A stretch of DNA of 64,000 nucleotides, taken from Pelomyxa schiedti (lineage: Eukaryota > Protista > Evosea). The notes beneath the pieces are model-generated. The model saw only the letters and a list, made by a program, of their open reading frames with translations. It was not told the origin of the DNA and searched no databases. This document shows positions 1 to 64,000 of this stretch, piece after piece; positions within the stretch are counted from its first letter, which is position 1, and every line of letters starts with the position of its first letter. The stretch lies in contig JAHLWZ010000815.1 in NCBI GenBank assembly GCA_020536535.1, positions 1 to 64,000 on the forward strand, in the 5' to 3' direction. Position numbers and translations under genes: made by a program.

Positions 1-1138
1 ACCAATATTGTTACCTTTGTTTGTTTTGTTAGTTTCAGGTGGATTGATTGTGAGGAAGGTAGGAATGAATGGCAGTCAAACCAACGACATACCAGAAATA
101 TCCATGGACATGAGTGACTTGCTGGATGAAAGTGCCTGTGCAATGCTCGCTGCACCCTCGGCACCAATATGGTTACCTTTGTTTGTCTGTGAGTTTCAGG
201 GGATTGATCAGGAGGAAAGGAGGAATGAATGGCAGTCAGACCAACGACATACTGTAAAGATTCAGGGACACAAGTGACTCGTTGGATGAAAGTGCCTGTG
301 CAATGCTCGCTGCACCCTCAGCACCGATATTGTTACCTTTGTTTGTTCGGGAGTTTTCAGTTGGTTGGAGGAATGAATGGCAGTCAGACCAACGACATAC
401 AGTCAAGATTCAGGGACGCGAGTGACTTGTTGGATGAAAGTGCCCGTGCAATACTTGCTGCACCCTCATCACCAATATTGTTACCTGTGTTTTGTGAGTT
501 TTCAGGCGGTTTTATTGTGAGGAATGAGTGGGCACTCAGCAACAACATACCAGCCATCTCCAGGGACACGAGTGACTTGTTGGATGAAAGTGCCCGTGCA
601 ATGCTCGTTGCACCCTCAGCACCGACATTGTTACCTTTGTTTGTTTTGTGAGTTTCAGTTGGTTGGATTGGAAGGAAAGGAGGAACGAGCAGGCAGTCAG
701 ACCAACGACATACAGAAAAGATTCAGGGACACAAGCGACTTGTTGGATGAAAGTGCCCGTGAAATGATCGCTGCACCCTCATCACCGATATTGTTACCTT
801 TGTTTGTTTTGTGAGTTTCAGTTGGTTGGATTGTGAAGAAAGGAGGAATGAGTGGCACATCACACCGAAAGACATACCAGCCATATTCAGGGACACGAGT
901 GACTTGTTGGATGAAAGTGCCTGTGCAATGATCGCTGCGCCCTCGTCACCAATACGCCTCCCTGTGTTGTTTGTTTGTGAGTGTTGGTTGGTTGGAGCTG
1001 GAACATGCTGCTTATGTCCAGGCGTTTGCACGCGCATTTCGGGTGCTCTAGTGCACAACGCATCGCGTCCAGTGGTGCCAGATACCCCTCATCGATGAAC
1101 TCGGTGGCGTACAGTTGTTCCCAGACACCTGCACTCAT
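1..1138 (-). CDS. Ribonuclease-inhibitor-type (28-aa) leucine-rich repeat protein, one repeat per exon; runs off the window start
   Basis: First exon 1138-1009 (MSAGVWEQ...RLDIS). Then 84-nt exons at 961-878, 797-714, 634-551, 484-401, 336-253 and 176-93, each encoding a repeat like GNNIGDEGAASIARALSSNKSLASLNL. They are separated by phase-1 GTATGT...(A/C)AG introns. Confidence 0.9.
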
Positions 1139-1409
1139 CCCGTTCTCGATTTTAGTTTCTTCTTCTGTTTTTTTTCACCCCGGTAGGCAGAACCAACTTT
1201 TTCTCAGTCTGGTCCGCAGAAAAGCCTCAGAATGATCAGGTGTTCAGACTTATTATTGATGGTTATGCGAAGGGAAAGTAAAATTTTTGTCGGCAAAAAG
1301 GAAGGCGTACATCATAAAGGGGCACGCAAGGTACAAACACTTTATGTATTTACCCCCACCAATTGTGTGGGAAGCACACTTTCCCACATACAACAACAAA
1401 AGAACCAAA

Positions 1410-2527
1410 TGAGTAAATAATTCAATTTTCTGGTACAGATTTGACGGTTCCCCTTTAAAAAAAAATTCGAAAATAAATCAGTTTTATTTTTTTTCCTCTT
1501 CTTTTTGGACTTCGACCCACTTCCTAACTGGAGTCTCTGCCGTTGTTGTGTTTGGTGAGAATGTGCCAGCCTTGTGGGGTGCATGTGATTTATGAAGATG
1601 CCCAAACGATCTTCCTGAACTGTCGCGCCCCTCGTGAGAAAAGGGTCAAATGTCATTTTACTGTGAAACCATCAGTCCGGTTACAGATAGGGGAAAAAAA
1701 AACGCGTGTTCCCAGGTTTGATCCAACGGCCCAAGACAGAAAAAAGACTTGTTCCCCCACTACTCGCTCTTCTTTAAACCCGTCGCTCTTCTTTAAACCC
1801 GTCAGGGACAGTCGGCGAAATGAGTGCCGCCAGGTATTCATCGCCAATGTTCGTGAGCTGTAGTGAAAATCTTCGAGCTGAGGGAGGAGGCACCTGAGAC
1901 TGACGGAAACGATCTGTTAGGCGAAGAAGGGTTTTTTTTTCTTCTTCAACTGTCGCAAATCCGGCACCACCGGCTTTTGGCTCACACGACTGTACTCGTG
2001 CTTGTGGTCACAACGGGCCACGTCATGACCCACAGTTCGGCGGTCCTGGTGCACTCGATCCGATCTCGGGAAGGAGAAAAAAAAACCTTCGCCTAACAGA
2101 TCGTTTCCGTCACTCCTGCGGCTTAATTCCCAAACCAAGTGGTGCCATGCTGTCAGAACACTTCAGCATGTGGGAGTGAGTTGGAGTTTGGAAATGAAAA
2201 GCACGTTGAACAGGTCAATCCCGACAAAACGCGTTTTTTTTTTCTGATCTGATCCCCGACCGACAGTTTCACAGTAAAATTACATTTGACCCTTTTCTCA
2301 CGAGGGGCGCGACAGTTCAGGAAGATCGTTTGGGCATCTTCATAAATCACCTGCACCCCACAAGGTGGGCATATTCTCTACAAACACAGCAACGGCAGGG
2401 ACTCCCATCAGGAAGTCTGGGGAAATGAGGAAAAATAATTCGGCAAAAAGGAAAAAAAAAAGTGCACCAGATTGGTGAACTGTCAAATTTCCCCCCGATC
2501 GAACCAGAAAATTGAATTATTTACTCA
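1410..2527. repeat. About 1.1-kb imperfect foldback (long inverted repeat), probably a non-autonomous TIR element
   Basis: TGAGTAAATAATTCAATTTTCTGGT at 1410 pairs with its reverse complement ending at 2527. About 1520-1710 pairs with 2225-2415, and an inner stem at about 1900-1940 pairs with 2080-2112. Confidence 0.85.
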
Positions 2528-2611
2528 ATATAACCAGGAATTCAACATTCAACGAATAGTCAAAAAAAATTGAATTTAATGGACCAAACTCTGGCTAACC
2601 CCCTATTTATC

Positions 2612-2692
2612 AAAAATTTAATTTTATTGAATAAAATTAAAATAAATTTAATTTTATTGAATAAAATTAAAATAAATTTAATTTTATTGAAA
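2612..2692. repeat. AT-rich tandem repeat, 30-nt unit, about 2.6 copies
   Basis: AAATTTAATTTTATTGAATAAAATTAAAAT is repeated directly. Confidence 0.85.
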
Positions 2693-3292
2693 TCGGTCTT
2701 TATAAACACAGCAGAAACAAGCGGGAAAAAACCATAAATATATTTTTTTAACAAATCTCTGCCACAGGCACACAACAACAACAAAAAAAAAACCAGAAAC
2801 GCAATGTGGCTGGCAATTGTGGCTGGTTCTCATCACTTTGTGGCTGTCACTCACTCATCACCAAAATGTGGCTAATACTTGCCAGTGGAATCAAAAGTGT
2901 GGAATTATAAAAGGCCTTTCTTGTTAAGAGACCCTCCGTGTATGATACATTATGAGAGGTATCGCACTTTCTATTTCACAAAACAAACAATGAGCGCAGC
3001 ACTGAGAACAAACACCCAAACAAACAGAAAAATGGGAAAAAAAAAAAAAAAAAATCGCGCTCGGCACTTTGTTCTTGTCGTCGATGATTTCGTGTTAACA
3101 TCGAAGTGCGGGTTCGAGGAATCTGATGGTAATCGAGTGAGAAAAGAAAAAAAACCGTTGCGTAGATGAAGGTGCGGGTTAGCAAAAAAAGGGGTGAAGA
3201 GTGCGTGAATTGGGTCGTAACACATTTTGTGGGGTCTTAAGACTTGTGGATGGAAGACAAACACACGTGAACAAAATTGCCACAAATCCGAG

Positions 3293-5094
3293 ATGAACGA
3301 CATTGCCAATGTGCTTCCCCTAGCTTGTGGTGACACACTTCAGTATTCTTTCGATGAGAGGCAGTTGGCAATCTCCCAGGATTTGTCCCTCATGTATGGT
3401 ACCTCAGCTTTGTCAGATCAACATTGGACTGAGCCACCACTGCCTCAGCAGCGAGGATCAGCTCTGCTGGGGTCACAACAGGCACCACCACCACTGCAGC
3501 AGCAGTTGCAAGTGCTACAACAACAGCAGATCCCGGTCAGACCATTGGTGCAACAGCCTATAGTTCCACAGTCAGGAAGACGCAGGAATGTACAACAAAA
3601 CTCAACACCCACCCTCAGCACATCCACATCAACATCTGCAAGGCCAATTTCACAAGACAGAGCAAGAGTGGGGCCTGCAGATGCCAATCTCCCAGCAAAT
3701 GTGCAGGAGCTAATTACGAGGTAGTTCCATTTCCAATAGATTTGCTAGCTATTACTAAGATGTTCCTTCAGGCATCAACAGCAGGTGAATCGCATCTTGA
3801 GTGCTGCCCCACTTGCCCATACAACAGTTGTTGAGCCAGAAAAAGGACTATGGCCAACTTTTCGTGCTTCTCCTGCAGTTTCGTTTCCCTCTTTGCTTTC
3901 TTCCCGTTTTAATTAAAGCTGCAGGCCTTTTTCGCTATTGTACATTTTGATGTGTTTTGGTTCAACTCCTTCCTGAACGATGTTGTGCCCCGGATTGATT
4001 ATGGCCGCCGTGGTGCAAAGCCACAGATTTCAACAGCCGATGCTGTTTTGCTCTATTTTATGTGTCTATCAAATGGTTCCTCTGTGTACAAAACTGCAGC
4101 TCTCCAGCGGCTCTCTGGGAATCTTGCCCTGAAGGCAATTGAGCGGGTCAGAGAGGATGTAAGGTTGGTTCTGTGGCGGAGGTGGATTGAAAACCCTCCT
4201 ACACATCACCCTGACCCCACTGATCCAACATCCTACATAGCTGCTATTGGGGACCACACACCCATTATTGTGAACAAGCCCTCTGGTTCATGGGCCACAC
4301 AGGCTGAAATGTTTGATGCACATCACGGGTTCCATGCTGCTAAAAAGCATGTTGCTGTGCAGGCCACTCATCCTTACTATGCACGTGGCATTGGGAAGTG
4401 GTGCAAGGGGGCAAGGCATGACTATGCCGATCTTCAGACCTGTTGGGAGTTGTACAAGCCACTGCTGCGGAAAAGCCCTGAGGAACTACAGAGATATCCC
4501 CAGCGACCAACCTGGGCAGCTTTATTTGATTCTGGGTATATTGGCCCAGAACCCAGCGGGTATTTCTTTTCCCAAGTTTGTGTAAGTTAACTTTGACATA
4601 CAGGCTAAATAAAATTGCTATCCCACGAGAGAGTCATGCTGACCCTGATGTAGCTGCCTTGAAAAAGAAGCGGTACTTTTAAAACCAACCATCTCTCTGC
4701 AAACACTCAAACGAGCACAGTGTCGTTGTTGAACAGTTCTTTGGCCGGATGACAGTTTTATGGACCTCCTTGTTGATACCATACCGTTTTACTTTAGATA
4801 CACTGGACACAGATGTGGATGTGATGATACTTCTGACAAATGAGAATATCAAGTTTCCCTTTCTTCCCTTAATACAGTACACTTAATCTCCCAAGACTGG
4901 ACAACATGAATGCTGAAGACCTGAAGAATCACCAGAAGTATCTTGGCTTGTTGGCTGAGAATGCAGCCAAGGCCACAGCAAAAGCTGAGAAGAAGCGTGA
5001 GAAAGCTAAGGCAACCGCAGCAAAAAGGGCACGATTTTCAAAAAATGGTCCTGATGAGCCCACTGAGTCCCACTTCGCTACCTCCACCTCCTGA
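3293..5094 (+). mobile_element. PIF/Harbinger (IS5-like, DDE_Tnp_4-type) transposase gene with 5 introns, apparently intact
   Basis: Splicing introns 3721-3771, 3878-3918, 4560-4603, 4673-4720 and 4853-4895 gives one frame. It has an HTH-like region (DAVLLYFMCLSNGSS), IGDHT (D1), KGARHD, LFDSGYIG (D2), RVVVEQFFGRM (E) and LLTN. Confidence 0.85.
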
Positions 5095-5240
5095 TTCAAC
5101 CATCACCGGTGGCAGCACCCCGCGGGCCATGTTTCTGTTAATGCTGATCTGTTCGAATAGAACACCGTGTTAGAATAAAGAGGAACTTAGAAATTTTCTA
5201 GATCACGAAAGTTTCATCACCCTGTAAATCGGTTTTTGGG

Positions 5241-5326
5241 GAAATAACTCGAGTTATCAGGGGTAAACTCGATGTGGAAAACGAATTCATGCAGAAATAA
5301 CTCGAGTTATCTGGGGAAAACTCGAT
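5241..5326. repeat. Two direct repeats of about 33 nt with a palindromic core ATAACTCGAGTTAT, downstream of the transposase
   Basis: GAAATAACTCGAGTTATC(A/T)GGGG(T/A)AAACTCGAT at 5241 and 5294. Confidence 0.8.
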
Positions 5327-5393
5327 TTATTGGGTCTCCACCGAAGTCGTACCCCAAAAACTAGACTTTGTTCCAATAACAGGCTAACTTCAG

Positions 5394-5831
5394 TCAGTGC
5401 CAATCAGGGACTCGGTTTGGTGGACAGATATTGTAAGCAGATCGCCGAGGATCGAATTGCTGGGAATCGAAGGAAAAAAGATCAAAAAGATAAAGGGTAT
5501 CCAGGCAGGGATGAGTAAGTACCGGGTTATAACCATGCTCGTAAAGTGACGGAAAGCATGGCTCACCAAGCATCTCAACTACAATGGTCTCTATCATCTC
5601 GTCATTCCCCCCCGTGGCATCCCCGGTATCGGTTTCGTTTTCGTTTTCGTTTTCGTCCTCTTCCTCCTCGGCGTAGTCGTAGTCAGACTCGTCCTCTTCG
5701 AAGTTGAAACTGGGGGCGCCGACAACATTGCTTGTTGCATCAGTTGCGTGGGCGGATTCAGTTTGGTTGACTACGTCTCGCTCCGTCAACGAGGAAGCCG
5801 ACTCGGGTGTCGTACATGCACCGTATTCCAT
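5394..5831 (-). CDS. Hypothetical acidic protein (uncertain)
   Basis: 145-aa ORF with an E/D-rich tract and no recognisable domain. A plus-strand intron-like segment at about 5918-5950 makes the strand assignment ambiguous. Confidence 0.3.
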   Translation of the reverse strand: MEYGACTTPESASSLTERDVVNQTESAHATDATSNVVGAPSFNFEEDESDYDYAEEEEDENENENETDTGDATGGNDEMIETIVVEMLGEPCFPSLYEHGYNPVLTHPCLDTLYLFDLFSFDSQQFDPRRSAYNICPPNRVPDWH

Positions 5832-6299
5832 TCAACTGCTTGTTGGATTGGGTTTTGTTGCATTTTGTCTCGTGGTCATCGTCGCTCATATTAAGGTTTT
5901 TTGTGGCATGCTACACGGTAAGTTTTGTTTCTTTTTCTTTTTTGTTACAGGCAACAAATTGCGCCGAAACACAGAAGGCGAGGTGCATGAGATGGGGATC
6001 CTTCCAGCCCACAATGCTGTGTCTCCATTTATTGTAATGGATCAGGACGCGAATGCAACAGATACAAAGCTAGAACCACTCTTCTTGGTGGCAGGACTTT
6101 AGCCACAACCGCAGCCAGAACCCCAACCTGACCTGTGCAACAGTCAACAAGATGAAGGGCACCTCTAAAGCCCCACAGTCATTTCAGCTGCCATAGCCAT
6201 CTGCTTTCTCATATCTTTGATTTTTCTTCGAACCCAACAGAGTGGTTTGAGAAAAATTTTGGTACGTATCAAACAAGATCAACCAAACGACAAACGACC

Positions 6300-9200
6300 A
6301 TGTCCGTTTCTACCAAAGCCAAGTGCGCGTTGTGGGTGCTATCTCTCAAGTGCAAGCTGCCATCGTCCCATAATCTCGCGCAGGGCGCCCTCGCCGCCGG
6401 CTTGTGCACGCAGGCGGCGCTCTGCGCGTCGGCCGTCGTCTACGCCAGCGTCGTCACCAGGCACATCAGCGACGCGTGCGTGTGGTGGGGCGTCTCCGTG
6501 GGCGTAGCCGCCGGCCTTCTCGTGGCCGCCAACTTGGCGCTGAGCGGTGCTGTTTTTGGAGCCTGGAGGCTGGTGTCCAAGCACTCGGTGGCGCCAAAGT
6601 TCGTGCAATTCGGTGTGTGGGTGTTGCACCTCTTGTAATTGTGGGTTTTTTTTGTTGTTGTTGTTATTCCTTTTGACGAGGTTCGTAGAAGACAGGTTGT
6701 CCAGTTTGGAGGACAGAAGTTTGATTGACTCAAAATCAGTGAGTGGCCTTCCTACCTGTTGTTGAGGGGGACTAATCTGGTTCAGCCTTCAAATCTGAAG
6801 TACAAGATATTTATTGGTTGCGGCTCCGCTCTAGTCTTCATCGCATTTGTTATCTCTCTTTTTATCCTTATCGTTGTGGCCATTAATATTCCTGATGATG
6901 GGATCCCAGCACAAATCCCCGGTCTTTACGATGTAAGTTGCGTTCCCACGTATTTTGATTTACAATTGAATTATCAGGAAGTTGATATTACATACGATTC
7001 CAACGGGGTGCCACACATTTATGCCAGGAATTTGCATGATGGTGTCATGTCGATTGCCCTTGTCCATTCGCGAGATAGACTCTGGCAAATGGAGATGAGT
7101 AGGCGAATTGGATTAGGCACTATCAGCGAGATTCTCGGAAATGCGACCCTGGATGATGATATGTGCGTAAGCTCTTACATACTTTCTTTCCCCGTTGACA
7201 CTCAATCTCAGAGCCATGCGCACACTTGGAATTAATCGTGCAGTTAAGAGATCTGTTGCCACCCTGAGCAATGAATCCAGAGCGATATTGCAAGCTTATT
7301 GTGATGGGGTAAATGCGTTCCTGGATACTGACCCTCAGCTCCCTTTGGAATTCACTCTTCTTGGTGTAAAACCACGGCGATGGGAACTTGAAGACACAAT
7401 TTCCTGGCTCAAGGTTTAGTCGACGCCAACAGTAGCCCCAGTGTAACCACTCTCTTTGGGCCAGGTTATAGATCTATACATGGCTCATGATATCAGAAGG
7501 CAAGGAATATTCTGGAACTTTCTTACAAAACAGGGCCTATCATACAGCAGAATAATGGAGCTTTACCCAGCAATCAACAGGTACAATGAATGTTTTTCCT
7601 CCTCAAAACTAAGAAACATTTTTTCTCGCCTCTACAAGGACAGCAACAGCGACTACCCTCTCTCTTGAAGACATGGCCAATGGCCATGGCCCCACAGTTG
7701 GAGAAGTGTGCCCAGCCAGTGAAATTGATCCTCCTGAAATGATTGATTACATAAATAGCTTCATAAAGAAAATGCCCTCACCGTCATCCACTCCCACTGC
7801 AAGTCCAAGTCCCACCTTCCACAATACTTTTTCAGGAGGTGTCGAAGCATCCAACAACTGGGTGGTATGTGCTTGCATATGGCAATGAGCCTCTCAACAC
7901 TAATTAGGTCCATGGTAATATCACAGGGACTGGACCCATTCTGGCTAATGACCCTCATTTACAGTTCAGTTCTCCTGCAATATGGTACCAGGTGCACTTG
8001 GTTGTTGAAGGTCGAACTTGTGAACTCCTGAGAACAAGTTCAAGTAACATTGACTTTCCCTGCAGGACAGTATGATATATATGAGGCTACCTTCCCAGGA
8101 TTCCCACTTGGTCTCATTGGAAAAACTACACTTGGTTCATGGGGTGTTACAAACGGGGGTGTTGATGTGCAGGACTTGTAGGTAGCGCCAATGTGATGTT
8201 TGGCACAATTAATTAATCAAAGCTAACAATCAATTCTACAGGTATGTGATTGATACTGACCAGAACGACCCCAGTCGTTACATATATAATGGGTCAAGTC
8301 TCTCCTTCATTACAGAAACAGAAGAGATACTTGTCAAAGTAGTTGCAGACTTTCTTGTTTGTTACTGATAAAAATTATCAGGACTCCTCTCCGTACATTC
8401 TCAATGTGAGGCTCACTCAAGATGCAATGCCAATTCTCACGGATAACTATATGGACAGCAATGGTGATACGGTTCTTGCACTGAAGTGGGCTACAATAGA
8501 TCCCACCATCATTGACACCACAATGGATGCACTGTCTATGATCAATTTCAACCTGAGTGATTGGGAATCATTCACTGAAGCTGTAAGGTAACTTACCTTT
8601 TCCATCCTACTTTACAATGTTAAATAACCTTTAGCCTACTTATTGGACCGGTCTTGAACCTTGTATTTACGTCCAGTAATGGAGGTATTTATCACGATAT
8701 GCACTTACACTCCCTCACTGATAAATAGATATTGGGTACCGTTTGGGAGGTTTGGTTCCTCAAAGACGAAGTGGATATTCTGGAAAGTTTCCTGTTCCTG
8801 GGAATGGAAGGTGAGACCTCCCTTGTTTGCTTAGACACCAAAAAGAAGCCAGTTATGAGTGGACCGGTTATATACCTTTTGATGAGTTGCCATGGTCACG
8901 GAACCCTCCCAAGGGTTGGCTTGCAACGGCTAACAACATGATCACACCAGTTGGATATGAGAAACCAGGCTGTGTGAGTACATTCTTTGGTTTTCTGGTT
9001 TCCTGACCGCCAGCTTTAGATCCTTCCCGGGTGCTTTGATGTTCACTTCAGAGAACAGCGAATATCAGACTCACTTCGAGACCTTTCGTCGAGGAAGCTG
9101 CGCAACATCACTGCTTTTGATATGCAAAATCTTCAAATGGACTCGGTTTCGATGAGGTTCCAATCCCTCATCCCTGTGCTGCAGCAGCTGCAACTCCACC

Positions 9201-10015
9201 CAGAGTTGCTGTCAGCCGAGTCCCAGGACTGGGTTGACAACTTGCTATTGTGGGACGGCGTTTCCTCCATAGGATCGCACGAGGCGGCGGTGTTCAATTC
9301 CTGGGCCCAGGAACTCCTGCGGGTGGACAAAAACGAAACCGGGCAGGATCAGTGGGGCTCATATTTCAACGCGTGGATGCACATTGTCAGTACCTTCACA
9401 GGACAGGTTTATCTCCGGTCCCACAATGCATTCCCCCAATAAGACACAGGAAAACAATCCCGGCTGTGAGGGAGACTGCACCGCATTTGCAGCCAGAGCG
9501 TTCAACAATGCGTTCAAAAGAGTTGGGTCCTCTGATCAGTGGGGGTATGTGAATCCCATTTCCACTTTCGCGTTCACATTCACGTTCTTAACGTTCAATC
9601 AATCGCGCACTGCAAGCAATCCCATAATGACTACCAACCAAACAGAGTGACGGTACACCAAGCCGCGTTCAACCACCTCGTGATGAACTCGGCGCCGTCG
9701 CCGATACGCTGTGTGTTCAACCGGCACGTGGCCGACGGCGGCGACTGCGACACCGTGCAGTCCGCGTGCCCCGCGGACTCGGACGACATGCAGTGCACGG
9801 CGGGGCCGGGGTTCCGCGCAGTGTTCTCATACGAGGACGACGCGGGAGAGGGCATTATGGGAGCGGCGGCGACGGAGTGGATGTTGTCTCTGGGGCAGAG
9901 TGGGAACCCACTGTCGTCACACTATGACGACATGATGAAGGTGTGGTCACAAGGCCAGCTGTTTGAGGCCACCTCCTACACTGTTGAATCCACATACCAC
10001 ATTTCACCCAGGTGA
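6300..10015 (+). CDS. Penicillin acylase family Ntn-hydrolase (peptidase S45) with N-terminal transmembrane segments, multi-exon
   Basis: Motifs GVPHIYA, RDRLWQMEMSRR, LQAYCDGVNAFL, the catalytic SNNWV (Ser at 7850), PILANDPHL, WGVTN, ATANN and GQSGNPLSSHYDD. Confidence 0.93.
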
Positions 10016-10144
10016 CGGAAGAAGTCAATGAAAGTCACTCATCTATCCCTACAACTATCAACCAAACAACCTCCACTATGTTTTTTAAAGGAACTACAAT
10101 CTACACCACAAAGAGTCACTCCAAAAAAAGTTCGCGTTTGGGTG

Positions 10145-11803
10145 ATGAGTTTCCTCTTCAAGAAGAAGCCGGAGGCACCAAAGCCCGTCGGCGTGCTCAC
10201 GATCCTTGTCATCGAGGTGTGCACGTGTTATGAATTATGGGTCTTGTTTGTAGTATCAAATTCACGTATAACGCATGGTTTTGTACCACAGGGCAGAGAC
10301 ATAAAACCAAATACAATAGGTTTTCTTTATGTTTTTTTTAATTAATTTTCAATCATTAAACATCAAGCACACTAGGAGGAAGGGATCCTTATTGTGAAGT
10401 CAGACTGAGGACAAGTGGGCAATTTGCCCCTGTTTTTCTTACTACTGTATGCGCTAAAACTCTTACTCCAAAGTGGAACCAAGAAGTTATTTAGTACGCC
10501 GTTTTATTGCTTCTGTTATTACTTGCCGGTTTCTACCACTACTAACCACGATACAGTCAAATAATGAATCCTAAAACCGACTGTGCTGAGATACGCCTTT
10601 ACGACAAGAACAAATTTCAGGCCAGTGAATTACTTGGGGTCATTGATTTGCCTGTTACGCAGCAGGTAACTTGACACTTTCTGTTGTACATTACATGGTC
10701 TTATTCCACAAAAAAAAACAAAGCTAGGAAAACCTCATCAGGATGGATGGTACATACCAATCTGCTCCCATTGTTTGATGCATAAAACAAAAATAGGTGG
10801 GATTTAATGGACCCAGTCAGAAGGACTCAACCTGCCAAAGGGGCAATCCACCTTGTAGTTATGTACAGTGGAGACCAACAAATTGAGCCACGTAATGATT
10901 TTTTGCCTCTTTCCCGCCTCTCATTCCATTTAAGCATTACCACCTGGTTGGATAACTAAAACTGATCAACACAAACGTGTCTTCTATGTAAACACTCAAA
11001 CAAATGCTACAACTTGGATTCCTCCTGCTGCAGGTGACTCTTCTTAGCGATGTTCTTGATTTATGTCTTTTTAATACCCGTTTAGAACCCCTTGCTACCC
11101 CGTTAGCACAGTCAACAATGCGCCAGTCGGGGCCAGTTCAATCAGGTCCTGCTACGACCAGCCTAGCCACATCAACTACTGTTGTGACAACAACAACAAC
11201 GACACCAACAGCAACGCCTATGATGCCTGAATATCAGTACTCTGTTGTGCCAGCTAGTGCTCCACCAATGGAATATGATCAACCAAATCCACCTCCTCCT
11301 GAAAATCAGATGCAACCTGGATTGTATCCCCAATTTGCGGAAGGTAAGCCCATTGCTTCACCTCGTAATCCTTTTAATCTCTGAACCAGGATACCCACCA
11401 GGCTATCCTCCCGGCTTTCTTCCTCCCGGTTATCCTCCACAAATGATACCGCAGCCACAACAAACAACCAGGCCTACTGCAGCTCCCCCACCCCAAATGG
11501 TACAAGTTCCAATGGGTTCCCAAATGCCGCCACAGCCACAGCAGCAACCACAACCGATTGGTACGTATGACATGAGAGGATTCCTTGAGAGTAATGGATT
11601 ATCTCACTTAGTTGTATGTATCTCTCACTTTTGGAAGAATTCTCATCTTCCAATAGGCACTGTTCGAGAAAGAACGAATTGACATGGAAGTTCTTGTTGC
11701 AATGAGCGCGGATGAACTCAGGCAACTGGGAGTGGAATCATTTGGGGACAGGAAAAAAATCGAGCTTGCTCTCTCCCGCCTGAAGTCTTCGTCTTCATTC
11801 TGA
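10145..11803 (+). CDS. C2 + WW + Pro-rich + SAM domain protein
   Basis: C2: VLTILVIE...DPYCEV...PKWNQ...YDKNKFQASELLG. WW: LPPGWITKTDQHKRVFYVNTQTNATTWIPP. SAM: FLESNGLSHL...FEKERID...LRQLGVESFGDRKKI. Confidence 0.85.
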
Positions 11804-12029
11804 TGAGAACCCTTGTGTTGAGGCTTTCTTTGTATTTGTGGGGAAAAAAAAAAAACAAAAATTACACAAAGACCTAAACACACTTAACACCGCCGATCCT
11901 GGCTTTGTACACAGACTTGTATCAATTATAAAAATGTGGCGCAACCTCACCACATAGTGTGTACTGTGGAACGAAGAGGGAAAAACAAGAGTAAGAAAGA
12001 ACAAACACCTTTCTTGTTCATTCTCTTTC

Positions 12030-12711
12030 TTACAGCTTGATTGCGAACTTGCGTGTGGGGTAGGCGGAGAGCTTCTTCTTCTCCTTGAGTGTCTTTTTGG
12101 CAAGTTGCTTTGGTGTGAGCTCGCGGCGCTTGGCTCGGGTCAATTTGGGCCTAAGGTCCAGAGGCTTGTACTTGTGTGTGCTGTAGTACTTCCTCAAGTG
12201 TGCCTTTTGTGTTTGGTTGATGACTGTCAGAACACGGGCAATAGACTTGCGGACAGTCTTTCTGTAAAAGGTTATGTGAGAATGTTGCTCGGTAGTAAAA
12301 AGGATGTATTTGGCGGGTGTTAGAGGCTGCAACAGTTACAGCGGTTTTTTGTGGTTAGTGTGAAGTGTGCGTTTTCTACACACATTTTAGCGAGCTTTGA
12401 GGGAGCACCACCAGTAACTTGGGCTACCCTGAGTTGACCCAACTCTGTCTTAAGCTCTTCAAGCTGCTTAAGCAAGTCGGTCTTCGACTTTTTTCTCAGT
12501 TCGTATGCCTTGACCTTGACTGCAGTAGGAGGCGAATTAATAAAGACAACAAAAAAGCGACACGAAACAAAAAAAAAAAACAACGCAAAGAACGCGAAAC
12601 GTTGTGTAACAACACCTCGCACATAACACCCACCAAGCCAACAAAAAAAACAAGAACAACGACAACAAAAAAATCGTGAGAATGGAGTGGCATGGTGGAT
12701 GCCGTACCCAT
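12030..12711 (-). CDS. RPL35: 60S ribosomal protein L35 (uL29)
   Basis: Spliced product [28 protein letters not shown]...[16 protein letters not shown]...[16 protein letters not shown]; two introns. Confidence 0.97.
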
Positions 12712-12960
12712 TTCGAACTGTGCGAGACTACACAAAGGGACTTGGTTGACCCTGGGGCTGCTGTAGGGGAAAACAAAAAAAAATCTTTTTGATCTCGGCG
12801 TCCCAAAGACGAAAATTAATTGCTTCTCATACCAATTGCACATGACAGTTACGTCAGTGCTATCGTTCTATTCTATCGTTAGAACCCGGTGATTTAGCAT
12901 AAAACAACTTCAAGGTTTGTGGTAAAGGGGAAAAAAAGTGGAGCTAGTTGAGACAGAATT

Positions 12961-15900
12961 CTATTTACACAGGAAGTTTAACCCACAGGAGGTCCACAGG
13001 TCACGTACCTCTGCCGTGTTGTCTCCCTCGCTTACAAGGAAGTTTGACATGCTCAAGTGTGCCTCATTCCACATTTCCACAAGAACATCTTGGCCCTGTG
13101 ATTAAGTGAGTTATTGAGATAGACTGCGCGGTAACTGACCTTCTCCCTGAGAATAGCACACAGTGCTACAGAGGCAATAAAGCCTGGATGAAGCGATTTT
13201 GTTGGTGTTGAGAGCAACTGTGAACACTGAAGGGAGACTTCCACAATGAAGAGAAAAGGGATGCATTGCTGCGAAGCAAGCCAGCCAACAATACTTAGCA
13301 CTTTGCGCCATGCATTTGGGTTGTCTAGTTCCAAATCCGGAAGATTTTTTACGGTTTCCTGTAGCCTGTTTGGAGTTGTGAACATTTTTTTCCCCCTGGT
13401 CTTGGTGTTGTTTACGCTGTGTTAAAGTGCTCAGTACAAAGAATATTAGCTCTATAAAGGGAATCTAACAGCCGGCATATTGTGGCTTGGTCCTTTTCCT
13501 TTCTCTGCAATATAAATACAACACTTTGAGAGATAATCTTTTACAAGACAAAATTGTTAACTCCATCAATTTGGGAAACAAAAAGATAAAATTACCTGTG
13601 ATTGGGATTCCGTGCCTAATTCTTTTACACACTCTATGGCATTGTCCAGATCCAAGGAAACGAGATATTCTTGGAGGAGCATGTCAATGCGGTCTAAGAT
13701 ATCTACTGATTGTTTTTCTGTGGAATTCGTAGCATTTGGAACACTGCTAGAACTTGCAGTGAGAGCCAATACAGAGGGCGGGTGCTGCTCTTGATGCTCT
13801 TGAACTTGTTGTACAACTGGTGAATCGAGGGCGACGTCTGAGTCACCGTGGTATTCCTCTATATGCAATAGTTGGTAATGGGATCATAACCCCAATGGGA
13901 ATACCATCGCCGTCCAGTTCAAGAAGTGAAGGCATGGCTGACTCGGGTACAGTACCCACTGAAAGAGGGGAGATTGTGGGAAATGGTGCATGCACAAAAT
14001 CTGGGTTTCCAGGTGGAGACACTGATGTTGGAGCCCAATCACCACACGAAGATACCCGCCGATGTGAGCGAACGTAGGGTGCAGAGTTGGTAGAAGCCCA
14101 GCCTGATTTCAGGTTTTAGGTAAGAACAAAGACGTTGAGGAACAAACTTGGAACAGGTGGTGCGGTTGGAGCTGTCGTAGTAACAATAGAGCGTCTTTCT
14201 ACATATAGATAAGGAAGGGGAAAAAAGGAGTATTGAACAACTGTTTGGTGAAGGAGAAGCCCGTGAAGGGAAACGGTTTCTCAGTTGAGTTAGTTTTTCC
14301 TCATCTTCAGCCTTCAGAGATGCGATTATTCAACTAGAGTTTTCCACAAGATATTACACACAGATTTATTCCGAACTCCAGGTTTTAAACTTTCTATTGA
14401 TCTGGGTTTCCATGAATTGGCTCGTAGATCAGATAGATCCTAGAAAAAGGTAAACACAAAACCCAACAACTCGAAAGAAGGCACAAGCATCATGAACTTT
14501 ATTCGAGGAGTTAAGGATTCATCAGTCTGAAGTCTTTTTATTTGACTGAAGATATCCTGAATCATCTTTAGGAACTACAAAAAAGCTAGAGTTTTTTGAT
14601 ACATCCAGTAAAGGGTGTCCGTCAGGTGACTCTAGTTGACCACTAGCAGTAACAATGAGTTTGTGAAGTAGTTCAAGTTCAAACTAGAAAATTAAGTTAT
14701 TTCAAGATGTGAAACTTCGTGCATACTTCGGGATTTTCAGATTTGGGAAAGAAATCCAGGAATTTCTTAGCACAACCAAGAACGATAAACTTGGGTAAAA
14801 GGTCAACTTTGAAAAGCTCTCCAATAAAAAGAGCAGCTGTGCAGAAGATGAGATTTGCAGTTCCGAACCACTGAACATACTTCCAAGTACTCGTTTCTTC
14901 TTCCTATCGGCATATTCTTCATCATCTCTTGAATCAGGGCGAACAAAAATCTCCGTGTTGCATCGATTTAACAGTAATCTTCTAAAAGTCTTTGTAATTC
15001 CCAAGGTTAGGCGGAAATTCTATCAAATAAATCAACCTGTCTGGTTCCATTCTCGATGAAGGAGGGGTATATAAGGGCCAACTCGCGAGCCAATATGGCG
15101 TACATTGGTGTGAATTTCACTTCATTGACAGCTTTATTGAAAATCATTAAAACTGCACCATCAAGGATCTGATGTAATAGGGTTAATCAGCTTCCATACA
15201 AAGTTACATGGAAAAACAACCTCATAGGAAGGGACATTAATTGCCATGATTTCCACTAGAAGAATGTCGAAATTCTCCAGAGTGAGCTTATTTAAAATTC
15301 TACCAACATCAGTTGAAAATGGATGAAGTCATCTCCATACCCAGTAATCTTGTTTAAAGTTGTACGATTTGCTTGTGTGGAATTAGTAGGCTCAGTAGGA
15401 CGGGTCCAAATGTCCTGACGTGTCTGCAAGACCCATTTTAAATACAATAGACCGAAGAAAATGGAAAAGACCTGATCATTATGCCGGTTCCTTGCCCCAT
15501 CCCAACTTGAATGTTTCCAATCCCTTGAACGTTCATTTTCACGCTACTTGGTTCAGTTTACTTTAAGGGAAAGCTTTTTACCTGTTCGTAGATGCCCTGA
15601 TGATCACCAGAAAAAAAAAGTTTCTCGATTGTTACAGTCAGGCCTGCAGGTTTATTGGTGTAAGTCTGAAAAGGTGTTAGTTATCATCATAAGTAAGAAA
15701 GGAAATGACCCACAGGTTTGAAGGACATCAGAAAGTCTAAAGAGTAACTTCGTTTGTTTGAATCTTGACTCTCATCCACACCCTAGAATGGTGAGAACAA
15801 CTTACACTGCATAAATAATCTAACTACATGCTCTTCCAGTGGGGCAGTCTGTGGTTGTGAGTAAGAGTAAGGAATAAGACTTCCATTCAACTTGAACACA

Positions 15901-18725
15901 GTGTGAGTAGAGGTTGTCAAGTGTGCAACCATGGTGTGGTTTTCTGTTAAAATTGGAGAATCCTTGAGATTGTCACCATCGGCAGACAGTACTGGGGTAA
16001 AACTGGTGCCCTGTTTGGCAGAATCTAACAATTTCATCATAGTGCTATACTGGCCTAAAAGTGTCCCTTCCTGAAATAAGTGTTTGAAAGATTAACAGAA
16101 GTCGTTAGGTAATACCAGGCAAGCAATTTGTACAGTAGAGGAATAAGTGTAAGGGCCACCAACCCCACTTGCCTTAACACTCACTCGTAATTCTGAGGGA
16201 ATTGGGTGCTTAAATTCTGTGAAGAGGTTTATTTGTTCTCCATCATATATGGGTTTATTGTATGGCCCTGTTGAAACAAAGTGGGTAAGAGGTGGGAAGG
16301 GTACAAAGGCCAAATACCTGACATGGGGGACAAATCAACAGTGGGGTCGTTGCATTCCCAACTCAATGTAACGTCAGACAAAACTACATGTGCTAGGCGT
16401 GAGAATTGTCTGCTCACACAGCCCTCGAGTTCAGTTCCAGAAATAACGTGCTCGAGGGCCCCACTCCCACAAGATGCAAGTTCAGAATACTGAGTTGTGT
16501 CAAAGGGGAAAATAAGAAAAAATAGCAAAGCAGTTTTACCGTTGGAAAATCACAGTCGTCACCAATAAAAAGAATAAGAAGTCTTGTGTGACTTCGTGAG
16601 GTTTGACGTAAGTTGCTAAAAGTCTGTGAAAGATCGGCGGTTCGCTTCCCGCCAGTGATGTAAACAATTTGCCTTATTCATCATTAAAATGACCTCAATT
16701 GATGAAGGGACGTTACCTCAAACCACGTCTCAGTTCTGGAAGAAGGTGAACGGACAGGGACTCTGAGGCTTGGGTAGGTGAAGAATGTAAGTACTGCAGG
16801 AACTGTGCAGCAATTTTGAGGGCATCTTCAGAAGATTGGGTCGGGCAATTAAAGCAGCTCACAATTGGGTGGTCTGGGGTACTACCTAATGAATACCTCT
16901 ATTTAAAATTCGACTATTACAGTCTTTGGATATATGAAGGCCATACAGAAAATATTGAATGGAGTTGAAGTAGAAATCATTCTCATAAGAGACAGAAATA
17001 AAAGGAGAGAGGACTGTGCAAGTGATAGAACTTCTTCAGTTTGGCCACAGTCAACTATAAAAAGAACTTCACCTTAATGAAATGTGAATTTCTATCAGGA
17101 GCCAAGTAAGAAGTGAATACCTTCAGGAATTTTCTGTCTGCAATTAAAGATTGGATGCAATTTAATTAGAACTGGCGCAACAGTTGACGTGGGTGAAGCA
17201 GTGAGTTTTGGAACTGGCATTGGTTGATAAAGTAGTCTTGTAGAAAGTGGCATGGCTGAATATACAAGAACAACCAAGTCAGTTGGACTTTCTTTGTAAC
17301 TTCATGTGTTTAAGTATACAGTGTAGAAAATGTGCTGTGCGAAGTGCTTGTTGTAGAAGAATGTTAAACTGTACCCTTCCTTTAGATCAAATGCTGCGCG
17401 GGTGAGCATTGGAGTTTCGTAAGTGACTGAAGTGATGTGATGGGTTGGCGATGTGACTTGAAGTATTTCTGATGACATGCCAATCAAGTACGACAAACTT
17501 GAGGACTGGAAAACATGTCTTATTGTTTTTTAGGATTGCTATAACAAAAGAAGAAACCTTGGCGGCAGTAAGTAATTTGGTAAGACCAAACGTGCAGCAT
17601 TTCCTTGAAGTGGTATGTCATGCAAAAACTCCAATTTGATAGAGATTCGCTTCCATTTGGATGTAACCTACAAGAAGAGATATATGCAAATCCTGAAAGT
17701 GAAGAAAGTGAAGATAATGCTACCTCCAAGTCAAATGCATAACAACCCTGGGGATAATCTTTCCTTATGGTTGGGCATGCCATTTCACTACTTGATGAAG
17801 TTGTATCACAAGGTTTTGGGACTGGTATAACTTTGGCAAAAATCTCAGCATGGTCATCCACAACGGCGCTGCCAGCCGTCACCCTTCCCATAATTCCGCG
17901 AGGAAACCTCGCTCTCACCTTTGTGAGTCTGTTTCTGTCCGTTCTTTTCCTCTTTTTCCTTGCCACACTTGACAGTCCGTGTGTAGGTGACCTTCGGAGC
18001 TTAGCTGCGCCAGAACCCCCAGGACAGTCTCCTCCACTCTCATTATCTGCATTCCCATCATTTTCGTCATCTCCATCATACTGATGGTCAGAAGATTCTC
18101 CCCCTTCCTCTGGTAGCTGCTGTGGTTGCTGCTGCTGCATTGGCTGTTCCAGGTTTTGCTTCTGCGCATGCAACTGCGCTATTTGCTGCAACTGCTGCTG
18201 CAGCTGCTGCAACTTGTCCCGCTCCTTCTCCTGCTGGTCCAGCGGCGTCGCCGCGGCCTCCCCGCCGCCGCTCGCCACCGCCTCGGGGATGCCGCCGCAC
18301 AGCCGGTGCGTCGGCGGCGGCGACGGCAGGCGGCGCCTGCGGCTGCCGCCCCCGCTTGCCCCCGCGCCCGCGCCCGCGCCCGGGCTCGAGCTCGAGCCGC
18401 CGCTCATCTGCAGCACCCTGTTGTTTGTCGCCTGCTGCTGCCCGGCGTTGACAAAGTGCCACCACACCGTCGTCTTGGCCGCGCACTGCTCCACGACGCC
18501 GTCGACCACGACGCGGTCCAGGCGCGCGCGGCCGCCCGTGCACGCGCCGCACCGGCTCGACCGCGTGCGCGACCGCGACCTCGCGTCCGCCGCCGTCGCG
18601 GGCGCCTGCTGCTGCCCCACCACGTCGTCCCCGCACTCGTCGCTGTTGCTCTCGTTGTCGTTGTTGCTGCTCCCGCCGCTCGTGTCCTCCTCATCAAACA
18701 CCCACATCTTGGCGGTCTCCTCCAC
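12961..18725 (-). CDS. VIT-vWA(degenerate)-eIF4G-like fusion protein (eIF4E-binding motif, MIF4G, MA3)
   Basis: VIT-like: LDRVVVDGVVEQCAAKTTVWWHFVN. vWA: GEVLFIVDCGQT...LLLFLSLM...PFNIF. 4E motif: KRSYSLDFLMSF at about 15720-15755. MIF4G: ILNKLTLENFD...IFNKAVNEVKFTPMYAILAREL...FRRLLLNRC...FIGELFK...PRIKFMMLDL. MA3: MLLQEYLVSLDLDNAIECVKELG. Stop TAG at 12961. Confidence 0.8.
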
Positions 18726-18981
18726 CCTTCCTTCTTTCGTGTTTTGTTTCGTTATCCAAGGGTTAAAAGAAACAACACCGAAGATCGACGCCTACGAAAA
18801 GGAGGAAAACACGAAAATAAAAAAAAAAAACAAAGTTTAAAAACATTGTTGATTTGTGTGAAGGCACACAGCAGCGTGTATGTGTTGTGGTGAGGTGAGG
18901 TGGGGGCGAATTTGTGTGGCTGTTTGAGTGTTGGTGGTGGATTTTAACTTATTACGAGGAGAGTGCGGCTGGGGGTGGGAT

Positions 18982-20608
18982 TTAGGTTCCTTTGCGTGAG
19001 CGCTTCGATGTTGTGGGTGCTGGCTCTTCATCGCTGCTACTACTGCTGCTGCTGCTGCTGCTTCCGGAGCTGCTCTCACTCTTTCCGCGCCTACGGGTTT
19101 TGCTGGATGTGCTCTTTGTCGTGGTTGTGCTGGACTTTGGCTTGGATGAGCTACCAGATTTGGGCTTGGTCTTGCTCTTGCTCTTGGTCTTGGTTTCTTC
19201 TTCACTGGAGTCGGAGTCACTTTTCTTGGCAGATTTTCCTTTAGGGGCTGGTTCTTCAGGCTTTGTGGTCTTGTCTGGCTTTGCTGTTTCAGGCTTCTCT
19301 GGCTTGGATTTCCCTGGCTTTTCAGGTTTTTCTGGCTCAGCCGGCTTGCCGGACTTGGCAGGTTTGGGTGCCTCAGGAGGCCCCTCGGGTTCCTCTGCCG
19401 GTACAGTTGATGATTTACTGGGGGACCCGGGTTCCGCTTCAGAAGGTTTATCGGCTGCTTCTTCGTTTTCGGGTTTGGTGCCCTCTTCCTCACTTCCGGA
19501 TTCGGGCTTCTTTGCCTTGGCCTTGGTTTTCCTCTTTGTACCCGGGGAAGTTTTTCTCCTCTTTCTTTTTGTCCTTTCTGACGCCAGACCATCAGTTTCG
19601 CCATTCAGGAACCCAATGATGCGTTGTATTACAACTTTCTTCACACCAATTTGCTTGAGTTTATGTTCCTTGCACCACTTGACCAGGTCCTCTGTGGAAT
19701 GCATAAGATAAAAACATAAAAATTACAACAGTACCGATGTTGTAATACTGATGAAGGTCGGCAGCTGAGACACCCTTTTCAATATCGGGTTTGTGCTTGC
19801 TTACCTTGGGAACCTTGGATACCTTCTTAGCGACTTTGGAAATCTAATACCATTTAGACCAAAATCTTGAGCAATCAATGGGAATACATGGCCAGTAGTG
19901 ATTGCTTCCAGAAGTTGTTGCTTGTGGTGTGCCTTGGAAACGGTGTGACCCAAAGCCTTTGCCACGTCATAAAGAAGAACTGGATCCAACTTGTAGTTCC
20001 GTAAGTCTCACGTTACATGGTCAGAAATAACATACCCAATGGAAGAAGTTTTCAATTCCAGTTTCCACGATTTTATCCATGATTGCTGAACGAAGCTCAT
20101 CCTCATCCCTTCATTGTAGTTTGGCAAATAGCTACCCATTGCAGAGTACAAACTTTTCATCACTTAGTTCAGGAGCAATCGTTTCCAGAGTGGCTTTTCC
20201 ACAAGTTTGAAGGAATTTCTTTTGAAGATAAATAAACGAGCGAATAGGACGGAAAAGAAACCTCGAGACCGTCGCGTTCTACAAGACCTTGCACGGTTTT
20301 AACATAGGCAGCTTTAGACGTGTATTTGGGTTCATCAGCAGAGAGAATAGTTTTCAACTCGCTTTTATGAAGTGATTCAAAAAACCGAGACACTCCGGTG
20401 TGTATCATGTGTGCTTCCTGGGAGGGCATTAAAATAGGGGGGGGGGGGGGGGGGGGGGGGGGGGAAAGAGATCTACGAGTGCTTCATTTTGAGCAGCCCT
20501 CCTCACTTCTTTCCTATCACTCCTTACGTATTCAATGTTGTGTGCGCTCAACAGGCGATCTTTGATACTGCCGGAAAGTTTGGTCTTCAACTCCTCGAGT
20601 TTCTGCAT
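18982..20608 (-). CDS. Probable chromatin/nuclear protein with a SAP-like helix-extension-helix and a Lys/Ser/Glu/Pro-rich tail
   Basis: Spliced exons from MQKLEELKTK. TEDLVKWCKEHKLKQIGVKKVVIQRIIGFL is SAP-like. There is a basic NLS-like RTKRKRRK. Confidence 0.65.
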
Positions 20609-21129
20609 GGCGTGTGGCGGGGTGGATTTTTTTTATTTTTGTGAATGTGTTGCGTGTGGGTGGTTTGTTTTTTTGTTCTGTTTGTTTGTTTTGCTTTCTT
20701 TTGTTTGCTTCCCCTTCTTTGACCTTCCCCGAACGGATCAAAACAAAAGCGCTTTTTTGGAGGTGAAGGTTGCGCACTCGCGAAATGCCAGTTGCCGGAG
20801 ATCCAACTATGTTGGCCTTGACCCACAATTCTCCCACTCCCTGGCCTGTGGTATCAACGCAGAGCTGCCATTTTTGGTTGATCGGTGTCAGATTTGTGAC
20901 GCAACAGAAACAGTGACACTACTGCCCTGCGAGGTTTGCCACACAAACTCCTATTAAATCTCCAACGGTGGGGCAGGTGAGATCTGGTGCTCTTTCGGGC
21001 CAAGATATGAGTAGCAACAACAGTCATCGTAAGAACGGTTGCGTGGGTGGATCTACACATCTTGCAGTATGTTGGTCTCTTTTGTGGTACATACTTCTTA
21101 GTCATGTACACAGGAGAGCGCCGGTGTTG

Positions 21130-22070
21130 TCGCACTTAAAGGTTCTTATGGATCCTCTACTTCAGTGCAACAACTGTTTCCTTCCGCTGATGATCTAAGC
21201 GTTCGGGACACGCAAGTACCATTTCAGTTCTCTCCGCCAACATCCTCGCTGTCATCTCTTCCGCCGCTACTACTGATTGACGAAAATGGCTCACTATCAA
21301 CAATAGCCAAACCGGTTTGGGCTTCCCTACCTCGTACTCGTATTTCCTATGGGGTGGATAGCCGTGTGCTGGACGCAGTTATTGCAAGCCCACCCCGGCA
21401 TGTATTTGCTTTGGCATTGGCTTCTCACCCACGATGTGGAATGAACTCACTTACACTGATATGGCGTTGGTGTGTGAGTAACGAACCTGTGAAGAAAATG
21501 GCAGTTGCGGAATTATTTGGACAAACCAACCCATACGTAATAACATTTGCTCTATCACCATCGTCACTTGAGATTTCTGAAGGCGTTGAGGTGCATGAAA
21601 TGGACACAAATACCAAAAAGTTTAATTATGCAACACAGAGAGGAGTCACACAGTCTCTTTTACTCTGCATGATATTGCCACTGGGAACCCCCTGAAAACC
21701 ATCACCGGCCTACCTCCACCTCATAGCTGAAATTGAAAGTGATGAGAGTTTGCTACCACTAGATGTTAATTTCAACAAAACTATTCTGGCTCTGTGACAT
21801 GCACTAACCTTCAATGGAGAGGTGGAACGCTGCGTTGGATGGAGAAACACAATGGTGAGGAAGTTTGAACTCTATGAAATATGCGGGCTCACAGGGAACG
21901 CAACCAAGCTGAAAACCATTCGACCCGACAATCTGCAGATGCCCCAAGTAGGCATACAAAATATGGTACCTGAGGAGAATTGACATCGCTTTTTTGTTGA
22001 AGGAAAACTTGCTTTTGAAGACTTCCAGGAATTTCCAAGTTACGCGCCGGGTTTGTAGTTTTTGGTGACA
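21130..22070 (+). pseudogene. Decayed, internally deleted paralog of the 22254-23720 gene
   Basis: It shares DTQVPFQFSPPTSSLSSLP, FALALASHPRCGM, IWRWCV, DVNFNKTI, FELYEICGLTGNATKL and LRRID with the neighbour. It also has stops, frameshifts and missing blocks. Confidence 0.8.
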
Positions 22071-22253
22071 AGCGGGGCACTTCATGAATGAGTGACAGCA
22101 AATTAAAATAAAAAGAAGCACACGGTCACCAGATCTCATCTTCCTCGTCTCAAGACATGAGCCGTGAAGGCAGTCGTAGAGCTAAGCACCTTGTCGTATG
22201 TTGCTGCGTGCGTCTTTTTTGTAAGATCCTTACTTTGTAACCCCGATAAAAAG

Positions 22254-23720
22254 ATGATGGAGAGTGTAAGTGTAGTACGATTCAATTGTACCAAGAGAAG
22301 GAGACTTGATTCGGGTTCTACGTCAGGCAATGTTGATCACGAGATCCGCGACACGCGAGTACCATTTCCGATCTCTCCCCCAACGTCCTCACTGTCATCT
22401 TTGCCAAGATCCATCGTTCGCGCACATGGACCCTCTTCATCAAAAGCGAAGCGGCCCGTTTCTGCCCCTCGATCTCGTATCTTATTTGGATCTGGCGCAG
22501 TTGTAGCACTCCCTCCTCCCCGATTTAGGTTTGTTCTGGCGTTGGCGTCTCACCCGCGTTGTGGCATGTCAAGCACTGCAATTCACGTGGCTCGTAACTC
22601 TCATCTGCTGTGGCTAATATGGCGGTGGTGTGTGAAGCTACAACCTGACAAGCGCATGGCAGTTGCGGTTCACTCGCGGTCTTCAGGGAGCCAACCGCGC
22701 TTGATCAAATTTACGTTCTCACCAGCTTCACATGAGGTTACTGGAGATGTTGAGGTGCAGGATATGGACAGAAACACCAGAGAGTTCAATGACGGTCAAT
22801 TTGGCATGACAGTAGACCCCGTACGTGTGGGTGGCAACACAGTCTCTTTGATTGCTCATGATAGAGATACTGGGTGCCCGAGAGTAACACTGAGAGACCT
22901 TCCTCCAAATGCGGAATACAATTGCAATGGAAAGTGGTTTGTATGGAGTGACGAGATTCCTGGAATGCACTTTGCTGTGCTTAAGCTTGAGAATCTCAGC
23001 TTTTCCAATGTAACCCGCGATTGTAGATGCATGCCTATGGACATCAACTTTAACAAAACAATTACTGACCAGGTGGCAGTGCCCCTTCTCCAATTTGCCA
23101 GTCTGGATACCTGCGAACATACATTGATTCTGACTGTGGTTGACCTTGAAAAGACCTGTGCCACAGAAAGCCTCACTCTCGTCAGTTCTGTAGCGTGCAA
23201 TAATCTCAAATGGAAGGGTGGAAGAGTACGTTGGATGAAGAAACGCAACGGTGAGGACGTGTTCTTTGTCACAGCAGACCCTCCGTATCAAGAAGAAAGC
23301 TTTGAACTGTTTTCCATATGCGGACTCACAGGAAAAGCAACAAAGCTGGAAACCATTCAACCCGACACCTTGGACATGTCTCAAGTGAACGAGTCACTCC
23401 TGTGCGTCAGCTACAAACGGGCCAAGGCATACGAAATATGGGACTGCAACAACACCGCCGCCCCGCTGAGGAGGATTGACATTGCCAAAGGCACAACAGT
23501 GTGGGGTGATGAGGGCCTTCTGTTCCTTGTGTCAACACGCAGGGTCAAAGTGAAGGAAGCTCTTGCTGGTCGCACCGTTCTCGTAGTGAATATTCCTGAC
23601 TATAAGATCAGCTGGCTGTCTTCAATCAATGGACACTGTCCTGAAGGCGGAATGTGCAAGATACTAGACCGACGAACGATGCTGCTGGCGAGCCTCAATC
23701 TATTCGCCAGCCATTGGTAA
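22254..23720 (+). CDS. Intronless uncharacterised protein (LASHPRCG / WDCNNT motif family), probable beta-rich C-terminal domain
   Basis: Uninterrupted ORF of about 490 aa with two related copies on either side. Confidence 0.8.
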   Translation: MMESVSVVRFNCTKRRRLDSGSTSGNVDHEIRDTRVPFPISPPTSSLSSLPRSIVRAHGPSSSKAKRPVSAPRSRILFGSGAVVALPPPRFRFVLALASHPRCGMSSTAIHVARNSHLLWLIWRWCVKLQPDKRMAVAVHSRSSGSQPRLIKFTFSPASHEVTGDVEVQDMDRNTREFNDGQFGMTVDPVRVGGNTVSLIAHDRDTGCPRVTLRDLPPNAEYNCNGKWFVWSDEIPGMHFAVLKLENLSFSNVTRDCRCMPMDINFNKTITDQVAVPLLQFASLDTCEHTLILTVVDLEKTCATESLTLVSSVACNNLKWKGGRVRWMKKRNGEDVFFVTADPPYQEESFELFSICGLTGKATKLETIQPDTLDMSQVNESLLCVSYKRAKAYEIWDCNNTAAPLRRIDIAKGTTVWGDEGLLFLVSTRRVKVKEALAGRTVLVVNIPDYKISWLSSINGHCPEGGMCKILDRRTMLLASLNLFASHW

Positions 23721-23766
23721 ACAAGACTGTAAATAAATGGTTTCTTGCCACCCTTCCTAAAACTAG

Positions 23767-24400
23767 TCACTCCTTTCGTGCTCCTAAAGTGTGATTGATT
23801 GGTATTAATGATATAGACTCGATGCACCACACACATCCCACATCCCACCACCGTAGAATCCGTGTTTGGTGAGCGGTGTTCCACTTTGAAAGCAAAAATA
23901 AAGTAACAACTGTTTCGTTGCCGAAAACTATCGCCTCCAGGTCGATGTCGTGTGGTTCCTGGCATTTGAACTTCAGAATTGGCTCCCCTGACTGGTAGTC
24001 AACAACCACAATGGCGTCATTACACACATGGTACAGGAAACCAGCCTGAGCAAAAGCATTGTATTGACTTTGGCCCAGTTTCACAGTAGCTGCAGGTTGT
24101 GATGTATTATTGCAGTCCCACATTTCAATGGTATGGCTTGAATACACGGCGTACTCTTTGAGTCTTTGAGATAGATCATGAGCAACAGCGGGCCTTGGTG
24201 TTGGTTGTTGTGGCCACAGCGTGCAGTGTGGTGACTCATTACATGAATGTACGCAAGTAACGCTTGTTGGGTCATTGGTGTGCCCATCCACCCAGGCCTG
24301 GGTGCATGTGAATGGGTGTGGTGACAGAGAGTGATTGGTGCTCACGACAAGTACCTGGACCAAATGGTCTCTTCCCTCAGCCTTTTGTTTTTGTGAAAAC
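23767..24400 (-). pseudogene. C-terminal fragment of a divergent WDCNNT-family paralog
   Basis: HDLSQRL...IEMWDCNNTSQP...AGFLYHV...DYQSGEPIL aligns with DMSQVN...EIWDCNNTAAP...EGLLFLV...EALAGRTVL. No N-terminal part is evident. Confidence 0.6.
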
Positions 24401-25399
24401 AACAAATACGTATTGTCGGCCGAAGGCTGTAATTTTTTTGTGTTAAAATTAATATTTATTCTTGTGTTTTGCGTTCCGTCTGGTACTCGGGCATATTTTT
24501 TCTCATGTAAGGCATAAATGTTGTATATATATACCAAACAAGAAGAGCTCCGAGCACAAGACCAAACCCACAATTGTCAAATTGAGAGCGAAATCTTCTC
24601 ACAAAACCAATCACCGGAGAACATTTTTGGCGACTTGGGACATGTTGGGTTCCCCAAGAGGGAACGGCGAGAAAAATGATGATATAATCGTGGCTCCTTC
24701 GACTTCGAATCCTGGTGGTGAACTGGAAGTCATTAATCATCCCTAGCTGTGGGCTAGAAAGACCTACAATACTGTGGTTTCAGTCCAGTTCTGTTTCCTA
24801 ACATTTGCTCCCAATAACTCTCAGTTCCCCACAAGGATTTTCAGTTGAAAGGTCCACGGTTATCTCTCTTCATATGAGATTATCAAATATTTTTTATTGA
24901 GTGTTGGGCATTCAAGCTTGACATCCTTCTTCATTTCACTGTGCATGCATTTCACATCATGGAGTTCTTCTTCAACTGAAGTCTGGTCGGTTGATTTGAG
25001 GTCTTGTGATTTCCTTTTTTGAAATGTTAGTAATAAATCAAAGAAGGAACAAGAAAAACTCCAAAGCAGACAAGGCTCACAGCCAATGAGGTTGGGGAGT
25101 TGTTGGGGTTGTTCCTTCTTTCCTTTTCCTTTGCCAGTCTTAAGTTCACCTGTGCTGAGTGCTTATAATTTATCCCTTCTCCCTGTTGAGCTTGCTACTG
25201 AGGTTGAGCCACTGCCATGGCTCTAGATCAATTGAAATTTTTTCCATACCCCAAACAGAAAAGCACTCAGCGATTGTGTCGAGCTCAGCTTGTGCCCAGC
25301 AGCCTGTTTTTCTTGCTGTTGGACTTGTAGTGGTCTACATGCGGTGTACAGTGGCTTGCAGTGGTAACAGTCAGAGTTTTTTGGTTATTTTGGTTGGAC

Positions 25400-26000
25400 T
25401 GAATGATCGAAGGGAAAAAAAAATCAAAAAGCAACTGACAGAACTGGTGTGTCTTTTTTTTTCAATCAACACTTGGTTTTTTTCATTGATGATAGGGAAA
25501 TTTTGGATTGTCACCCACTGTTGTGAGTGATCTGCACTTCCTTCCAGGTGGAAGTCAGTGTGTAATCCTTTTAGTTGTTTAACCTCCAACTTCTCTTCCT
25601 TCCCTTCGGAGTTCGATTCCCACCCCACTAACGTTTTTTCTAGGACTTTCCAACAGCCAGATTGTGTGGGCACCAAGGAGGGGGCTACTCAGGTGTTTCA
25701 ACAACGTAGTGTGCCTCACCCACTTACAGCTGGACAATTTGTTGGACCCAAATGAGGTGGGCTTGGCTGCTAAAGGGTTGGTTCTGGAATTTTTCCATCC
25801 TCATAGGTACCAGGGGATTCCCTTCCTTGTGGTTCCCGACAAAGGGAAACACCTCAGTGACAATGAGAGGACCTTCAACGAGGCTCACTCAGCTGTTTGG
25901 ATAGTTGTGGAGCATACAGAGTCTGCAGAGTGTCCATAGAGCTAAAGCTCGTGTACTTGCTAAAGTACACACTATGTACATGGTGCAGAACTGTTTCTAA
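25400..26000 (+). mobile_element. Degenerate PIF/Harbinger transposase relic
   Basis: GLSNSQIVWAP...LLDPNEVGLAAKG, then a 30-nt intron (25777-25806), then YQGIPFLVVP.KGKHLSDNERTFNEAHSAVWIVVEHT. This matches ADKGYQG...FN..HS..RxxVE with the catalytic D changed to A and R changed to W. Confidence 0.75.
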
Positions 26001-26467
26001 AACCCAGGGTCCAACAAGGGAGTTGACAATAATATAGCATGTAGTGCACTCTGAGCACCACACAGCCAATGTGTGATCACACAAAATGAAAGAAGTTGCT
26101 TACATGCATCAAGAAGGACTGAGTTGGTGTTGCCTGCAAAGAATTACATCACTTTGGTCTGAAAATTGGTCCACCATGCATCCAAATGTATTGGTGAAAA
26201 CACTGAAGTCATTTCTTGTTGGGTTCAAAGTATATGTGCCAAATATTTTGAATCAAAGTAGTGGGACTTAATAAAACTGGTTGTGTTTATAAAAGAGCAG
26301 GGAACTTGAGTTGCCACATGTCAAACCATTAGAATGACACCTCAAATGCCCACCATGCTTCTGCGGCAAAAAAATCGTGCATCTTCAAAAAACAGAGAAT
26401 CAAACACTGAAAAAAAAGAAAGAATCGTGAACGCACAGAAGTTACGTTTTATCGTGTTTTCACGGCG

Positions 26468-29400
26468 ATGGCGTGGGGACTGTATTGGTGTTTGGCAGTG
26501 TTGACGTCCTGTTTGTTGGCGTCATCCAGGAGCGAGGATGTTTTGGAGGTATTCATTGTTCCACACTCGCACGAAGATCCTGGCTGGTTACACACCATGG
26601 ACGAGTACTACACAGGCAGTTCCCTTGTCTTTCACCTTCACCTCCCTGATGGTCATCAGACAAGGTGCAATACATATTGACCAATATGGTGGCCGATTTG
26701 ACTGAACACCCCGATCACAAGTTCACCTACGTAGAGGTTGAAATTTACCCCTTAGAGTTTAAACTTAACCCTGATGCTGCTCTGCAGATTTCCTTCTTCT
26801 CTAAGTGGTGGGACGAGCAAACCGAAGATACGAAGGCCATGTTGATGAAGCTGGTTGAAAACGGGCAGTGGGAATTCGGTACCTCGGGAAATAAAACCTT
26901 GCACGTTGTTCTAACGTTATGTACAGCCAATGGAGGCTGGGTGATGAATGATGAGGTTCGTTTGTTAAACACCACCCAAATTTACGTGTAAACAGGCCAC
27001 AACCACGGCACGAGATATTGTAAACCAGATGCAGTTGGGCCATAAGTGGTTAAAGGATAATATTGGCGTTCTGCCAAAGATTGCTTGGCGTATGTGAAAA
27101 TCCTTTTTTTTTTCTCTTCTGACTCCTGTCAGATATTGACCCTTTTGGCCACTCTAACATGTCTCCTTGGATTTTTGATGAAATGTGCTTTGACGCCTTT
27201 GTGATTGACCGAATTCCTTATCAAGAAAAATCCCACTTTGAACTGACCCAGCACATGGAATTCATATGGGAAGGTAGTGGATCGGGAAGTGAAAGTAACG
27301 CACTGAAATGTTAACAGGTTCAAAGAGTTTTGGGTCACAGTCACAAATGTTTATATGGACCTGCCCGATCGATCTCTATGATACGGCCCCATTTAACGAT
27401 TATTGGAACTTTGTGAATGAAACCAATGTAGCTCATTTCTCAAGTAAGTTCTTGCGAAATTTGAGCTGGTTTGATGACTCACAATTAACCCCAAAACAGA
27501 CCGGTTGACTGAAATAATTGATGTCCGTGCAAAGCAGTACACACACAGACACCAAATTTTCTTAATGGGTGGAGACTTTGAGTTCACAGATCCGGCTCCT
27601 CGGTTTGAGCCGTTTGATTTAATGATTTCATATATTAACGAAAACGTTGGTGAGTTCATAAAACTCATGAAGCTCTTATAACACTTACATAGCCACATAT
27701 AATATGCATCTTCAATATGCTACTGCCAGTGAATACTTCACTCATATTAGCAAGGAAAATATCGCATTTCCTATTTTCGGTGCTGATGACTTCTTCCCGT
27801 ATGCTCTGTTCCTGAGAATAGAACTCAAACAGTAACTATCGGCAAGGTATGACTTCCTTCGGCTCCCTCCTGAGAGAGGATGGTGGAGTGGGTACTTTAC
27901 TTCATGGCCGCTTTACAAAGCGCAGTTCTGGAACGCCAGCTCTTCTTTGTATGCAGGAATTTAGTTATTCCTCCAGCTCACATTATGCAGATACAGAGCT
28001 GAAGTTACTGTATGTCTACCTACTTTTTTGCGTACTCACAATCTTTGCTCTTGCGCTCTCCTTTGTAGGCAGCTTTTCAGAACGGTGATGCTTCTCACAA
28101 CCAGAACTTAAGACAAGAGCAGGCCCTAGTTCAACATCATGATGCCATCACCGGAACTTCCAAACCTTGGGTTATGGAGGATTGGTCTACTAGATTAATG
28201 AATGCGGAAAATGAAGCTATGTCCTACTTTGCTTCTAATATGGAGAAAGCAATCAAGGTGAGTGTTTGGCACCTTTTTTGGTCTAAGGAATTTCCACTCT
28301 AAACAGATAGGCTCTATGGATGCTACACTTTCTCTTGAGAATGAGGATGACATTGCCATATTACTTTCGAAAGGGGCAGTAGTACCCATTATTGTGTCTA
28401 ATTCACTGGACTTTGAACTGGTTGATGTCGTAGTATCCGTCACGGTGCCTACCGGAATGAAAATTGGTGTAATTGATGCAACTACAATGACCACCATCCC
28501 ATCTTCCATTGATTCGTCAACATCGACACTGTATTGGAATGTAAACGTTGCTGCCATTGGTGTATCAACATATTTCTTGCAAACAATTACAACTGCCTCA
28601 GCCCATGAGTCCCCTTATCCCCTAAAACGGGGGGTTGGCGAGTACTATCTGGAAAACAGTGTTTATAGACTTACATTTTCCTCTCAAACCAACCGTTTGA
28701 AGTCAATAACTGTTCTTTCTACGGGCCTTACAACAGGTAATCTCAATTTAGTGCCCATTTTGCACTGAACCCGCTTTACAGAAGCCTCAACTAATATGCT
28801 TTGGTATGATGGAAGACTCTCTGGGGCATACAAATTCCATCCCGAGCCGGACACCACCCTACCAGTAACTACCATTCCTCAGCTGGTCTCACAGTACCAA
28901 AATGAACATGTAAGTCAGCTTACTTTGATGTACTCAGAAGTAATATTCGAAACCTGGAGGCTGTATGTTAACCTTTTCCCCCTGAAGGCATAATAGTTAA
29001 CAAACAAAAGATATCTCAGCAATAGTTCACTTGCATCAGCAATTGAAGTTGAACATGTTATAGGGCCAAACATGACAGGTTGCCATGAAAATAACCACAA
29101 AACTCTGATACTTTCTAAGGAAATATGGAACTCGTATTCCACTTGTCTTCGGATTTGGCCAGCAATGGAACACTCACCACTGTCAATAATGAGTTAGAGT
29201 CAATCACTCGTCAATACAACTCTTCCCTGACTGCACCAGAAAATTACTTCCCGATGAGTGGTAAACTTGGAACGCTCCTACTTTGTTTCAACTCTGGCTA
29301 AGGTCCATCCTGGATTTCCGATAGCACCCGTTCCATTTGCATGTTCTCTGATCGGGCACACGGTGTGGCCACATTCGGGGTGTGATCTTAACTCCTTTGC

Positions 29401-30242
29401 ACCTTTATTTATGCAAAATACACTAGTCAGGCACAATTGAAGTAATGGTTGCCCGTCGTACATTGCAAGATGATTTATGTGGACTTGGTTCCCTCCCGTT
29501 TTCCTCAAAAAACAATTTACCAACACACAGGTATGCCTCTGGAAGACACGTCTAAGTTTGCCACAAAGACATGGATATATTTCGACTCCCCACAGAATAC
29601 AGAACGACTCAGACACAGGTTCTTTGATGATTTAATTCAGTTTTTCTAACTGGTCACAGGGGAACTCTTTTATGGAGAGATAAGCCACAACTATTCGTGG
29701 GTGTATCCCCTGTGGTCTATAGCCCAGCTTCTTGGACTTCCAATTTTATGGTTATTTATTTTTTCAAAGTACTTAATAATTAACTTCTCTTAGACTTCGT
29801 TCACAATGCTTTGCGGTGCAATGCCTGAAAACATTCACATTTTCAGTATTCAAAAAATAGATAATACTGGTGGAGTGCTCCGCCTTCAGCACATGTTTGA
29901 ACCAGATGCCGATCCCGTGTATTCACAAGTAGTTTCTTTGCCATTCATTCTCTCAGTTGTTTAACCCGGTTTTTAGCCAGTTACTATTGCATTGGGGGAT
30001 ATATTCAAGTGCTCCGAAATACAACCTACAGCATTCCAGGGTTTGGCAGTATTTTTGGCTCCTTTTATTTAACTTCATTATCAGAGATCACACTCGACGG
30101 TGTTCTTACAACTGAGGAGTGTGACGCCAGGCATTTGCAGTGGACAACTTCGGTACACAACCACCAAAAGCACCATTTATACGCCGACTACACAGTGACA
30201 CTCCAACCTGCCGAGCTGAGAACATTCTGGTATTTCCTTTAA
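26468..30242 (+). CDS. Secreted/lysosomal alpha-mannosidase, glycoside hydrolase family 38, multi-exon
   Basis: Signal peptide, [28 protein letters not shown] (nucleophile), [31 protein letters not shown] and LQPAELRTF. Confidence 0.96.
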
Positions 30243-30327
30243 TGCCTCACCAAACTTCTTTGTATCACAAGACAAAAACAAAAACAAAAACAAAAACTTT
30301 TTTTTTACTTGTCCACCTCCATCCATT

Positions 30328-33300
30328 CTACACACTGTTGCCCAGAACACTAGTCAAAGAAGCACGAGCCCACACAGCGCTCCCATTGTGCTGAATAAAC
30401 ACAGTCTTTGTCTCCGCATCATACCAGCCATGAGCCGAACTGCCATTCGGCCTCTCCATGCCCTCCACCGAGACCCAGATTTTGGTCCCGGTGTTATACA
30501 CCTGCCAGGCGTCGTCCTTCGACGTGAACAGCAGGAAGCTGCTGTTTCCCAGAGGCACCACGAAGGCCTCGTGGTTGGACGTGAGGTCGTAGGCCCTGGG
30601 CCGCCTCGAGTGCTCCGTCTTCACGGGAACCACGTCGGTCAGCGGCAAGTCGCTGGACAGAAGAGTGCCGTACTCTATAAGTGCCCACAGAACATGCGGA
30701 GTCCGGCTATCCACAAGCAGCCTCACCTTCTCCCCAAAGGCCAGTGGTGTCTTTGTCCACAGGTTGGCCTGCAGGCAAGTTAGTTAATGCGTGGCTAGAA
30801 TTGTAGTTTGTTGCATTTTTCAATACGTTGGTGAGTGAGATTTTTTCTGGGGTCTGGGTATTGAGTGTTATGGAGGCATACAGACCTGAGGGGAGTATCT
30901 CCACACAGTGTGGCCTGTTTCTCCAATGGCAAATACAAAGCCGGCAGTGAACACTGGGCTGCAGTACTCGGCGAACTTCTCGCAGTGCAGAGTGGAAAGC
31001 TCAGTGAACACCAAGGTCTCCACATGGATGTACCCGAACCTGTTCCTCACGCCCGACTCGCTCTCAAAGACATACAGCCGGCAGTCACCGTCGAACACAG
31101 GGTAGGCTCCGTGAGTGCTGAACGGTATTTTGTTGGGATGCTTCACAGCGGCGCCGCTTCCGTTTCTGTCCACCTTGGTCACGTGCAGGTCGCGCCCGTC
31201 GTTGTCATTTCCATACAGGGCGAACAGAATTCTGCGGTTCGGATCCCAGGCCGCGCCGCCGTCGTGAGGGTCAGTGAAGGCAACAGTGATTCCGCTCTGG
31301 CTGGTGGCGAGTTTGTGAATATTGGCTGTGATGCCCTTGACCTCTTCGTCGCGGCGCCGGCGGTCTTCTTCATTTCGCTTCTTCCTGTCTTCCTCTTCTC
31401 GCTTTATGCGCTCCTCGTCTTCTTTTCGCCGGCGCTCCTCTTCCTCTTTGTTCCTCCTTTGCTCTTCTTCTCTTCTCTTGCGTTCTTCGGCTTCTCGTTG
31501 CCTTCTCTCTTCTGCTTCTTTCCTCCTAGTTTCCTCTCGTTTTTTCTGAAGTGCGAGGGATGTCTCAACGGAGCACAACGAGGCCAGCTGGTTGGCAACT
31601 GTTTCAGTTGAGGGCATGCTTATTACTGTTTCCTCGATATATGGCTCAGTGGCACAAAGTAGGGGCTCCAGGGATTTTGACAAATGTTCTAGGTATCCCC
31701 AGAGTGAGAGGCACATAGAATCCGAGTGAGTGCTTAATAATGCGGAAAATGTGTCTGTCACTCGGTCTAATTCTCTCTTCAAAGTGTCGCAGCTTTCAAT
31801 TTGCTTGGATAGCTTTTGTTCTATACGAAGGTTAATCGGACTCTAAACGACTTCAAAGAACTTTACCACGTGGCTTGATGGCATTGTTGATAGTTGAAAC
31901 TCGGTCGTTTTCCACAGCATCAACAATGTGATGTACTTGGCTGAAGAAATATTTTACTTGTGCTACCAAGTTTTCCCTCTCCTTTTTAAGGATTATTTGT
32001 AACTATTGTTTGTGAGGGAAAAAAGGAGCAACTGTACTTGCTTTGTTTCAGCAAGAGTCTTATTGAGGGAGGCTGACATTTGGCCAATATTTCCCGATTT
32101 GTTTACAATTGCTGTACAGTGTGATGAAAGTACTTGTTTTGCAGAATCAGCCGCTGGGTGTATTGCACGGCAGTCATGGCCCTTATGTGACCCTATGAGG
32201 CAGTGTGCACACACTAAAACTTTATCTGTGGTGCAAAACAGGTCCGTTTCCTTGTTGTGCTCTGTACATTTCGGTCTGTAAGTACATCCCTGAGGAATAC
32301 TAGCAGAACCGGGAGGAGGGTAAAGTGTGAGAGATGGAGGTGCTGAACGAGCCAAATCCTGAGAAGAATGACTGGCGTGGAGCTCGTTACCACTGCAACT
32401 GACCGGAGCTGTCCTCTCTGGAGAACAGCTTCCGCTATCGCCGTCATTTCTTCCACTCCTACTATCTGCACTGGAACCACCGGAAACAACCGAAAGCCTC
32501 CTGCGCGTGTGTGCCCTGAATGGACCAGCACCGTGCACAAACCCGTCGTGCTCGGCGCACAAGGTGCTGCAGGAATCACACATGACACTAGCCTCCTTAG
32601 GGCAGAATATGCACACCTTGGGAGTATTCGCCAGCCTCTGAAGCTCCTCGATCCGCGCCCTGGCCTCTTCGGCCGCCCTGAACGGCGGCACCGTCGTTCT
32701 CCTGCAAATCGGGCACACCATGGGCGGCCCGTCATTGTTCACGCCAATGACGGCCTGGATGCTGCTGCCGTCGCTGCGAGCCCCGCTGCCCCTGGCGGGG
32801 TCATCCTCCGGCGTGCAGTATACATTCAGCAGCGAAGCGAGGGTGGTAGGGACGCAGTCGAAGGGGGCAGTCCCCGCCCTAGGGGTGTAGGGCAGAGGAG
32901 GCAGCGGCGCCGGCATCGGCGGCACGTCCTCCACCTCTTCGCGCCCCGTAACGCTCTCACTCGCACTCGCGGACCCAGTCCCGCTCCCGCTCGCGGCCCC
33001 GCCGTCGCTCGACGAGGCGGCGCTGGTGATGGGCCCGGCGGAGGCGGCGGAGGAGGAGCAGGGGGGCATGGGGATGGGGACGTACTGGTTCATGAGGAGG
33101 AAGTGCAGGGAGGAGGCGACGCGGTGGGACGACTGGGCGCAACGCAGGCAGCACAGGTGCCCGCAGGCCAGCGAGACCGCCTCGCGGGCCGGGGAGCTCA
33201 GGCACACGCAGCAGCGGTACTCGTCCTCCTCCTCCCCGTGCTCCCCCTCCTGTTGCCCCTGTCCCCGCACCCCTTCCTTGCCCCCTGGCCCCTTGGTGTT

Positions 33301-33411
33301 GGCGTTGCTTATGATGGCGGTGTTGGCGTGGCTTGTCTCGGTTATGGGTGTGGCTGAGGGAGTTGTTGACGTGGAAATCAGCGAGGGGGCGACGACGGGA
33401 GGCGTCGACAT
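30328..33411 (-). CDS. TRIM/RBCC-like protein: RING, B-box1, B-box2, coiled coil and probable beta-propeller C-terminus
   Basis: RING: CCVC...CGHLCCLRC...CPIC. B-box1: CIFC...CDSC..LCAEHD..VH. B-box2: CTEH...FCTTD..LVCAHC...HKGH. Then an E/R/K-rich coil and a beta-rich tail (HDGGAAWDP...YPVFDG). Confidence 0.88.
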
Positions 33412-33600
33412 TATTTTATTTTATCGCGACTTCTCGGGGGGTGCTCAGCGCTGAGGCTTAATTTGTTTTGCTTTTTTCTTTTTGTGTTGGTGTGTGTTTC
33501 CGGTGCTTTTTTTTTCTTTGAAAACCGGTTTCGTGTGTCTCTCCGCTGAAGCCATTTTGGTGGTTTTTTGATTTGGACGATGTGTGTTTTGTTTGTTTTT

Positions 33601-35500
33601 TCAGATGTCATCACTATTGATTGGGCTTGTGTGTGATGATGTGGTGTGGTTGTTTGTTGGTGTTGGTGCCGTTTCGGCTGAGGCAGGTGGTGTGCTTTCG
33701 TCCATTTGAACCCATAAGTTGTCCATGGAACCACAGCACTTCAGGCAGGTGCAGAGTTTCCAACAAGGCCTGGTTGAAGAGGCCAGCTTCCTGATGCAGG
33801 TCTTGATTCCGCCGTGTGATTTGATTTGATACACAGACTCCTCGGCACCTATTGCTATGAACTGGGCGCAGGCACAGAACCAGTACGGGACCCTGAGTTC
33901 ATCTAACATGGAAGATAGCAGTCCGGTAATCAGAGGGAACACTGCGGCACTGCTGCCTATAATTGCTTCGTGTACTCCCAGGAACTGTGAAATGACTTAC
34001 TACAAGTGTTTGGTTTTTCAGCAGTTACCTTGCCCTTTTCGTCTCTTTTGGCGGTAATTGAGTATGCAAGGCTTGTCTGGTATGCTATACCAGCAGATGC
34101 ACCAAGAACTACAGCAATACAGAGTAAAACTGGCGCCAGATACACAAGAGATATTATCAGACACGAAGAAATAATTGCAAGTTGAGTGCAGTACATCAGT
34201 AAACGCTTGTGTTTCCACCGCTGTGTAAAAGAGAAAACGAGGAACACAGCACTTTGGGCAATGTATACGCAGAACAAAAACGTGCCAAGGAAAGCCTCCT
34301 TTGGGTCAGCATCTGGGATTATGTGAAGCTCAATCGACTCTGCCTGAATCAGTTTGCTAATTTTGTATCAGCAGGGGAATACAGTCGCTAAAACACACAA
34401 GTATTGGTTGGCAACAGTTGCAGTCGTCCCTAGTGTAACAAAGTTCATCACCCAAGACATTGGAAGGAATCTTGCGTTTTTTTCCGCTTCTTCTTGTTGA
34501 ACTTTGGTGTCTTCAGCAGTGGGAGCACCGGTTCCCGCGGTATCTTCACTTCTCTTGCGGTAGCGGAGTTGGTGAATACAACAATGTTCATCCTTGATAG
34601 GCATCAAAAGGAGAATCAGAGTATCCACGCCTGCGATAGACACGTAACTCCACAGGATGCCAAGCAATCCCTTGAGAAATCCTTAAATTTCGTTTTGCTT
34701 GATATTATACAGCGGAGCAAGCATACCACCACTTACAAGTCTATAGATTAAAGGTTAAGTAGGTAATTATACTTAGTATTTGGGTTTGGCACACCCAATG
34801 CTTTTTCCAACAGACCAACATATGCTGAACATAGCTATTCGCTTAGAAACTGGTTTTCCTAGCCTCTGGGCATCCAGTCCAACTGCAGCCTGCAAGTGAC
34901 ATAAATATGAAGAAGTACAAGAGAAGGAGCAGTGACGCCACCGACTTGTATGGGCGACCAAAATATTGCATCCCCCAAACCACCTATCACAACGGAGGCA
35001 TATATAATCCAGAACAACTCGAATTTGTCTGCCAGGATCATTCCGCAGCAGGCAGTGTAAAACGTTATCACACTAAACCTACATAGAATCTTGTTTTTCC
35101 CCTGGTAAGCACAGGAGTAGAGCAATAACGTGGCATACTGATGCAGGTGCCCTATCCACCAAAAATAAACCGCATGCAAATGCAAATACCTAAAATGCAT
35201 GCATTACTCCCAAAACTACAAATCGGCGAAACAGAGTCATACCGTATAGGTTCCAGCATAGATTGCTTGAATAAATCCTAGGTCTTTTGGTTCAGCCCCC
35301 AAATCAACAGCAACCAGGGGCAAAAAAACTCTACCATACTTAAGAATTACACGCAGAAGGGGAAAAAACCCTAAGAAGTGGAAAAAACCCGAAGAAGTAA
35401 GCAGATAGATTATACAATCCACCGCATGCAGTTAGAAGAATAAACATAACGTAACACTACTCTAAAGCAATGGTATCTTGTTGGAAGTTACTGCACTGCA
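33601..35500 (-). CDS. Major facilitator superfamily transporter, multi-exon (start approximate)
   Basis: Many hydrophobic segments, including FLPLVAVDLGAEPKDLGFIQAIYA, GLGDAIFWSPIQ, FSICWSVGKSIG and LFPLITGLLS. Confidence 0.8.
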
Positions 35501-36816
35501 TCAAACCTCGTGTGTCCTACCATCACCCAAAGAAAAGTTCAAATGGAAAGAAACCAAATCAAATGGCAGAATAAAAAAAACACCAGACCGCCGATCCTGA
35601 GCCACGATAACGAAATGACAGCGTTCCGGTCTGTTGATTATTTTATTCAGCCAAATGGCACGAGGAGACATTCAAGCATGACACAATGGTCTTGAAATCA
35701 AATTCCGATAAAATTGCCACAAAGTCATAATTCCCTATCCCCTTGTAACTGGTCCTCGTACGCAATGCGTTGTGTGGCTTCAATGAAAGTGTGCCCATTG
35801 TGTTGTACAAGTCATTGCCAACAATTCACCGGAGTGAGAAGCCGAATCACTTCCATTCCTGGGGAGAAAGAGGGTCTGGGAGGCTCATTGAAGTTCACAG
35901 AGGAAATCCAAAAAAGATGGACCTCCTGGAAACCAATCCTAGACCCTTTAAGCCTGTCTGGCTGGACCAAGTCCAAATTCTTGTCTGCAGCACTTCACAA
36001 AAACTGTGATTGTCCTCTTTTTTCCACAAAATCGAATTGTTTTGTCATATCAGTTAAATAGTGCCCATACTAATCTACTGTAAATGGCCCCGATTTGGGG
36101 GTCCAAGACTAACAAATGATGCACCTTCCAGTTTTGCAACCATTCAAATGGTCTTGGGAAGTTCCTGGCTTATCCCTTGTACTGGCCACTTTTGCCTCAA
36201 CTCCCTTTGCTTTTCAGCATCTTCCTCTCCAATACCCAGCTTGACACACCTATGAAGTGTTGGAAACTGCAGCATCACCACCAAAGTGGGGAAGATCAGC
36301 AATGATGGGGAAAATGGGCTTTTCATTTTTTGCACCAAAGGAGTTTGTGGTCCTATCTCTGACAAAGAGGGTGAAGAGGATGCAGACAGAGAAAACAGTG
36401 ATGGAGAAAAAATCCAGCACACACAGGGAACCTTTACTGTGCATTTCACTTGGTCCTCTCAGCCTCTATTTTGGACATGGCCAAACTATTGCATTGTATA
36501 TACATATGCTTGCTTGGATATCCAACTCAGTTTGGGGAAATGGAATGCCTCAAGCCAATTTCTTCATTGTTTTAGACAAAAATTCTGAAGTTATCACATT
36601 AGCAACCAAACTGCATCCAAAAGTTTGTTCTTAGTTGTGGTGCCACCCAAACCAGTTCACTCTCTGTGATCCTTGTCAAGCAGAAAAGAGATTTTAGGAA
36701 TGCAGTCTTTGATGTGTAACACAAATAGGAGGCACCCCATTGATCACTCTGCCTATTGATGAGGTGCAAGTAAAACTTAGTGGATTCAAAGGTATCACCA
36801 AGGAGGTCCTGCTTGC

Positions 36817-37063
36817 CAATATGTGTGGATTTGGGTTAACAATTGTAATTCTTCTTTTGTGCTAATTACTGTTAATAAACCAAGGTAAATGCCTCACATG
36901 TCATGTATGATGATCAACACTACCATCATCCTATTTTTGACCTGATCAATGTAGTGTTGATTGTAGTACATGACATTTGAGGCATTTACCTTGGTTTTGG
37001 TTAATTAACAGAAATGACCACAAAAGAAGAATTACAATTGTTAACCCAAATCCACACATATTG
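36817..37063. repeat. 247-bp near-perfect hairpin (foldback/MITE-like or hairpin-RNA template)
   Basis: CAATATGTGTGGATTTGGGTTAACAATTGTAATTCTTCTTTTGTG pairs perfectly with its reverse complement ending at 37063. Inner stems AACCAAGGTAAATGCCTCA and ATCAACACTAC also pair. Confidence 0.92.
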
Positions 37064-37229
37064 TATCAATTAACAGCCTTTGCCAGTTTTTAAGCACATT
37101 TTGTGGTATTTCCCTTTGGACTGAGTAGTCAGCATTGGGTGTGTCTGCCAACAATTCAACAATGCTTGACTACTACATCACATAACCCTCCTCTTGATCT
37201 GAATGCACCTCCAACACCACACTTCCTCT

Positions 37230-37382
37230 GACCTAAGCAGGTCAAGCACTCCTCAAAGTTAAAGGGCCCAAACTCTTTCTTTTTTTGGAGTAAGTTTTCT
37301 GTGGGACTAAATTGTGGGTACCGGAGCTGGCAATTTGGAATTCTTTTTCGGTTCTGTACAACGCCGAGTGCTGTAAAACGTG
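37230..37382 (-). repeat. Dispersed repeat of about 150 bp, copy 1
   Basis: Its reverse complement matches 61140-61290 (CAGCACTCGGCG...GAAAAAGAATTCCAAATTGCCAGCTCCG...TTTAGTCCCACAGAAAACTTAC...GGGCCC...ACTTTGAGGAGTGCTTG). Confidence 0.88.
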
Positions 37383-37510
37383 TTTTTATGTGGGACTAAA
37401 TTGTGAGTTCCCATTGTTTTTTTTCCGACCTAGGATTGTATGACATCTGCGATCTCTGCGCGAAAGCGAAAATAATAGAAGCTTTTGTTCAAGAACTTTC
37501 ATTCGGGGTT

Positions 37511-38563
37511 TTATAACTTCTTGGGTGGGACTTGGACGGGGGCCTGGTTTGGTGCTGGTGCAGCTTTTTTCGCTGGTGCTTTGGCCTTGCGGGGGGCGTC
37601 GGCTGGTGTTGGTGTCATTGAGGAGGACTCTTTGGGCTCCTTGATGCGAATCATGTCGGGCTGGGGGATCTTGGGTCCCATTTTGCCTTGGGGATCGAAT
37701 GGAAGCATGATGGAAATCTTAATACCGAGTGTTCCTGTTTGGAAAGGATTGGTGAGGCTTGTTGTTTATTTGTGTGTGGCGGGGTTCTTGTTGAATTGTG
37801 TGCCAAGTTTCGTTTGGAGTGCGGAAAATGTAACCATTCTGTGTGATAGGGAATTTTTACCTTGTCGAAGGAGTACGTGTCTGACGGCGCAGTCACGGTA
37901 AATCTTGGAGGGGAAACCTGACTTGATCATGTATCCGTCCCTGAACTTCATACCCTTGGCCCTCTGTGATCGGACCTTGCCTCCGATGAACACTTCGCAA
38001 CCCCTGGCACCGCTCTCCATGATAAATCGCATTACACCGTAGCAAGCTCTTCGAACTGCCATGCCGTCAAGGAGTTTGTACTTGAGTGATTCTGCCTGAG
38101 CAACTGCGCACAGGCCTCGGAAGGCAACTCGCTCAGCGAAAAGTTCGATGGTATTCTCCTTGTATCCGAAACGCTTCTGAACTGCGGTGGTCAGTTCACG
38201 AAGGCGCATGCCTTGGTCTCCCAAAACGTTCTATTTGAATGATTTAAGTAAAAGAAGTCTTGTAATAACATAATAGTGGTTGTAATGACTTAAACTTGGA
38301 GGTACCTTGGTCTTGGTGGCACGGATGATGATTTCTGTTCGGACTGGTGTCACGCGAACCTCAACACCAGAGTACCCATCCTCGCTCAGCTCCCTCATGA
38401 GGAACTCATTGAGCTCAGCGTAGAAAACTCCATCTCGTACAAACTGTATTCGTTACATATGAGTATAAAAACGCAACTTTAACTGCCACTACGAGACGAA
38501 AAAAAAAAAAACGCGGAGCAACGTGAATCGTACCTTCTTCTTCTTGCTAATGTGTTGTGCCAT
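37511..38563 (-). CDS. RPS3: 40S ribosomal protein S3 (uS3)
   Basis: MAQHISKKK|[33 protein letters not shown]...[16 protein letters not shown]...[22 protein letters not shown]. Confidence 0.98.
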
Positions 38564-38860
38564 TTGTCGACGACGGGACACAAAAAATGAATGACAGGCT
38601 GATGATTGGGCGCGACACCGAGAACCTTGCAGACGAACGGAAAAAACGAAAAAAATCCTGAGAGATAGAGAAAAAAATTCAGCCCCTTATCACATGACGT
38701 TATGAACATCCGCAACTGTGATTTAGCAGTTCTAATCTAACCCAAAGCCAGGCGATAATCAAGCAGTAATAACAAGCCACGAAAATGCTTCGTTTGTTTC
38801 AGTCGACGGTTTGTGCGTTTTCGTTTTTCACGCAGGGCAAAAAACCCTTGAGGGTGTACA

Positions 38861-40288
38861 ATGGGGTGCTGTAGCAGTAGTTCCAAGGGTTCTGTATCCA
38901 ACACAAGGATTGTATGTGTTCTTGTCATGATGTCGTATGTGGGGTGTATGGTGAGAATGACATTGGCTGCACTGTCCGACTCAATTGTGCACCTCGGGGG
39001 CTTCGAGTATGCGGCTGTGTACAGGGACTCCGTGTCAAACATGGTTGGATGTTTCTTGATGGTATGTATTCTGGCTGTTTCTTGTTGGCTCTTACTGTTA
39101 TTGTTTGGAATACTATAAGCTCGGTTTTCATTTAAGTACTGTTGGAGCTTCTTTGTTGGGAAAACTATCGAAGATGCTATGTATTATAAGAAACAAGTAA
39201 TTTTGCGAGATGCGGATCACAAATGTAGCGGTGCATAGACAATTAATTGTTAAGGGATTCATGGCCACCCAAGGTGCAATTGCTGCTGGAACACCCTTGT
39301 TTGTTGGAATAACAACTGGCATGTGCGGCTGCATAACAACATTCAGTGGCTGGGTGGCAACTGTATCATGTGAGCTGGCTGCTCCCAAATTTGCCACAGC
39401 AATTACGTGCACCATTTTTGGATGGAGCTCGCCTGTAGCCTTCTACATATGTGGAAGGTGTGCCTATTCTTATTCTTATTATTTCCTCTATTTCAATGAC
39501 AAAACAAACTATTCCTCAGGCACTGTGGAGAGTTGATTAAGAAAAAAAGTGTGCTAGATTACCAACACAGGCGCGCCATTCATTTATCTATTCTTGTTGC
39601 GCTTTCATTGTTCCTCTGTTTTTGTGTAAGTGTTGCTCACTTTGTGAGGAAAAAAAGAAAATCAGTAACCCTAAGTTTTTCAAAGGCAACTGCCATGGCG
39701 GCCATTACCTGGTATATTGCACACTTTACAAGAAGATATTGGTTTGCAATAGCAATTTGCCCAGCCGGAACCATTGTGAGATGGTCACTTGGTAAACTCT
39801 CAGCCAATATTCTATCCAAAGTGGTGGTTCCCACACCGCCGCCGAGTGATTCATCCTGCATCAACAGCAGTATAATTCCAGGCACAAATGATTGTGAGCA
39901 ACAATCACTACAAGAATCGGAAGTATCCTGTGGGAGAAAACTGCTCATAATGTGGAAATCAGGCAAAGTGCCCTTCCAAACACTTGCTGCCAACCTTCTG
40001 GCCTGTGCTATTTATGCGGTGGTGATGGAACCAGCCGGCAAAACACCGGGTACATACATCACCACTGAATCAGGCACACTGACACAGGACTGGGCATGGG
40101 CAATTGCGGTTGGGTTCTGTGGCTGCTGCTCCACAGTCTCCACATGGGTTCACGAAAGTGCTGGCTCATCAGCTGGAATGAGAAGGTGGGTCACTTATCT
40201 ATATTGTATTTTCAGTGTTATTCTGGGAATGTGTGCCCTCCTCCCTGCTGCTTTGATGTGCTACTGTGCTGGAAAAGAGCCCTCTTGA
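38861..40288 (+). CDS. FEX-type fluoride exporter (two CrcB/Fluc domains)
   Basis: Domain 1: VGCMVR...NMVGCFLMG...GITTGMCGCITTFSGW. Domain 2: PAGTIVRWSL...TLAANLLAC...GFCGCCSTVSTWVHE. Confidence 0.88.
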
Positions 40289-40366
40289 AATCAAGTTTTT
40301 AAACTTAGGCCAAACTGTATTTGAGCAACAAATTCTTTTGATCTTACATATGGTAGTACAGTTGCA

Positions 40367-41465
40367 TTAGGGGCAGTCCTTTACAACCAGGGATATGGAC
40401 AGAGAACAATGTTCCCCTTTGAGAGGAAAAGTGCAACCAAAGGAAAAGCCAGGCCCACGAGCCATCCAATGCAGGTCACATGCAGTGATAATCAATGTCC
40501 TGGATTGTGTTGTGCCAGCAGATAACTGAATTTGCACAAGCAGTGGATGGGTGAAGATCAACCACTTAGTTAGGCGGAGAAAGACACCCACTCCTATTGG
40601 TTGGGTAGCAACCCGGACCTCGAAGTGCATGCCAGGTGTTGCAATCTTATTGTTTTGGACTAGCCATTTGTCGGGTCCAAGTGGACCACGAGAACCGATA
40701 GTCGATAGCCTACAATTTTCGCACTGATACACTGTAACAACTGGTTAGTTCCCAAGAGATAAAGTTGTTGTTTACATCTCTGAACAATAGTGTAAAACTG
40801 CTTAGAAACCGCGCGAGTGGCCCCAATAGACTTTAATGGTAAATACTCAATGATATGTGAGAGAACTCCCCTGGGAAGATCGGTTATATGTTTCCCTTTT
40901 ATTGGTTAGTTTGGCAAAAATGCATAAGGAAGTTACCCTGTAAAATGTAGATGTTATTCAATGATATCCCCAAGCCCTGAAGCAGTGATTCTTCTGGGCA
41001 GATGAGCTGGAAAATAAAAATGCTGAGAATCACATGACAATGCAGTGAAGTGGAGAAAACCCTTTGCTGCAGTCCGGTGAATCCTGCAGGGTCAGGAAGT
41101 TTCAGCTTCTGCAGCGAAGTCTATATTTTAAGGCATTTAACAGTGTTTCATACACATTGGTTACAAACCTTCAAATTTGTTTGTACGTCCGCTTTTAGTT
41201 GTGCCAGCTTTTCATCTATCTTGATCAAAATCTTTGTCCTGAGCTTCGAAATAGATTCCTCAACTTCAGCTGTGAGAGTATTTGCAGTCTGTGTGGAAGA
41301 AATCGGCCCCAGCCAACTAAGAAAAAAAAAAAAAAAAACGACAGAAATCAGGACCTTCCCCCCGTTTGCAACCGCATTCTCCAAGTTCGTAATGGCTTCA
41401 CACAAAAGAGGGGAAACGAGATCTTGCTGTTCGTCCGTCCTTGGCCTCTTGGGTGGCGGCTCCAT
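40367..41465 (-). CDS. F-box protein with an N-terminal coiled coil
   Basis: HITDLPRGVLSHIIEYLPLKSIGATRAVSKQFY at about 40790-40890, an NLS-like PPKRPR and a small beta-rich C-terminal domain. Confidence 0.75.
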
Positions 41466-41741
41466 GTCTCCTTTTGTTTTAAAAATGTGTGCTCCATTGT
41501 AGTTTCTGTTGGCGGCTGTGCCCAGGGAAGTGGTTACTCAAAATCGCCAAAAAAGAAACGCGATGGGCTGGGCCTTCCGAATTTGGCACTTATGCCCAGT
41601 GTCATACATTGCGCCACTTTGACCGCTGCTCTGCGTAGTGAAGAAACATGTTTCAGTGAACCTCCCTTTCTTGATGCAAAAAAGGTTTCAAAGAATTCGA
41701 GTGATGGGTACCAACCTCGTAACAAGAAGAACTCACAAAAG

Positions 41742-42874
41742 ATGTTACAAATAACCGCCGAAAAATGTGTGCCATTTGGTCATGGCAAAGGCCGTCTGCA
41801 TTCCTTTCAATACAAGGTTTGTGGGTCCACCTTTTTTGTTGTTTTCTTATTCTAGTGGGCTTTTTCCTCCTGTCCAGGCCAGCCAAAGTTGGGGAAGTTA
41901 TCTGTCGTCGTGGTGGTCGTGGACAAGAACATTTCCACGTTCATTTGTTGTTTATGAACCGCCTGGATTGACTGGACCAGCACCAGTCTTGTATTTATTT
42001 CACGGCACTGATGAACTGTACCTACTTCCTTCCCTCTGTGCAATTTCAATTGATAGTTTTCACGCGCTCCATTTCTAATTGTGGGAGTAACGAAATGTTG
42101 TGACAGAGTTATTGAGGAATCGGCTTTGTTTATGCAGGACGAACTAGTGCCGGAGGTGACTTATTCCTGGCAACAAGTCGCGGACTCTGAGGGTTTGATA
42201 CTCGTTTTTATGCAGGCAGCTACGTGGCAATGCTCCTACAATAAGCAACTATTGCAAAGCTGGTGGCAGCCTGGGGATGAAGGTTAATTACTTGAGTCAT
42301 TAACAGAAGCACTTACAACTTGAAAGAGTACGTACAAAGAGTACTTGAATTCATGTCAAACAACTTTTCATGTGACAAGTCTCGGCTCTATGCTATTGGT
42401 ACTGCAGTTCTCCTTCCTAATTCTGCTTTTTCTTAACTGGACTCCCTTCAAAAGGCCACTCGAACGGGGGATTGTTTATGTCTGATTTAGTTTTCAAGTT
42501 ACCAGCAACATTTGCCGCTGTTTGTAACCACATGGGAGGTCTGTTTGTACCTTCAGCCAAATTCGGGGCCTCCGAGAAAGATATAGAAAATTTTCGTATA
42601 CATTTTGCTGAATCAACTGAACGACTGCCCAGAAAGACACCCATGCTCATTATTACCGCTAACGGGGGTATGTTCCATACCAATCCTTATGAACATTCAT
42701 TTTCTAATTCTTTCACCAGAGGATAACCGGCTTATTTGCCATACTGCCAAAGCTGAGTTTGAGAGAGTTGGGTGGCCAGTAGAATTTATAGAATACACCA
42801 ACCAAAGGCACATGTATCTTCCAGTCCATACAGAATCCGCCTGGCCTTTCCTCAAGCCCAAATCCCTGCCCTGA
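41742..42874 (+). CDS. Alpha/beta-hydrolase, PHB-depolymerase/LpqP-type esterase
   Basis: RSFVVYEPPG...PVLYLFHG, WQQVADSEGLILVF, DKSRLYAIG|HSNGG (nucleophile elbow), FAAV and a C-terminal His (QRHMY). Confidence 0.82.
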
Positions 42875-43171
42875 AACCTTCCCTTGTGTATTTTTCTGGG
42901 ATTTCAACAAAATCCCACCATGTCAATATAAAAACTTGCTGATTGGTGTCAATGACACCGTTCCATTATCTTCCACCAAAATTCTAGGTAACCCAACTGG
43001 GCCCAAACTCGTGAGCAACTTGCCGCGCCAGCAATCAAAAAGCAAGTAATCAAGATACCCCGAGAACTAGAAGCCCTGCCCGAATCACCCCTTTCTCGCG
43101 AATGAAAAAAAATTGTAAAACAGGAAATTTCACAATCAGAAAAAAAAACAAATTAAATAAAAAACGAACGC

Positions 43172-44993
43172 ATGCAGCACGGATTCAAGAAGCCAAGGAG
43201 GGCCACGTCGGGCGGTGGATCCGGATCTACGTACTCTAGTCACGATGGCGTTGTTATGGGGCCTGCTGTCGCACTTCCCAATGTCGCTGTTACGGCCGCC
43301 TCTGCCAACGGCGTATCGTCTAGTGGCGGCGGCGCTTTTTTGTCTACGCAGACCGCTGCCTCGTCTTCTCCGTCGACTCGCCCATCATCTCCGTCGTTGC
43401 CGGGGATGCTTCCTCCGCCTTCCCCGTCACTTTCTCCTTCTTTGTCTTCGTCGCTGCAACAGCAACAAACTCAGCAGCAACAGCAGGCACAGCAATCAAC
43501 GCCAACGGCTACCCAATCCAGTGCAAGCACGATCGGTGTTGTTGTCACGTCTGCCAATGCGAACGACCCATTCATATTTACGAGAGAGGAAGTGAAGCGG
43601 CGCTGTGACGTTAGGGAGATATACGAGATTTGTGAAACTCTGGGCTATGGTTCGTCAGGAAAAGTTGTACGGGCAATTCACCGCAAAACCAGAAACGAGT
43701 ACGCAGTGAAAATCATCAAAAAGGGAGATTTGTTACCTGTGAACTCCCCGAACATCTCTGCGAGGAGAAGGGCAAGATTAAGGTCTGAGTTTGAAGTGAT
43801 GTCTGAGTGCCGACACAGAAACATTGCTTCACTGGTGGAAGTGATAGAAAGTGAGAAAGAAATATGCTTTGTACAGCAGCTTATGAGAGGTGGAGAGTTA
43901 CTGGGGAGATTACTGGAGAAAAAGAGATTTTCTGAGGAGGAGACACGCAGAGTTATGCGCAGCGTTCTTTCTGCACTCCAGTACATGCACAAGAAGGGAG
44001 TTGTCCATAGAGACCTCAAACTTGGTATACATTTTACTCTTTCTCTTTATTGTTCTTACGAGGACAAAAGAGAATGTGGTTTACGAAAGTAATCAGGCAG
44101 ATTCTCGCATTTGCGTTGTCGATCTGGGACTTGCCCGATTCACTGACACTGACGAGCACCTTCACACACCGTGCGGCTCTTCACCTTATGTATCACCAGT
44201 ATGTAAACTCTACATAAATTAACTTTGCTTACATCCTCATAGGAGCTTGCTGGTCTAGTTTTGAGTAACAATGCTACTCAGTATTATCAACGAGGATTAC
44301 CTCTGAACAACAACCAGTACTATCAAAAGGGGGTAGACATGTGGTCGTGTGGAGGTTTGTTTTTTTCCCTCTCCGTACTCCACTAAAACATTAACAGTGA
44401 TCATGTACACTTTGTTGGCTGGATATCCACCCTTCCAAGCAGATAAAAATGATGAACTTCTTGAGCAAGTAGGTTTTACTCCTTGTTACGCCGAGACTAA
44501 ATTTCAATATTTCAAGATAATGGAAGGATTTTTCTACTTCCACGAGAATCCATGGAGTTCCATCTCCCGTGAAGCAAGAGAACTAATTCTCCACATGCTC
44601 GAGAAAGATGCCTCAAGGCGGTTTACAGCGGACGAGGCACTCAAACACCCATGGATGCGCACGCACCAAAACACTGCCGTTACACCTATAGTTACAGCAC
44701 CTCCTTCTTCTTGTACGTCAACTACACAACAAGAAAACACGGAGACTGGCACACTGTCATCAAGCCTTGGTGACGAACAAGACCAAGCAAGCTCGGAATT
44801 AGGCTCCAAATCCGAAATTTGGGACCCAGAAAAACTCAGACACCAGCTCAACCTATCCATTCAACTTCAAAGAGACCGCATGGAATCGTTAAAGTCACCC
44901 TCTGAATCCACCATTGCTCTGAGGAGGAAAGCCAAAAAAGCAGCTGTTGCAAACACCAAAGACAAGGACGACCCTCCAGGCTCCACAGAGTAA
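43172..44993 (+). CDS. CAMK-group Ser/Thr protein kinase
   Basis: LGYGSSGKV, AVKII, GGELL, VHRDLK, DLGLAR, TPCGSSPYVSPE, DMWSCG, LAGYPPF and RFTADEALKHPW. Confidence 0.95.
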
Positions 44994-45546
44994 CGTTGAG
45001 CCAGCAAGGCCTCCTAGGCTTTTGGTTTTAGCGTTTCTCCTAGTATTGTAGATACTACTAGTTGTGAATACTGTTCTCTATCACCCAAAGATTTGCTTTT
45101 TTCTTTTTCTTTTTTCTCCCAACAAACCCACTGGCATTCGGCCTATTCGGGAACTCCCGGAGAACCCGTCCAAGGCCAAAGGGACGGGGAAGAACAGCCA
45201 GTGCCCGATTCGAGGGGCGCCGAAAGCGAAGCGCGACGGGTGGAGAAGAGGCAGGCTCGCCAATGAGGAGGAAAAAAGGGAGATCTGCGAGGATTTTCTC
45301 CGTGGGTGTTCTCGCCTTCCAACCCGAATAAGGGAATAGTGGCCGTGGAATCCGGTTCCATTTAGTGCACCCCGAAAAGACGGAGAGAAAAGCTCCACCA
45401 CCGACGGGCGACGACACCGCATTGCGAAACACGGCCTAAACCAAACACGGGCAGCAACAGCAACGACCAAGCCCAACCAATTCCGCCACGCCAGTCACGC
45501 ATCACCTATAACCAGCCACACCCACCACACAACACAGTAAGTAATA

Positions 45547-48500
45547 ATGGGAAAGAAGAAAGGACAAGTCGCCAAGGTAGCGCTCCTCGTCGACGACGTA
45601 TCCACCACCACCACCCCTTCCACAGCCACGTCGGCGTCGCCTGTCCCTCCGGGCGGCAGCACCCCCGGGGGTGTACCCGTGGGGCTCTCGCCCCAGGCCG
45701 CCCAGACCCTCCGCATGCTGCGGGAGTGCCCCAAGGCCGAGTGCGTGGCCATCGTGCTCCTTTCTAGCTGCCTGCCTCCCCTCGCACCTACATCCACTCC
45801 CACTCCCACTCCCACCCCGTCGCCTTCGTCGTCGTCGTCGTCGTCGTCGTCAACAACAACGGCCACATGCAGGCCACACTCGCCCACGCCAGCTTCCACG
45901 TCGGCACCCTCCTCCTCGCCCACGCCCACGGGCAGCCCTGCTAGCGGGACCACGAGTGGGAGGCCGGGAGTGGGTGTGGGAGTCGCCGCCGCCCCTTCTT
46001 CTTCACTGTCCAAGGAATCGTCCCCGTCTCCTTCACCCTCTGTGCTTCCTTCTAGTCCCGCTGTTGCATTATCACCATCACCACTACCACCATCGTCGTC
46101 ATCACTGGCCTCCACCACACCAAGTACTGCTGCTACTGCTGCTGCTTCTACCACAACAGTAGCACCTGCAACTACTTCACCACTGGCTTCTTCTACCACA
46201 ACACATGGTCCTGCTACTCCCACTACCAGTACTACTCCCGCCTCTACTACTGGCACTGGTTCGACTACTAAATCTGACCCACCTCGCGTGTTTATTTCTT
46301 GGGCTGAATTCGAGGTTGGTTGTCAGGGTTTTTTTTTTTTTTTTTTGATTTTCTTTTCATTGTAGGCTTCATTTAGTGCACGAGGAGCCACCTCTATAGA
46401 TGCAGTATGGATATGCACAGAGGCTATATCCACCCGTGGAGTAATTGCTCAAAGTGCTGCTGATGTGTCAAGGGTTGTCTACTGTCCAGCTCCGCTTGCT
46501 TTGAATGAAGCAGATATAAAGATTGCTTATGAGGTACTGTTACAGTTCCTATTTCCGAAAAACTTACCTTCTTCTCTTAGGTTTGCGCATCGAAGGGAGC
46601 GGAGTTAGTTGTTGGGTGGCCAAGGCGTTTTGATTCTGGGTAAACTTTTTTCTCTTGCCAAACTGGTTAATGTCTTCCAGCTTTATGTCTCTTTTCGAAG
46701 AACTGGCTGGAGCCAATATCGCCTCCGCGCATTTTGTTAACAAACTCTGGCCATTGCCTCAAACGAAGCTCGCCTCTCTTCCGTCAATATTCATGGTTTC
46801 TTTTCTTACGTGGAAGGTAATTAAACTCACACTCTCAGGAACTAATGAGTCATGACTTCAACCTCTCAAGCTTTTTCATGAACGAGCAGATGCCCTTAAC
46901 AGTGGCTGCTTCTGGTTTGTGCCCTTGTCTATATTGACTATCTGACCTCCCTTTCAGGGCGCGATACATATGGAACTGGTGTTTGGGATAGTGCTACGTG
47001 CACAGTAGAATACTCAGCTGGTAGAACAGTTGTAATTGAAGTATGTCCTAACACCCCCGCCTTCTTTCGTGATGAGCTGTTCCAACAACAAATAGGTGTC
47101 AAGATTTGGCGATGGTAAAGTGGAGAACTCGGTTACGCTGGTGGCCAATGGCCGAACAAAAGAAAGGGGCAAAGATACCTTTGCCATTAATTTATTACAG
47201 AGGTATTTTTCGGTCTTCTTTCAGGGTTTCTGATAGTTATAGATATGAGTCATCTCTCCAGGCCCAAGTCGAGTACCTCTCTCGTGTGTGTTTAGGTGAG
47301 AAAGTGTGGCAGCTGTGTTCCAAGGATTTTTGTGTTGCTACAACTCAACTTGCATTACTGGCTGAGCAAAGTGCTCGGGAGGGAAGGAAATTATCTGTGG
47401 CTTCTGGCCCTGCAGTGAACTTATTACAAGTTGGTGAAGGTATTTTCTCCTCTCTCCTTGATAAGATCTCCAATAACAACCACAACAGATCCCTTCATCC
47501 AGAACAAAATCCTCACACAATTGCCTTGCTGTAAATCAGCATACACTTTCACTGGCCTAGCCGCAACGGCTTCAACTGACGATGCATCCTATCAAAAGTT
47601 TGAAGAGTTCATGACTTCCTGTGAAGCGAATGCCGCATATATTTGCCTCGATCACAAACACAGCTCCTATGTTGCAGAGCGCTGTTTGAGAGCAAACATG
47701 AGAGTCATTGTAGACCATCCAGTACAGGACTTCAATAGCGTCATGCAAGCCTCCAAATCTAAAGACAAGTTACTCATGATTCGATTCTTTTGCAGGTGGA
47801 GTATGCAATGTCTTGTTGAATGTGTAATAACCGAAATAATGGTTATAGGTATGATAAGAAGTTCCAGAAGGCACGAGATTTGGTGGCACACCTTGCTTCT
47901 GAAGGAAGTTTATCAACTGTAACCATTGAGACAACAGATCCACTGCCTCCCTGCAATGATACTATTGAAACCATTCTCACCAGTGGTGCTGATGACTTTG
48001 ACATAGTGGCTTGGATGTTTGATACTGTGGATTGTGATATCTCACAGAAGTATATGCGGATCATTGGAGCCCCATCGTCGTATGTGGCCTGCTTCAGTGT
48101 GCGATTACGAAAATATGATAAAGTAATCGAGGCGAGTTTGCAGTACACGAGAGGTGGTGGTGTCCACTCTCGCATAGTACGTGTAAACTCTGTGGAGTTT
48201 ATACGCAGAAGTGAAATGAGTCTCACTTTATCCCCACGTGACCTAATTCTGAGTGCATATGTTGATGCCATTGCAAAACAATTTAGGTCATTTTCCACGA
48301 AAATCCTTCCCCCATCTCAAAATGGCTCCTACTGCACCACCTACATGCGGACCCATCAAATTCTTTATAATGCCTGCGAGTCGATTGTTGACGAAGCTGT
48401 TGATACAGACTCACTTTTGTCTTCTTCACCTCCTTCATTAGCATCATATCCTCTTGCCCTTAGAAACAGAAGTCGAAGCACAGGCACTGCATCCCTGATA

Positions 48501-50117
48501 CCAACTGTACCTCTCGCTAACTCAATCGCGATTTCCTCCAAGCCACCACCTTCTGTATCCCCAGAACCAGTGTTACCTCGCACATCAGTTTCATCAACTG
48601 CCGTTACTCAACCTGTCACATTCACTCGTGGTGGCTTGGTGTACAAACCCTTAGTGACAAACGAAGCCGTCGAATGGCGGGCCTACACACAAGTGAGAGA
48701 AACTATTCCTGCATTATGCCAGTGGATGCCTACCTTTAAGGAAAAGGCTTTGCTCAACGGCGTGACATACCTTGTTACCGATGACATTTCACAAGAGTAT
48801 AAACGGCCTCGGATACTGACAATCAAAGTTGGTGAACCTAGCGACTTCCAACGCATGCACAACCAACCTTATGGATTGAAGGTTTGATTACAAAGTCAGG
48901 CACAATCTCATTTCGTTTTAGGTTTGCGGCTATACAGGAGACAGCCATAAAAATATTCACAGATCAAATTTATCTTGGAACGACCTATCTGCCATGTTGA
49001 AAGATTTCATCAAAGACAAGGAGAGCGGCAATCTGCGGTATGAGGTTATACCAATTTGGCTACAACAACTCCGCCAATTGCTGGAATTAGTTGGATCCCA
49101 GACTCAGTTCATCTTCAGAGCCGCGGTATTCAAGTTGATGTATGACGGGGTTGATGATTCCATGAAAACACCTCTGGTGAAGTTGTACGATATCTCGAGG
49201 GCGAAGGAAAGCGGAGGTGAAACTGATCACTGTCTATGCATGGGCCTCGAAAACCTGTCTCAGTTGTTGCAAGAATTGCACACCAAGTTTATAAACAGGC
49301 ACGCGGTGTTCTTATGCAGACATGGATTCTGCATTGAGCCTAGTGATAGACAGTGGCACTCCAAGTACCCAATGGACCCTCCCTTGTCAAGCCAAGGTGT
49401 ACAACAGGCTCATGAACTTGCCCAACGACTTAAACATGAGAACATATCCATTGTAATTTCGTCCCCCTTTGCTCGAGCCAAACAGACAGCCGAGGTACAT
49501 AAAAAAAAAACCCAACAACCCCTTAATGAAATAAGCCTCGAGTGACTAATGCCCAAAAAAAGATAATAGCGGAAGAATTAAACATCAAGTACATGCTGGA
49601 ACCCGTTCTTGGAGAAGTAGCCCTAGATACCGGCTACGGCAGTTCAGCCCGGCTCAGTGACGCCCTCGATCCAACACTCCCTCAGAAAGATGAATTCCTA
49701 CTAGAATCCCTCGTCCCATCATCACCCCCCTCCTCCCCTTCCCTATTCCCTCATACACCCGCACCAACACCAACGGCATCATCATCACCGCCACAAACGG
49801 CATCACCTCCCACAGTCCGGTCACTGCAGATTCTGCAGAACCGGATGCACAAGTCACTGGAGGCCATATGCCAACAGTACAAGAGGGTTGCCATTGTGGG
49901 ACACCGGGCCACTTTCGAGGCACTCCTGGCCACCATCTGCAGTGCTCCGGACAACAACAAGTTCAGCAGCCACCAGAGGTCATTCGAATTCGCGTCAGTC
50001 AGCACACTGCTCCCAACTACAAGTTCAACGACTGGATGGGCAATAGACAGGCTGAATATGCCCTCCCACTCTGCCTCTGTTCCTTCCCCTACTCAAAATA
50101 CCACCACAAAGAGCTAA
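45547..50117 (+). CDS. Multidomain protein: two Gfo/Idh/MocA (inositol-dehydrogenase-like) domains, an inositol polyphosphate kinase-like domain and a histidine phosphatase
   Basis: Gfo 1: DAVWICT...CPAPLA...VGWPRRFD...SHDF...AEQSAREGR. Gfo 2: AAYIC...VDHPV...FFCRYDKKF...TTDP...DDFD. IPK-like: YKPL..E...MPTF...YLVTDD...PRILTIKVG...KVCG...MYD...KLYD...GLENL. Phosphatase: RHG...DPPLS...SSPFARAKQTA...VGH. Confidence 0.82.
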
Positions 50118-50241
50118 TTCATTCCATCAAATTACATGTGCGAGAAAATTAAAAACCGAAATATAATTTACATTTTGTTTGTTTCTGGGTGATCTTTCTT
50201 GGTAGTGATAGGGTATGTGGTGAGGTATATTAGTGCGGTGG

Positions 50242-53200
50242 TTATGACCAGACTACTATGGAATGAGTTGAGAAAATAGCCCATAGAACAGTGAGGAGGA
50301 GTCCACTGCCGCCGTCAGAAACGATGCCAATGCTGTTGACACCGGCTCTGTTTGGTTTGGTGAGGCCTGATTGAGGTTCATCTGCTCGGTTTGTATTTGT
50401 TGCCGAGGTAGGAGGATTTGCGGTTGTATTGCGTTCTCTCAGAGTGTCAACTAGTGTGCCGGTGCCAGCTTCCCACACACATACAGCCCCATCATCATGG
50501 CCGGTCACAACGAAGTTACTGTATGATATTATGGTGGTTGTGTGGGGGTGCTGTGCCACACTGGGGCACTGTGTGATAACTGAGCCGGAGGAACTAAGGC
50601 AGAGAAGCACCCCGTCTTGGGAAACCCATATGCCGCTGCTGGAGCTGCACATGGCAGTGACAGGAATGCGGGATGGTAAGCTGTGTGTAACCTTGTACTC
50701 AAAGTTCTCCACCCCATAAACGAGAATATCACCATGGCTGGTGCCCAGCCATACTAGGGTTCTGTTGGTCTGGAGACCACACTGCACAATGACACCGTCA
50801 AGTGTGTGTACAGTATACTGCGGATTTTCTTGTGATTCTGCTGGGAGAATTACCAGCTGAGAAGAGGCGAACGAGACGTTGATCCCAAAGGCCCAAACGG
50901 TAGCCAGTCCATTGTCGTGTAAAGTTACGGGAAACAATACAGAGACGTTCAAGTGTGTTACATCATGTTCCCTAATCTATGAACCAGTAAGATTTCTCCA
51001 GTTGGAAGGACGTACTTGAGTATACAGAAGAGCTGAGGGATCAATGCAACAGATTGTCCCGTTATTCAAACTACAGAAAACTTTTCCTCCCGCTGGTATA
51101 ATCTGCAATGCTTTGGCAGGTAGAATAATCCGTGACTCTGTGGGTTCACAAGTATTTGTAGTGTAGATTAAAATTGCACGTTTGACGACAACCCAAACGT
51201 GTTTTTGAACAACACAAATCAGTCTGGGATTCTGTGGTACGGGTGTGAATTGTGATTTGAGTATCATTGAGGAACCTTGATTTCTGGGGGCATGGGTACT
51301 TGTGTTGGAGTGAAGTTTTGGAATGGTGATTGACCTTCTTTGAACCTTTTACGCATAAGTCCCTCTGGAGTATTTCAAATGAAAATTGATTCATTTTAGT
51401 GACACTGAGGGTTTAAGGGCAGGAGAAGATTGTACTTGATGGAACAGAGTTTCTATGACTTTGGACAAGTTCTTGTGACAACTTCACAAGTTGCATGTAT
51501 TCTTTGTAAAGACCAGCAGTTTGCTCAGGGGTTATTGTAGAGATATCAATGTTCGTGTAGCAAAGGTTGTTCAACAATTCCTTTCGGACATTTAGAAAGT
51601 TCAAAACCACAGTAGCTGAATCGTACAGAGAGAGATTGTGATGCATCTCCAGCCCGAAGATCACAGAGTCCTCCAGGTAAGTCTGAACTGTTGGAAGGAG
51701 AAAGAATAAGAGCACTATAGTACAAATATGAATTCCTACATGTCTTTGGTAGAATTGGATGTTGGGGGCTGTACTGACAACTCAGTTGAAGATGGAGCTT
51801 CTCTTCAAAAGGTTACCAACTATAAGAGAAAAAGAAGGAGGCTTAGGGCAGGAGAAAATACTTGAGGGGTGTGGAGGGGGTCGCAGGTTCTTTGCGTTTC
51901 TTGGATGACTTTGAATCTGCATTGCTAAAAAAAAAACAGTTATCACAAAGGGAGACGTTCATCTGAACCTGAGAATTGACGATTCTGCACATTTGGTGAC
52001 TTCTTCAACTGTAAGAGTCTCAATGAAGGTTGTTGCTGAAATGAGATGTGTAAAATAACAGTAAGCTTCCCCAAATCTTTCTTCTGGGTCAATAAATCGA
52101 GATATGTAGCTGAGTGAACAGGTGAGGCAACAATGCAGCTGTGGGAATACCATACGATAAATTGGAGTGCATGTGCGGCAATTTTGATCGTATCACTAAA
52201 TATATTAGAAGGGGCAAGAAGTCATCGGCGCCTGCGCTGCTGCCTTCTCCTTGGAGCATATCTTGTGCTCACTTACTTTTGTTTGAATAAGAGAAGGGCT
52301 GGTACATGTGAGTACAATGCAAGCATTCAAAATGCAGGTAAGTTTCTCCCAAGGAGACTGAAATTCATCGATGGCTACCAAGCCTATCACACTTTCAACG
52401 GCGAACAGGTAAGGAGGGGGAACAGTACCATCCTGGGCATGCTGCAAAATATCTTCATCAGAAATAGTCACACGAAGTTCCAGATGATGTGGCTTTATAT
52501 GAGGGAAAAGACTCACAGTATGTTTCCAAAATGCAGTGTCTTTCTCTTGGAGATGCTTCTTGAGGTACAATCTTATAGGTGGATTACAATTCCGTGATAT
52601 TCTTAAAGATATCTTACTTGGAGAATAAGTTTTCAAATACATATTTATGCATGCTGTTTTTGGCATTTCCGAACGCATCTTCTGACATTTTGGGCCAAGG
52701 TCCCATGTGATGCATGGTACTTTCAGCATCCAGCAAAAAGTTCATAACTACTGTAGCCTCCCCATCCATTGACATTCCACGTACTTGCTTATCAAACCCA
52801 CGGAAAAACCTTAATATTTAATTTAAAAGGGACAATCGGACAATTCAAACAAACTCTTCAAAGGCCTTTTTCACCTGAGAGCATTCTGGTGAGTACAAGT
52901 GTTTTAAAAAGGTACGATACGGATCTGCTGCAGGGTCAGCTTTGATTTTAACCTGCTAGTTTTTGAGTTTGTTACTATGGGTTTTTTGTGGAGTTACCAC
53001 CGGAACAGTGGGCATTGGTGGGGCTTTGGGGCGGACTTGCTGCATTCAAAGTAAGTAGAATAGGGATGTAAGCACTTGCACAAACATGCTTTGCAAAAAA
53101 TCCATCGACATCGTCATCGTCATCATCAAAGAGTTTGTCTTTCGGTGGTGGTGACACAGACGTAGTCAATTTATTGTATGATGTTACAGCTCCTTCGTCT

Positions 53201-54002
53201 TTAATTGAAGTTTCCACCTGGGTAGTACTTGCTGAAAGAGAACTCGTGGTGTTGCGTTTTGCGTTGCTGTGTGATATATCTGCACCAAAGAGTGGTGGTG
53301 ATGGTGTTAGTGTTGGTGCAACAACTGGTTTTTCAGAACTGGGACCTAAGAAAAGAAGTGAGTTGAGTACTTAAAATAGGTTAGTACTTGGTGAAGCGGA
53401 CTGTGTTAACCTCGATGTGCGCTTACTCCCAATAAATTTGGACAGAATCCCACCCCCATAGGAGGTAGAAGACCTCCCAGGAGATCCCGGCACAGTAATG
53501 CCAGGTGGGGATGGCGTTCTCTCCAGTATTCCCAGAGGAGTTTTCATAAATACCACAGGTTCATTCACTACAAGAGGATAGTTACTATAGAAGACGATTG
53601 ACCCATTTATGATAAATTCCCATTGCAGAAAAGGAAACAAACCGACGCCACAGATGTACAGTTCAATGAAGCAAGCCTTGGGTCCCTGATTGCCCACCAA
53701 CTGTGGCCCAAAGTGACGCCTCAGAAGCCGCTCCCAAACATCAACCGCGTCGCACACTTCACGTAACACCTTGCTCGTCATTGATAACCTCACAACCTCT
53801 TGCTTTTGTGTAAACAAATAACATCATTCGTGATATTACCACCAACAACAACAACAACAACAACAATAACAACAACAACTAGCAGACATTGCCACACACG
53901 AAACAGGAAAAACAAAAAAAAAAAGACCTTACCTTTGAAATCAAGAAATGGCACAAATGATGCCGCTACGCGCTTGACGCTTTCATCGTCAAGTGCATTC
54001 AT
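50242..54002 (-). CDS. F-box + VPS9 (Rab5 GEF) + C-terminal beta-propeller protein
   Basis: F-box: MNALDDE...FLDFKEVVRLSMTSKVLREVC...WERL. VPS9: PWEKLTCI...ADDFLPLLIY...SYISRF...GEAYCYFTHLISATTFIE. WD40-like: VWLGTSHGDI and VTGHDDGAVCVWE. Confidence 0.85.
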
Positions 54003-54273
54003 CAAAGTTGTGTTGTTACAGTGATCTACACAGACCACCAATCAGTGTAAAAACTACTGGGGGAAAAAAAAGAACAGAAAAGACAAATAGATGAGAAGGA
54101 AATCTGTTGTCTAGTAGGGCAGAAAATTTTGATTGTGATGGCCCGATTTTTGGTGGCGAAATGGGTGTTTGGTTCGTTAGTGTTATGGATTGGTATGTGT
54201 TATGATAGTCGCGTGGTTGTGCTTTTGTTACTGGTAGCGTGATCTCAGTCTGATCAAGTCAAACCAAACCAAA

Positions 54274-57200
54274 TCAAGACTTCTTTCCAATCAGGGCAAA
54301 GAGGTCGTCAGTGTCGTCATCATCGCCACCAAATAGGCTCGTGCTCGTGTTCTTCTTTGCCGGCGCCGACGTTGTGGATTTAGTTGGTGCTGTTGTTGAT
54401 GATGATGATGATGTTGATGGTGGTGGTGTTGTCTTCTTCTGCGATGTTGATGACGAAGAAGGTGAGAGGAAGTCCGCACCATCGTCCTCATCGCCCTCGT
54501 CAAACAGTGAGGATGATGATGACTTCTTGGCGGCCTTGGTTGTTGATGATGATGAAGATGATGATGAAGAGGATGAGGTGGGGGGTGTGGCCGCGGGGGT
54601 GCGGGTGGGTTCAGGCTGGGCCTGCTTCTTGGCAGCCGGCTGTGTTGGTTGTGACGGGAGGGGGCTGTTGAGGATGGCGAAGAGGGGGTCCTCCGCCACC
54701 GGTGTGGTTTTTGTGGATGACTTGGCCGCGGCCGCCCTCTCGGCCTTTTCCCTCTCCCTCTCCCGTTCCCTTTCCTTCTCCTTCTCGGCCGCTGCTCTCT
54801 CGGCCGCTGCCTTCTTCTCGGCCGCGAGCTTGTCCGCTGCCGCCTTCTCGGCTGCGGCTGCGGCCTTCCTTTCGGCCGCTTCGGCCGCGGCCTTCTCGGC
54901 GGCCCTCCTTTCCGCCGCGGCCAGCTTTTCGGCGGCGGCGGCTTTCTCGGCTGCCTTGGCTTTTTCAGCTGACGCAGACGCTTTGGGTTCGGGAACTGGG
55001 GGCTCTATAATCACGTCTTCGGCATCACTGCCGTCCTGTAACAGCAAGAGTTAGAGACGTGATGCTTGCGTTGGGGAGAACACACATGGCTCGGTGGTTG
55101 TGGTATTTTGTTTGTTTCTTCTTCCTCCTCCTCAGCGGCTTCTTCTTCGTCGTCCCATTTTTCTTTTCAATCTAAGAAACGCAAAAGTGGAAAAGGAAAT
55201 TTAAGGATACCTTCTGCCCCATCTTTCTCGGCTGTGTCTTCACCATCACCTTTCCCATCTTCCTCACCACCTTCCTCTGCCCCTTCCTCTCCTTCAGCTT
55301 CAGCTTCGCCTTCGGCTTCTTCTCCTTCTGCTTCTGCTTCACCTTCTTCTGCCTCACCTTCATCTCCCTCTTCTTCTCCTTCAGCTTCGGCTTCTCCTTC
55401 TGCATCGGGCTCTTTTCCTCCATCAGCCTCTGCTTCAGATCCCTCTGGATCAACTTCTGCCTCGGGTTCGTTTTCTTCAGACCCCTCTGGGTCAACTTCT
55501 GCCTCGGGCTCATTTTCTTCCGAACCCTCTGCTTCTACTTCTGACCCTTCTGCGTCAGGTTCAGGTTCTTCCTCCACTTCTGCTTCAGCATCTGCAGTAT
55601 CACCTTCTTCAGGCTCCTTTCCAGAAGCTTCACTTGCCTTAGACTTGTTTGCCTTCACATCTTCTCCTGGTGCTTTGTTTTCATCTTTCACCTCAGGTAC
55701 TTTCTTAACTGGTTCTGCACTCACCACTTTTTTACTTTTTTTACTGCTACTACTGCTGCTGCTGAGGCTCTTCTTCGAGGGTTCTGGGGCAGTTACAGTT
55801 TTGGTTGTGGGGGTGGTTGTGGTAGTTGTGGATGTGGATGTAGATATTCCCGTTGACTTGACAGGCGCTAACGATGAAGTGGTAGAGGGGGGTACTTTCA
55901 TTTCCACAACCGGCTACATTTTGAACAGAAATTTTCAGTCACAAGACCTAATTAGATAATGTTTACCTTTGTTTCCTTATCATCATCCGAGGCTTCATCC
56001 ATGGTGAGAGTGAAGACAAAAAAGTATGTATGCTACCTTTATCTTCCTCTTCAGAAGAGGATGAAACCAAGAAGTCATCCAGCATGTTGGAAGATGTGTC
56101 AGAGATTTTTTCCTGGATAATGGACAATACAGTACTGCCAGTGAACGTTTCTTCCGGAGCGAACTCTGCACTGAGAACTCCATCAATTGCGTCAGTCAGC
56201 TTTGTGACACATAAATAGGACAAAATTATTTGGGGATCGTACCTCCTTAATAAAACGGCGAGTCTTAACTTTCATTCTTATCTTCATCCGGGTTTTGTCT
56301 TTCTTTGTCCTGTGATGGTCAGTACAGATATTTGAGAAGGCGGATCCTTACAGAGATGCAGAGACAGGTGGCACCGCTTTTCCAGCAACTGCTGAGAGAG
56401 AAGAAACCTTCTTCTCCAACTCGTCACGCAATGTCTTCTCTTTGGCAAGTTGCTTATCACATTCCTGGAAATGTTGAGGAAAATTTTTTGGCGGACAGAC
56501 CTACCAATTTGAGGGCTTCAAGTTTCTCCAAGTTCTCATGTGTAAGATCTTCCAACCTCTGCTTCCATTTGCGATCGTTTTCTGCAATAACTCGATCCAT
56601 ATCCCCGCCCTTCTTCCTGTTGGATTTAACTAAACTTTTCTGAATCCTCACAACATACAATTTCTCAATCGTTTTTTCAAGCTTATCAATTTTTTCTTGT
56701 AGTTCATCTTTCTCTTGTTGTATAGCTTTTTCAGCCTACTCAAATTGGCGTTGGATGAAACAACAAAGACCCATACTTTTTTAATTGCTGAAGCCTGCTT
56801 TGCTTTTGTAGTTTCGAGATCTTTCTCAGCTTGAGTAAGCTTTTCGGCAGTTTCTTCATATAATTTTTCAAGGTCATCTCGTTTTCCTTTAATTTTCTTG
56901 ATCATCTCAGCATCTGAACAGTGGCATTAAAACCCGACATTACAAAACTCAGTTTCACCTTCTTCCGCGTGCTGTTCAGCCCTCTGGGCTTTATATTCGA
57001 GTTTTGCCTTCTCATCAGTAAGGGATTCAATCAAACCCCTTGATGTTTTTAATTGTTCCTGAAGGGTCTGAAGTTCATCTTGCTTGGCACTCAATTCTCT
57101 TTTGTTTTGTTGGAGGAAGGAAAATAGCTTTGGAGCCATACGCTTTAATTTGTTGCATTTGTGTTCCAATTTTAGAACTAGCAAGATTAGCTGCAGCCAT

Positions 57201-59429
57201 TTCAAGTTCAACTTGGGACTTGGTTTTCTACAAGTATGTTAGACATAATGAAGAAGGGTAGCTTCCAACCTGCACAACTTCAAGTTGGTTTTGAAGTCCC
57301 TGAATTTTTTCTTGAAGCTGTGCTTCTCGATTTACCATAGTGCGGGTATTTTCTTCCAGTAATCTAAAAAGAGTAAACTATTTTTGAAGTTGCAGGGTCC
57401 CACCTCTCATTTTTATCTTGCAACTCAGCAATTTTTTTCTTTAAAACATCAATGGCTTCTGTGCGATCATTGACATCTAGCCTGTGTCTCTCGTTTTCAT
57501 CCACCAGGCGTTGTAGGGTGTGAATTATCATCTGGCCACTGACGGTTCCATCTCCACTTTTTCCAGGTGGGACTGGTAAATTGATAAGAAAAGTGAAAAT
57601 TGTAAACAGCCCAAACCTTTGAATTCTTCAACTTTACGTGAGACTTCATCTAATCTGGAGAACACAACGGCCAAGTTGCTGCGCAATTCTGTGCGGAACT
57701 CGCTCTCTTCCATAAGAGCTTGAACAGTTTCAGTTGCAGAGGAGGTGGCCTACAATATGAAAAAATGAATTGCCAAGAAAGCCCAAGAAGGTGCATACGA
57801 TAACTGGTGCTGGAGTTGGAGTTGGAGGTGCTACAGGTTGAGGTGGAAGAACATTTTGGGGTTGGATCATTGCTGGAGCCTGCATAACCGATGGAGATTG
57901 CAGGACTGCTGATGTTGGTTGCATTATTGGTTGCGTTGGTGTGGCCATATACATTGTTGACCCGTACATATTCTGTAGGTATAAGTACACTAATACTTGC
58001 TGGGTACCATACCTGATTTGGGGACGGCGGGGTGTACAAAGCCAAAGCATTTGAAGAAGAAGTCTACATAGCTTCATAAATAATAAAGAGAAACCTACAG
58101 AAATTCTAACCTGCGGTAGCATACTAGCTAGAGATGGTGGACTATTCATCCCCATGTTGTTCATTCCTTGCATGCCCATATTGTTCATTCCTTGCATGTT
58201 GTTCATTCCCATATTGTTCATTCCCATAGCGTTCATGCCCATGTTGTTCATTCCCATGTTGTTCATTCCCATAGCGTTCATTCCCATGTTGTTCATTCCC
58301 ATGTTGTTCATGCCCATGTTGTTCATCCCCATGTTGTTCATTCCCATGTTGTTCATCCCCATGTTGTTCATTCCCATGTTATTCATGCCCATAGGATTCA
58401 TGCCCATGTTTCCCATGTTGTTCATTGGCATGCCACCAGTGTTCCCCATTCGTTGTTCTGGTACACATGAGATTGGTTAGTGGTGTTGACAATCTTACGG
58501 TCAGACTGTAAAGCAGACTCTGCAGCCACACGCTGCATTTTTTGTAGCAATACACTTCTATCTGAATTCCCAGAATCATCGTCATCTACCCTAAAAAATA
58601 AAAATCCAGACTCTTAACCCGATTCTTGTTTGGAAAGGAAGTGTACATTCTATTTGGCATTTGTATCGATGTTGTGGATGGAGCTGTCCCTCTCTTCAGT
58701 TTTGCAACTTCAACTTCCAGTACAAGAGGGTCCTTTTTTGATCCTCGGCCTGTGGTATAATAAACAACCAACCAACATTCTACGTTGTACCATAAACAAG
58801 ATGCGACGGGATAATGCAAATTCGTTTGCCACCTTTTTTCATTCCCACAATGCCTTCTGTGTATCCAGCAGCCTGGGCAAACTTAGGAAGAAAGTACTTA
58901 TAAAAACCTGTACCGAATTATCTCCCAGGGTTAGCTTAAATTCATTGTTGCTGTTTGTGTTCGTTTCGGTAACTACAAGTGTGAGAAAGTCAATCTAGGT
59001 CAGGAAAAAGAAACCAGAAACTATTTTTCCATTTTCATCAACGGACCAAATAGAGAATTTAATTGCAACAGTGTCTCCAACAAGAACTCCCTTTCAAGTG
59101 GTGACAATTAAATAGGATAGGGAAGGTCAAGATCAGATACTTTGCCTGCTTTTGGCACAAGCAAATCGAGTGTTGTCACATTAGGTGAAGTGCTCCCCCA
59201 AAATTTTGCCAGGGCAACATGCATAGCAAATCTTGTTTTGTTATTAGTCGAACGCCTAATTTTTAGCCCAAAGACTCACTTCTTGCTTTCATCATCACTC
59301 TTGAAATGTACCGACCAATTTTGCTTTGCATTATCATAGAAGTTGGCATACCCATTGTCTTGCACCTTATTATTTATTGTGGTCAATAAAGCAATACCAC
59401 TAAAACAACAAAACCCAATTTCTACTACC

Positions 59430-59487
<58 letters not shown>

Positions 59488-59854
59488 AGAAGAAGGAAGA
59501 AGAATACCGTCCACCCAAAATTAGGAACGATGTCGGCCGTACACAAATTTTGTCTGTCGGCTCTGTATAACAACAAGTGGGCTAGTGACGTCGCCGTGAC
59601 CGTTTGCTTGGTGCCCATCACGGCCACCCCGGCCTGCCCCAAGTTGTTGAAGTTGCCTCCCTCGCTGTCAAAAAAAACCATTATGGGATGAACATTCCAC
59701 TCCGCCCCAACAACTACCTCGAACAGCAGCAACAGCAACCACCACAACCACGACCACAACAACAGAGCCAGAAACAACAAGAACACAACAAAGGAGGGAA
59801 AAAGAAGGGGTACTTTTTGTGGACCGTCACCTGGCAGAACGTGAGGTACGACAT
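54274..59854 (-). CDS. FKBP15: FKBP15/WAFL-like protein (WH1-like domain, FKBP domain, Met/Gly/Asn repeats, long coiled coil, acidic tail)
   Basis: GQAGVAVMG...LLLY...NGYANFYDNAKQNWSVHF..FAMHVALAK resembles the FKBP15 N-terminus. FKBP: VGDTVAIKF...EGIVGMKKGGKRICIIP...LVLEVEV. The coiled coil and the distal exons join in frame. Confidence 0.85.
58154..58440 (-). repeat. Coding 15-nt tandem repeat (MGMNN)n
   Basis: ATGGG(A/G/C)ATGAACAAC units, about 15 copies. Confidence 0.9.
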
Positions 59855-60147
59855 CACACCAGCCCCGTGTTTTGTTTTTTCTGTTTTTTCAGCCCCAAAA
59901 AGTGGCCAGAAACTTTTCTTTTGATGAATCTATTTTTGCCACGACGATTGATAAAGCAATGGTTGTTTCCATCACAAGAAGCCTGCGATCCGGTTTGTCA
60001 TCGGTGTTTGGGTATTGCCACGATGATGTTCTGGGCACCCTCTCTCTGCCCAGCAGTTCTCAGCATCCTGATCTGATCTCCCAGTCAGAACTCCCTTTCG
60101 GGGGTATTCTGTCGAACTTGTACAAGAAAAGGAAAAGTGCATTCTTC

Positions 60148-61126
60148 ATGGCCACGGGCGGGAGCGGTGCTCTGTTCGACGTTTCTCACAGCTGCTCCGT
60201 TGCAGTTGCACTCGCGATCGCGGGCGGGTTTTGCCTCTTTGGCGGGATCGTCTCGCGTCGGCCGGCGGCGATCGCGCGCCGCGTCGTCGGCGTCGCGCTG
60301 GTGGCGAACGAGGTGACGATGCACGTGAGGAAGTACCACGAGGGCACGTGGTCCCTGACGACATGCCTGCCGTTTCATTTTTGCGATTACGCGATCTGGT
60401 GCAGCGTGTACGTTCTGCTAACCAACGGGCCATCCGTTGCGCGCCGTTTACTTTTCGGTGTGCTTTTTACTTTTGTTTTTTTTATCCCCTCTAAATAGAG
60501 CATACTTCAGTTCTTCAGTCCCAATCCGTCCTTTTATTGGGACTTGCTTTTGCGTTAAAAAAACAGGTGCTTGTGCTAATCATTTTGTTACAGAATTCGT
60601 TGCGCTTGTTGGCTCCCCTCTTGCATTCCATGGTCTTTTAACTCCCACACTACAACCTGGTCCTAGTGCCGCCTTTATGAACTTCGTCGTATGTCACGGC
60701 TTGGCTTTTGCAGCTCCGTACGTAGCGTTTTCGACAGATAGCACCCTGCACCTTACATCACGCCCGACATCAAAGCTTGCAGCTTCTCTTCGTGCAACTG
60801 CAAGGCAAATTGGCTTTGGTAATGTTTTGCTGTTACTATCCTCAGTTGTGAACGCATTGGTTCCGGGAGCAAACTACATGTTTTCCTGTCACAAGCCCAA
60901 CACCGCATCCATATTTGACCTCCTAGGACCTTGGCCCATTTACCTAGTTGTCATGGAACTAGTTCTTGTACCTCATACAGCATTTGTCCACTTTGTATTT
61001 GTGGCACTAGGAGCCCTAAGAACCAGAGTTCAGAGGTGGTTTGTCTCCCGCCACCCAACCAACAACAACAATGGTGTTACACAAGCAACACCAAATAAGA
61101 AGAAAGCACTAAAAAAAAAGCATTAA
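60148..61126 (+). CDS. YwaF / TIGR02206-type integral membrane protein
   Basis: LPFHFCD, LLTPTL, FVVCHG and GANYMFSCHKPNTASIFDLLGPWPIY; at least one intron near 60460-60570. Confidence 0.82.
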
Positions 61127-61139
61127 AAACCACACAAAA

Positions 61140-61290
61140 CACGTGAAACAGCACTCGGCGAGGAACAGACCGAAAAAGAATTCCAAATTGCCAGCTCCGT
61201 ACCCACAATTTAGTCCCACAGAAAACTTACGCCAAAAAAAGAACGAGTTCGGGCCCTAAAACTTTGAGGAGTGCTTGGCCCACTTAGGTG
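61140..61290 (+). repeat. Dispersed repeat of about 150 bp, copy 2, followed by a GC-rich non-coding block to about 61860
   Basis: Matches the reverse complement of 37230-37382. Confidence 0.88.
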
Positions 61291-61952
61291 GAGCTCAAAT
61301 GCTGTCATGGTTCCCAAACAAATCTACTCATCAATCCTGCATTTACGTGGTCCCTTGCCCCCGCAGGATTGCTTCCACATGCCCAGAGGGTCAAACCTCT
61401 GGGACGGAGGAGATCCTCAGGGGAATAACGGGGGACTCCAGTCCAGAGGGGGGCGCCCTTTGGCCTGAACTCTACTTCCGTTTTCCCAGTGTCACAAGAC
61501 GAGGTCCAGAGACTCCGGGGGCTCCGGAGAGGGACTGGACCCCCCGGGGAGGATCAGCCGCACAGGGGGCGCCTGTGGGTCCCTCCCTGACCCCCTTGGC
61601 CAACTTTTCACTAGCCCTCAGATTCGCCGGAGACCCCCACCACAGGGCCTGCGGCGGCCCAGTCTGGGGGCTAGCCGGCCAAGGGGGGCCCCGAAAGACA
61701 CACCCCATATTCTAAAATGACTAATAGGCATGTGTGCCGCTCTTGGTCTCCCCCCAATCCCCGATGGGGTTGGGAGCGAGTCCAAAAGAAAGGGCGGCAC
61801 GCAGAGCCTAGAATCCCGTGTTGTTCAATCTCCGGTACTGGTGGGTTGGGCACTCCTCATTTTTTTTTTGTTGGGTGTAGTGGTATTCCGCATTGGAACA
61901 CTAGTTGGGAGAATATGTGGATTGTGAAAGTGTTGTTGGATGTAAATACGAT

Positions 61953-63603
61953 TTAGCATTCATTGGGTTCCGTTTTTGTTGTGGGAGTGTTCTCTGTTTG
62001 TGGTGTGGAGCTCGATGAGGTTGTTGTATTTGTTGTATTGGAAATTGCCAATGGCACTGATTCTAGAGGAATTGGTGCATCAGTGGATGATTCTGCTTTT
62101 ATTGGTGTGTTTGTGGATGGCTCTAAAACTGTATGGACTGGTGGTGCCTGTTTCTTTCTTTGGGGAATAACGGCCTCCAGGGCCTCTGCCCATGTATGAC
62201 CATTACATTTGAGAGCCAGTATCTCAAAAACTGTTTGTTGGCTTAATTTATGTTGCATGTGGGGATACTGTTTTCTTACCGTGGTTGATGGTCAGGACTC
62301 GCCGGGAATTCTAAAATTCATTTAAAAGAGTAAAACTACATCAGTTACAGTACTATGGTGATATGTTCATCAATTGGAAGCCTTGCTGTACGCAGCCCAA
62401 GTTTGGTTGCTGCAGAATGAGTTATCCCTTTAAGCCTATTGTGGTCAACCAAAGCTCCTGAGATTTATGAGAGACAGGGGAGTCACAGATTGAATACCGA
62501 TAACAAAAATATCCTTGGGATCAATTTCATTTAAGCAAGTTGTTGACTCAGAAGTAAGGTACACAATGTGTGCAGATTCCTGTTTAAACAGCTCAATGTC
62601 CATAAAATAGCGTTTGTCTACTACAACATCCTAGTGACTATTGAGATGTGGAGAGTGCCCAAATGTACCTTCCACTGTGATAGACCAGCCACTTTGCTCC
62701 ACTGTGCTTCAAGCTTTCCCGTTGTACTTGTGAACCACAATTGAAAGCGTTTGGTCATTCTTTAAGTCGGGTTAATTTTTTAAAAAAGAAAAGTGGCTCA
62801 GACTTGTTGTTAATTCCGTAGCAGAGTCCTAGTTGGTTGACTGTTCCCCGAATTTCCTTTCTTGATTGAGTTTCAAATCAGCAAATACAGAAACTCTCAG
62901 GGGATAACCTTTTCTTGTGCTAGGTTTTCAAAGCTACCATCAAATATGATTGGGCCCATCAACGTGTAATCTGCATTCAATCTTCTCCTTTTGAAGAAAC
63001 CTGGCACTGTTGGATAAAAATAAAACCATGTTAGTTACATCATCAGTAGAAACGTCAATAAGGGATGATACAAGCCACAGTAGCTGTTTCCGCACCCGGC
63101 AAAGGAGCAGCAGAAGTTTCAGTTATAGGCTGTGGTGCACTGCAACTCGCACTTGTTGTGCTAGTGCTAGCGCTGTCACCAGTATTTTCTTGTTGTGCAA
63201 CTGGGTGTCGCTGCTGCTGCTGTTGCTGTTGCTGTTGCTGTTGTTGTTGCTCGTGATACAACTTCCTTTTCTCCTTTAGCTTCGCCTTGAATTTTGCGCG
63301 CTGCTCCCTTCTGTTCTCGGCAATACGAAGTTCCTTCATCTCCTTCTTTCGCCGTTTGCGTTCCGCTCGCTCCTCCGGCGTTCGTTTCGGCTTTTCGCCC
63401 TCCGCGCTTGTTGTTGTTGTTGTAGTCGTCGTCGTCGTCGTCGGCGAAGCCGATGAGGTTGCAGTTTCGCTCACGGCCACCGCTCCCGATGTCTCGCTAT
63501 CGCGTGGTTTTTGTGTCGTTGCCGAGGCCTCGTCGATCTTGGGTGGGTCTCCACTCCCCTCGCCGCGTGCGGCCTGAGCCGCTGCAGCACCATCCCCTGA
63601 CAT
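61953..63603 (-). CDS. TRM10: tRNA (guanine-9-N1) methyltransferase Trm10
   Basis: VYLTSES...IFVIG|[10 protein letters not shown]...TARLPI...VLTINH|VFEIL...[13 protein letters not shown]. Confidence 0.93.
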
Positions 63604-63793
63604 TTTCTAAGTTTTGTTTGTTGGTGAGAGAAGTAGCACGCCAGTCAGTACTCAATGTGGTATACAATTGGGGGCAAGGGCAAGGGGTCCTCTCCTGGGT
63701 CTGTGATGAGGACTGGAAGGGAGGTATTCAGGGGCCGAATTCTTCAGAAGACATCTAACAGTTTCATTGAACTGCGTTTTGATCGGTCGGGAG

Positions 63794-64000
63794 ATGGACA
63801 GTCACGGAATGTTGGACAAGGCGTGTGAGGACTTCTCAAAGTTCGTCGTGTTCAATGAGTTGTGGAGTGACCCATCCAGCCACTACGTCGTGCAACGTGA
63901 GGCAAATTTTGACAAAGTACGTAGCCCCAGGGAAAATCGTTACTTCTGCTTCCTTGTTATGAGAGACGTTTTTGGAGTGAAAGCTTTACCACCTAATTCT
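63794..64000 (+). CDS. 5' exon(s) of an unidentified gene, divergent from TRM10
   Basis: MDSHGMLDKACEDFSKFVVFNELWSD...NFDK is followed by a GTACGT donor. Confidence 0.4.
   Translation, partial: MDSHGMLDKACEDFSKFVVFNELWSDPSSHYVVQREANFDKVRSPRENRYFCFLVMRDVFGVKALPPNS

Follow-up and report, generated by a model that had tools for sequence, protein, structure and literature searches.

An eIF4G core joined in frame to a vWA-containing, probably VIT-vWA-type head in Pelomyxa schiedti and Mastigella eilhardi

The window, a stretch of 64,000 nucleotides from contig JAHLWZ010000815.1 of Pelomyxa schiedti, carries on its minus strand a gene that an earlier note, made from the sequence alone, had described as VIT and vWA domains fused to a complete eIF4G scaffold. 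The exon at 15828-16070 (-), used as query, identified this gene as KAH3756790.1 (100% identity at residues 724-804), a protein of 1481 aa entered as [quoted passage not shown]. KAH3756790.1 maps exactly to the window in 28 exons (CDS 18707..12961, minus strand), separated by 27 introns that are all of the GT-AG type and 38-75 nt long. Position 18725 is a GTG located 18 nt upstream of the annotated ATG. The public gene model was built with Augustus and refined by PASA and EVM using transcript data. The two 45-nt phase-0 introns to which the join had been ascribed are introns 9 and 10 of this model, and intron 10 separates the VIT-vWA module from the eIF4G part. The following features were assigned, in the order of transcription:

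12961..18707 (-): whole CDS, 28 exons, 1481 aa, stop codon TAG at 12963-12961; exact mapping of KAH3756790.1
18432..18542 (-): first two strands of a VIT-like sandwich (aa 56-92); aligns with the Mastigella N-terminus
17943..18431 (-): low-complexity insert of 163 aa (aa 93-255) inside the VIT-like domain; from the Mastigella alignment
17560..17942 (-): remainder of the VIT-like domain (aa 256-364), split by intron 1 (17723-17668)
17122..17559 (-): post-VIT region (aa 365-472), SPTH-type motif present; kept in Mastigella
16454..17070 (-): vWA domain (aa 474-627), exons 5-8; Pfam VWA_3, 25.5 bits
17038..17052 (-): degenerate MIDAS motif DCGQT (aa 480-484), aligned to PARP4 DCSSS
16648..16656 (-): TGG (aa 577-579) in place of the metal-binding SDG/TDG, aligned to PARP4 SDG and ITIH1 TDG
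16116..16453 (-): post-vWA beta region (aa 628-723), Hyb-1b-like by ITIH1 alignment and Mastigella conservation
16071..16115 (-): intron 9, 45 nt, phase 0; retention gives the in-frame stop TAA 16094-16092
15828..16070 (-): exon 10 (aa 724-804), putative tail (helices and strands) of the VIT-vWA module; contains Met 16040
15783..15827 (-): intron 10, 45 nt, phase 0; retention gives the in-frame stop TAG 15785-15783
15597..15782 (-): eIF4E-binding region (aa 805-850), YSLDFLM at 15746-15726 (aa 817-823), then NKPAGL
14416..15354 (-): MIF4G / HEAT-1 (aa 903-1109), exons 14-21; Pfam PF02854, 119.9 bits
13257..13691 (-): MA3 / HEAT-2 (aa 1290-1398); Pfam PF02847, 62.5 bits
12964..13256 (-): C-terminal tail (aa 1399-1481), no W2 found

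A Pfam scan of the whole protein, from which VIT, VWA, MIF4G and MA3 had been expected, returned MIF4G followed by MA3 as predicted, VWA_3 (E 1.5e-5) just below its cut-off of 27 bits, and no VIT. In Mastigella eilhardi, Trinity transcripts code for an ortholog with VWA_3, MIF4G and MA3 within a single ORF, and here VWA_3 scored above the cut-off (29.3-29.5 bits); the join is kept at the mRNA level in this second genus. BLASTP aligned the Pelomyxa protein and its Mastigella ortholog with 40% identity over 721 residues (E 6e-152). This alignment extends without interruption from the vWA domain over the junction and the 4E motif into MIF4G, crossing both exon junctions, and the residues directly following introns 9 and 10 (E724-G725 and G805-V806) are invariant. 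Since the Mastigella transcripts show the matching architecture and the alignment passes straight across both junctions, the join is no modelling accident. The unbroken transcript alignment further implies that the fusion is carried on one mRNA and that it predates the divergence of Pelomyxa and Mastigella. Together with the exact 28-exon map, this confirms the fused gene and the in-frame connection of its two parts.

A profile search of the PDB with the vWA domain gave PARP4 (E 1.3e-6) and ITIH1 (E 1.5e-6) as best matches, the ITIH1 alignment extending beyond its vWA up to chain residue 530. When run against the Pelomyxa genome, the same profile matched the vWA domains of VIT-vWA genes on contigs C238, C841 and C824; a Pfam VIT match lies on each of these contigs too. 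These matches assign the domain to the PARP4/ITIH1 type, as had been proposed. An intact MIDAS (DxSxS ... T ... D) is typical of VIT-vWA proteins but does not define them. Comparison with PARP4 bore out the degeneracy noted earlier from IVDCGQT and extended it to Mastigella, which reads DCCSY at the MIDAS motif and has the TGG invariant; three MIDAS positions are lost in both species, and by sequence the metal site is degenerate in both. Behind the vWA domain, ASG-GGPYTY is invariant between the two orthologs. For the stretch orthologous to exon 10, a low-confidence Mastigella model predicted two helices followed by strands, before the 4E motif. This predicted tail fits the layout of three helices plus VITpt2 described for the VIT-vWA family (PMC10539598).

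Recognition of the VIT domain was less direct. Neither ortholog matched Pfam VIT or VIT_2, hhalign of the VIT-like domain against genomic VIT domains gave a probability of 1%, and the PARP4 VIT alignment in the profile search of the PDB was sub-threshold; VIA-align found matches to generic beta-sandwiches only (Z 10-11). An ESM-Atlas feature search pointed to VIT clusters at 0.92 for aa 256-364 and for the Mastigella counterpart, and the predicted Mastigella model is all-beta at residues 1-205, with ITIH1 as best Foldseek match (E 1.5e-13) at a mean pLDDT of only 40. Upstream, 18432..18542 (-) is GC-rich (GC3 0.95) with a codon-position GC that marks it as coding in the frame of the gene, and hhalign placed aa 56-92 in register with genomic VIT domains, without significance. 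In the alignment the 163-aa insert is present in Pelomyxa and missing in Mastigella, and no Pfam family was found in it. The post-VIT region gave weak matches to five paralogous VIT loci at the equivalent spot and is probably Hyb-1a-like. Hence, of the VIT and vWA assignment made in the earlier note, the vWA part stood, whereas the VIT part failed in Pfam and profile-profile comparisons and is probable on language-model and context support.

The eIF4G part carries the predicted YxxxxL-phi motif YSLDFLM, a match by sequence that is conserved in Mastigella. Y817, D820, F821, L822 and N831-K832-P833 are invariant between the orthologs, and the aligned 4E motifs read YTRDFLA in Mastigella and YTKEFLM and YTKEFLT in ordinary Pelomyxa paralogs (VYTKEFL[MT]SF). 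The PF02854 match covers profile positions 2-202 of 203. Leaving aside the query and its Mastigella ortholog, a search with the MIF4G region yielded proteins with eIF4G domain sets (eIF_4G1, MA3, W2); the named relatives were fungal, one being called "initiation factor 4F subunit p150". Among 45 MIF4G columns with an identity of 85% or more across 13 reference eIF4Gs, the Pelomyxa fusion keeps 37 and the Mastigella protein 34, compared to 33 in each of the two ordinary paralogs, so the MIF4G core of the fusion is as well conserved as theirs. MA3 / HEAT-2 is present in most non-yeast eIF4Gs, and W2 / HEAT-3 is an animal-type feature that is not universal. No Pfam match to W2 was obtained in the whole protein or in a separate scan of aa 1395-1481, and a simple regular expression found no PAM2-like motif in either ortholog, while the ordinary paralog on C559 has one. 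The scaffold therefore holds the core of 4E motif, MIF4G and MA3, but it is not complete in the sense first suggested, as neither W2 nor a PAM2/PABP-binding head was found.

Counting the other eIF4G paralogs gave two ordinary genes, on contigs C559 and C72, each with its own 4E motif. The fusion gene is thus an extra eIF4G paralog, and general translation would not need its product. In a MIF4G tree the fusion pair sits apart from the ordinary paralogs on a very long stem of 1.73 changes per site, which could reflect a changed function. The genome also holds roughly eight eIF4E paralogs, every eIF4E locus being intron-split, and at least 78 VIT candidates; in a quick check none of the eIF-5a loci adjoined a VIT match.

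We propose, with a probability of roughly 0.5, that the gene encodes a third eIF4G paralog specific to the pelobiontid amoebae, the core of which serves as an alternative eIF4F scaffold while the VIT-vWA head docks a partner or dimerises. The place of the usual disordered PABP-binding head would have been taken by an entire cytosolic VIT-vWA module of VWA5A/PARP4/ITIH type, which would run through its own helical tail, without the VWA5A C-terminal domain, and have a dead metal site in both species. The eIF4G core would follow directly at a phase-0 intron, comprise YxxxxL-phi with the NKP-GL stretch downstream of it, MIF4G/HEAT-1 and MA3/HEAT-2, and assemble an eIF4F-like complex with eIF4A and one of the eIF4E paralogs. 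Binding of eIF4E and eIF4A by the core is inferred, and the metal-free head may dock this complex to a protein partner or dimerise it, with a presumed effect on translation. In Dictyostelium, a cytosolic VIT-vWA protein acts via protein partners, namely an F-box/RING protein (PMC10539598).

A mis-joining of two adjacent genes, one for VIT-vWA that stops at TAA 16094-16092 and one for eIF4G that begins at Met 16040, would agree with the in-frame stop carried by a retained intron 9 and with the ATG 52 nt downstream of this stop. However, the two genes would lie 52 nt apart, against about 270-340 nt between this gene and its neighbours, exon 10 encodes the putative tail needed by the VIT-vWA fold, and the public model was improved with transcript data; as the Mastigella cDNAs moreover code for the fused product, and residues at both junctions are conserved, such an artefact is close to refuted. 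The missing PABP-binding head and W2 could alternatively indicate a non-initiating eIF4G-like adaptor, either a repressor holding eIF4E/eIF4A off the ordinary eIF4Gs or a carrier bringing a ubiquitin ligase or other machine bound to the VIT-vWA head to capped mRNPs. The length of the stem in the MIF4G tree suggests such a shift in function, and in Dictyostelium the VIT-vWA protein has an SCF-type F-box/RING protein as a partner, in a non-substrate manner (PMC10539598). Yet a mere eIF4E sponge would not need MIF4G and MA3 cores under constraint in two genera, and we regard this adaptor role as rather improbable.

The fusion copy is also spare, given the two ordinary genes, and lacks W2 and the PABP head; in a genome with that many VIT candidates it might act as a built-in bait, a faithful eIF4G copy on a VIT-vWA scaffold that draws enemy enzymes (viral proteases, bacterial effectors), whose attack frees an autoinhibited module to signal. 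Autoinhibition has been proposed for the cytosolic VIT-vWA protein of Dictyostelium (PMC10539598). Against this, the eIF4G core is not worn down, its count of conserved MIF4G columns equalling or exceeding that of the working paralogs, and it is placed C-terminally, replacing the VWA5A tail, rather than inserted in a loop. Of the alternatives, this bait or tripwire role ranks first, but it is unlikely in our view. In its more specific form, a viral protease or bacterial effector might cut or modify the eIF4G linker and so free the head to signal, for example via an F-box/RING ligase as in Dictyostelium, a route that we consider quite unlikely. If such a tripwire existed, the gene would be one of a wider amoebal set of vWA and translation-factor fusions guarding the translation machinery, and the bait function would represent a form of amoebal innate immunity guarding the translation apparatus. 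Plant NLR integrated decoys offer a comparison of working principle only: they too carry a copy of a host target on a scaffold, with ordinary copies elsewhere in the genome. In contrast to them, the fusion has no NLR, known signalling domain or pathogen link, and its eIF4G copy is fully conserved rather than reduced.

The proposed alternative scaffold agrees with eIF4G1/eIFiso4G-type proteins, its nearest relatives, in having YxxxxL-phi upstream of MIF4G/HEAT-1 and then MA3/HEAT-2. It differs from them in a folded head of the VIT-vWA type, about 800 aa long, instead of a disordered PABP-binding one, in the lack of W2 and a PAM2-like motif, and in its long branch apart from the two ordinary eIF4Gs. 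It resembles VWA5A/BCSC-1 and Dictyostelium Vwa1 in an N-terminus that, judged by eye, is not signal peptide-like, in a predicted beta-rich head, in a VIT-associated type of vWA and, behind this, in a predicted beta region and helical tail. Unlike these proteins, it has a probable VIT too divergent for Pfam, a degenerate MIDAS, an eIF4G core in place of the family C-terminal domain and, in the Pelomyxa fusion only, the insert within VIT. PARP4, the vault poly-ADP-ribose polymerase that matched the vWA best among PDB sequences, sets a precedent by combining VIT-vWA with an unrelated functional module within a single cytosolic protein; in contrast to the fusion with its C-terminal translation scaffold, PARP4 has BRCT and the PARP catalytic domain N-terminal of VIT-vWA, and it keeps DCSSS.

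eIF4G is the hub of cap-dependent initiation, with regulation and mRNA circularisation entering at its N-terminal head. In the literature searched we found no description of an eIF4G with its head replaced by a VIT-vWA module. The gene would be a conserved natural eIF4G variant with a folded, metal-independent VIT-vWA head of inferred docking function, a design that may link cap-dependent translation to a partner of this module. It could offer a handle on the binding partners of cytosolic VIT-vWA proteins, such as VWA5A and the PARP4 module, and on the division of translational work in protists with many eIF4E and eIF4G paralogs. The database name of KAH3756790.1 is plain "eIF-4G", and the head module is hidden under that label.

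The fusion gene lies on the minus strand of the window and has multiple exons, with introns of about 45 nt. A search of 1.8 billion representative proteins with its exon 10 (window 15828-16070, minus strand) retrieved a 1481-aa public protein, KAH3756790.1, at 100% identity over residues 724-804. This protein is placed on one 117 kb contig and labeled eukaryotic translation initiation factor eIF-4G of Pelomyxa schiedti. It mapped exactly onto the window in 28 exons (CDS 18707..12961, minus strand) with 27 introns, all GT-AG and 38-75 nt long, and the two phase-0 introns by which the earlier note had connected the two halves are introns 9 and 10 of this mapping. These introns and the neighboring genes are located as follows:

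16115-16071, minus strand: intron 9, 45 nt, phase 0
15827-15783, minus strand: intron 10, 45 nt, phase 0
12320-12622, minus strand: ribosomal protein uL29/RPL35 gene (Ribosomal_L29, E 7e-10), spacer to the fusion gene ~340 nt
18982-19704, minus strand: gene of a SAP-domain protein whose long tail is rich in Lys, Glu and Ser, spacer to the fusion gene ~270 nt

Public gene models of P. schiedti derive from Augustus predictions that were refined against transcript data using PASA and EVM (PMC8887013). Initial ab initio models of the fusion gene mispredicted its N-terminal half and were replaced by KAH3756790.1, which served as query in all whole-protein searches. Genome scans covered 52,367,397 bases in 5337 contigs; the published assembly comprises 52.4 Mb in 5337 scaffolds (PMC8887013).

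VIT, VWA, MIF4G and MA3 domains had been expected in the spliced protein. Pfam analysis of whole KAH3756790.1 identified MIF4G followed by MA3, encoded in further exons as claimed, and a VWA_3 match below the cut-off, while VIT was matched neither in this protein nor in its Mastigella orthologs:

Residues 903-1109: MIF4G, 119.9 bits
Residues 1290-1398: MA3, 62.5 bits
Residues 474-627: VWA_3, 25.5 bits (E 1.5e-5, cut-off 27), almost the entire profile covered

In single-exon Pfam scans of the fusion gene the MIF4G and MA3 signals were weak and neither VIT nor vWA was found, and VIT and VWA_3 family scans of the own genome did not flag its contig. The whole public protein was therefore essential for domain detection.

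Searching with the eIF4G half identified Mastigella eilhardi proteins of 1290, 1144 and 1107 aa (EukProt EP01105, Trinity-assembled) that combine VWA_3, here over the cut-off (29.3-29.5 bits), with MIF4G and MA3. BLASTP joined the Pelomyxa and Mastigella fusion proteins in one unbroken alignment (40% identity, 721 residues, E 6e-152) that starts slightly ahead of the vWA, crosses the post-vWA region, exon 10 and the eIF4E-binding motif, and reaches into MIF4G. Residues E724-G725, following intron 9, and G805-V806, following intron 10, are invariant between the two, which upholds the proposed in-frame joining of the vWA half to the eIF4G part. Retention of intron 9 introduces an in-frame TAA within the intron (16094-16092) and retention of intron 10 an in-frame TAG as its last codon (15785-15783); thus, the conserved continuation exists in the spliced form only. 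Mastigella and Pelomyxa are separate genera within Pelobiontida. Since both share the join and Mastigella transcripts carry it, the fusion is conserved and is a single mRNA in at least one of the two genera.

A model of two genes, the second starting at Met 16040, was rejected on the evidence of the joined Mastigella proteins, the content of exon 10 and the spacer size. This Met lies within exon 10, which opens with a helical stretch, and such a stretch follows the vWA in the VIT-vWA family (PMC10539598). Moreover, the two-gene model leaves a spacer of 52 nt, compared to ~270-340 nt to the neighboring SAP-domain and uL29 genes. Retention of intron 10 would yield a complete stand-alone VIT-vWA protein of ~818 aa, and regulated retention could be a way to uncouple the two halves. 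Two of the three Mastigella isoforms (P0004 and P0008, as opposed to P0009) begin at an internal Met past the VIT-like region; they either represent isoforms without the VIT or were incompletely assembled. A word-based homology search for relatives of aa 300-810 returned the query itself only, and a metagenome scan detected no relative. The exon 10 peptide matched bacterial surface proteins built of ~70-residue repeats, P0002 (7 stretches, E 1e-10) and P0003; these hits probably reflect the summing of weak repeat matches and not homology.

In the PDB, a profile built from the two orthologs had only two significant matches: the vWA of PARP4 (E 1.3e-6) and, in ITIH1 (E 1.5e-6), the last part of the vWA together with the strands after it. 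Against the own genome, self excluded, it matched the vWA domains on contigs C238, C841 and C824, each of which also contains a Pfam VIT match. This agrees with the published grouping of vWA domains that accompany a VIT into a single clade (PMC10539598). The MIDAS motif reads DCGQT in Pelomyxa and DCCSY in Mastigella compared to DCSSS in PARP4, and both species have TGG at the position of SDG in PARP4 and TDG in ITIH1, so that the degeneracy of the metal site noted earlier is borne out in both. On C841 an intron-free open frame of ~1100-1300 aa (G000:C841:28882-32193, minus strand, locus L001) has VWA_3 N-terminal of VIT, representing either a reversal of the usual domain order or a tandem arrangement.

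Of the VIT-vWA head described in the earlier note, the vWA of PARP4/ITIH1 kind was thus recovered by the PDB profile, while a VIT domain in the N-terminal part is not proven. A local HMM of this part gave no significant match to the paralogous VIT loci, hhalign against VIT domains of paralogs assigned a probability of 1% with the strands in register, and the alignment of the PARP4 VIT with the two-ortholog profile was sub-threshold. Language-model features placed the N-terminal parts of both orthologs beside VIT clusters (0.92), with 176-186 of 256 features in common. In an AlphaFold model from a 2-sequence alignment (mean pLDDT 40) residues 1-205 are all-beta, and Foldseek returned ITIH1 as top match (E 1.5e-13), which may lend weak support to a VIT domain. 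VIA-align on the same model found only generic large beta-sandwiches (Ost1 and the M1 aminopeptidase N-domain, Z 10-11), and ITIH1 was absent from the 50 entries listed. In Pelomyxa, a low-complexity insert of 163 aa (aa 93-255, window 17943-18431) separates the second strand from the remainder of the VIT-like domain; it is missing in Mastigella and matched no Pfam family. Its sequence includes runs of Gly/Ala/Ser, a helical stretch rich in Gln, a run of acidic residues and a basic patch, KKRKR.

The putative eIF4E-binding motif proposed ahead of MIF4G is present as KRSYSLDFLMSF followed by NKPAGL, with the conserved Mastigella counterpart KKLYTRDFLASF followed by NKPEGL. A 'complete' eIF4G scaffold had been claimed; this held for the 4E motif, MIF4G and MA3 but not for W2, undetected by Pfam in the whole protein and in a C-terminal scan, or for a PAM2-like motif, which was not found in the fusion proteins. 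After the Mastigella ortholog, the sequences closest to the MIF4G region belong to proteins that carry eIF4G domain sets (eIF_4G1, MA3 or W2), the named ones being fungal. The eIF4G core is not degenerate: at 45 columns with an identity of at least 85% across 13 reference eIF4Gs, the fusion proteins keep 37 (Pelomyxa) and 34 (Mastigella) of the family-conserved residues, and two ordinary paralogs, represented by approximate joined protein models, 33 each.

These two, C559 and C72, answer the question of how many other eIF4G-type genes the P. schiedti genome (G000) contains:

G000:C559 about 9300-13980 (L028 3300-7980), minus strand: C559 paralog with 4E motif, MIF4G and MA3-like part
G000:C72 about 1700-6700 (L027), minus strand: C72 paralog with 4E motif, MIF4G and MA3-like part

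In both, the MIF4G exons have matches among fungal eIF4Gs (about E 1e-15 to 1e-19), and the nearly identical eIF4E-binding motifs VYTKEFLMSF and VYTKEFLTSF lie ahead of MIF4G. The downstream MA3-like sequence gave a weak exon-level Pfam match in C559 (E 0.011) and was judged by eye only, in a local model, in C72. The head of C559 is long and Pro/Thr-rich and contains a PAM2-like motif. The MIF4G loci on C351 and C421 did not match the eIF4G queries. A MIF4G tree united the two fusion orthologs in a clade (support 100/99) whose stem is long, at 1.73 changes per site, and which stands apart from C559 and C72, themselves grouped together (97/97); as this tree was sampled without other Amoebozoa and from the approximate paralog models, it does not date the duplication. 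Translation-factor families look expanded in this genome, with about eight eIF4E loci, every one split by introns, and six eIF-5a-domain loci, none of which adjoins a VIT match.

The best-supported reading is an extra eIF4G paralog with a VIT-vWA docking head in place of the PABP-binding head. A disordered PABP-binding head would have been swapped for a metal-independent docking module at the site of what is now a phase-0 intron, and the module itself would have lost the VWA5A-type C-terminal domain. The core should still bind eIF4A and an eIF4E paralog, which would be one of about eight. The only studied cytosolic amoebozoan relative of the head, a Dictyostelium protein, acts together with an F-box/RING protein and may be subject to autoinhibition (PMC10539598). 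The main rival, that the fusion protein is a bait or tripwire, is suggested by the ordinary eIF4Gs spare in the genome. With its core intact and its eIF4G part at the C-terminus, the protein is somewhat less likely to be a mere decoy. Our literature search found no paper that links eIF4G in this sense to VIT or von Willebrand domains, and no mention of eIF4G in Archamoebae. The protein is already public, and the N-terminal module is missing from its label.

The window further contains about ten GC-rich islands, each with at least 62% GC compared to a window mean of 46%, including:

18101-18750, 6301-6600, 9601-9950, 32501-33400, 45501-46100, 54551-55050, 60101-60450, 61351-61750: GC-rich islands

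The island at 18101-18750 overlies the 5' end of the fusion gene, where GC3 is 0.95 across the first 92 codons; Pelomyxa genes may therefore have a GC3 gradient running steeply from 5' to 3'.

Follow-up and report, generated by a model that had tools for sequence, protein, structure and literature searches.

Within the 64,000-nucleotide window of Pelomyxa schiedti DNA analyzed here (the whole stretch taken from contig JAHLWZ010000815.1), one gene of this anaerobic amoeba encodes a protein that carries only "phosphoglycerate mutase" as its GenBank annotation (KAH3756802.1), and its sequence raises the question of which of its several enzyme-like domains could still work. The preliminary description, made from the DNA letters, interpreted it as an inositol sensor-phosphatase in which dead domains act as regulators. 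That interpretation is partly supported by our analysis; it had missed a conserved family, a Pelomyxa copy with intact motifs, the alternation of motif losses among family members, and the incomplete stripping of the kinase domain. We consider it probable that the window gene is a clade-A, phosphatase-specialized paralogue of a bifunctional kinase/phosphatase.

Gene model and transcript

The 12 exons (Table 1) total 4041 nt and form, by frame check, a single open frame of 1346 aa in P. schiedti, whose product is identical to the database protein P0001 (KAH3756802.1). P0001 was returned by a search with exon 11 and used for the whole-protein analyses, whereas the joined exons served only to check the frame, agreement with P0001, and the effects of SNPs. 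One spliced frame on a single mRNA, as first proposed, is borne out by a 3248-nt spliced contig of run X4 that spans 46394-50120 and contains ten GT..AG joints. A second X4 contig is 346 nt long, with a depth of 2.3, a value that does not indicate how strongly the gene is expressed; it maps to 46017-46312 and, seven letters from its end, to 46407 as well. Since this is only possible by skipping 46315-46365, we infer the exon 1-2 joint (the eleventh intron) rather than read it directly; its row in the joint table is absent because the poly-T tract at 46320-46362 was masked. The gene is thus expressed, on the basis of the spliced contigs of the one small run X4, which has no record as RNA.

Table 1. 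Coordinates of the gene, its exons, and the domains of its product
Feature	Position	Strand	Location or content	Basis
Whole coding region	45547..50117	+	12 exons, 1346 codons + stop	spliced-contig joints, frame check, identity to KAH3756802.1
Exon 1	45547-46314	+	remnants of first Rossmann strand, helix, strand (aa 1-17, 45-72); GxGxxG absent	
Exon 2	46366-46533	+		
Exon 3	46581-46639	+		
Exon 4	46681-46795	+		
Exon 5	46839-46914	+		
Exon 6	46958-47040	+		
Exon 7	47096-47202	+		
Exon 8	47243-47439	+		
Exon 9	47489-47795	+		
Exon 10	47849-48881	+		
Exon 11	48922-49494	+		
Exon 12	49563-50117	+		
Ser/Thr/Pro-rich insert 1	45598-45678	+	exon 1, aa 18-44	
Ser/Thr/Pro-rich insert 2	45763-46296	+	exon 1, aa 73-250	
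First IolG-like domain, remainder	46366..47402	+	exons 2-8, aa 257-512	TIGR04380, PF22725, VIA-align, motif table
Second IolG-like domain	47403..48428	+	from the end of exon 8 through exon 9 into exon 10, aa 513-820	PF01408, TIGR04380, VIA-align
IPK-fold domain	48609..49293	+	from the end of exon 10 across the intron into exon 11, aa 881-1095	PF03770, Foldseek, motif table
His_Phos_1 domain	49294..50114	+	last part of exon 11, then exon 12, aa 1096-1346	PF00300, alignment, motif table

Four domains in one protein

Pfam, NCBIfam, AlphaFold2 combined with Foldseek, and VIA-align agree on the layout of P0001: two IolG-like Gfo/Idh/MocA domains, followed by an IPK domain and a His_Phos_1 domain. 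In Pfam scans, GFO_IDH_MocA_C3 (PF22725) matched aa 368-436 with 28.0 bits (cut-off, 27), GFO_IDH_MocA (PF01408) aa 553-623 with 35.7 bits (cut-off, 24), IPK (PF03770) aa 965-1088 with 34.1 bits (cut-off, 22.2), and His_Phos_1 (PF00300) scored 86.9 bits, so that the four-domain content given in the preliminary description stands. The short exons 2 to 8 (19-65 aa) gave nothing useful when submitted to Pfam individually, and PDB sequence searches that used just one exon, 10 or 12, returned only chance matches (cytidylyltransferase, PPR proteins, and low-complexity sequence).

The dehydrogenase-like tandem groups with IolG and has lost its NAD loops

The IolG profile TIGR04380 is the best-scoring profile for both dehydrogenase-like domains, with 64.4 bits and E 8e-18 for the first, where the match extends over 63-327 of 330, and 36.6 bits and E 2e-9 for the second, in support of the inositol theme proposed earlier; both scores are far under the equivalog cut-off of 355. 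The closest solved structures, for the orthologues' domains and for the window protein's own model, are the inositol dehydrogenases 4hkt, 3ezy, and 3euw, and full two-lobe folds are present in both domains. According to VIA-align, the first domain (model residues 1-270, aa 245-514) superposes on myo-inositol dehydrogenase 3ezy with Z 27.1 and rmsd 2.6 over 262 residues, and the second (model residues 269-576) on 3m2t with Z 23.2.

In contrast to true IolG, neither domain of P0001 has GxGxxG or the EKP lysine. Both NAD loops are kept in Mastigamoeba. The EKP position reads PAP in the first domain (46486-46494), where the lysine is missing in every family member, and DHP in the second (47713-47721), where it is present in Mastigamoeba, in the orthologue on L017, and in the Pelomyxa paralogue on contig C828. 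The second domain also reads VGEDP at its Gly loop and has Asp (aa 676) in place of the catalytic His. The first keeps Glu (aa 370) and His (aa 374) of the IolG D-x-x-x-H site in the motif FMELMSHDF, which pairs with FRDMTIHDF of 4hkt in an alignment that goes through P0008. The first Rossmann loop had been described as split by long Ser/Thr/Pro inserts. The inserts do lie in exon 1; the splitting needs refinement, since aa 45-70 align by BLASTP with P0008 17-42 (Gly-loop/helix/strand, E 2e-4), with the loop reading G-L-S-P-Q-A where orthologues have LVGAGRLG or LVGAGRMG. The loop would therefore be either replaced or preceded by the insert of about 27 aa.

Archamoebae possess a genuine peroxisomal myo-IDH (PMC8629394, PMC8887013). 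No PTS1 is evident at the P0001 C terminus, which ends in ...TKS, and peroxisomal targeting of that kind was therefore rejected.

The IPK domain is worn but not stripped

An IPK fold, as previously suggested, is supported by a Foldseek match to human IPMK 5w2g (E 1e-12, TM 0.74), a further match to EhIP6KA 4o4b, and a predicted fold with pLDDT 80-95 across most of the domain. In fold and sequence family, the domain agrees with the IP6K/IPMK kinases (EhIP6KA 4o4b-f, human IPMK 5w2g, Terrestrivirus 8t8v), from which it differs by its position inside a four-domain protein and by the loss of the PxxxDxKxG Asp and the SLL motif. PxxxDxKxG reads PRILTIKVG (48807-48833), with Thr for Asp and the Lys (953) kept; AAVF (49120-49131) replaces the SLL motif, placing A-V-F-K where relatives have (A/V)-S-L-L; and the AGHGG position reads FTRGG. 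YDISR (49186-49200) retains the Asp of the IDF motif (1061, a metal ligand) and aligns with (I/V)D(F/L/M) of relatives and EhIP6KA, and the N-lobe Lys of YKP (Lys 893) is also retained. Of the three signature motifs of IPKs, the window copy has lost two. That three domains lack key residues holds for the NAD loops, EKP, the PxxxDxKxG Asp, and SLL, whereas the kinase is not stripped of all catalytic residues, and its DxK Lys, IDF Asp, and N-lobe Lys may allow residual or altered activity.

According to PMC11237472, replacement of both the PxxxDxKxG Asp and Lys by Ala makes an IP3-4 kinase kinase-dead, a double mutant that does not cover the single Asp change seen here; the same paper mentions kinase-independent roles of IPKs.

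The phosphatase keeps its catalytic set

The catalytic residues of the phosphatase are all present, i.e., RHG (49318-49326), the Arg of SSPFAR, the Glu of LEP, and His 1276 of GHR (49902-49904), and they align with those of UBASH3A by way of P0005. Here, as in the other domains, the motifs noted at the outset (PAP, DHP, PRILTIKVG, AAVF, YDISR, RHG, and the second His) read as claimed. Among solved structures, those nearest to the phosphatase domain of the family, again via P0005, are Sts-2/UBASH3A, Huf, and TFC7 (5wdi, 2yn2, 2yn0). Family clade B shares the RHGxRxD signature of the Sts/UBASH3, TFC7/Huf, and ecdysteroid-phosphate phosphatase clade, whose substrates range from phosphotyrosine to steroid phosphates and are therefore not predictive of the window protein's substrate. 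The GenBank name, which implies a dPGM, was ruled out by these nearest structures together with the NCBIfam scores: the phosphatase of P0001 matched no phosphoglycerate mutase equivalog, its best scores being 50-57 bits against cut-offs of 163-261 and the matches being divided among ribazole phosphatase, GpmB, and PspA.

Three features may speak against a working phosphatase. The second Arg of the clade-B RHGxR is Cys in the window copy, a 62-aa Ser/Pro-rich low-complexity insert (aa 1201-1262, 49677-49862) lies within the domain, and the pocket is eroded in clade A overall (P0008 has RHA; P0013-15 have RD).

A conserved family with alternating motif losses

Homologs of the same four-domain architecture, the search for which had been recommended, were found in Mastigamoeba (P0003) and as P0007, P0008, and P0013, including metagenomic eukaryotes. 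P0014 aligns along its full length, with Pfam detecting its IPK only. The IPK and His_Phos_1 core also occurs in Entamoeba histolytica, E. invadens, Hemimastix, and others; the Entamoeba form is shorter, beginning at the EKP position (QVP) of the second dehydrogenase-like domain, without the NAD-binding half. A role of the family as a neo-inositol epimerase is weakened by this missing half and by the absence of the domain-1 EKP Lys in all members.

The second Pelomyxa copy, on C828, keeps SEKP of the second domain, DxK, SLL, the IDF Asp, and RHGFR, and it is a paralogue of the window gene in which the motifs of the kinase, of the phosphatase, and of the second-domain EKP site are intact. A phylogenetic tree, resting on 16 sequences only, separates clade A (the window gene and P0002, sister to the Mastigamoeba group) from clade B with support 96/97. 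In the motif table, P0001, P0002, P0004, P0006, and P0009 have retained the phosphatase motifs and lost those of the kinase; P0013, P0014, and P0015 show the reverse, with kinase motifs present and the phosphatase His gone; and P0003, P0005, P0020, and P0055 have retained both sets. The PxxxDxKxG Asp in particular is retained in P0003, P0005, P0007, P0008, P0013, P0014, and the C828 paralogue and missing in several clade-B members. An orthologue on L017 that is 39% identical has the same Asp-to-Ser/Thr change and SLL loss, and the loss of kinase motifs is therefore old and conserved.

The IPK domain is conserved as well as the phosphatase and is among the best-conserved parts of the protein (47% identity to Mastigamoeba, versus 24-33% for the second dehydrogenase-like domain, the least conserved part). 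A literature search on IPK with histidine phosphatase or phosphoglycerate mutase and on Entamoeba/Pelomyxa found no description of this architecture, and the best match of an ESM Atlas feature search (0.79, a bacterial APH + His_Phos_1 cluster) was below the meaningful level.

Discussion

The window copy is a worn-down member of a family common to Entamoeba and other amoebae, in which, judging from its residues, only the phosphatase still looks workable. Our preferred reading starts from the family layout, an IolG-type tandem, IPK, and then an Sts/TFC7-type branch-1 histidine phosphatase. The ancestor would have been a bifunctional kinase/phosphatase, and the window copy would have subfunctionalized to a phosphatase only, probably acting on an inositol (pyro)phosphate. 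Its dead kinase domain may survive as a partner, rigidly attached, that binds substrate or serves structurally, and the pseudo-dehydrogenase tandem may provide a scaffold or an oligomerization module.

PFK-2/FBPase-2 is a kinase fused to a His_Phos_1 phosphatase, and yeast has a phosphatase-only isoenzyme, Fbp26, as well as the kinase-only isoenzymes Pfk26 and Pfk27. The PFKFB group (Pfk26, Pfk27, Fbp26) likewise carries both domains in a single chain, the kinase preceding a branch-1 histidine phosphatase, and PDB chains 1bif and 3bif gave weak matches across the junction exon. Its isoenzymes with one activity lost parallel the motif losses described here, where kinase-dead, phosphatase-dead, and both-intact members alternate in the same way. 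The PFKFB kinase, however, has the P-loop nucleotide-kinase fold and uses fructose 6-phosphate as its substrate, whereas the window family has the protein-kinase-like IPK fold, and PFKFB has no dehydrogenase-like domains, of which the window protein has two. PPIP5K/Vip1 is a kinase-phosphatase fusion on an inositol messenger, in which the histidine phosphatase takes off the phosphate that the fused inositol pyrophosphate kinase adds, a "futile pair" (PMC11836120, PMC8024741). It combines an ATP-grasp kinase with a branch-2 (His_Phos_2) phosphatase, whereas P0001 combines IPK with branch-1; in Pfam, neither PPIP5K domain family (PF18086 region, PF00328) matches P0001. Two ordinary PPIP5K genes lie elsewhere in Pelomyxa, on C907 and C947, so that the window protein is neither PPIP5K nor its replacement there. 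A genome search for IP5 2-kinase (PF06090) gave no match, with controls equally silent.

The main alternative is that the IolG-like and IPK domains, although dead as enzymes, continue to bind inositol, NAD(H), or inositol phosphates and allosterically gate the phosphatase. It would suit the ancient, L017-shared loss of catalytic motifs in an IPK as conserved as the phosphatase, the Glu/His pair of the first pseudo-dehydrogenase, the non-catalytic IPK roles in the paper cited above, and the tight junction, in which the last IPK helix runs into the phosphatase domain without a linker, invariant residues are present, and the two-domain model reaches pTM 0.74. With both NAD loops destroyed, however, NAD(H) sensing is unlikely in the window copy; no part of the protein is less conserved than the second dehydrogenase-like domain; and the alternating motif losses are explained more simply by subfunctionalization of a bifunctional enzyme, which fits them at least as well as a sensor does. 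We regard such gating as rather unlikely. Doubtful still is its broader form, in which the dead domains would sense inositol (pyro)phosphate and inositol/inosose and the family would be the missing machinery of Archamoebae inositol phosphate chemistry, including the neo-inositol polyphosphates reported from Entamoeba.

Alternatively, the protein would remain bifunctional through a non-canonical kinase activity that relies on Lys 953, Asp 1061, and Lys 893 and may have a different substrate. These three ATP- or metal-contacting residues and the well-predicted, highly conserved fold favor it, against the Thr, Val-Phe-Lys, and FTRGG replacements, the kinase-dead phenotype of the partly applicable double mutant, and an intact C828 paralogue that could supply the activity, and we give it little chance. 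Very improbable is a redundant duplicate decaying under relaxed selection with function gone from every domain: motif losses in three domains, long low-complexity inserts breaking two of them, and a terminal branch of 0.54 versus 0.27 for Mastigamoeba would fit, but the 1346-codon frame is intact across 11 introns and correctly spliced in the transcript contigs, the same motif state recurs in the L017 relative, the IPK-phosphatase half keeps 42 of 48 family-conserved columns (the SLL pair being among the six departures), four of the six SNPs between single-cell runs are synonymous, and a CCA insertion polymorphism at 45601 in exon 1 is in frame.

Besides correcting the database name "phosphoglycerate mutase," the analysis has a wider bearing. 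Fusing a kinase to a phosphatase, as in PFK-2/FBPase-2 and PPIP5K, is the classic means of setting the level of a signaling metabolite, and an IPK-fold kinase with a branch-1 histidine phosphatase behind inositol-dehydrogenase-like domains is a third, unreported fusion design. Among the organisms that have it is the human parasite E. histolytica, which lacks PPIP5K and IP5 2-kinase according to a published survey (PMC8024741) and whose main inositol phosphates are neo-inositol based (PMC4063336, PMC5984642). The Pelomyxa genome, with one copy bearing intact motifs and another bearing phosphatase motifs only, offers a natural experiment in which the roles of the domains are directly testable.

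One spliced transcript for the window gene

On the plus strand, the open stretches between positions 45547 and 50117 make sense only as exons. Four public sequencing runs from one sample cover this region; three gave unspliced, genome-like contigs, and the fourth, X4, contained a contig of 3248 nt that maps to 46394-50120 and skips ten pieces of 40-68 nt, with GT..AG borders in all ten. Exon ends were set after correction by the reported cut offsets. Intron 1 (46315-46365) holds a masked poly-T tract, and the joint between exons 1 and 2 is absent from the listed joints. We infer this joint because a second X4 contig (346 nt, depth 2.3), which has 296 letters on 46017-46312 and also reaches 46407, seven letters from the contig end, fits only if 46315-46365 is skipped. 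The exons total 4041 nt in a single frame of 1346 codons. Apart from the inferred joint, the spliced X4 contig bears out the proposal of the preliminary description that all parts belong to a single transcript.

Exons of the window gene (window positions) and domains of its product P0001 (residues)
Feature	Position	Strand	Basis
Exon 1	45547-46314	+	3′ joint inferred
Exon 2	46366-46533	+	5′ joint inferred; 3′ joint from spliced X4 contig
Exon 3	46581-46639	+	spliced X4 contig
Exon 4	46681-46795	+	spliced X4 contig
Exon 5	46839-46914	+	spliced X4 contig
Exon 6	46958-47040	+	spliced X4 contig
Exon 7	47096-47202	+	spliced X4 contig
Exon 8	47243-47439	+	spliced X4 contig
Exon 9	47489-47795	+	spliced X4 contig
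Exon 10	47849-48881	+	spliced X4 contig
Exon 11	48922-49494	+	spliced X4 contig
Exon 12	49563-50117	+	spliced X4 contig
IolG-like 1	aa 245-514		Pfam GFO_IDH_MocA_C3, aa 368-436, 28.0 bits (cut-off 27)
IolG-like 2	aa 513-820		Pfam GFO_IDH_MocA, aa 553-623, 35.7 bits (cut-off 24)
IPK	aa 881-1095		Pfam IPK, aa 965-1088, 34.1 bits (cut-off 22.2)
His_Phos_1	aa 1096-1346		Pfam, 86.9 bits

Database searches were made exon by exon, and the joined exons were used for frame, identity and SNP checks. A search of the representative library with exon 11 returned P0001, a protein of 1346 aa that matches at 100% over residues 972-1162. It equals the spliced model letter for letter and corresponds to GenBank KAH3756802.1, “phosphoglycerate mutase [Pelomyxa schiedti]”, a name that is a misnomer. 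All whole-protein analyses were done on this database protein.

Upstream on the same strand lies the C-terminal end of a protein kinase gene (44349-44993, +; Pkinase 44 bits), and downstream a convergent WD/beta-propeller-like gene (50242-51267, -) whose open frame ends at 50242. Both are separate from the window gene. The spliced contig runs to 50120, three bases past the stop codon, and the 3′ space common to the two convergent genes is at most ~125 bases (50117-50242).

Domain folds of the fusion protein

For both dehydrogenase-like domains, the best NCBIfam model by far was that of IolG, the myo-inositol dehydrogenase (TIGR04380), at scores far under the equivalog cut-off (64.4 bits, E 8e-18, model positions 63-327 of 330 for domain 1; 36.6 bits for domain 2). 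The fold of domain 1 matched Thermotoga myo-inositol dehydrogenase 3ezy (Z 27.1, rmsd 2.6, 262 residues) and 4hkt (Z 26.6), and that of domain 2 matched 3m2t (Z 23.2). The better-preserved dehydrogenase-like domains of the orthologues had inositol 2-dehydrogenase 4hkt as top match (E 4e-13 and 9e-14); next came 3ezy for domain 2, and 5a02, 3db2 and 3ezy for domain 1. In Foldseek, the IPK domain matched human IPMK (5w2g; E 1e-12, TM 0.74) and further EhIP6KA, IP3K, yeast Ipk2 and a giant-virus InsP kinase, while the phosphatase domain matched RosC and Huf. By sequence, the nearest relatives of the family phosphatase domain were UBASH3A/Sts-2, Huf, TFC7 and phosphoserine phosphatase 1. AlphaFold2 models reached a pLDDT of 74 for residues 245-880 and of 75 (pTM 0.74) for residues 870-1346. 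The IPK fold is therefore supported by both Pfam and the similarity to 5w2g, and the two dehydrogenase-like domains fall among the inositol dehydrogenases (TIGR04380, 3ezy/4hkt); one transcript, a true IPK fold and this grouping were the three points on which the preliminary description could have failed, and it held on each.

A family of kinase/histidine-phosphatase fusions in eukaryotes

The exon-11 search yielded 17 proteins at E <= 1e-10. The full layout (two Gfo-like domains, IPK and His_Phos_1) is found in Mastigamoeba balamuthi (P0003, 1268 aa) and in the eukaryotic metagenome proteins P0007, P0008 and P0013; P0014 also aligns end to end, Pfam detecting only its IPK domain. P0008 comes from a contig poor in introns, where a Sec24 gene is its neighbour. 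A short form with IPK and His_Phos_1 measures 693 aa in Entamoeba histolytica, E. nuttalli and E. dispar, 450 aa in E. invadens and 559 aa in Hemimastix, and it also occurs among several proteins from metagenomes. The first residues of the Entamoeba protein fall at the EKP position of Gfo-like domain 2, whose NAD-binding half is missing. Relatives that are better preserved have the motifs: Mastigamoeba P0003 shows both Gly loops, the three IPK motifs, RHG...H and, in domain 2, EKP and the His. No family member has the EKP Lys in domain 1. A weaker match, P0016 (ENA, 1161 aa), has an unusual architecture in which four His_Phos_1 repeats (417 bits) come after the N-terminal region of a class I tRNA synthetase. 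The fusion of IPK, branch-1 histidine phosphatase and IolG-like domains is a further kinase/histidine-phosphatase design, of which the literature searched gave no description.

Motif states and constraint in the window protein

Motif alignment of P0001 with the family confirmed the motif changes listed in the preliminary description. Residues 45-70 match the loop-helix-strand of P0008 (BLASTP), giving at best G-L-S-P-Q-A as the domain 1 loop. The claim of a dead kinase stands in part: signature motifs are changed, with PRILTIKVG for PxxxDxKxG and SLL lost, but catalytic residues are partly retained, and the IPK domain is predicted from its motifs to be impaired, with some catalytic residues still there. 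For IPKs, the three signature motifs and an Asp/Lys double mutant without kinase activity have been described (PMC11237472).

Motif states in P0001
Motif or site	State
Domain 1 Gly loop	first strand KVALLV, then 27-aa Ser/Thr/Pro insert in loop's place
Domain 1 second insert	178 aa, after strand 2
Domain 1 EKP	PAP
Domain 1 IolG substrate site	Glu/His pair retained
Domain 2 Gly loop	VGEDP, with deletion
Domain 2 EKP	DHP
Domain 2 catalytic His	Asp
IPK AGHGG	FTRGG
IPK N-lobe Lys	retained (YKP)
IPK PxxxDxKxG	PRILTIKVG
IPK SLL	replaced by AVFK
IPK IDF	Asp retained (YDISR)
Phosphatase catalytic set	RHG, Arg of SSPFAR, Glu of LEP and His 1276 all present
Phosphatase RHGxR (clade-B signature)	Arg to Cys
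Phosphatase insert	62 aa, Ser/Pro-rich, in variable cap region

The window gene is not a decaying pseudogene. Identity to the Mastigamoeba protein is 47% in the IPK, 45-48% in the phosphatase, 39-43% in domain 1, 24-33% in domain 2 and 12% in the linker. Of the 48 columns conserved in >= 75% of the 14 remaining members of the family, P0001 retains 42, and its six departures include the Ser and Leu of SLL, at both of which P0002, a metagenome relative, departs too. Only four residues separate the last IPK helix from the first phosphatase strand, and several invariant residues lie at this junction. Among single-cell runs, 4/6 SNPs were synonymous and the sole indel was an in-frame CCA insertion at 45601, in one run, within the Thr-rich exon 1 insert, a coding low-complexity tract that is thereby polymorphic in length.

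A paralogue with intact motifs, and an orthologue that orders the losses

The P. schiedti genome contains a multi-exon paralogue on contig C828 (~11440-15217, minus strand; loci L013 and L019), whose nearest relative is the metagenome protein P0004. Its exons read SEKP, PRVLDLKVG, AASLLFVY and LIDLGR in the dehydrogenase/kinase part and RHGFRVDY, SSPFTR, VVEP and VSHR in the phosphatase part, so that all motifs, among them EKP (domain 2), DxK, SLL, the IDF Asp and RHGxR, are intact. The gene for P0002 is on a metagenome contig of 80 kb from a Pelomyxa-like eukaryote (L017; ENA ERZ21831265, ctg79331l), where ~4599-8103 encodes a full orthologue of the window gene (39% identity over aa 312-1333, tblastn); the called gene P0002 is only its last 703 aa. 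This orthologue shares the kinase changes (Asp to Ser, SLL to LVK, AGHGG to TRGG), and the kinase motifs were therefore lost before its split from P. schiedti. Its dehydrogenase part has EAP in domain 1 and retains EKP and G-x-G in domain 2, which places the loss of the domain 2 motifs later, in the P. schiedti line. In a maximum-likelihood tree of the IPK-phosphatase half (16 rows, with the C828 paralogue left out), P0001 and P0002 grouped together (100/99) as sister to the Mastigamoeba group within clade A (96/97), and separate positions were taken by clade B (P0004, P0006 and P0010), the pair from Entamoeba and an outgroup of Hemimastix type.

Inositol phosphate context

Archamoebae possess a genuine peroxisomal myo-inositol 2-dehydrogenase, and neither paper on it mentions the protein encoded by the window gene (PMC8629394, PMC8887013). 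A survey of inositol phosphate kinases credits E. histolytica with four IPKs and with neither an IP5 2-kinase nor a PPIP5K, and it mentions no fusion (PMC8024741). The Pelomyxa genome has two PPIP5K-type genes (PPIP5K2_N and His_Phos_2; C907, ~16-19 kb, and C947, ~11-14 kb); a search of it for IP5 2-kinase (PF06090), run without a positive control, gave no match. Contig C1050 carries two IPK-domain gene copies with identical scores, 11450-12178 (-) and 12854-13582 (+), head-to-head inverted and ~700 bases apart, which stem either from recent inverted duplication or from a palindrome in the assembly. The major inositol phosphates of E. histolytica are neo-inositol polyphosphates, and no epimerase for phosphorylated inositols is known (PMC4063336, PMC5984642). 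A tie between the family and neo-inositol chemistry is an attractive lead, though a weak one, since the NAD-binding half is missing from the Entamoeba protein. Neo-inositol polyphosphates have been reported from Mastigamoeba (Phreatamoeba) too.

Alternating losses of kinase and phosphatase motifs

Kinase motifs are incomplete and phosphatase motifs complete in P0001, P0002, P0004, P0006 and P0009; the reverse, complete kinase motifs with loss of the phosphatase catalytic His, is seen in P0013, P0014 and P0015. Both sets are complete in P0003, P0005, P0020, P0055 and the C828 paralogue, and both are incomplete in P0010. These alternating losses resemble those of bifunctional kinase/phosphatases after duplication. 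PFK-2/FBPase-2 likewise joins a kinase to a His_Phos_1 domain, and its yeast isoenzymes include kinase-only and phosphatase-only forms. On the basis of this pattern, we read the window gene as a probable phosphatase-specialised paralogue. It is also possible that, as the preliminary description proposed, the dead dehydrogenase and kinase domains of the window protein act as a sensor for its apparently active phosphatase; kinase-independent roles of IPKs have been reviewed (PMC11237472). The window gene is the degenerate paralogue, and its use lies chiefly in the natural dissection that it offers of the family.
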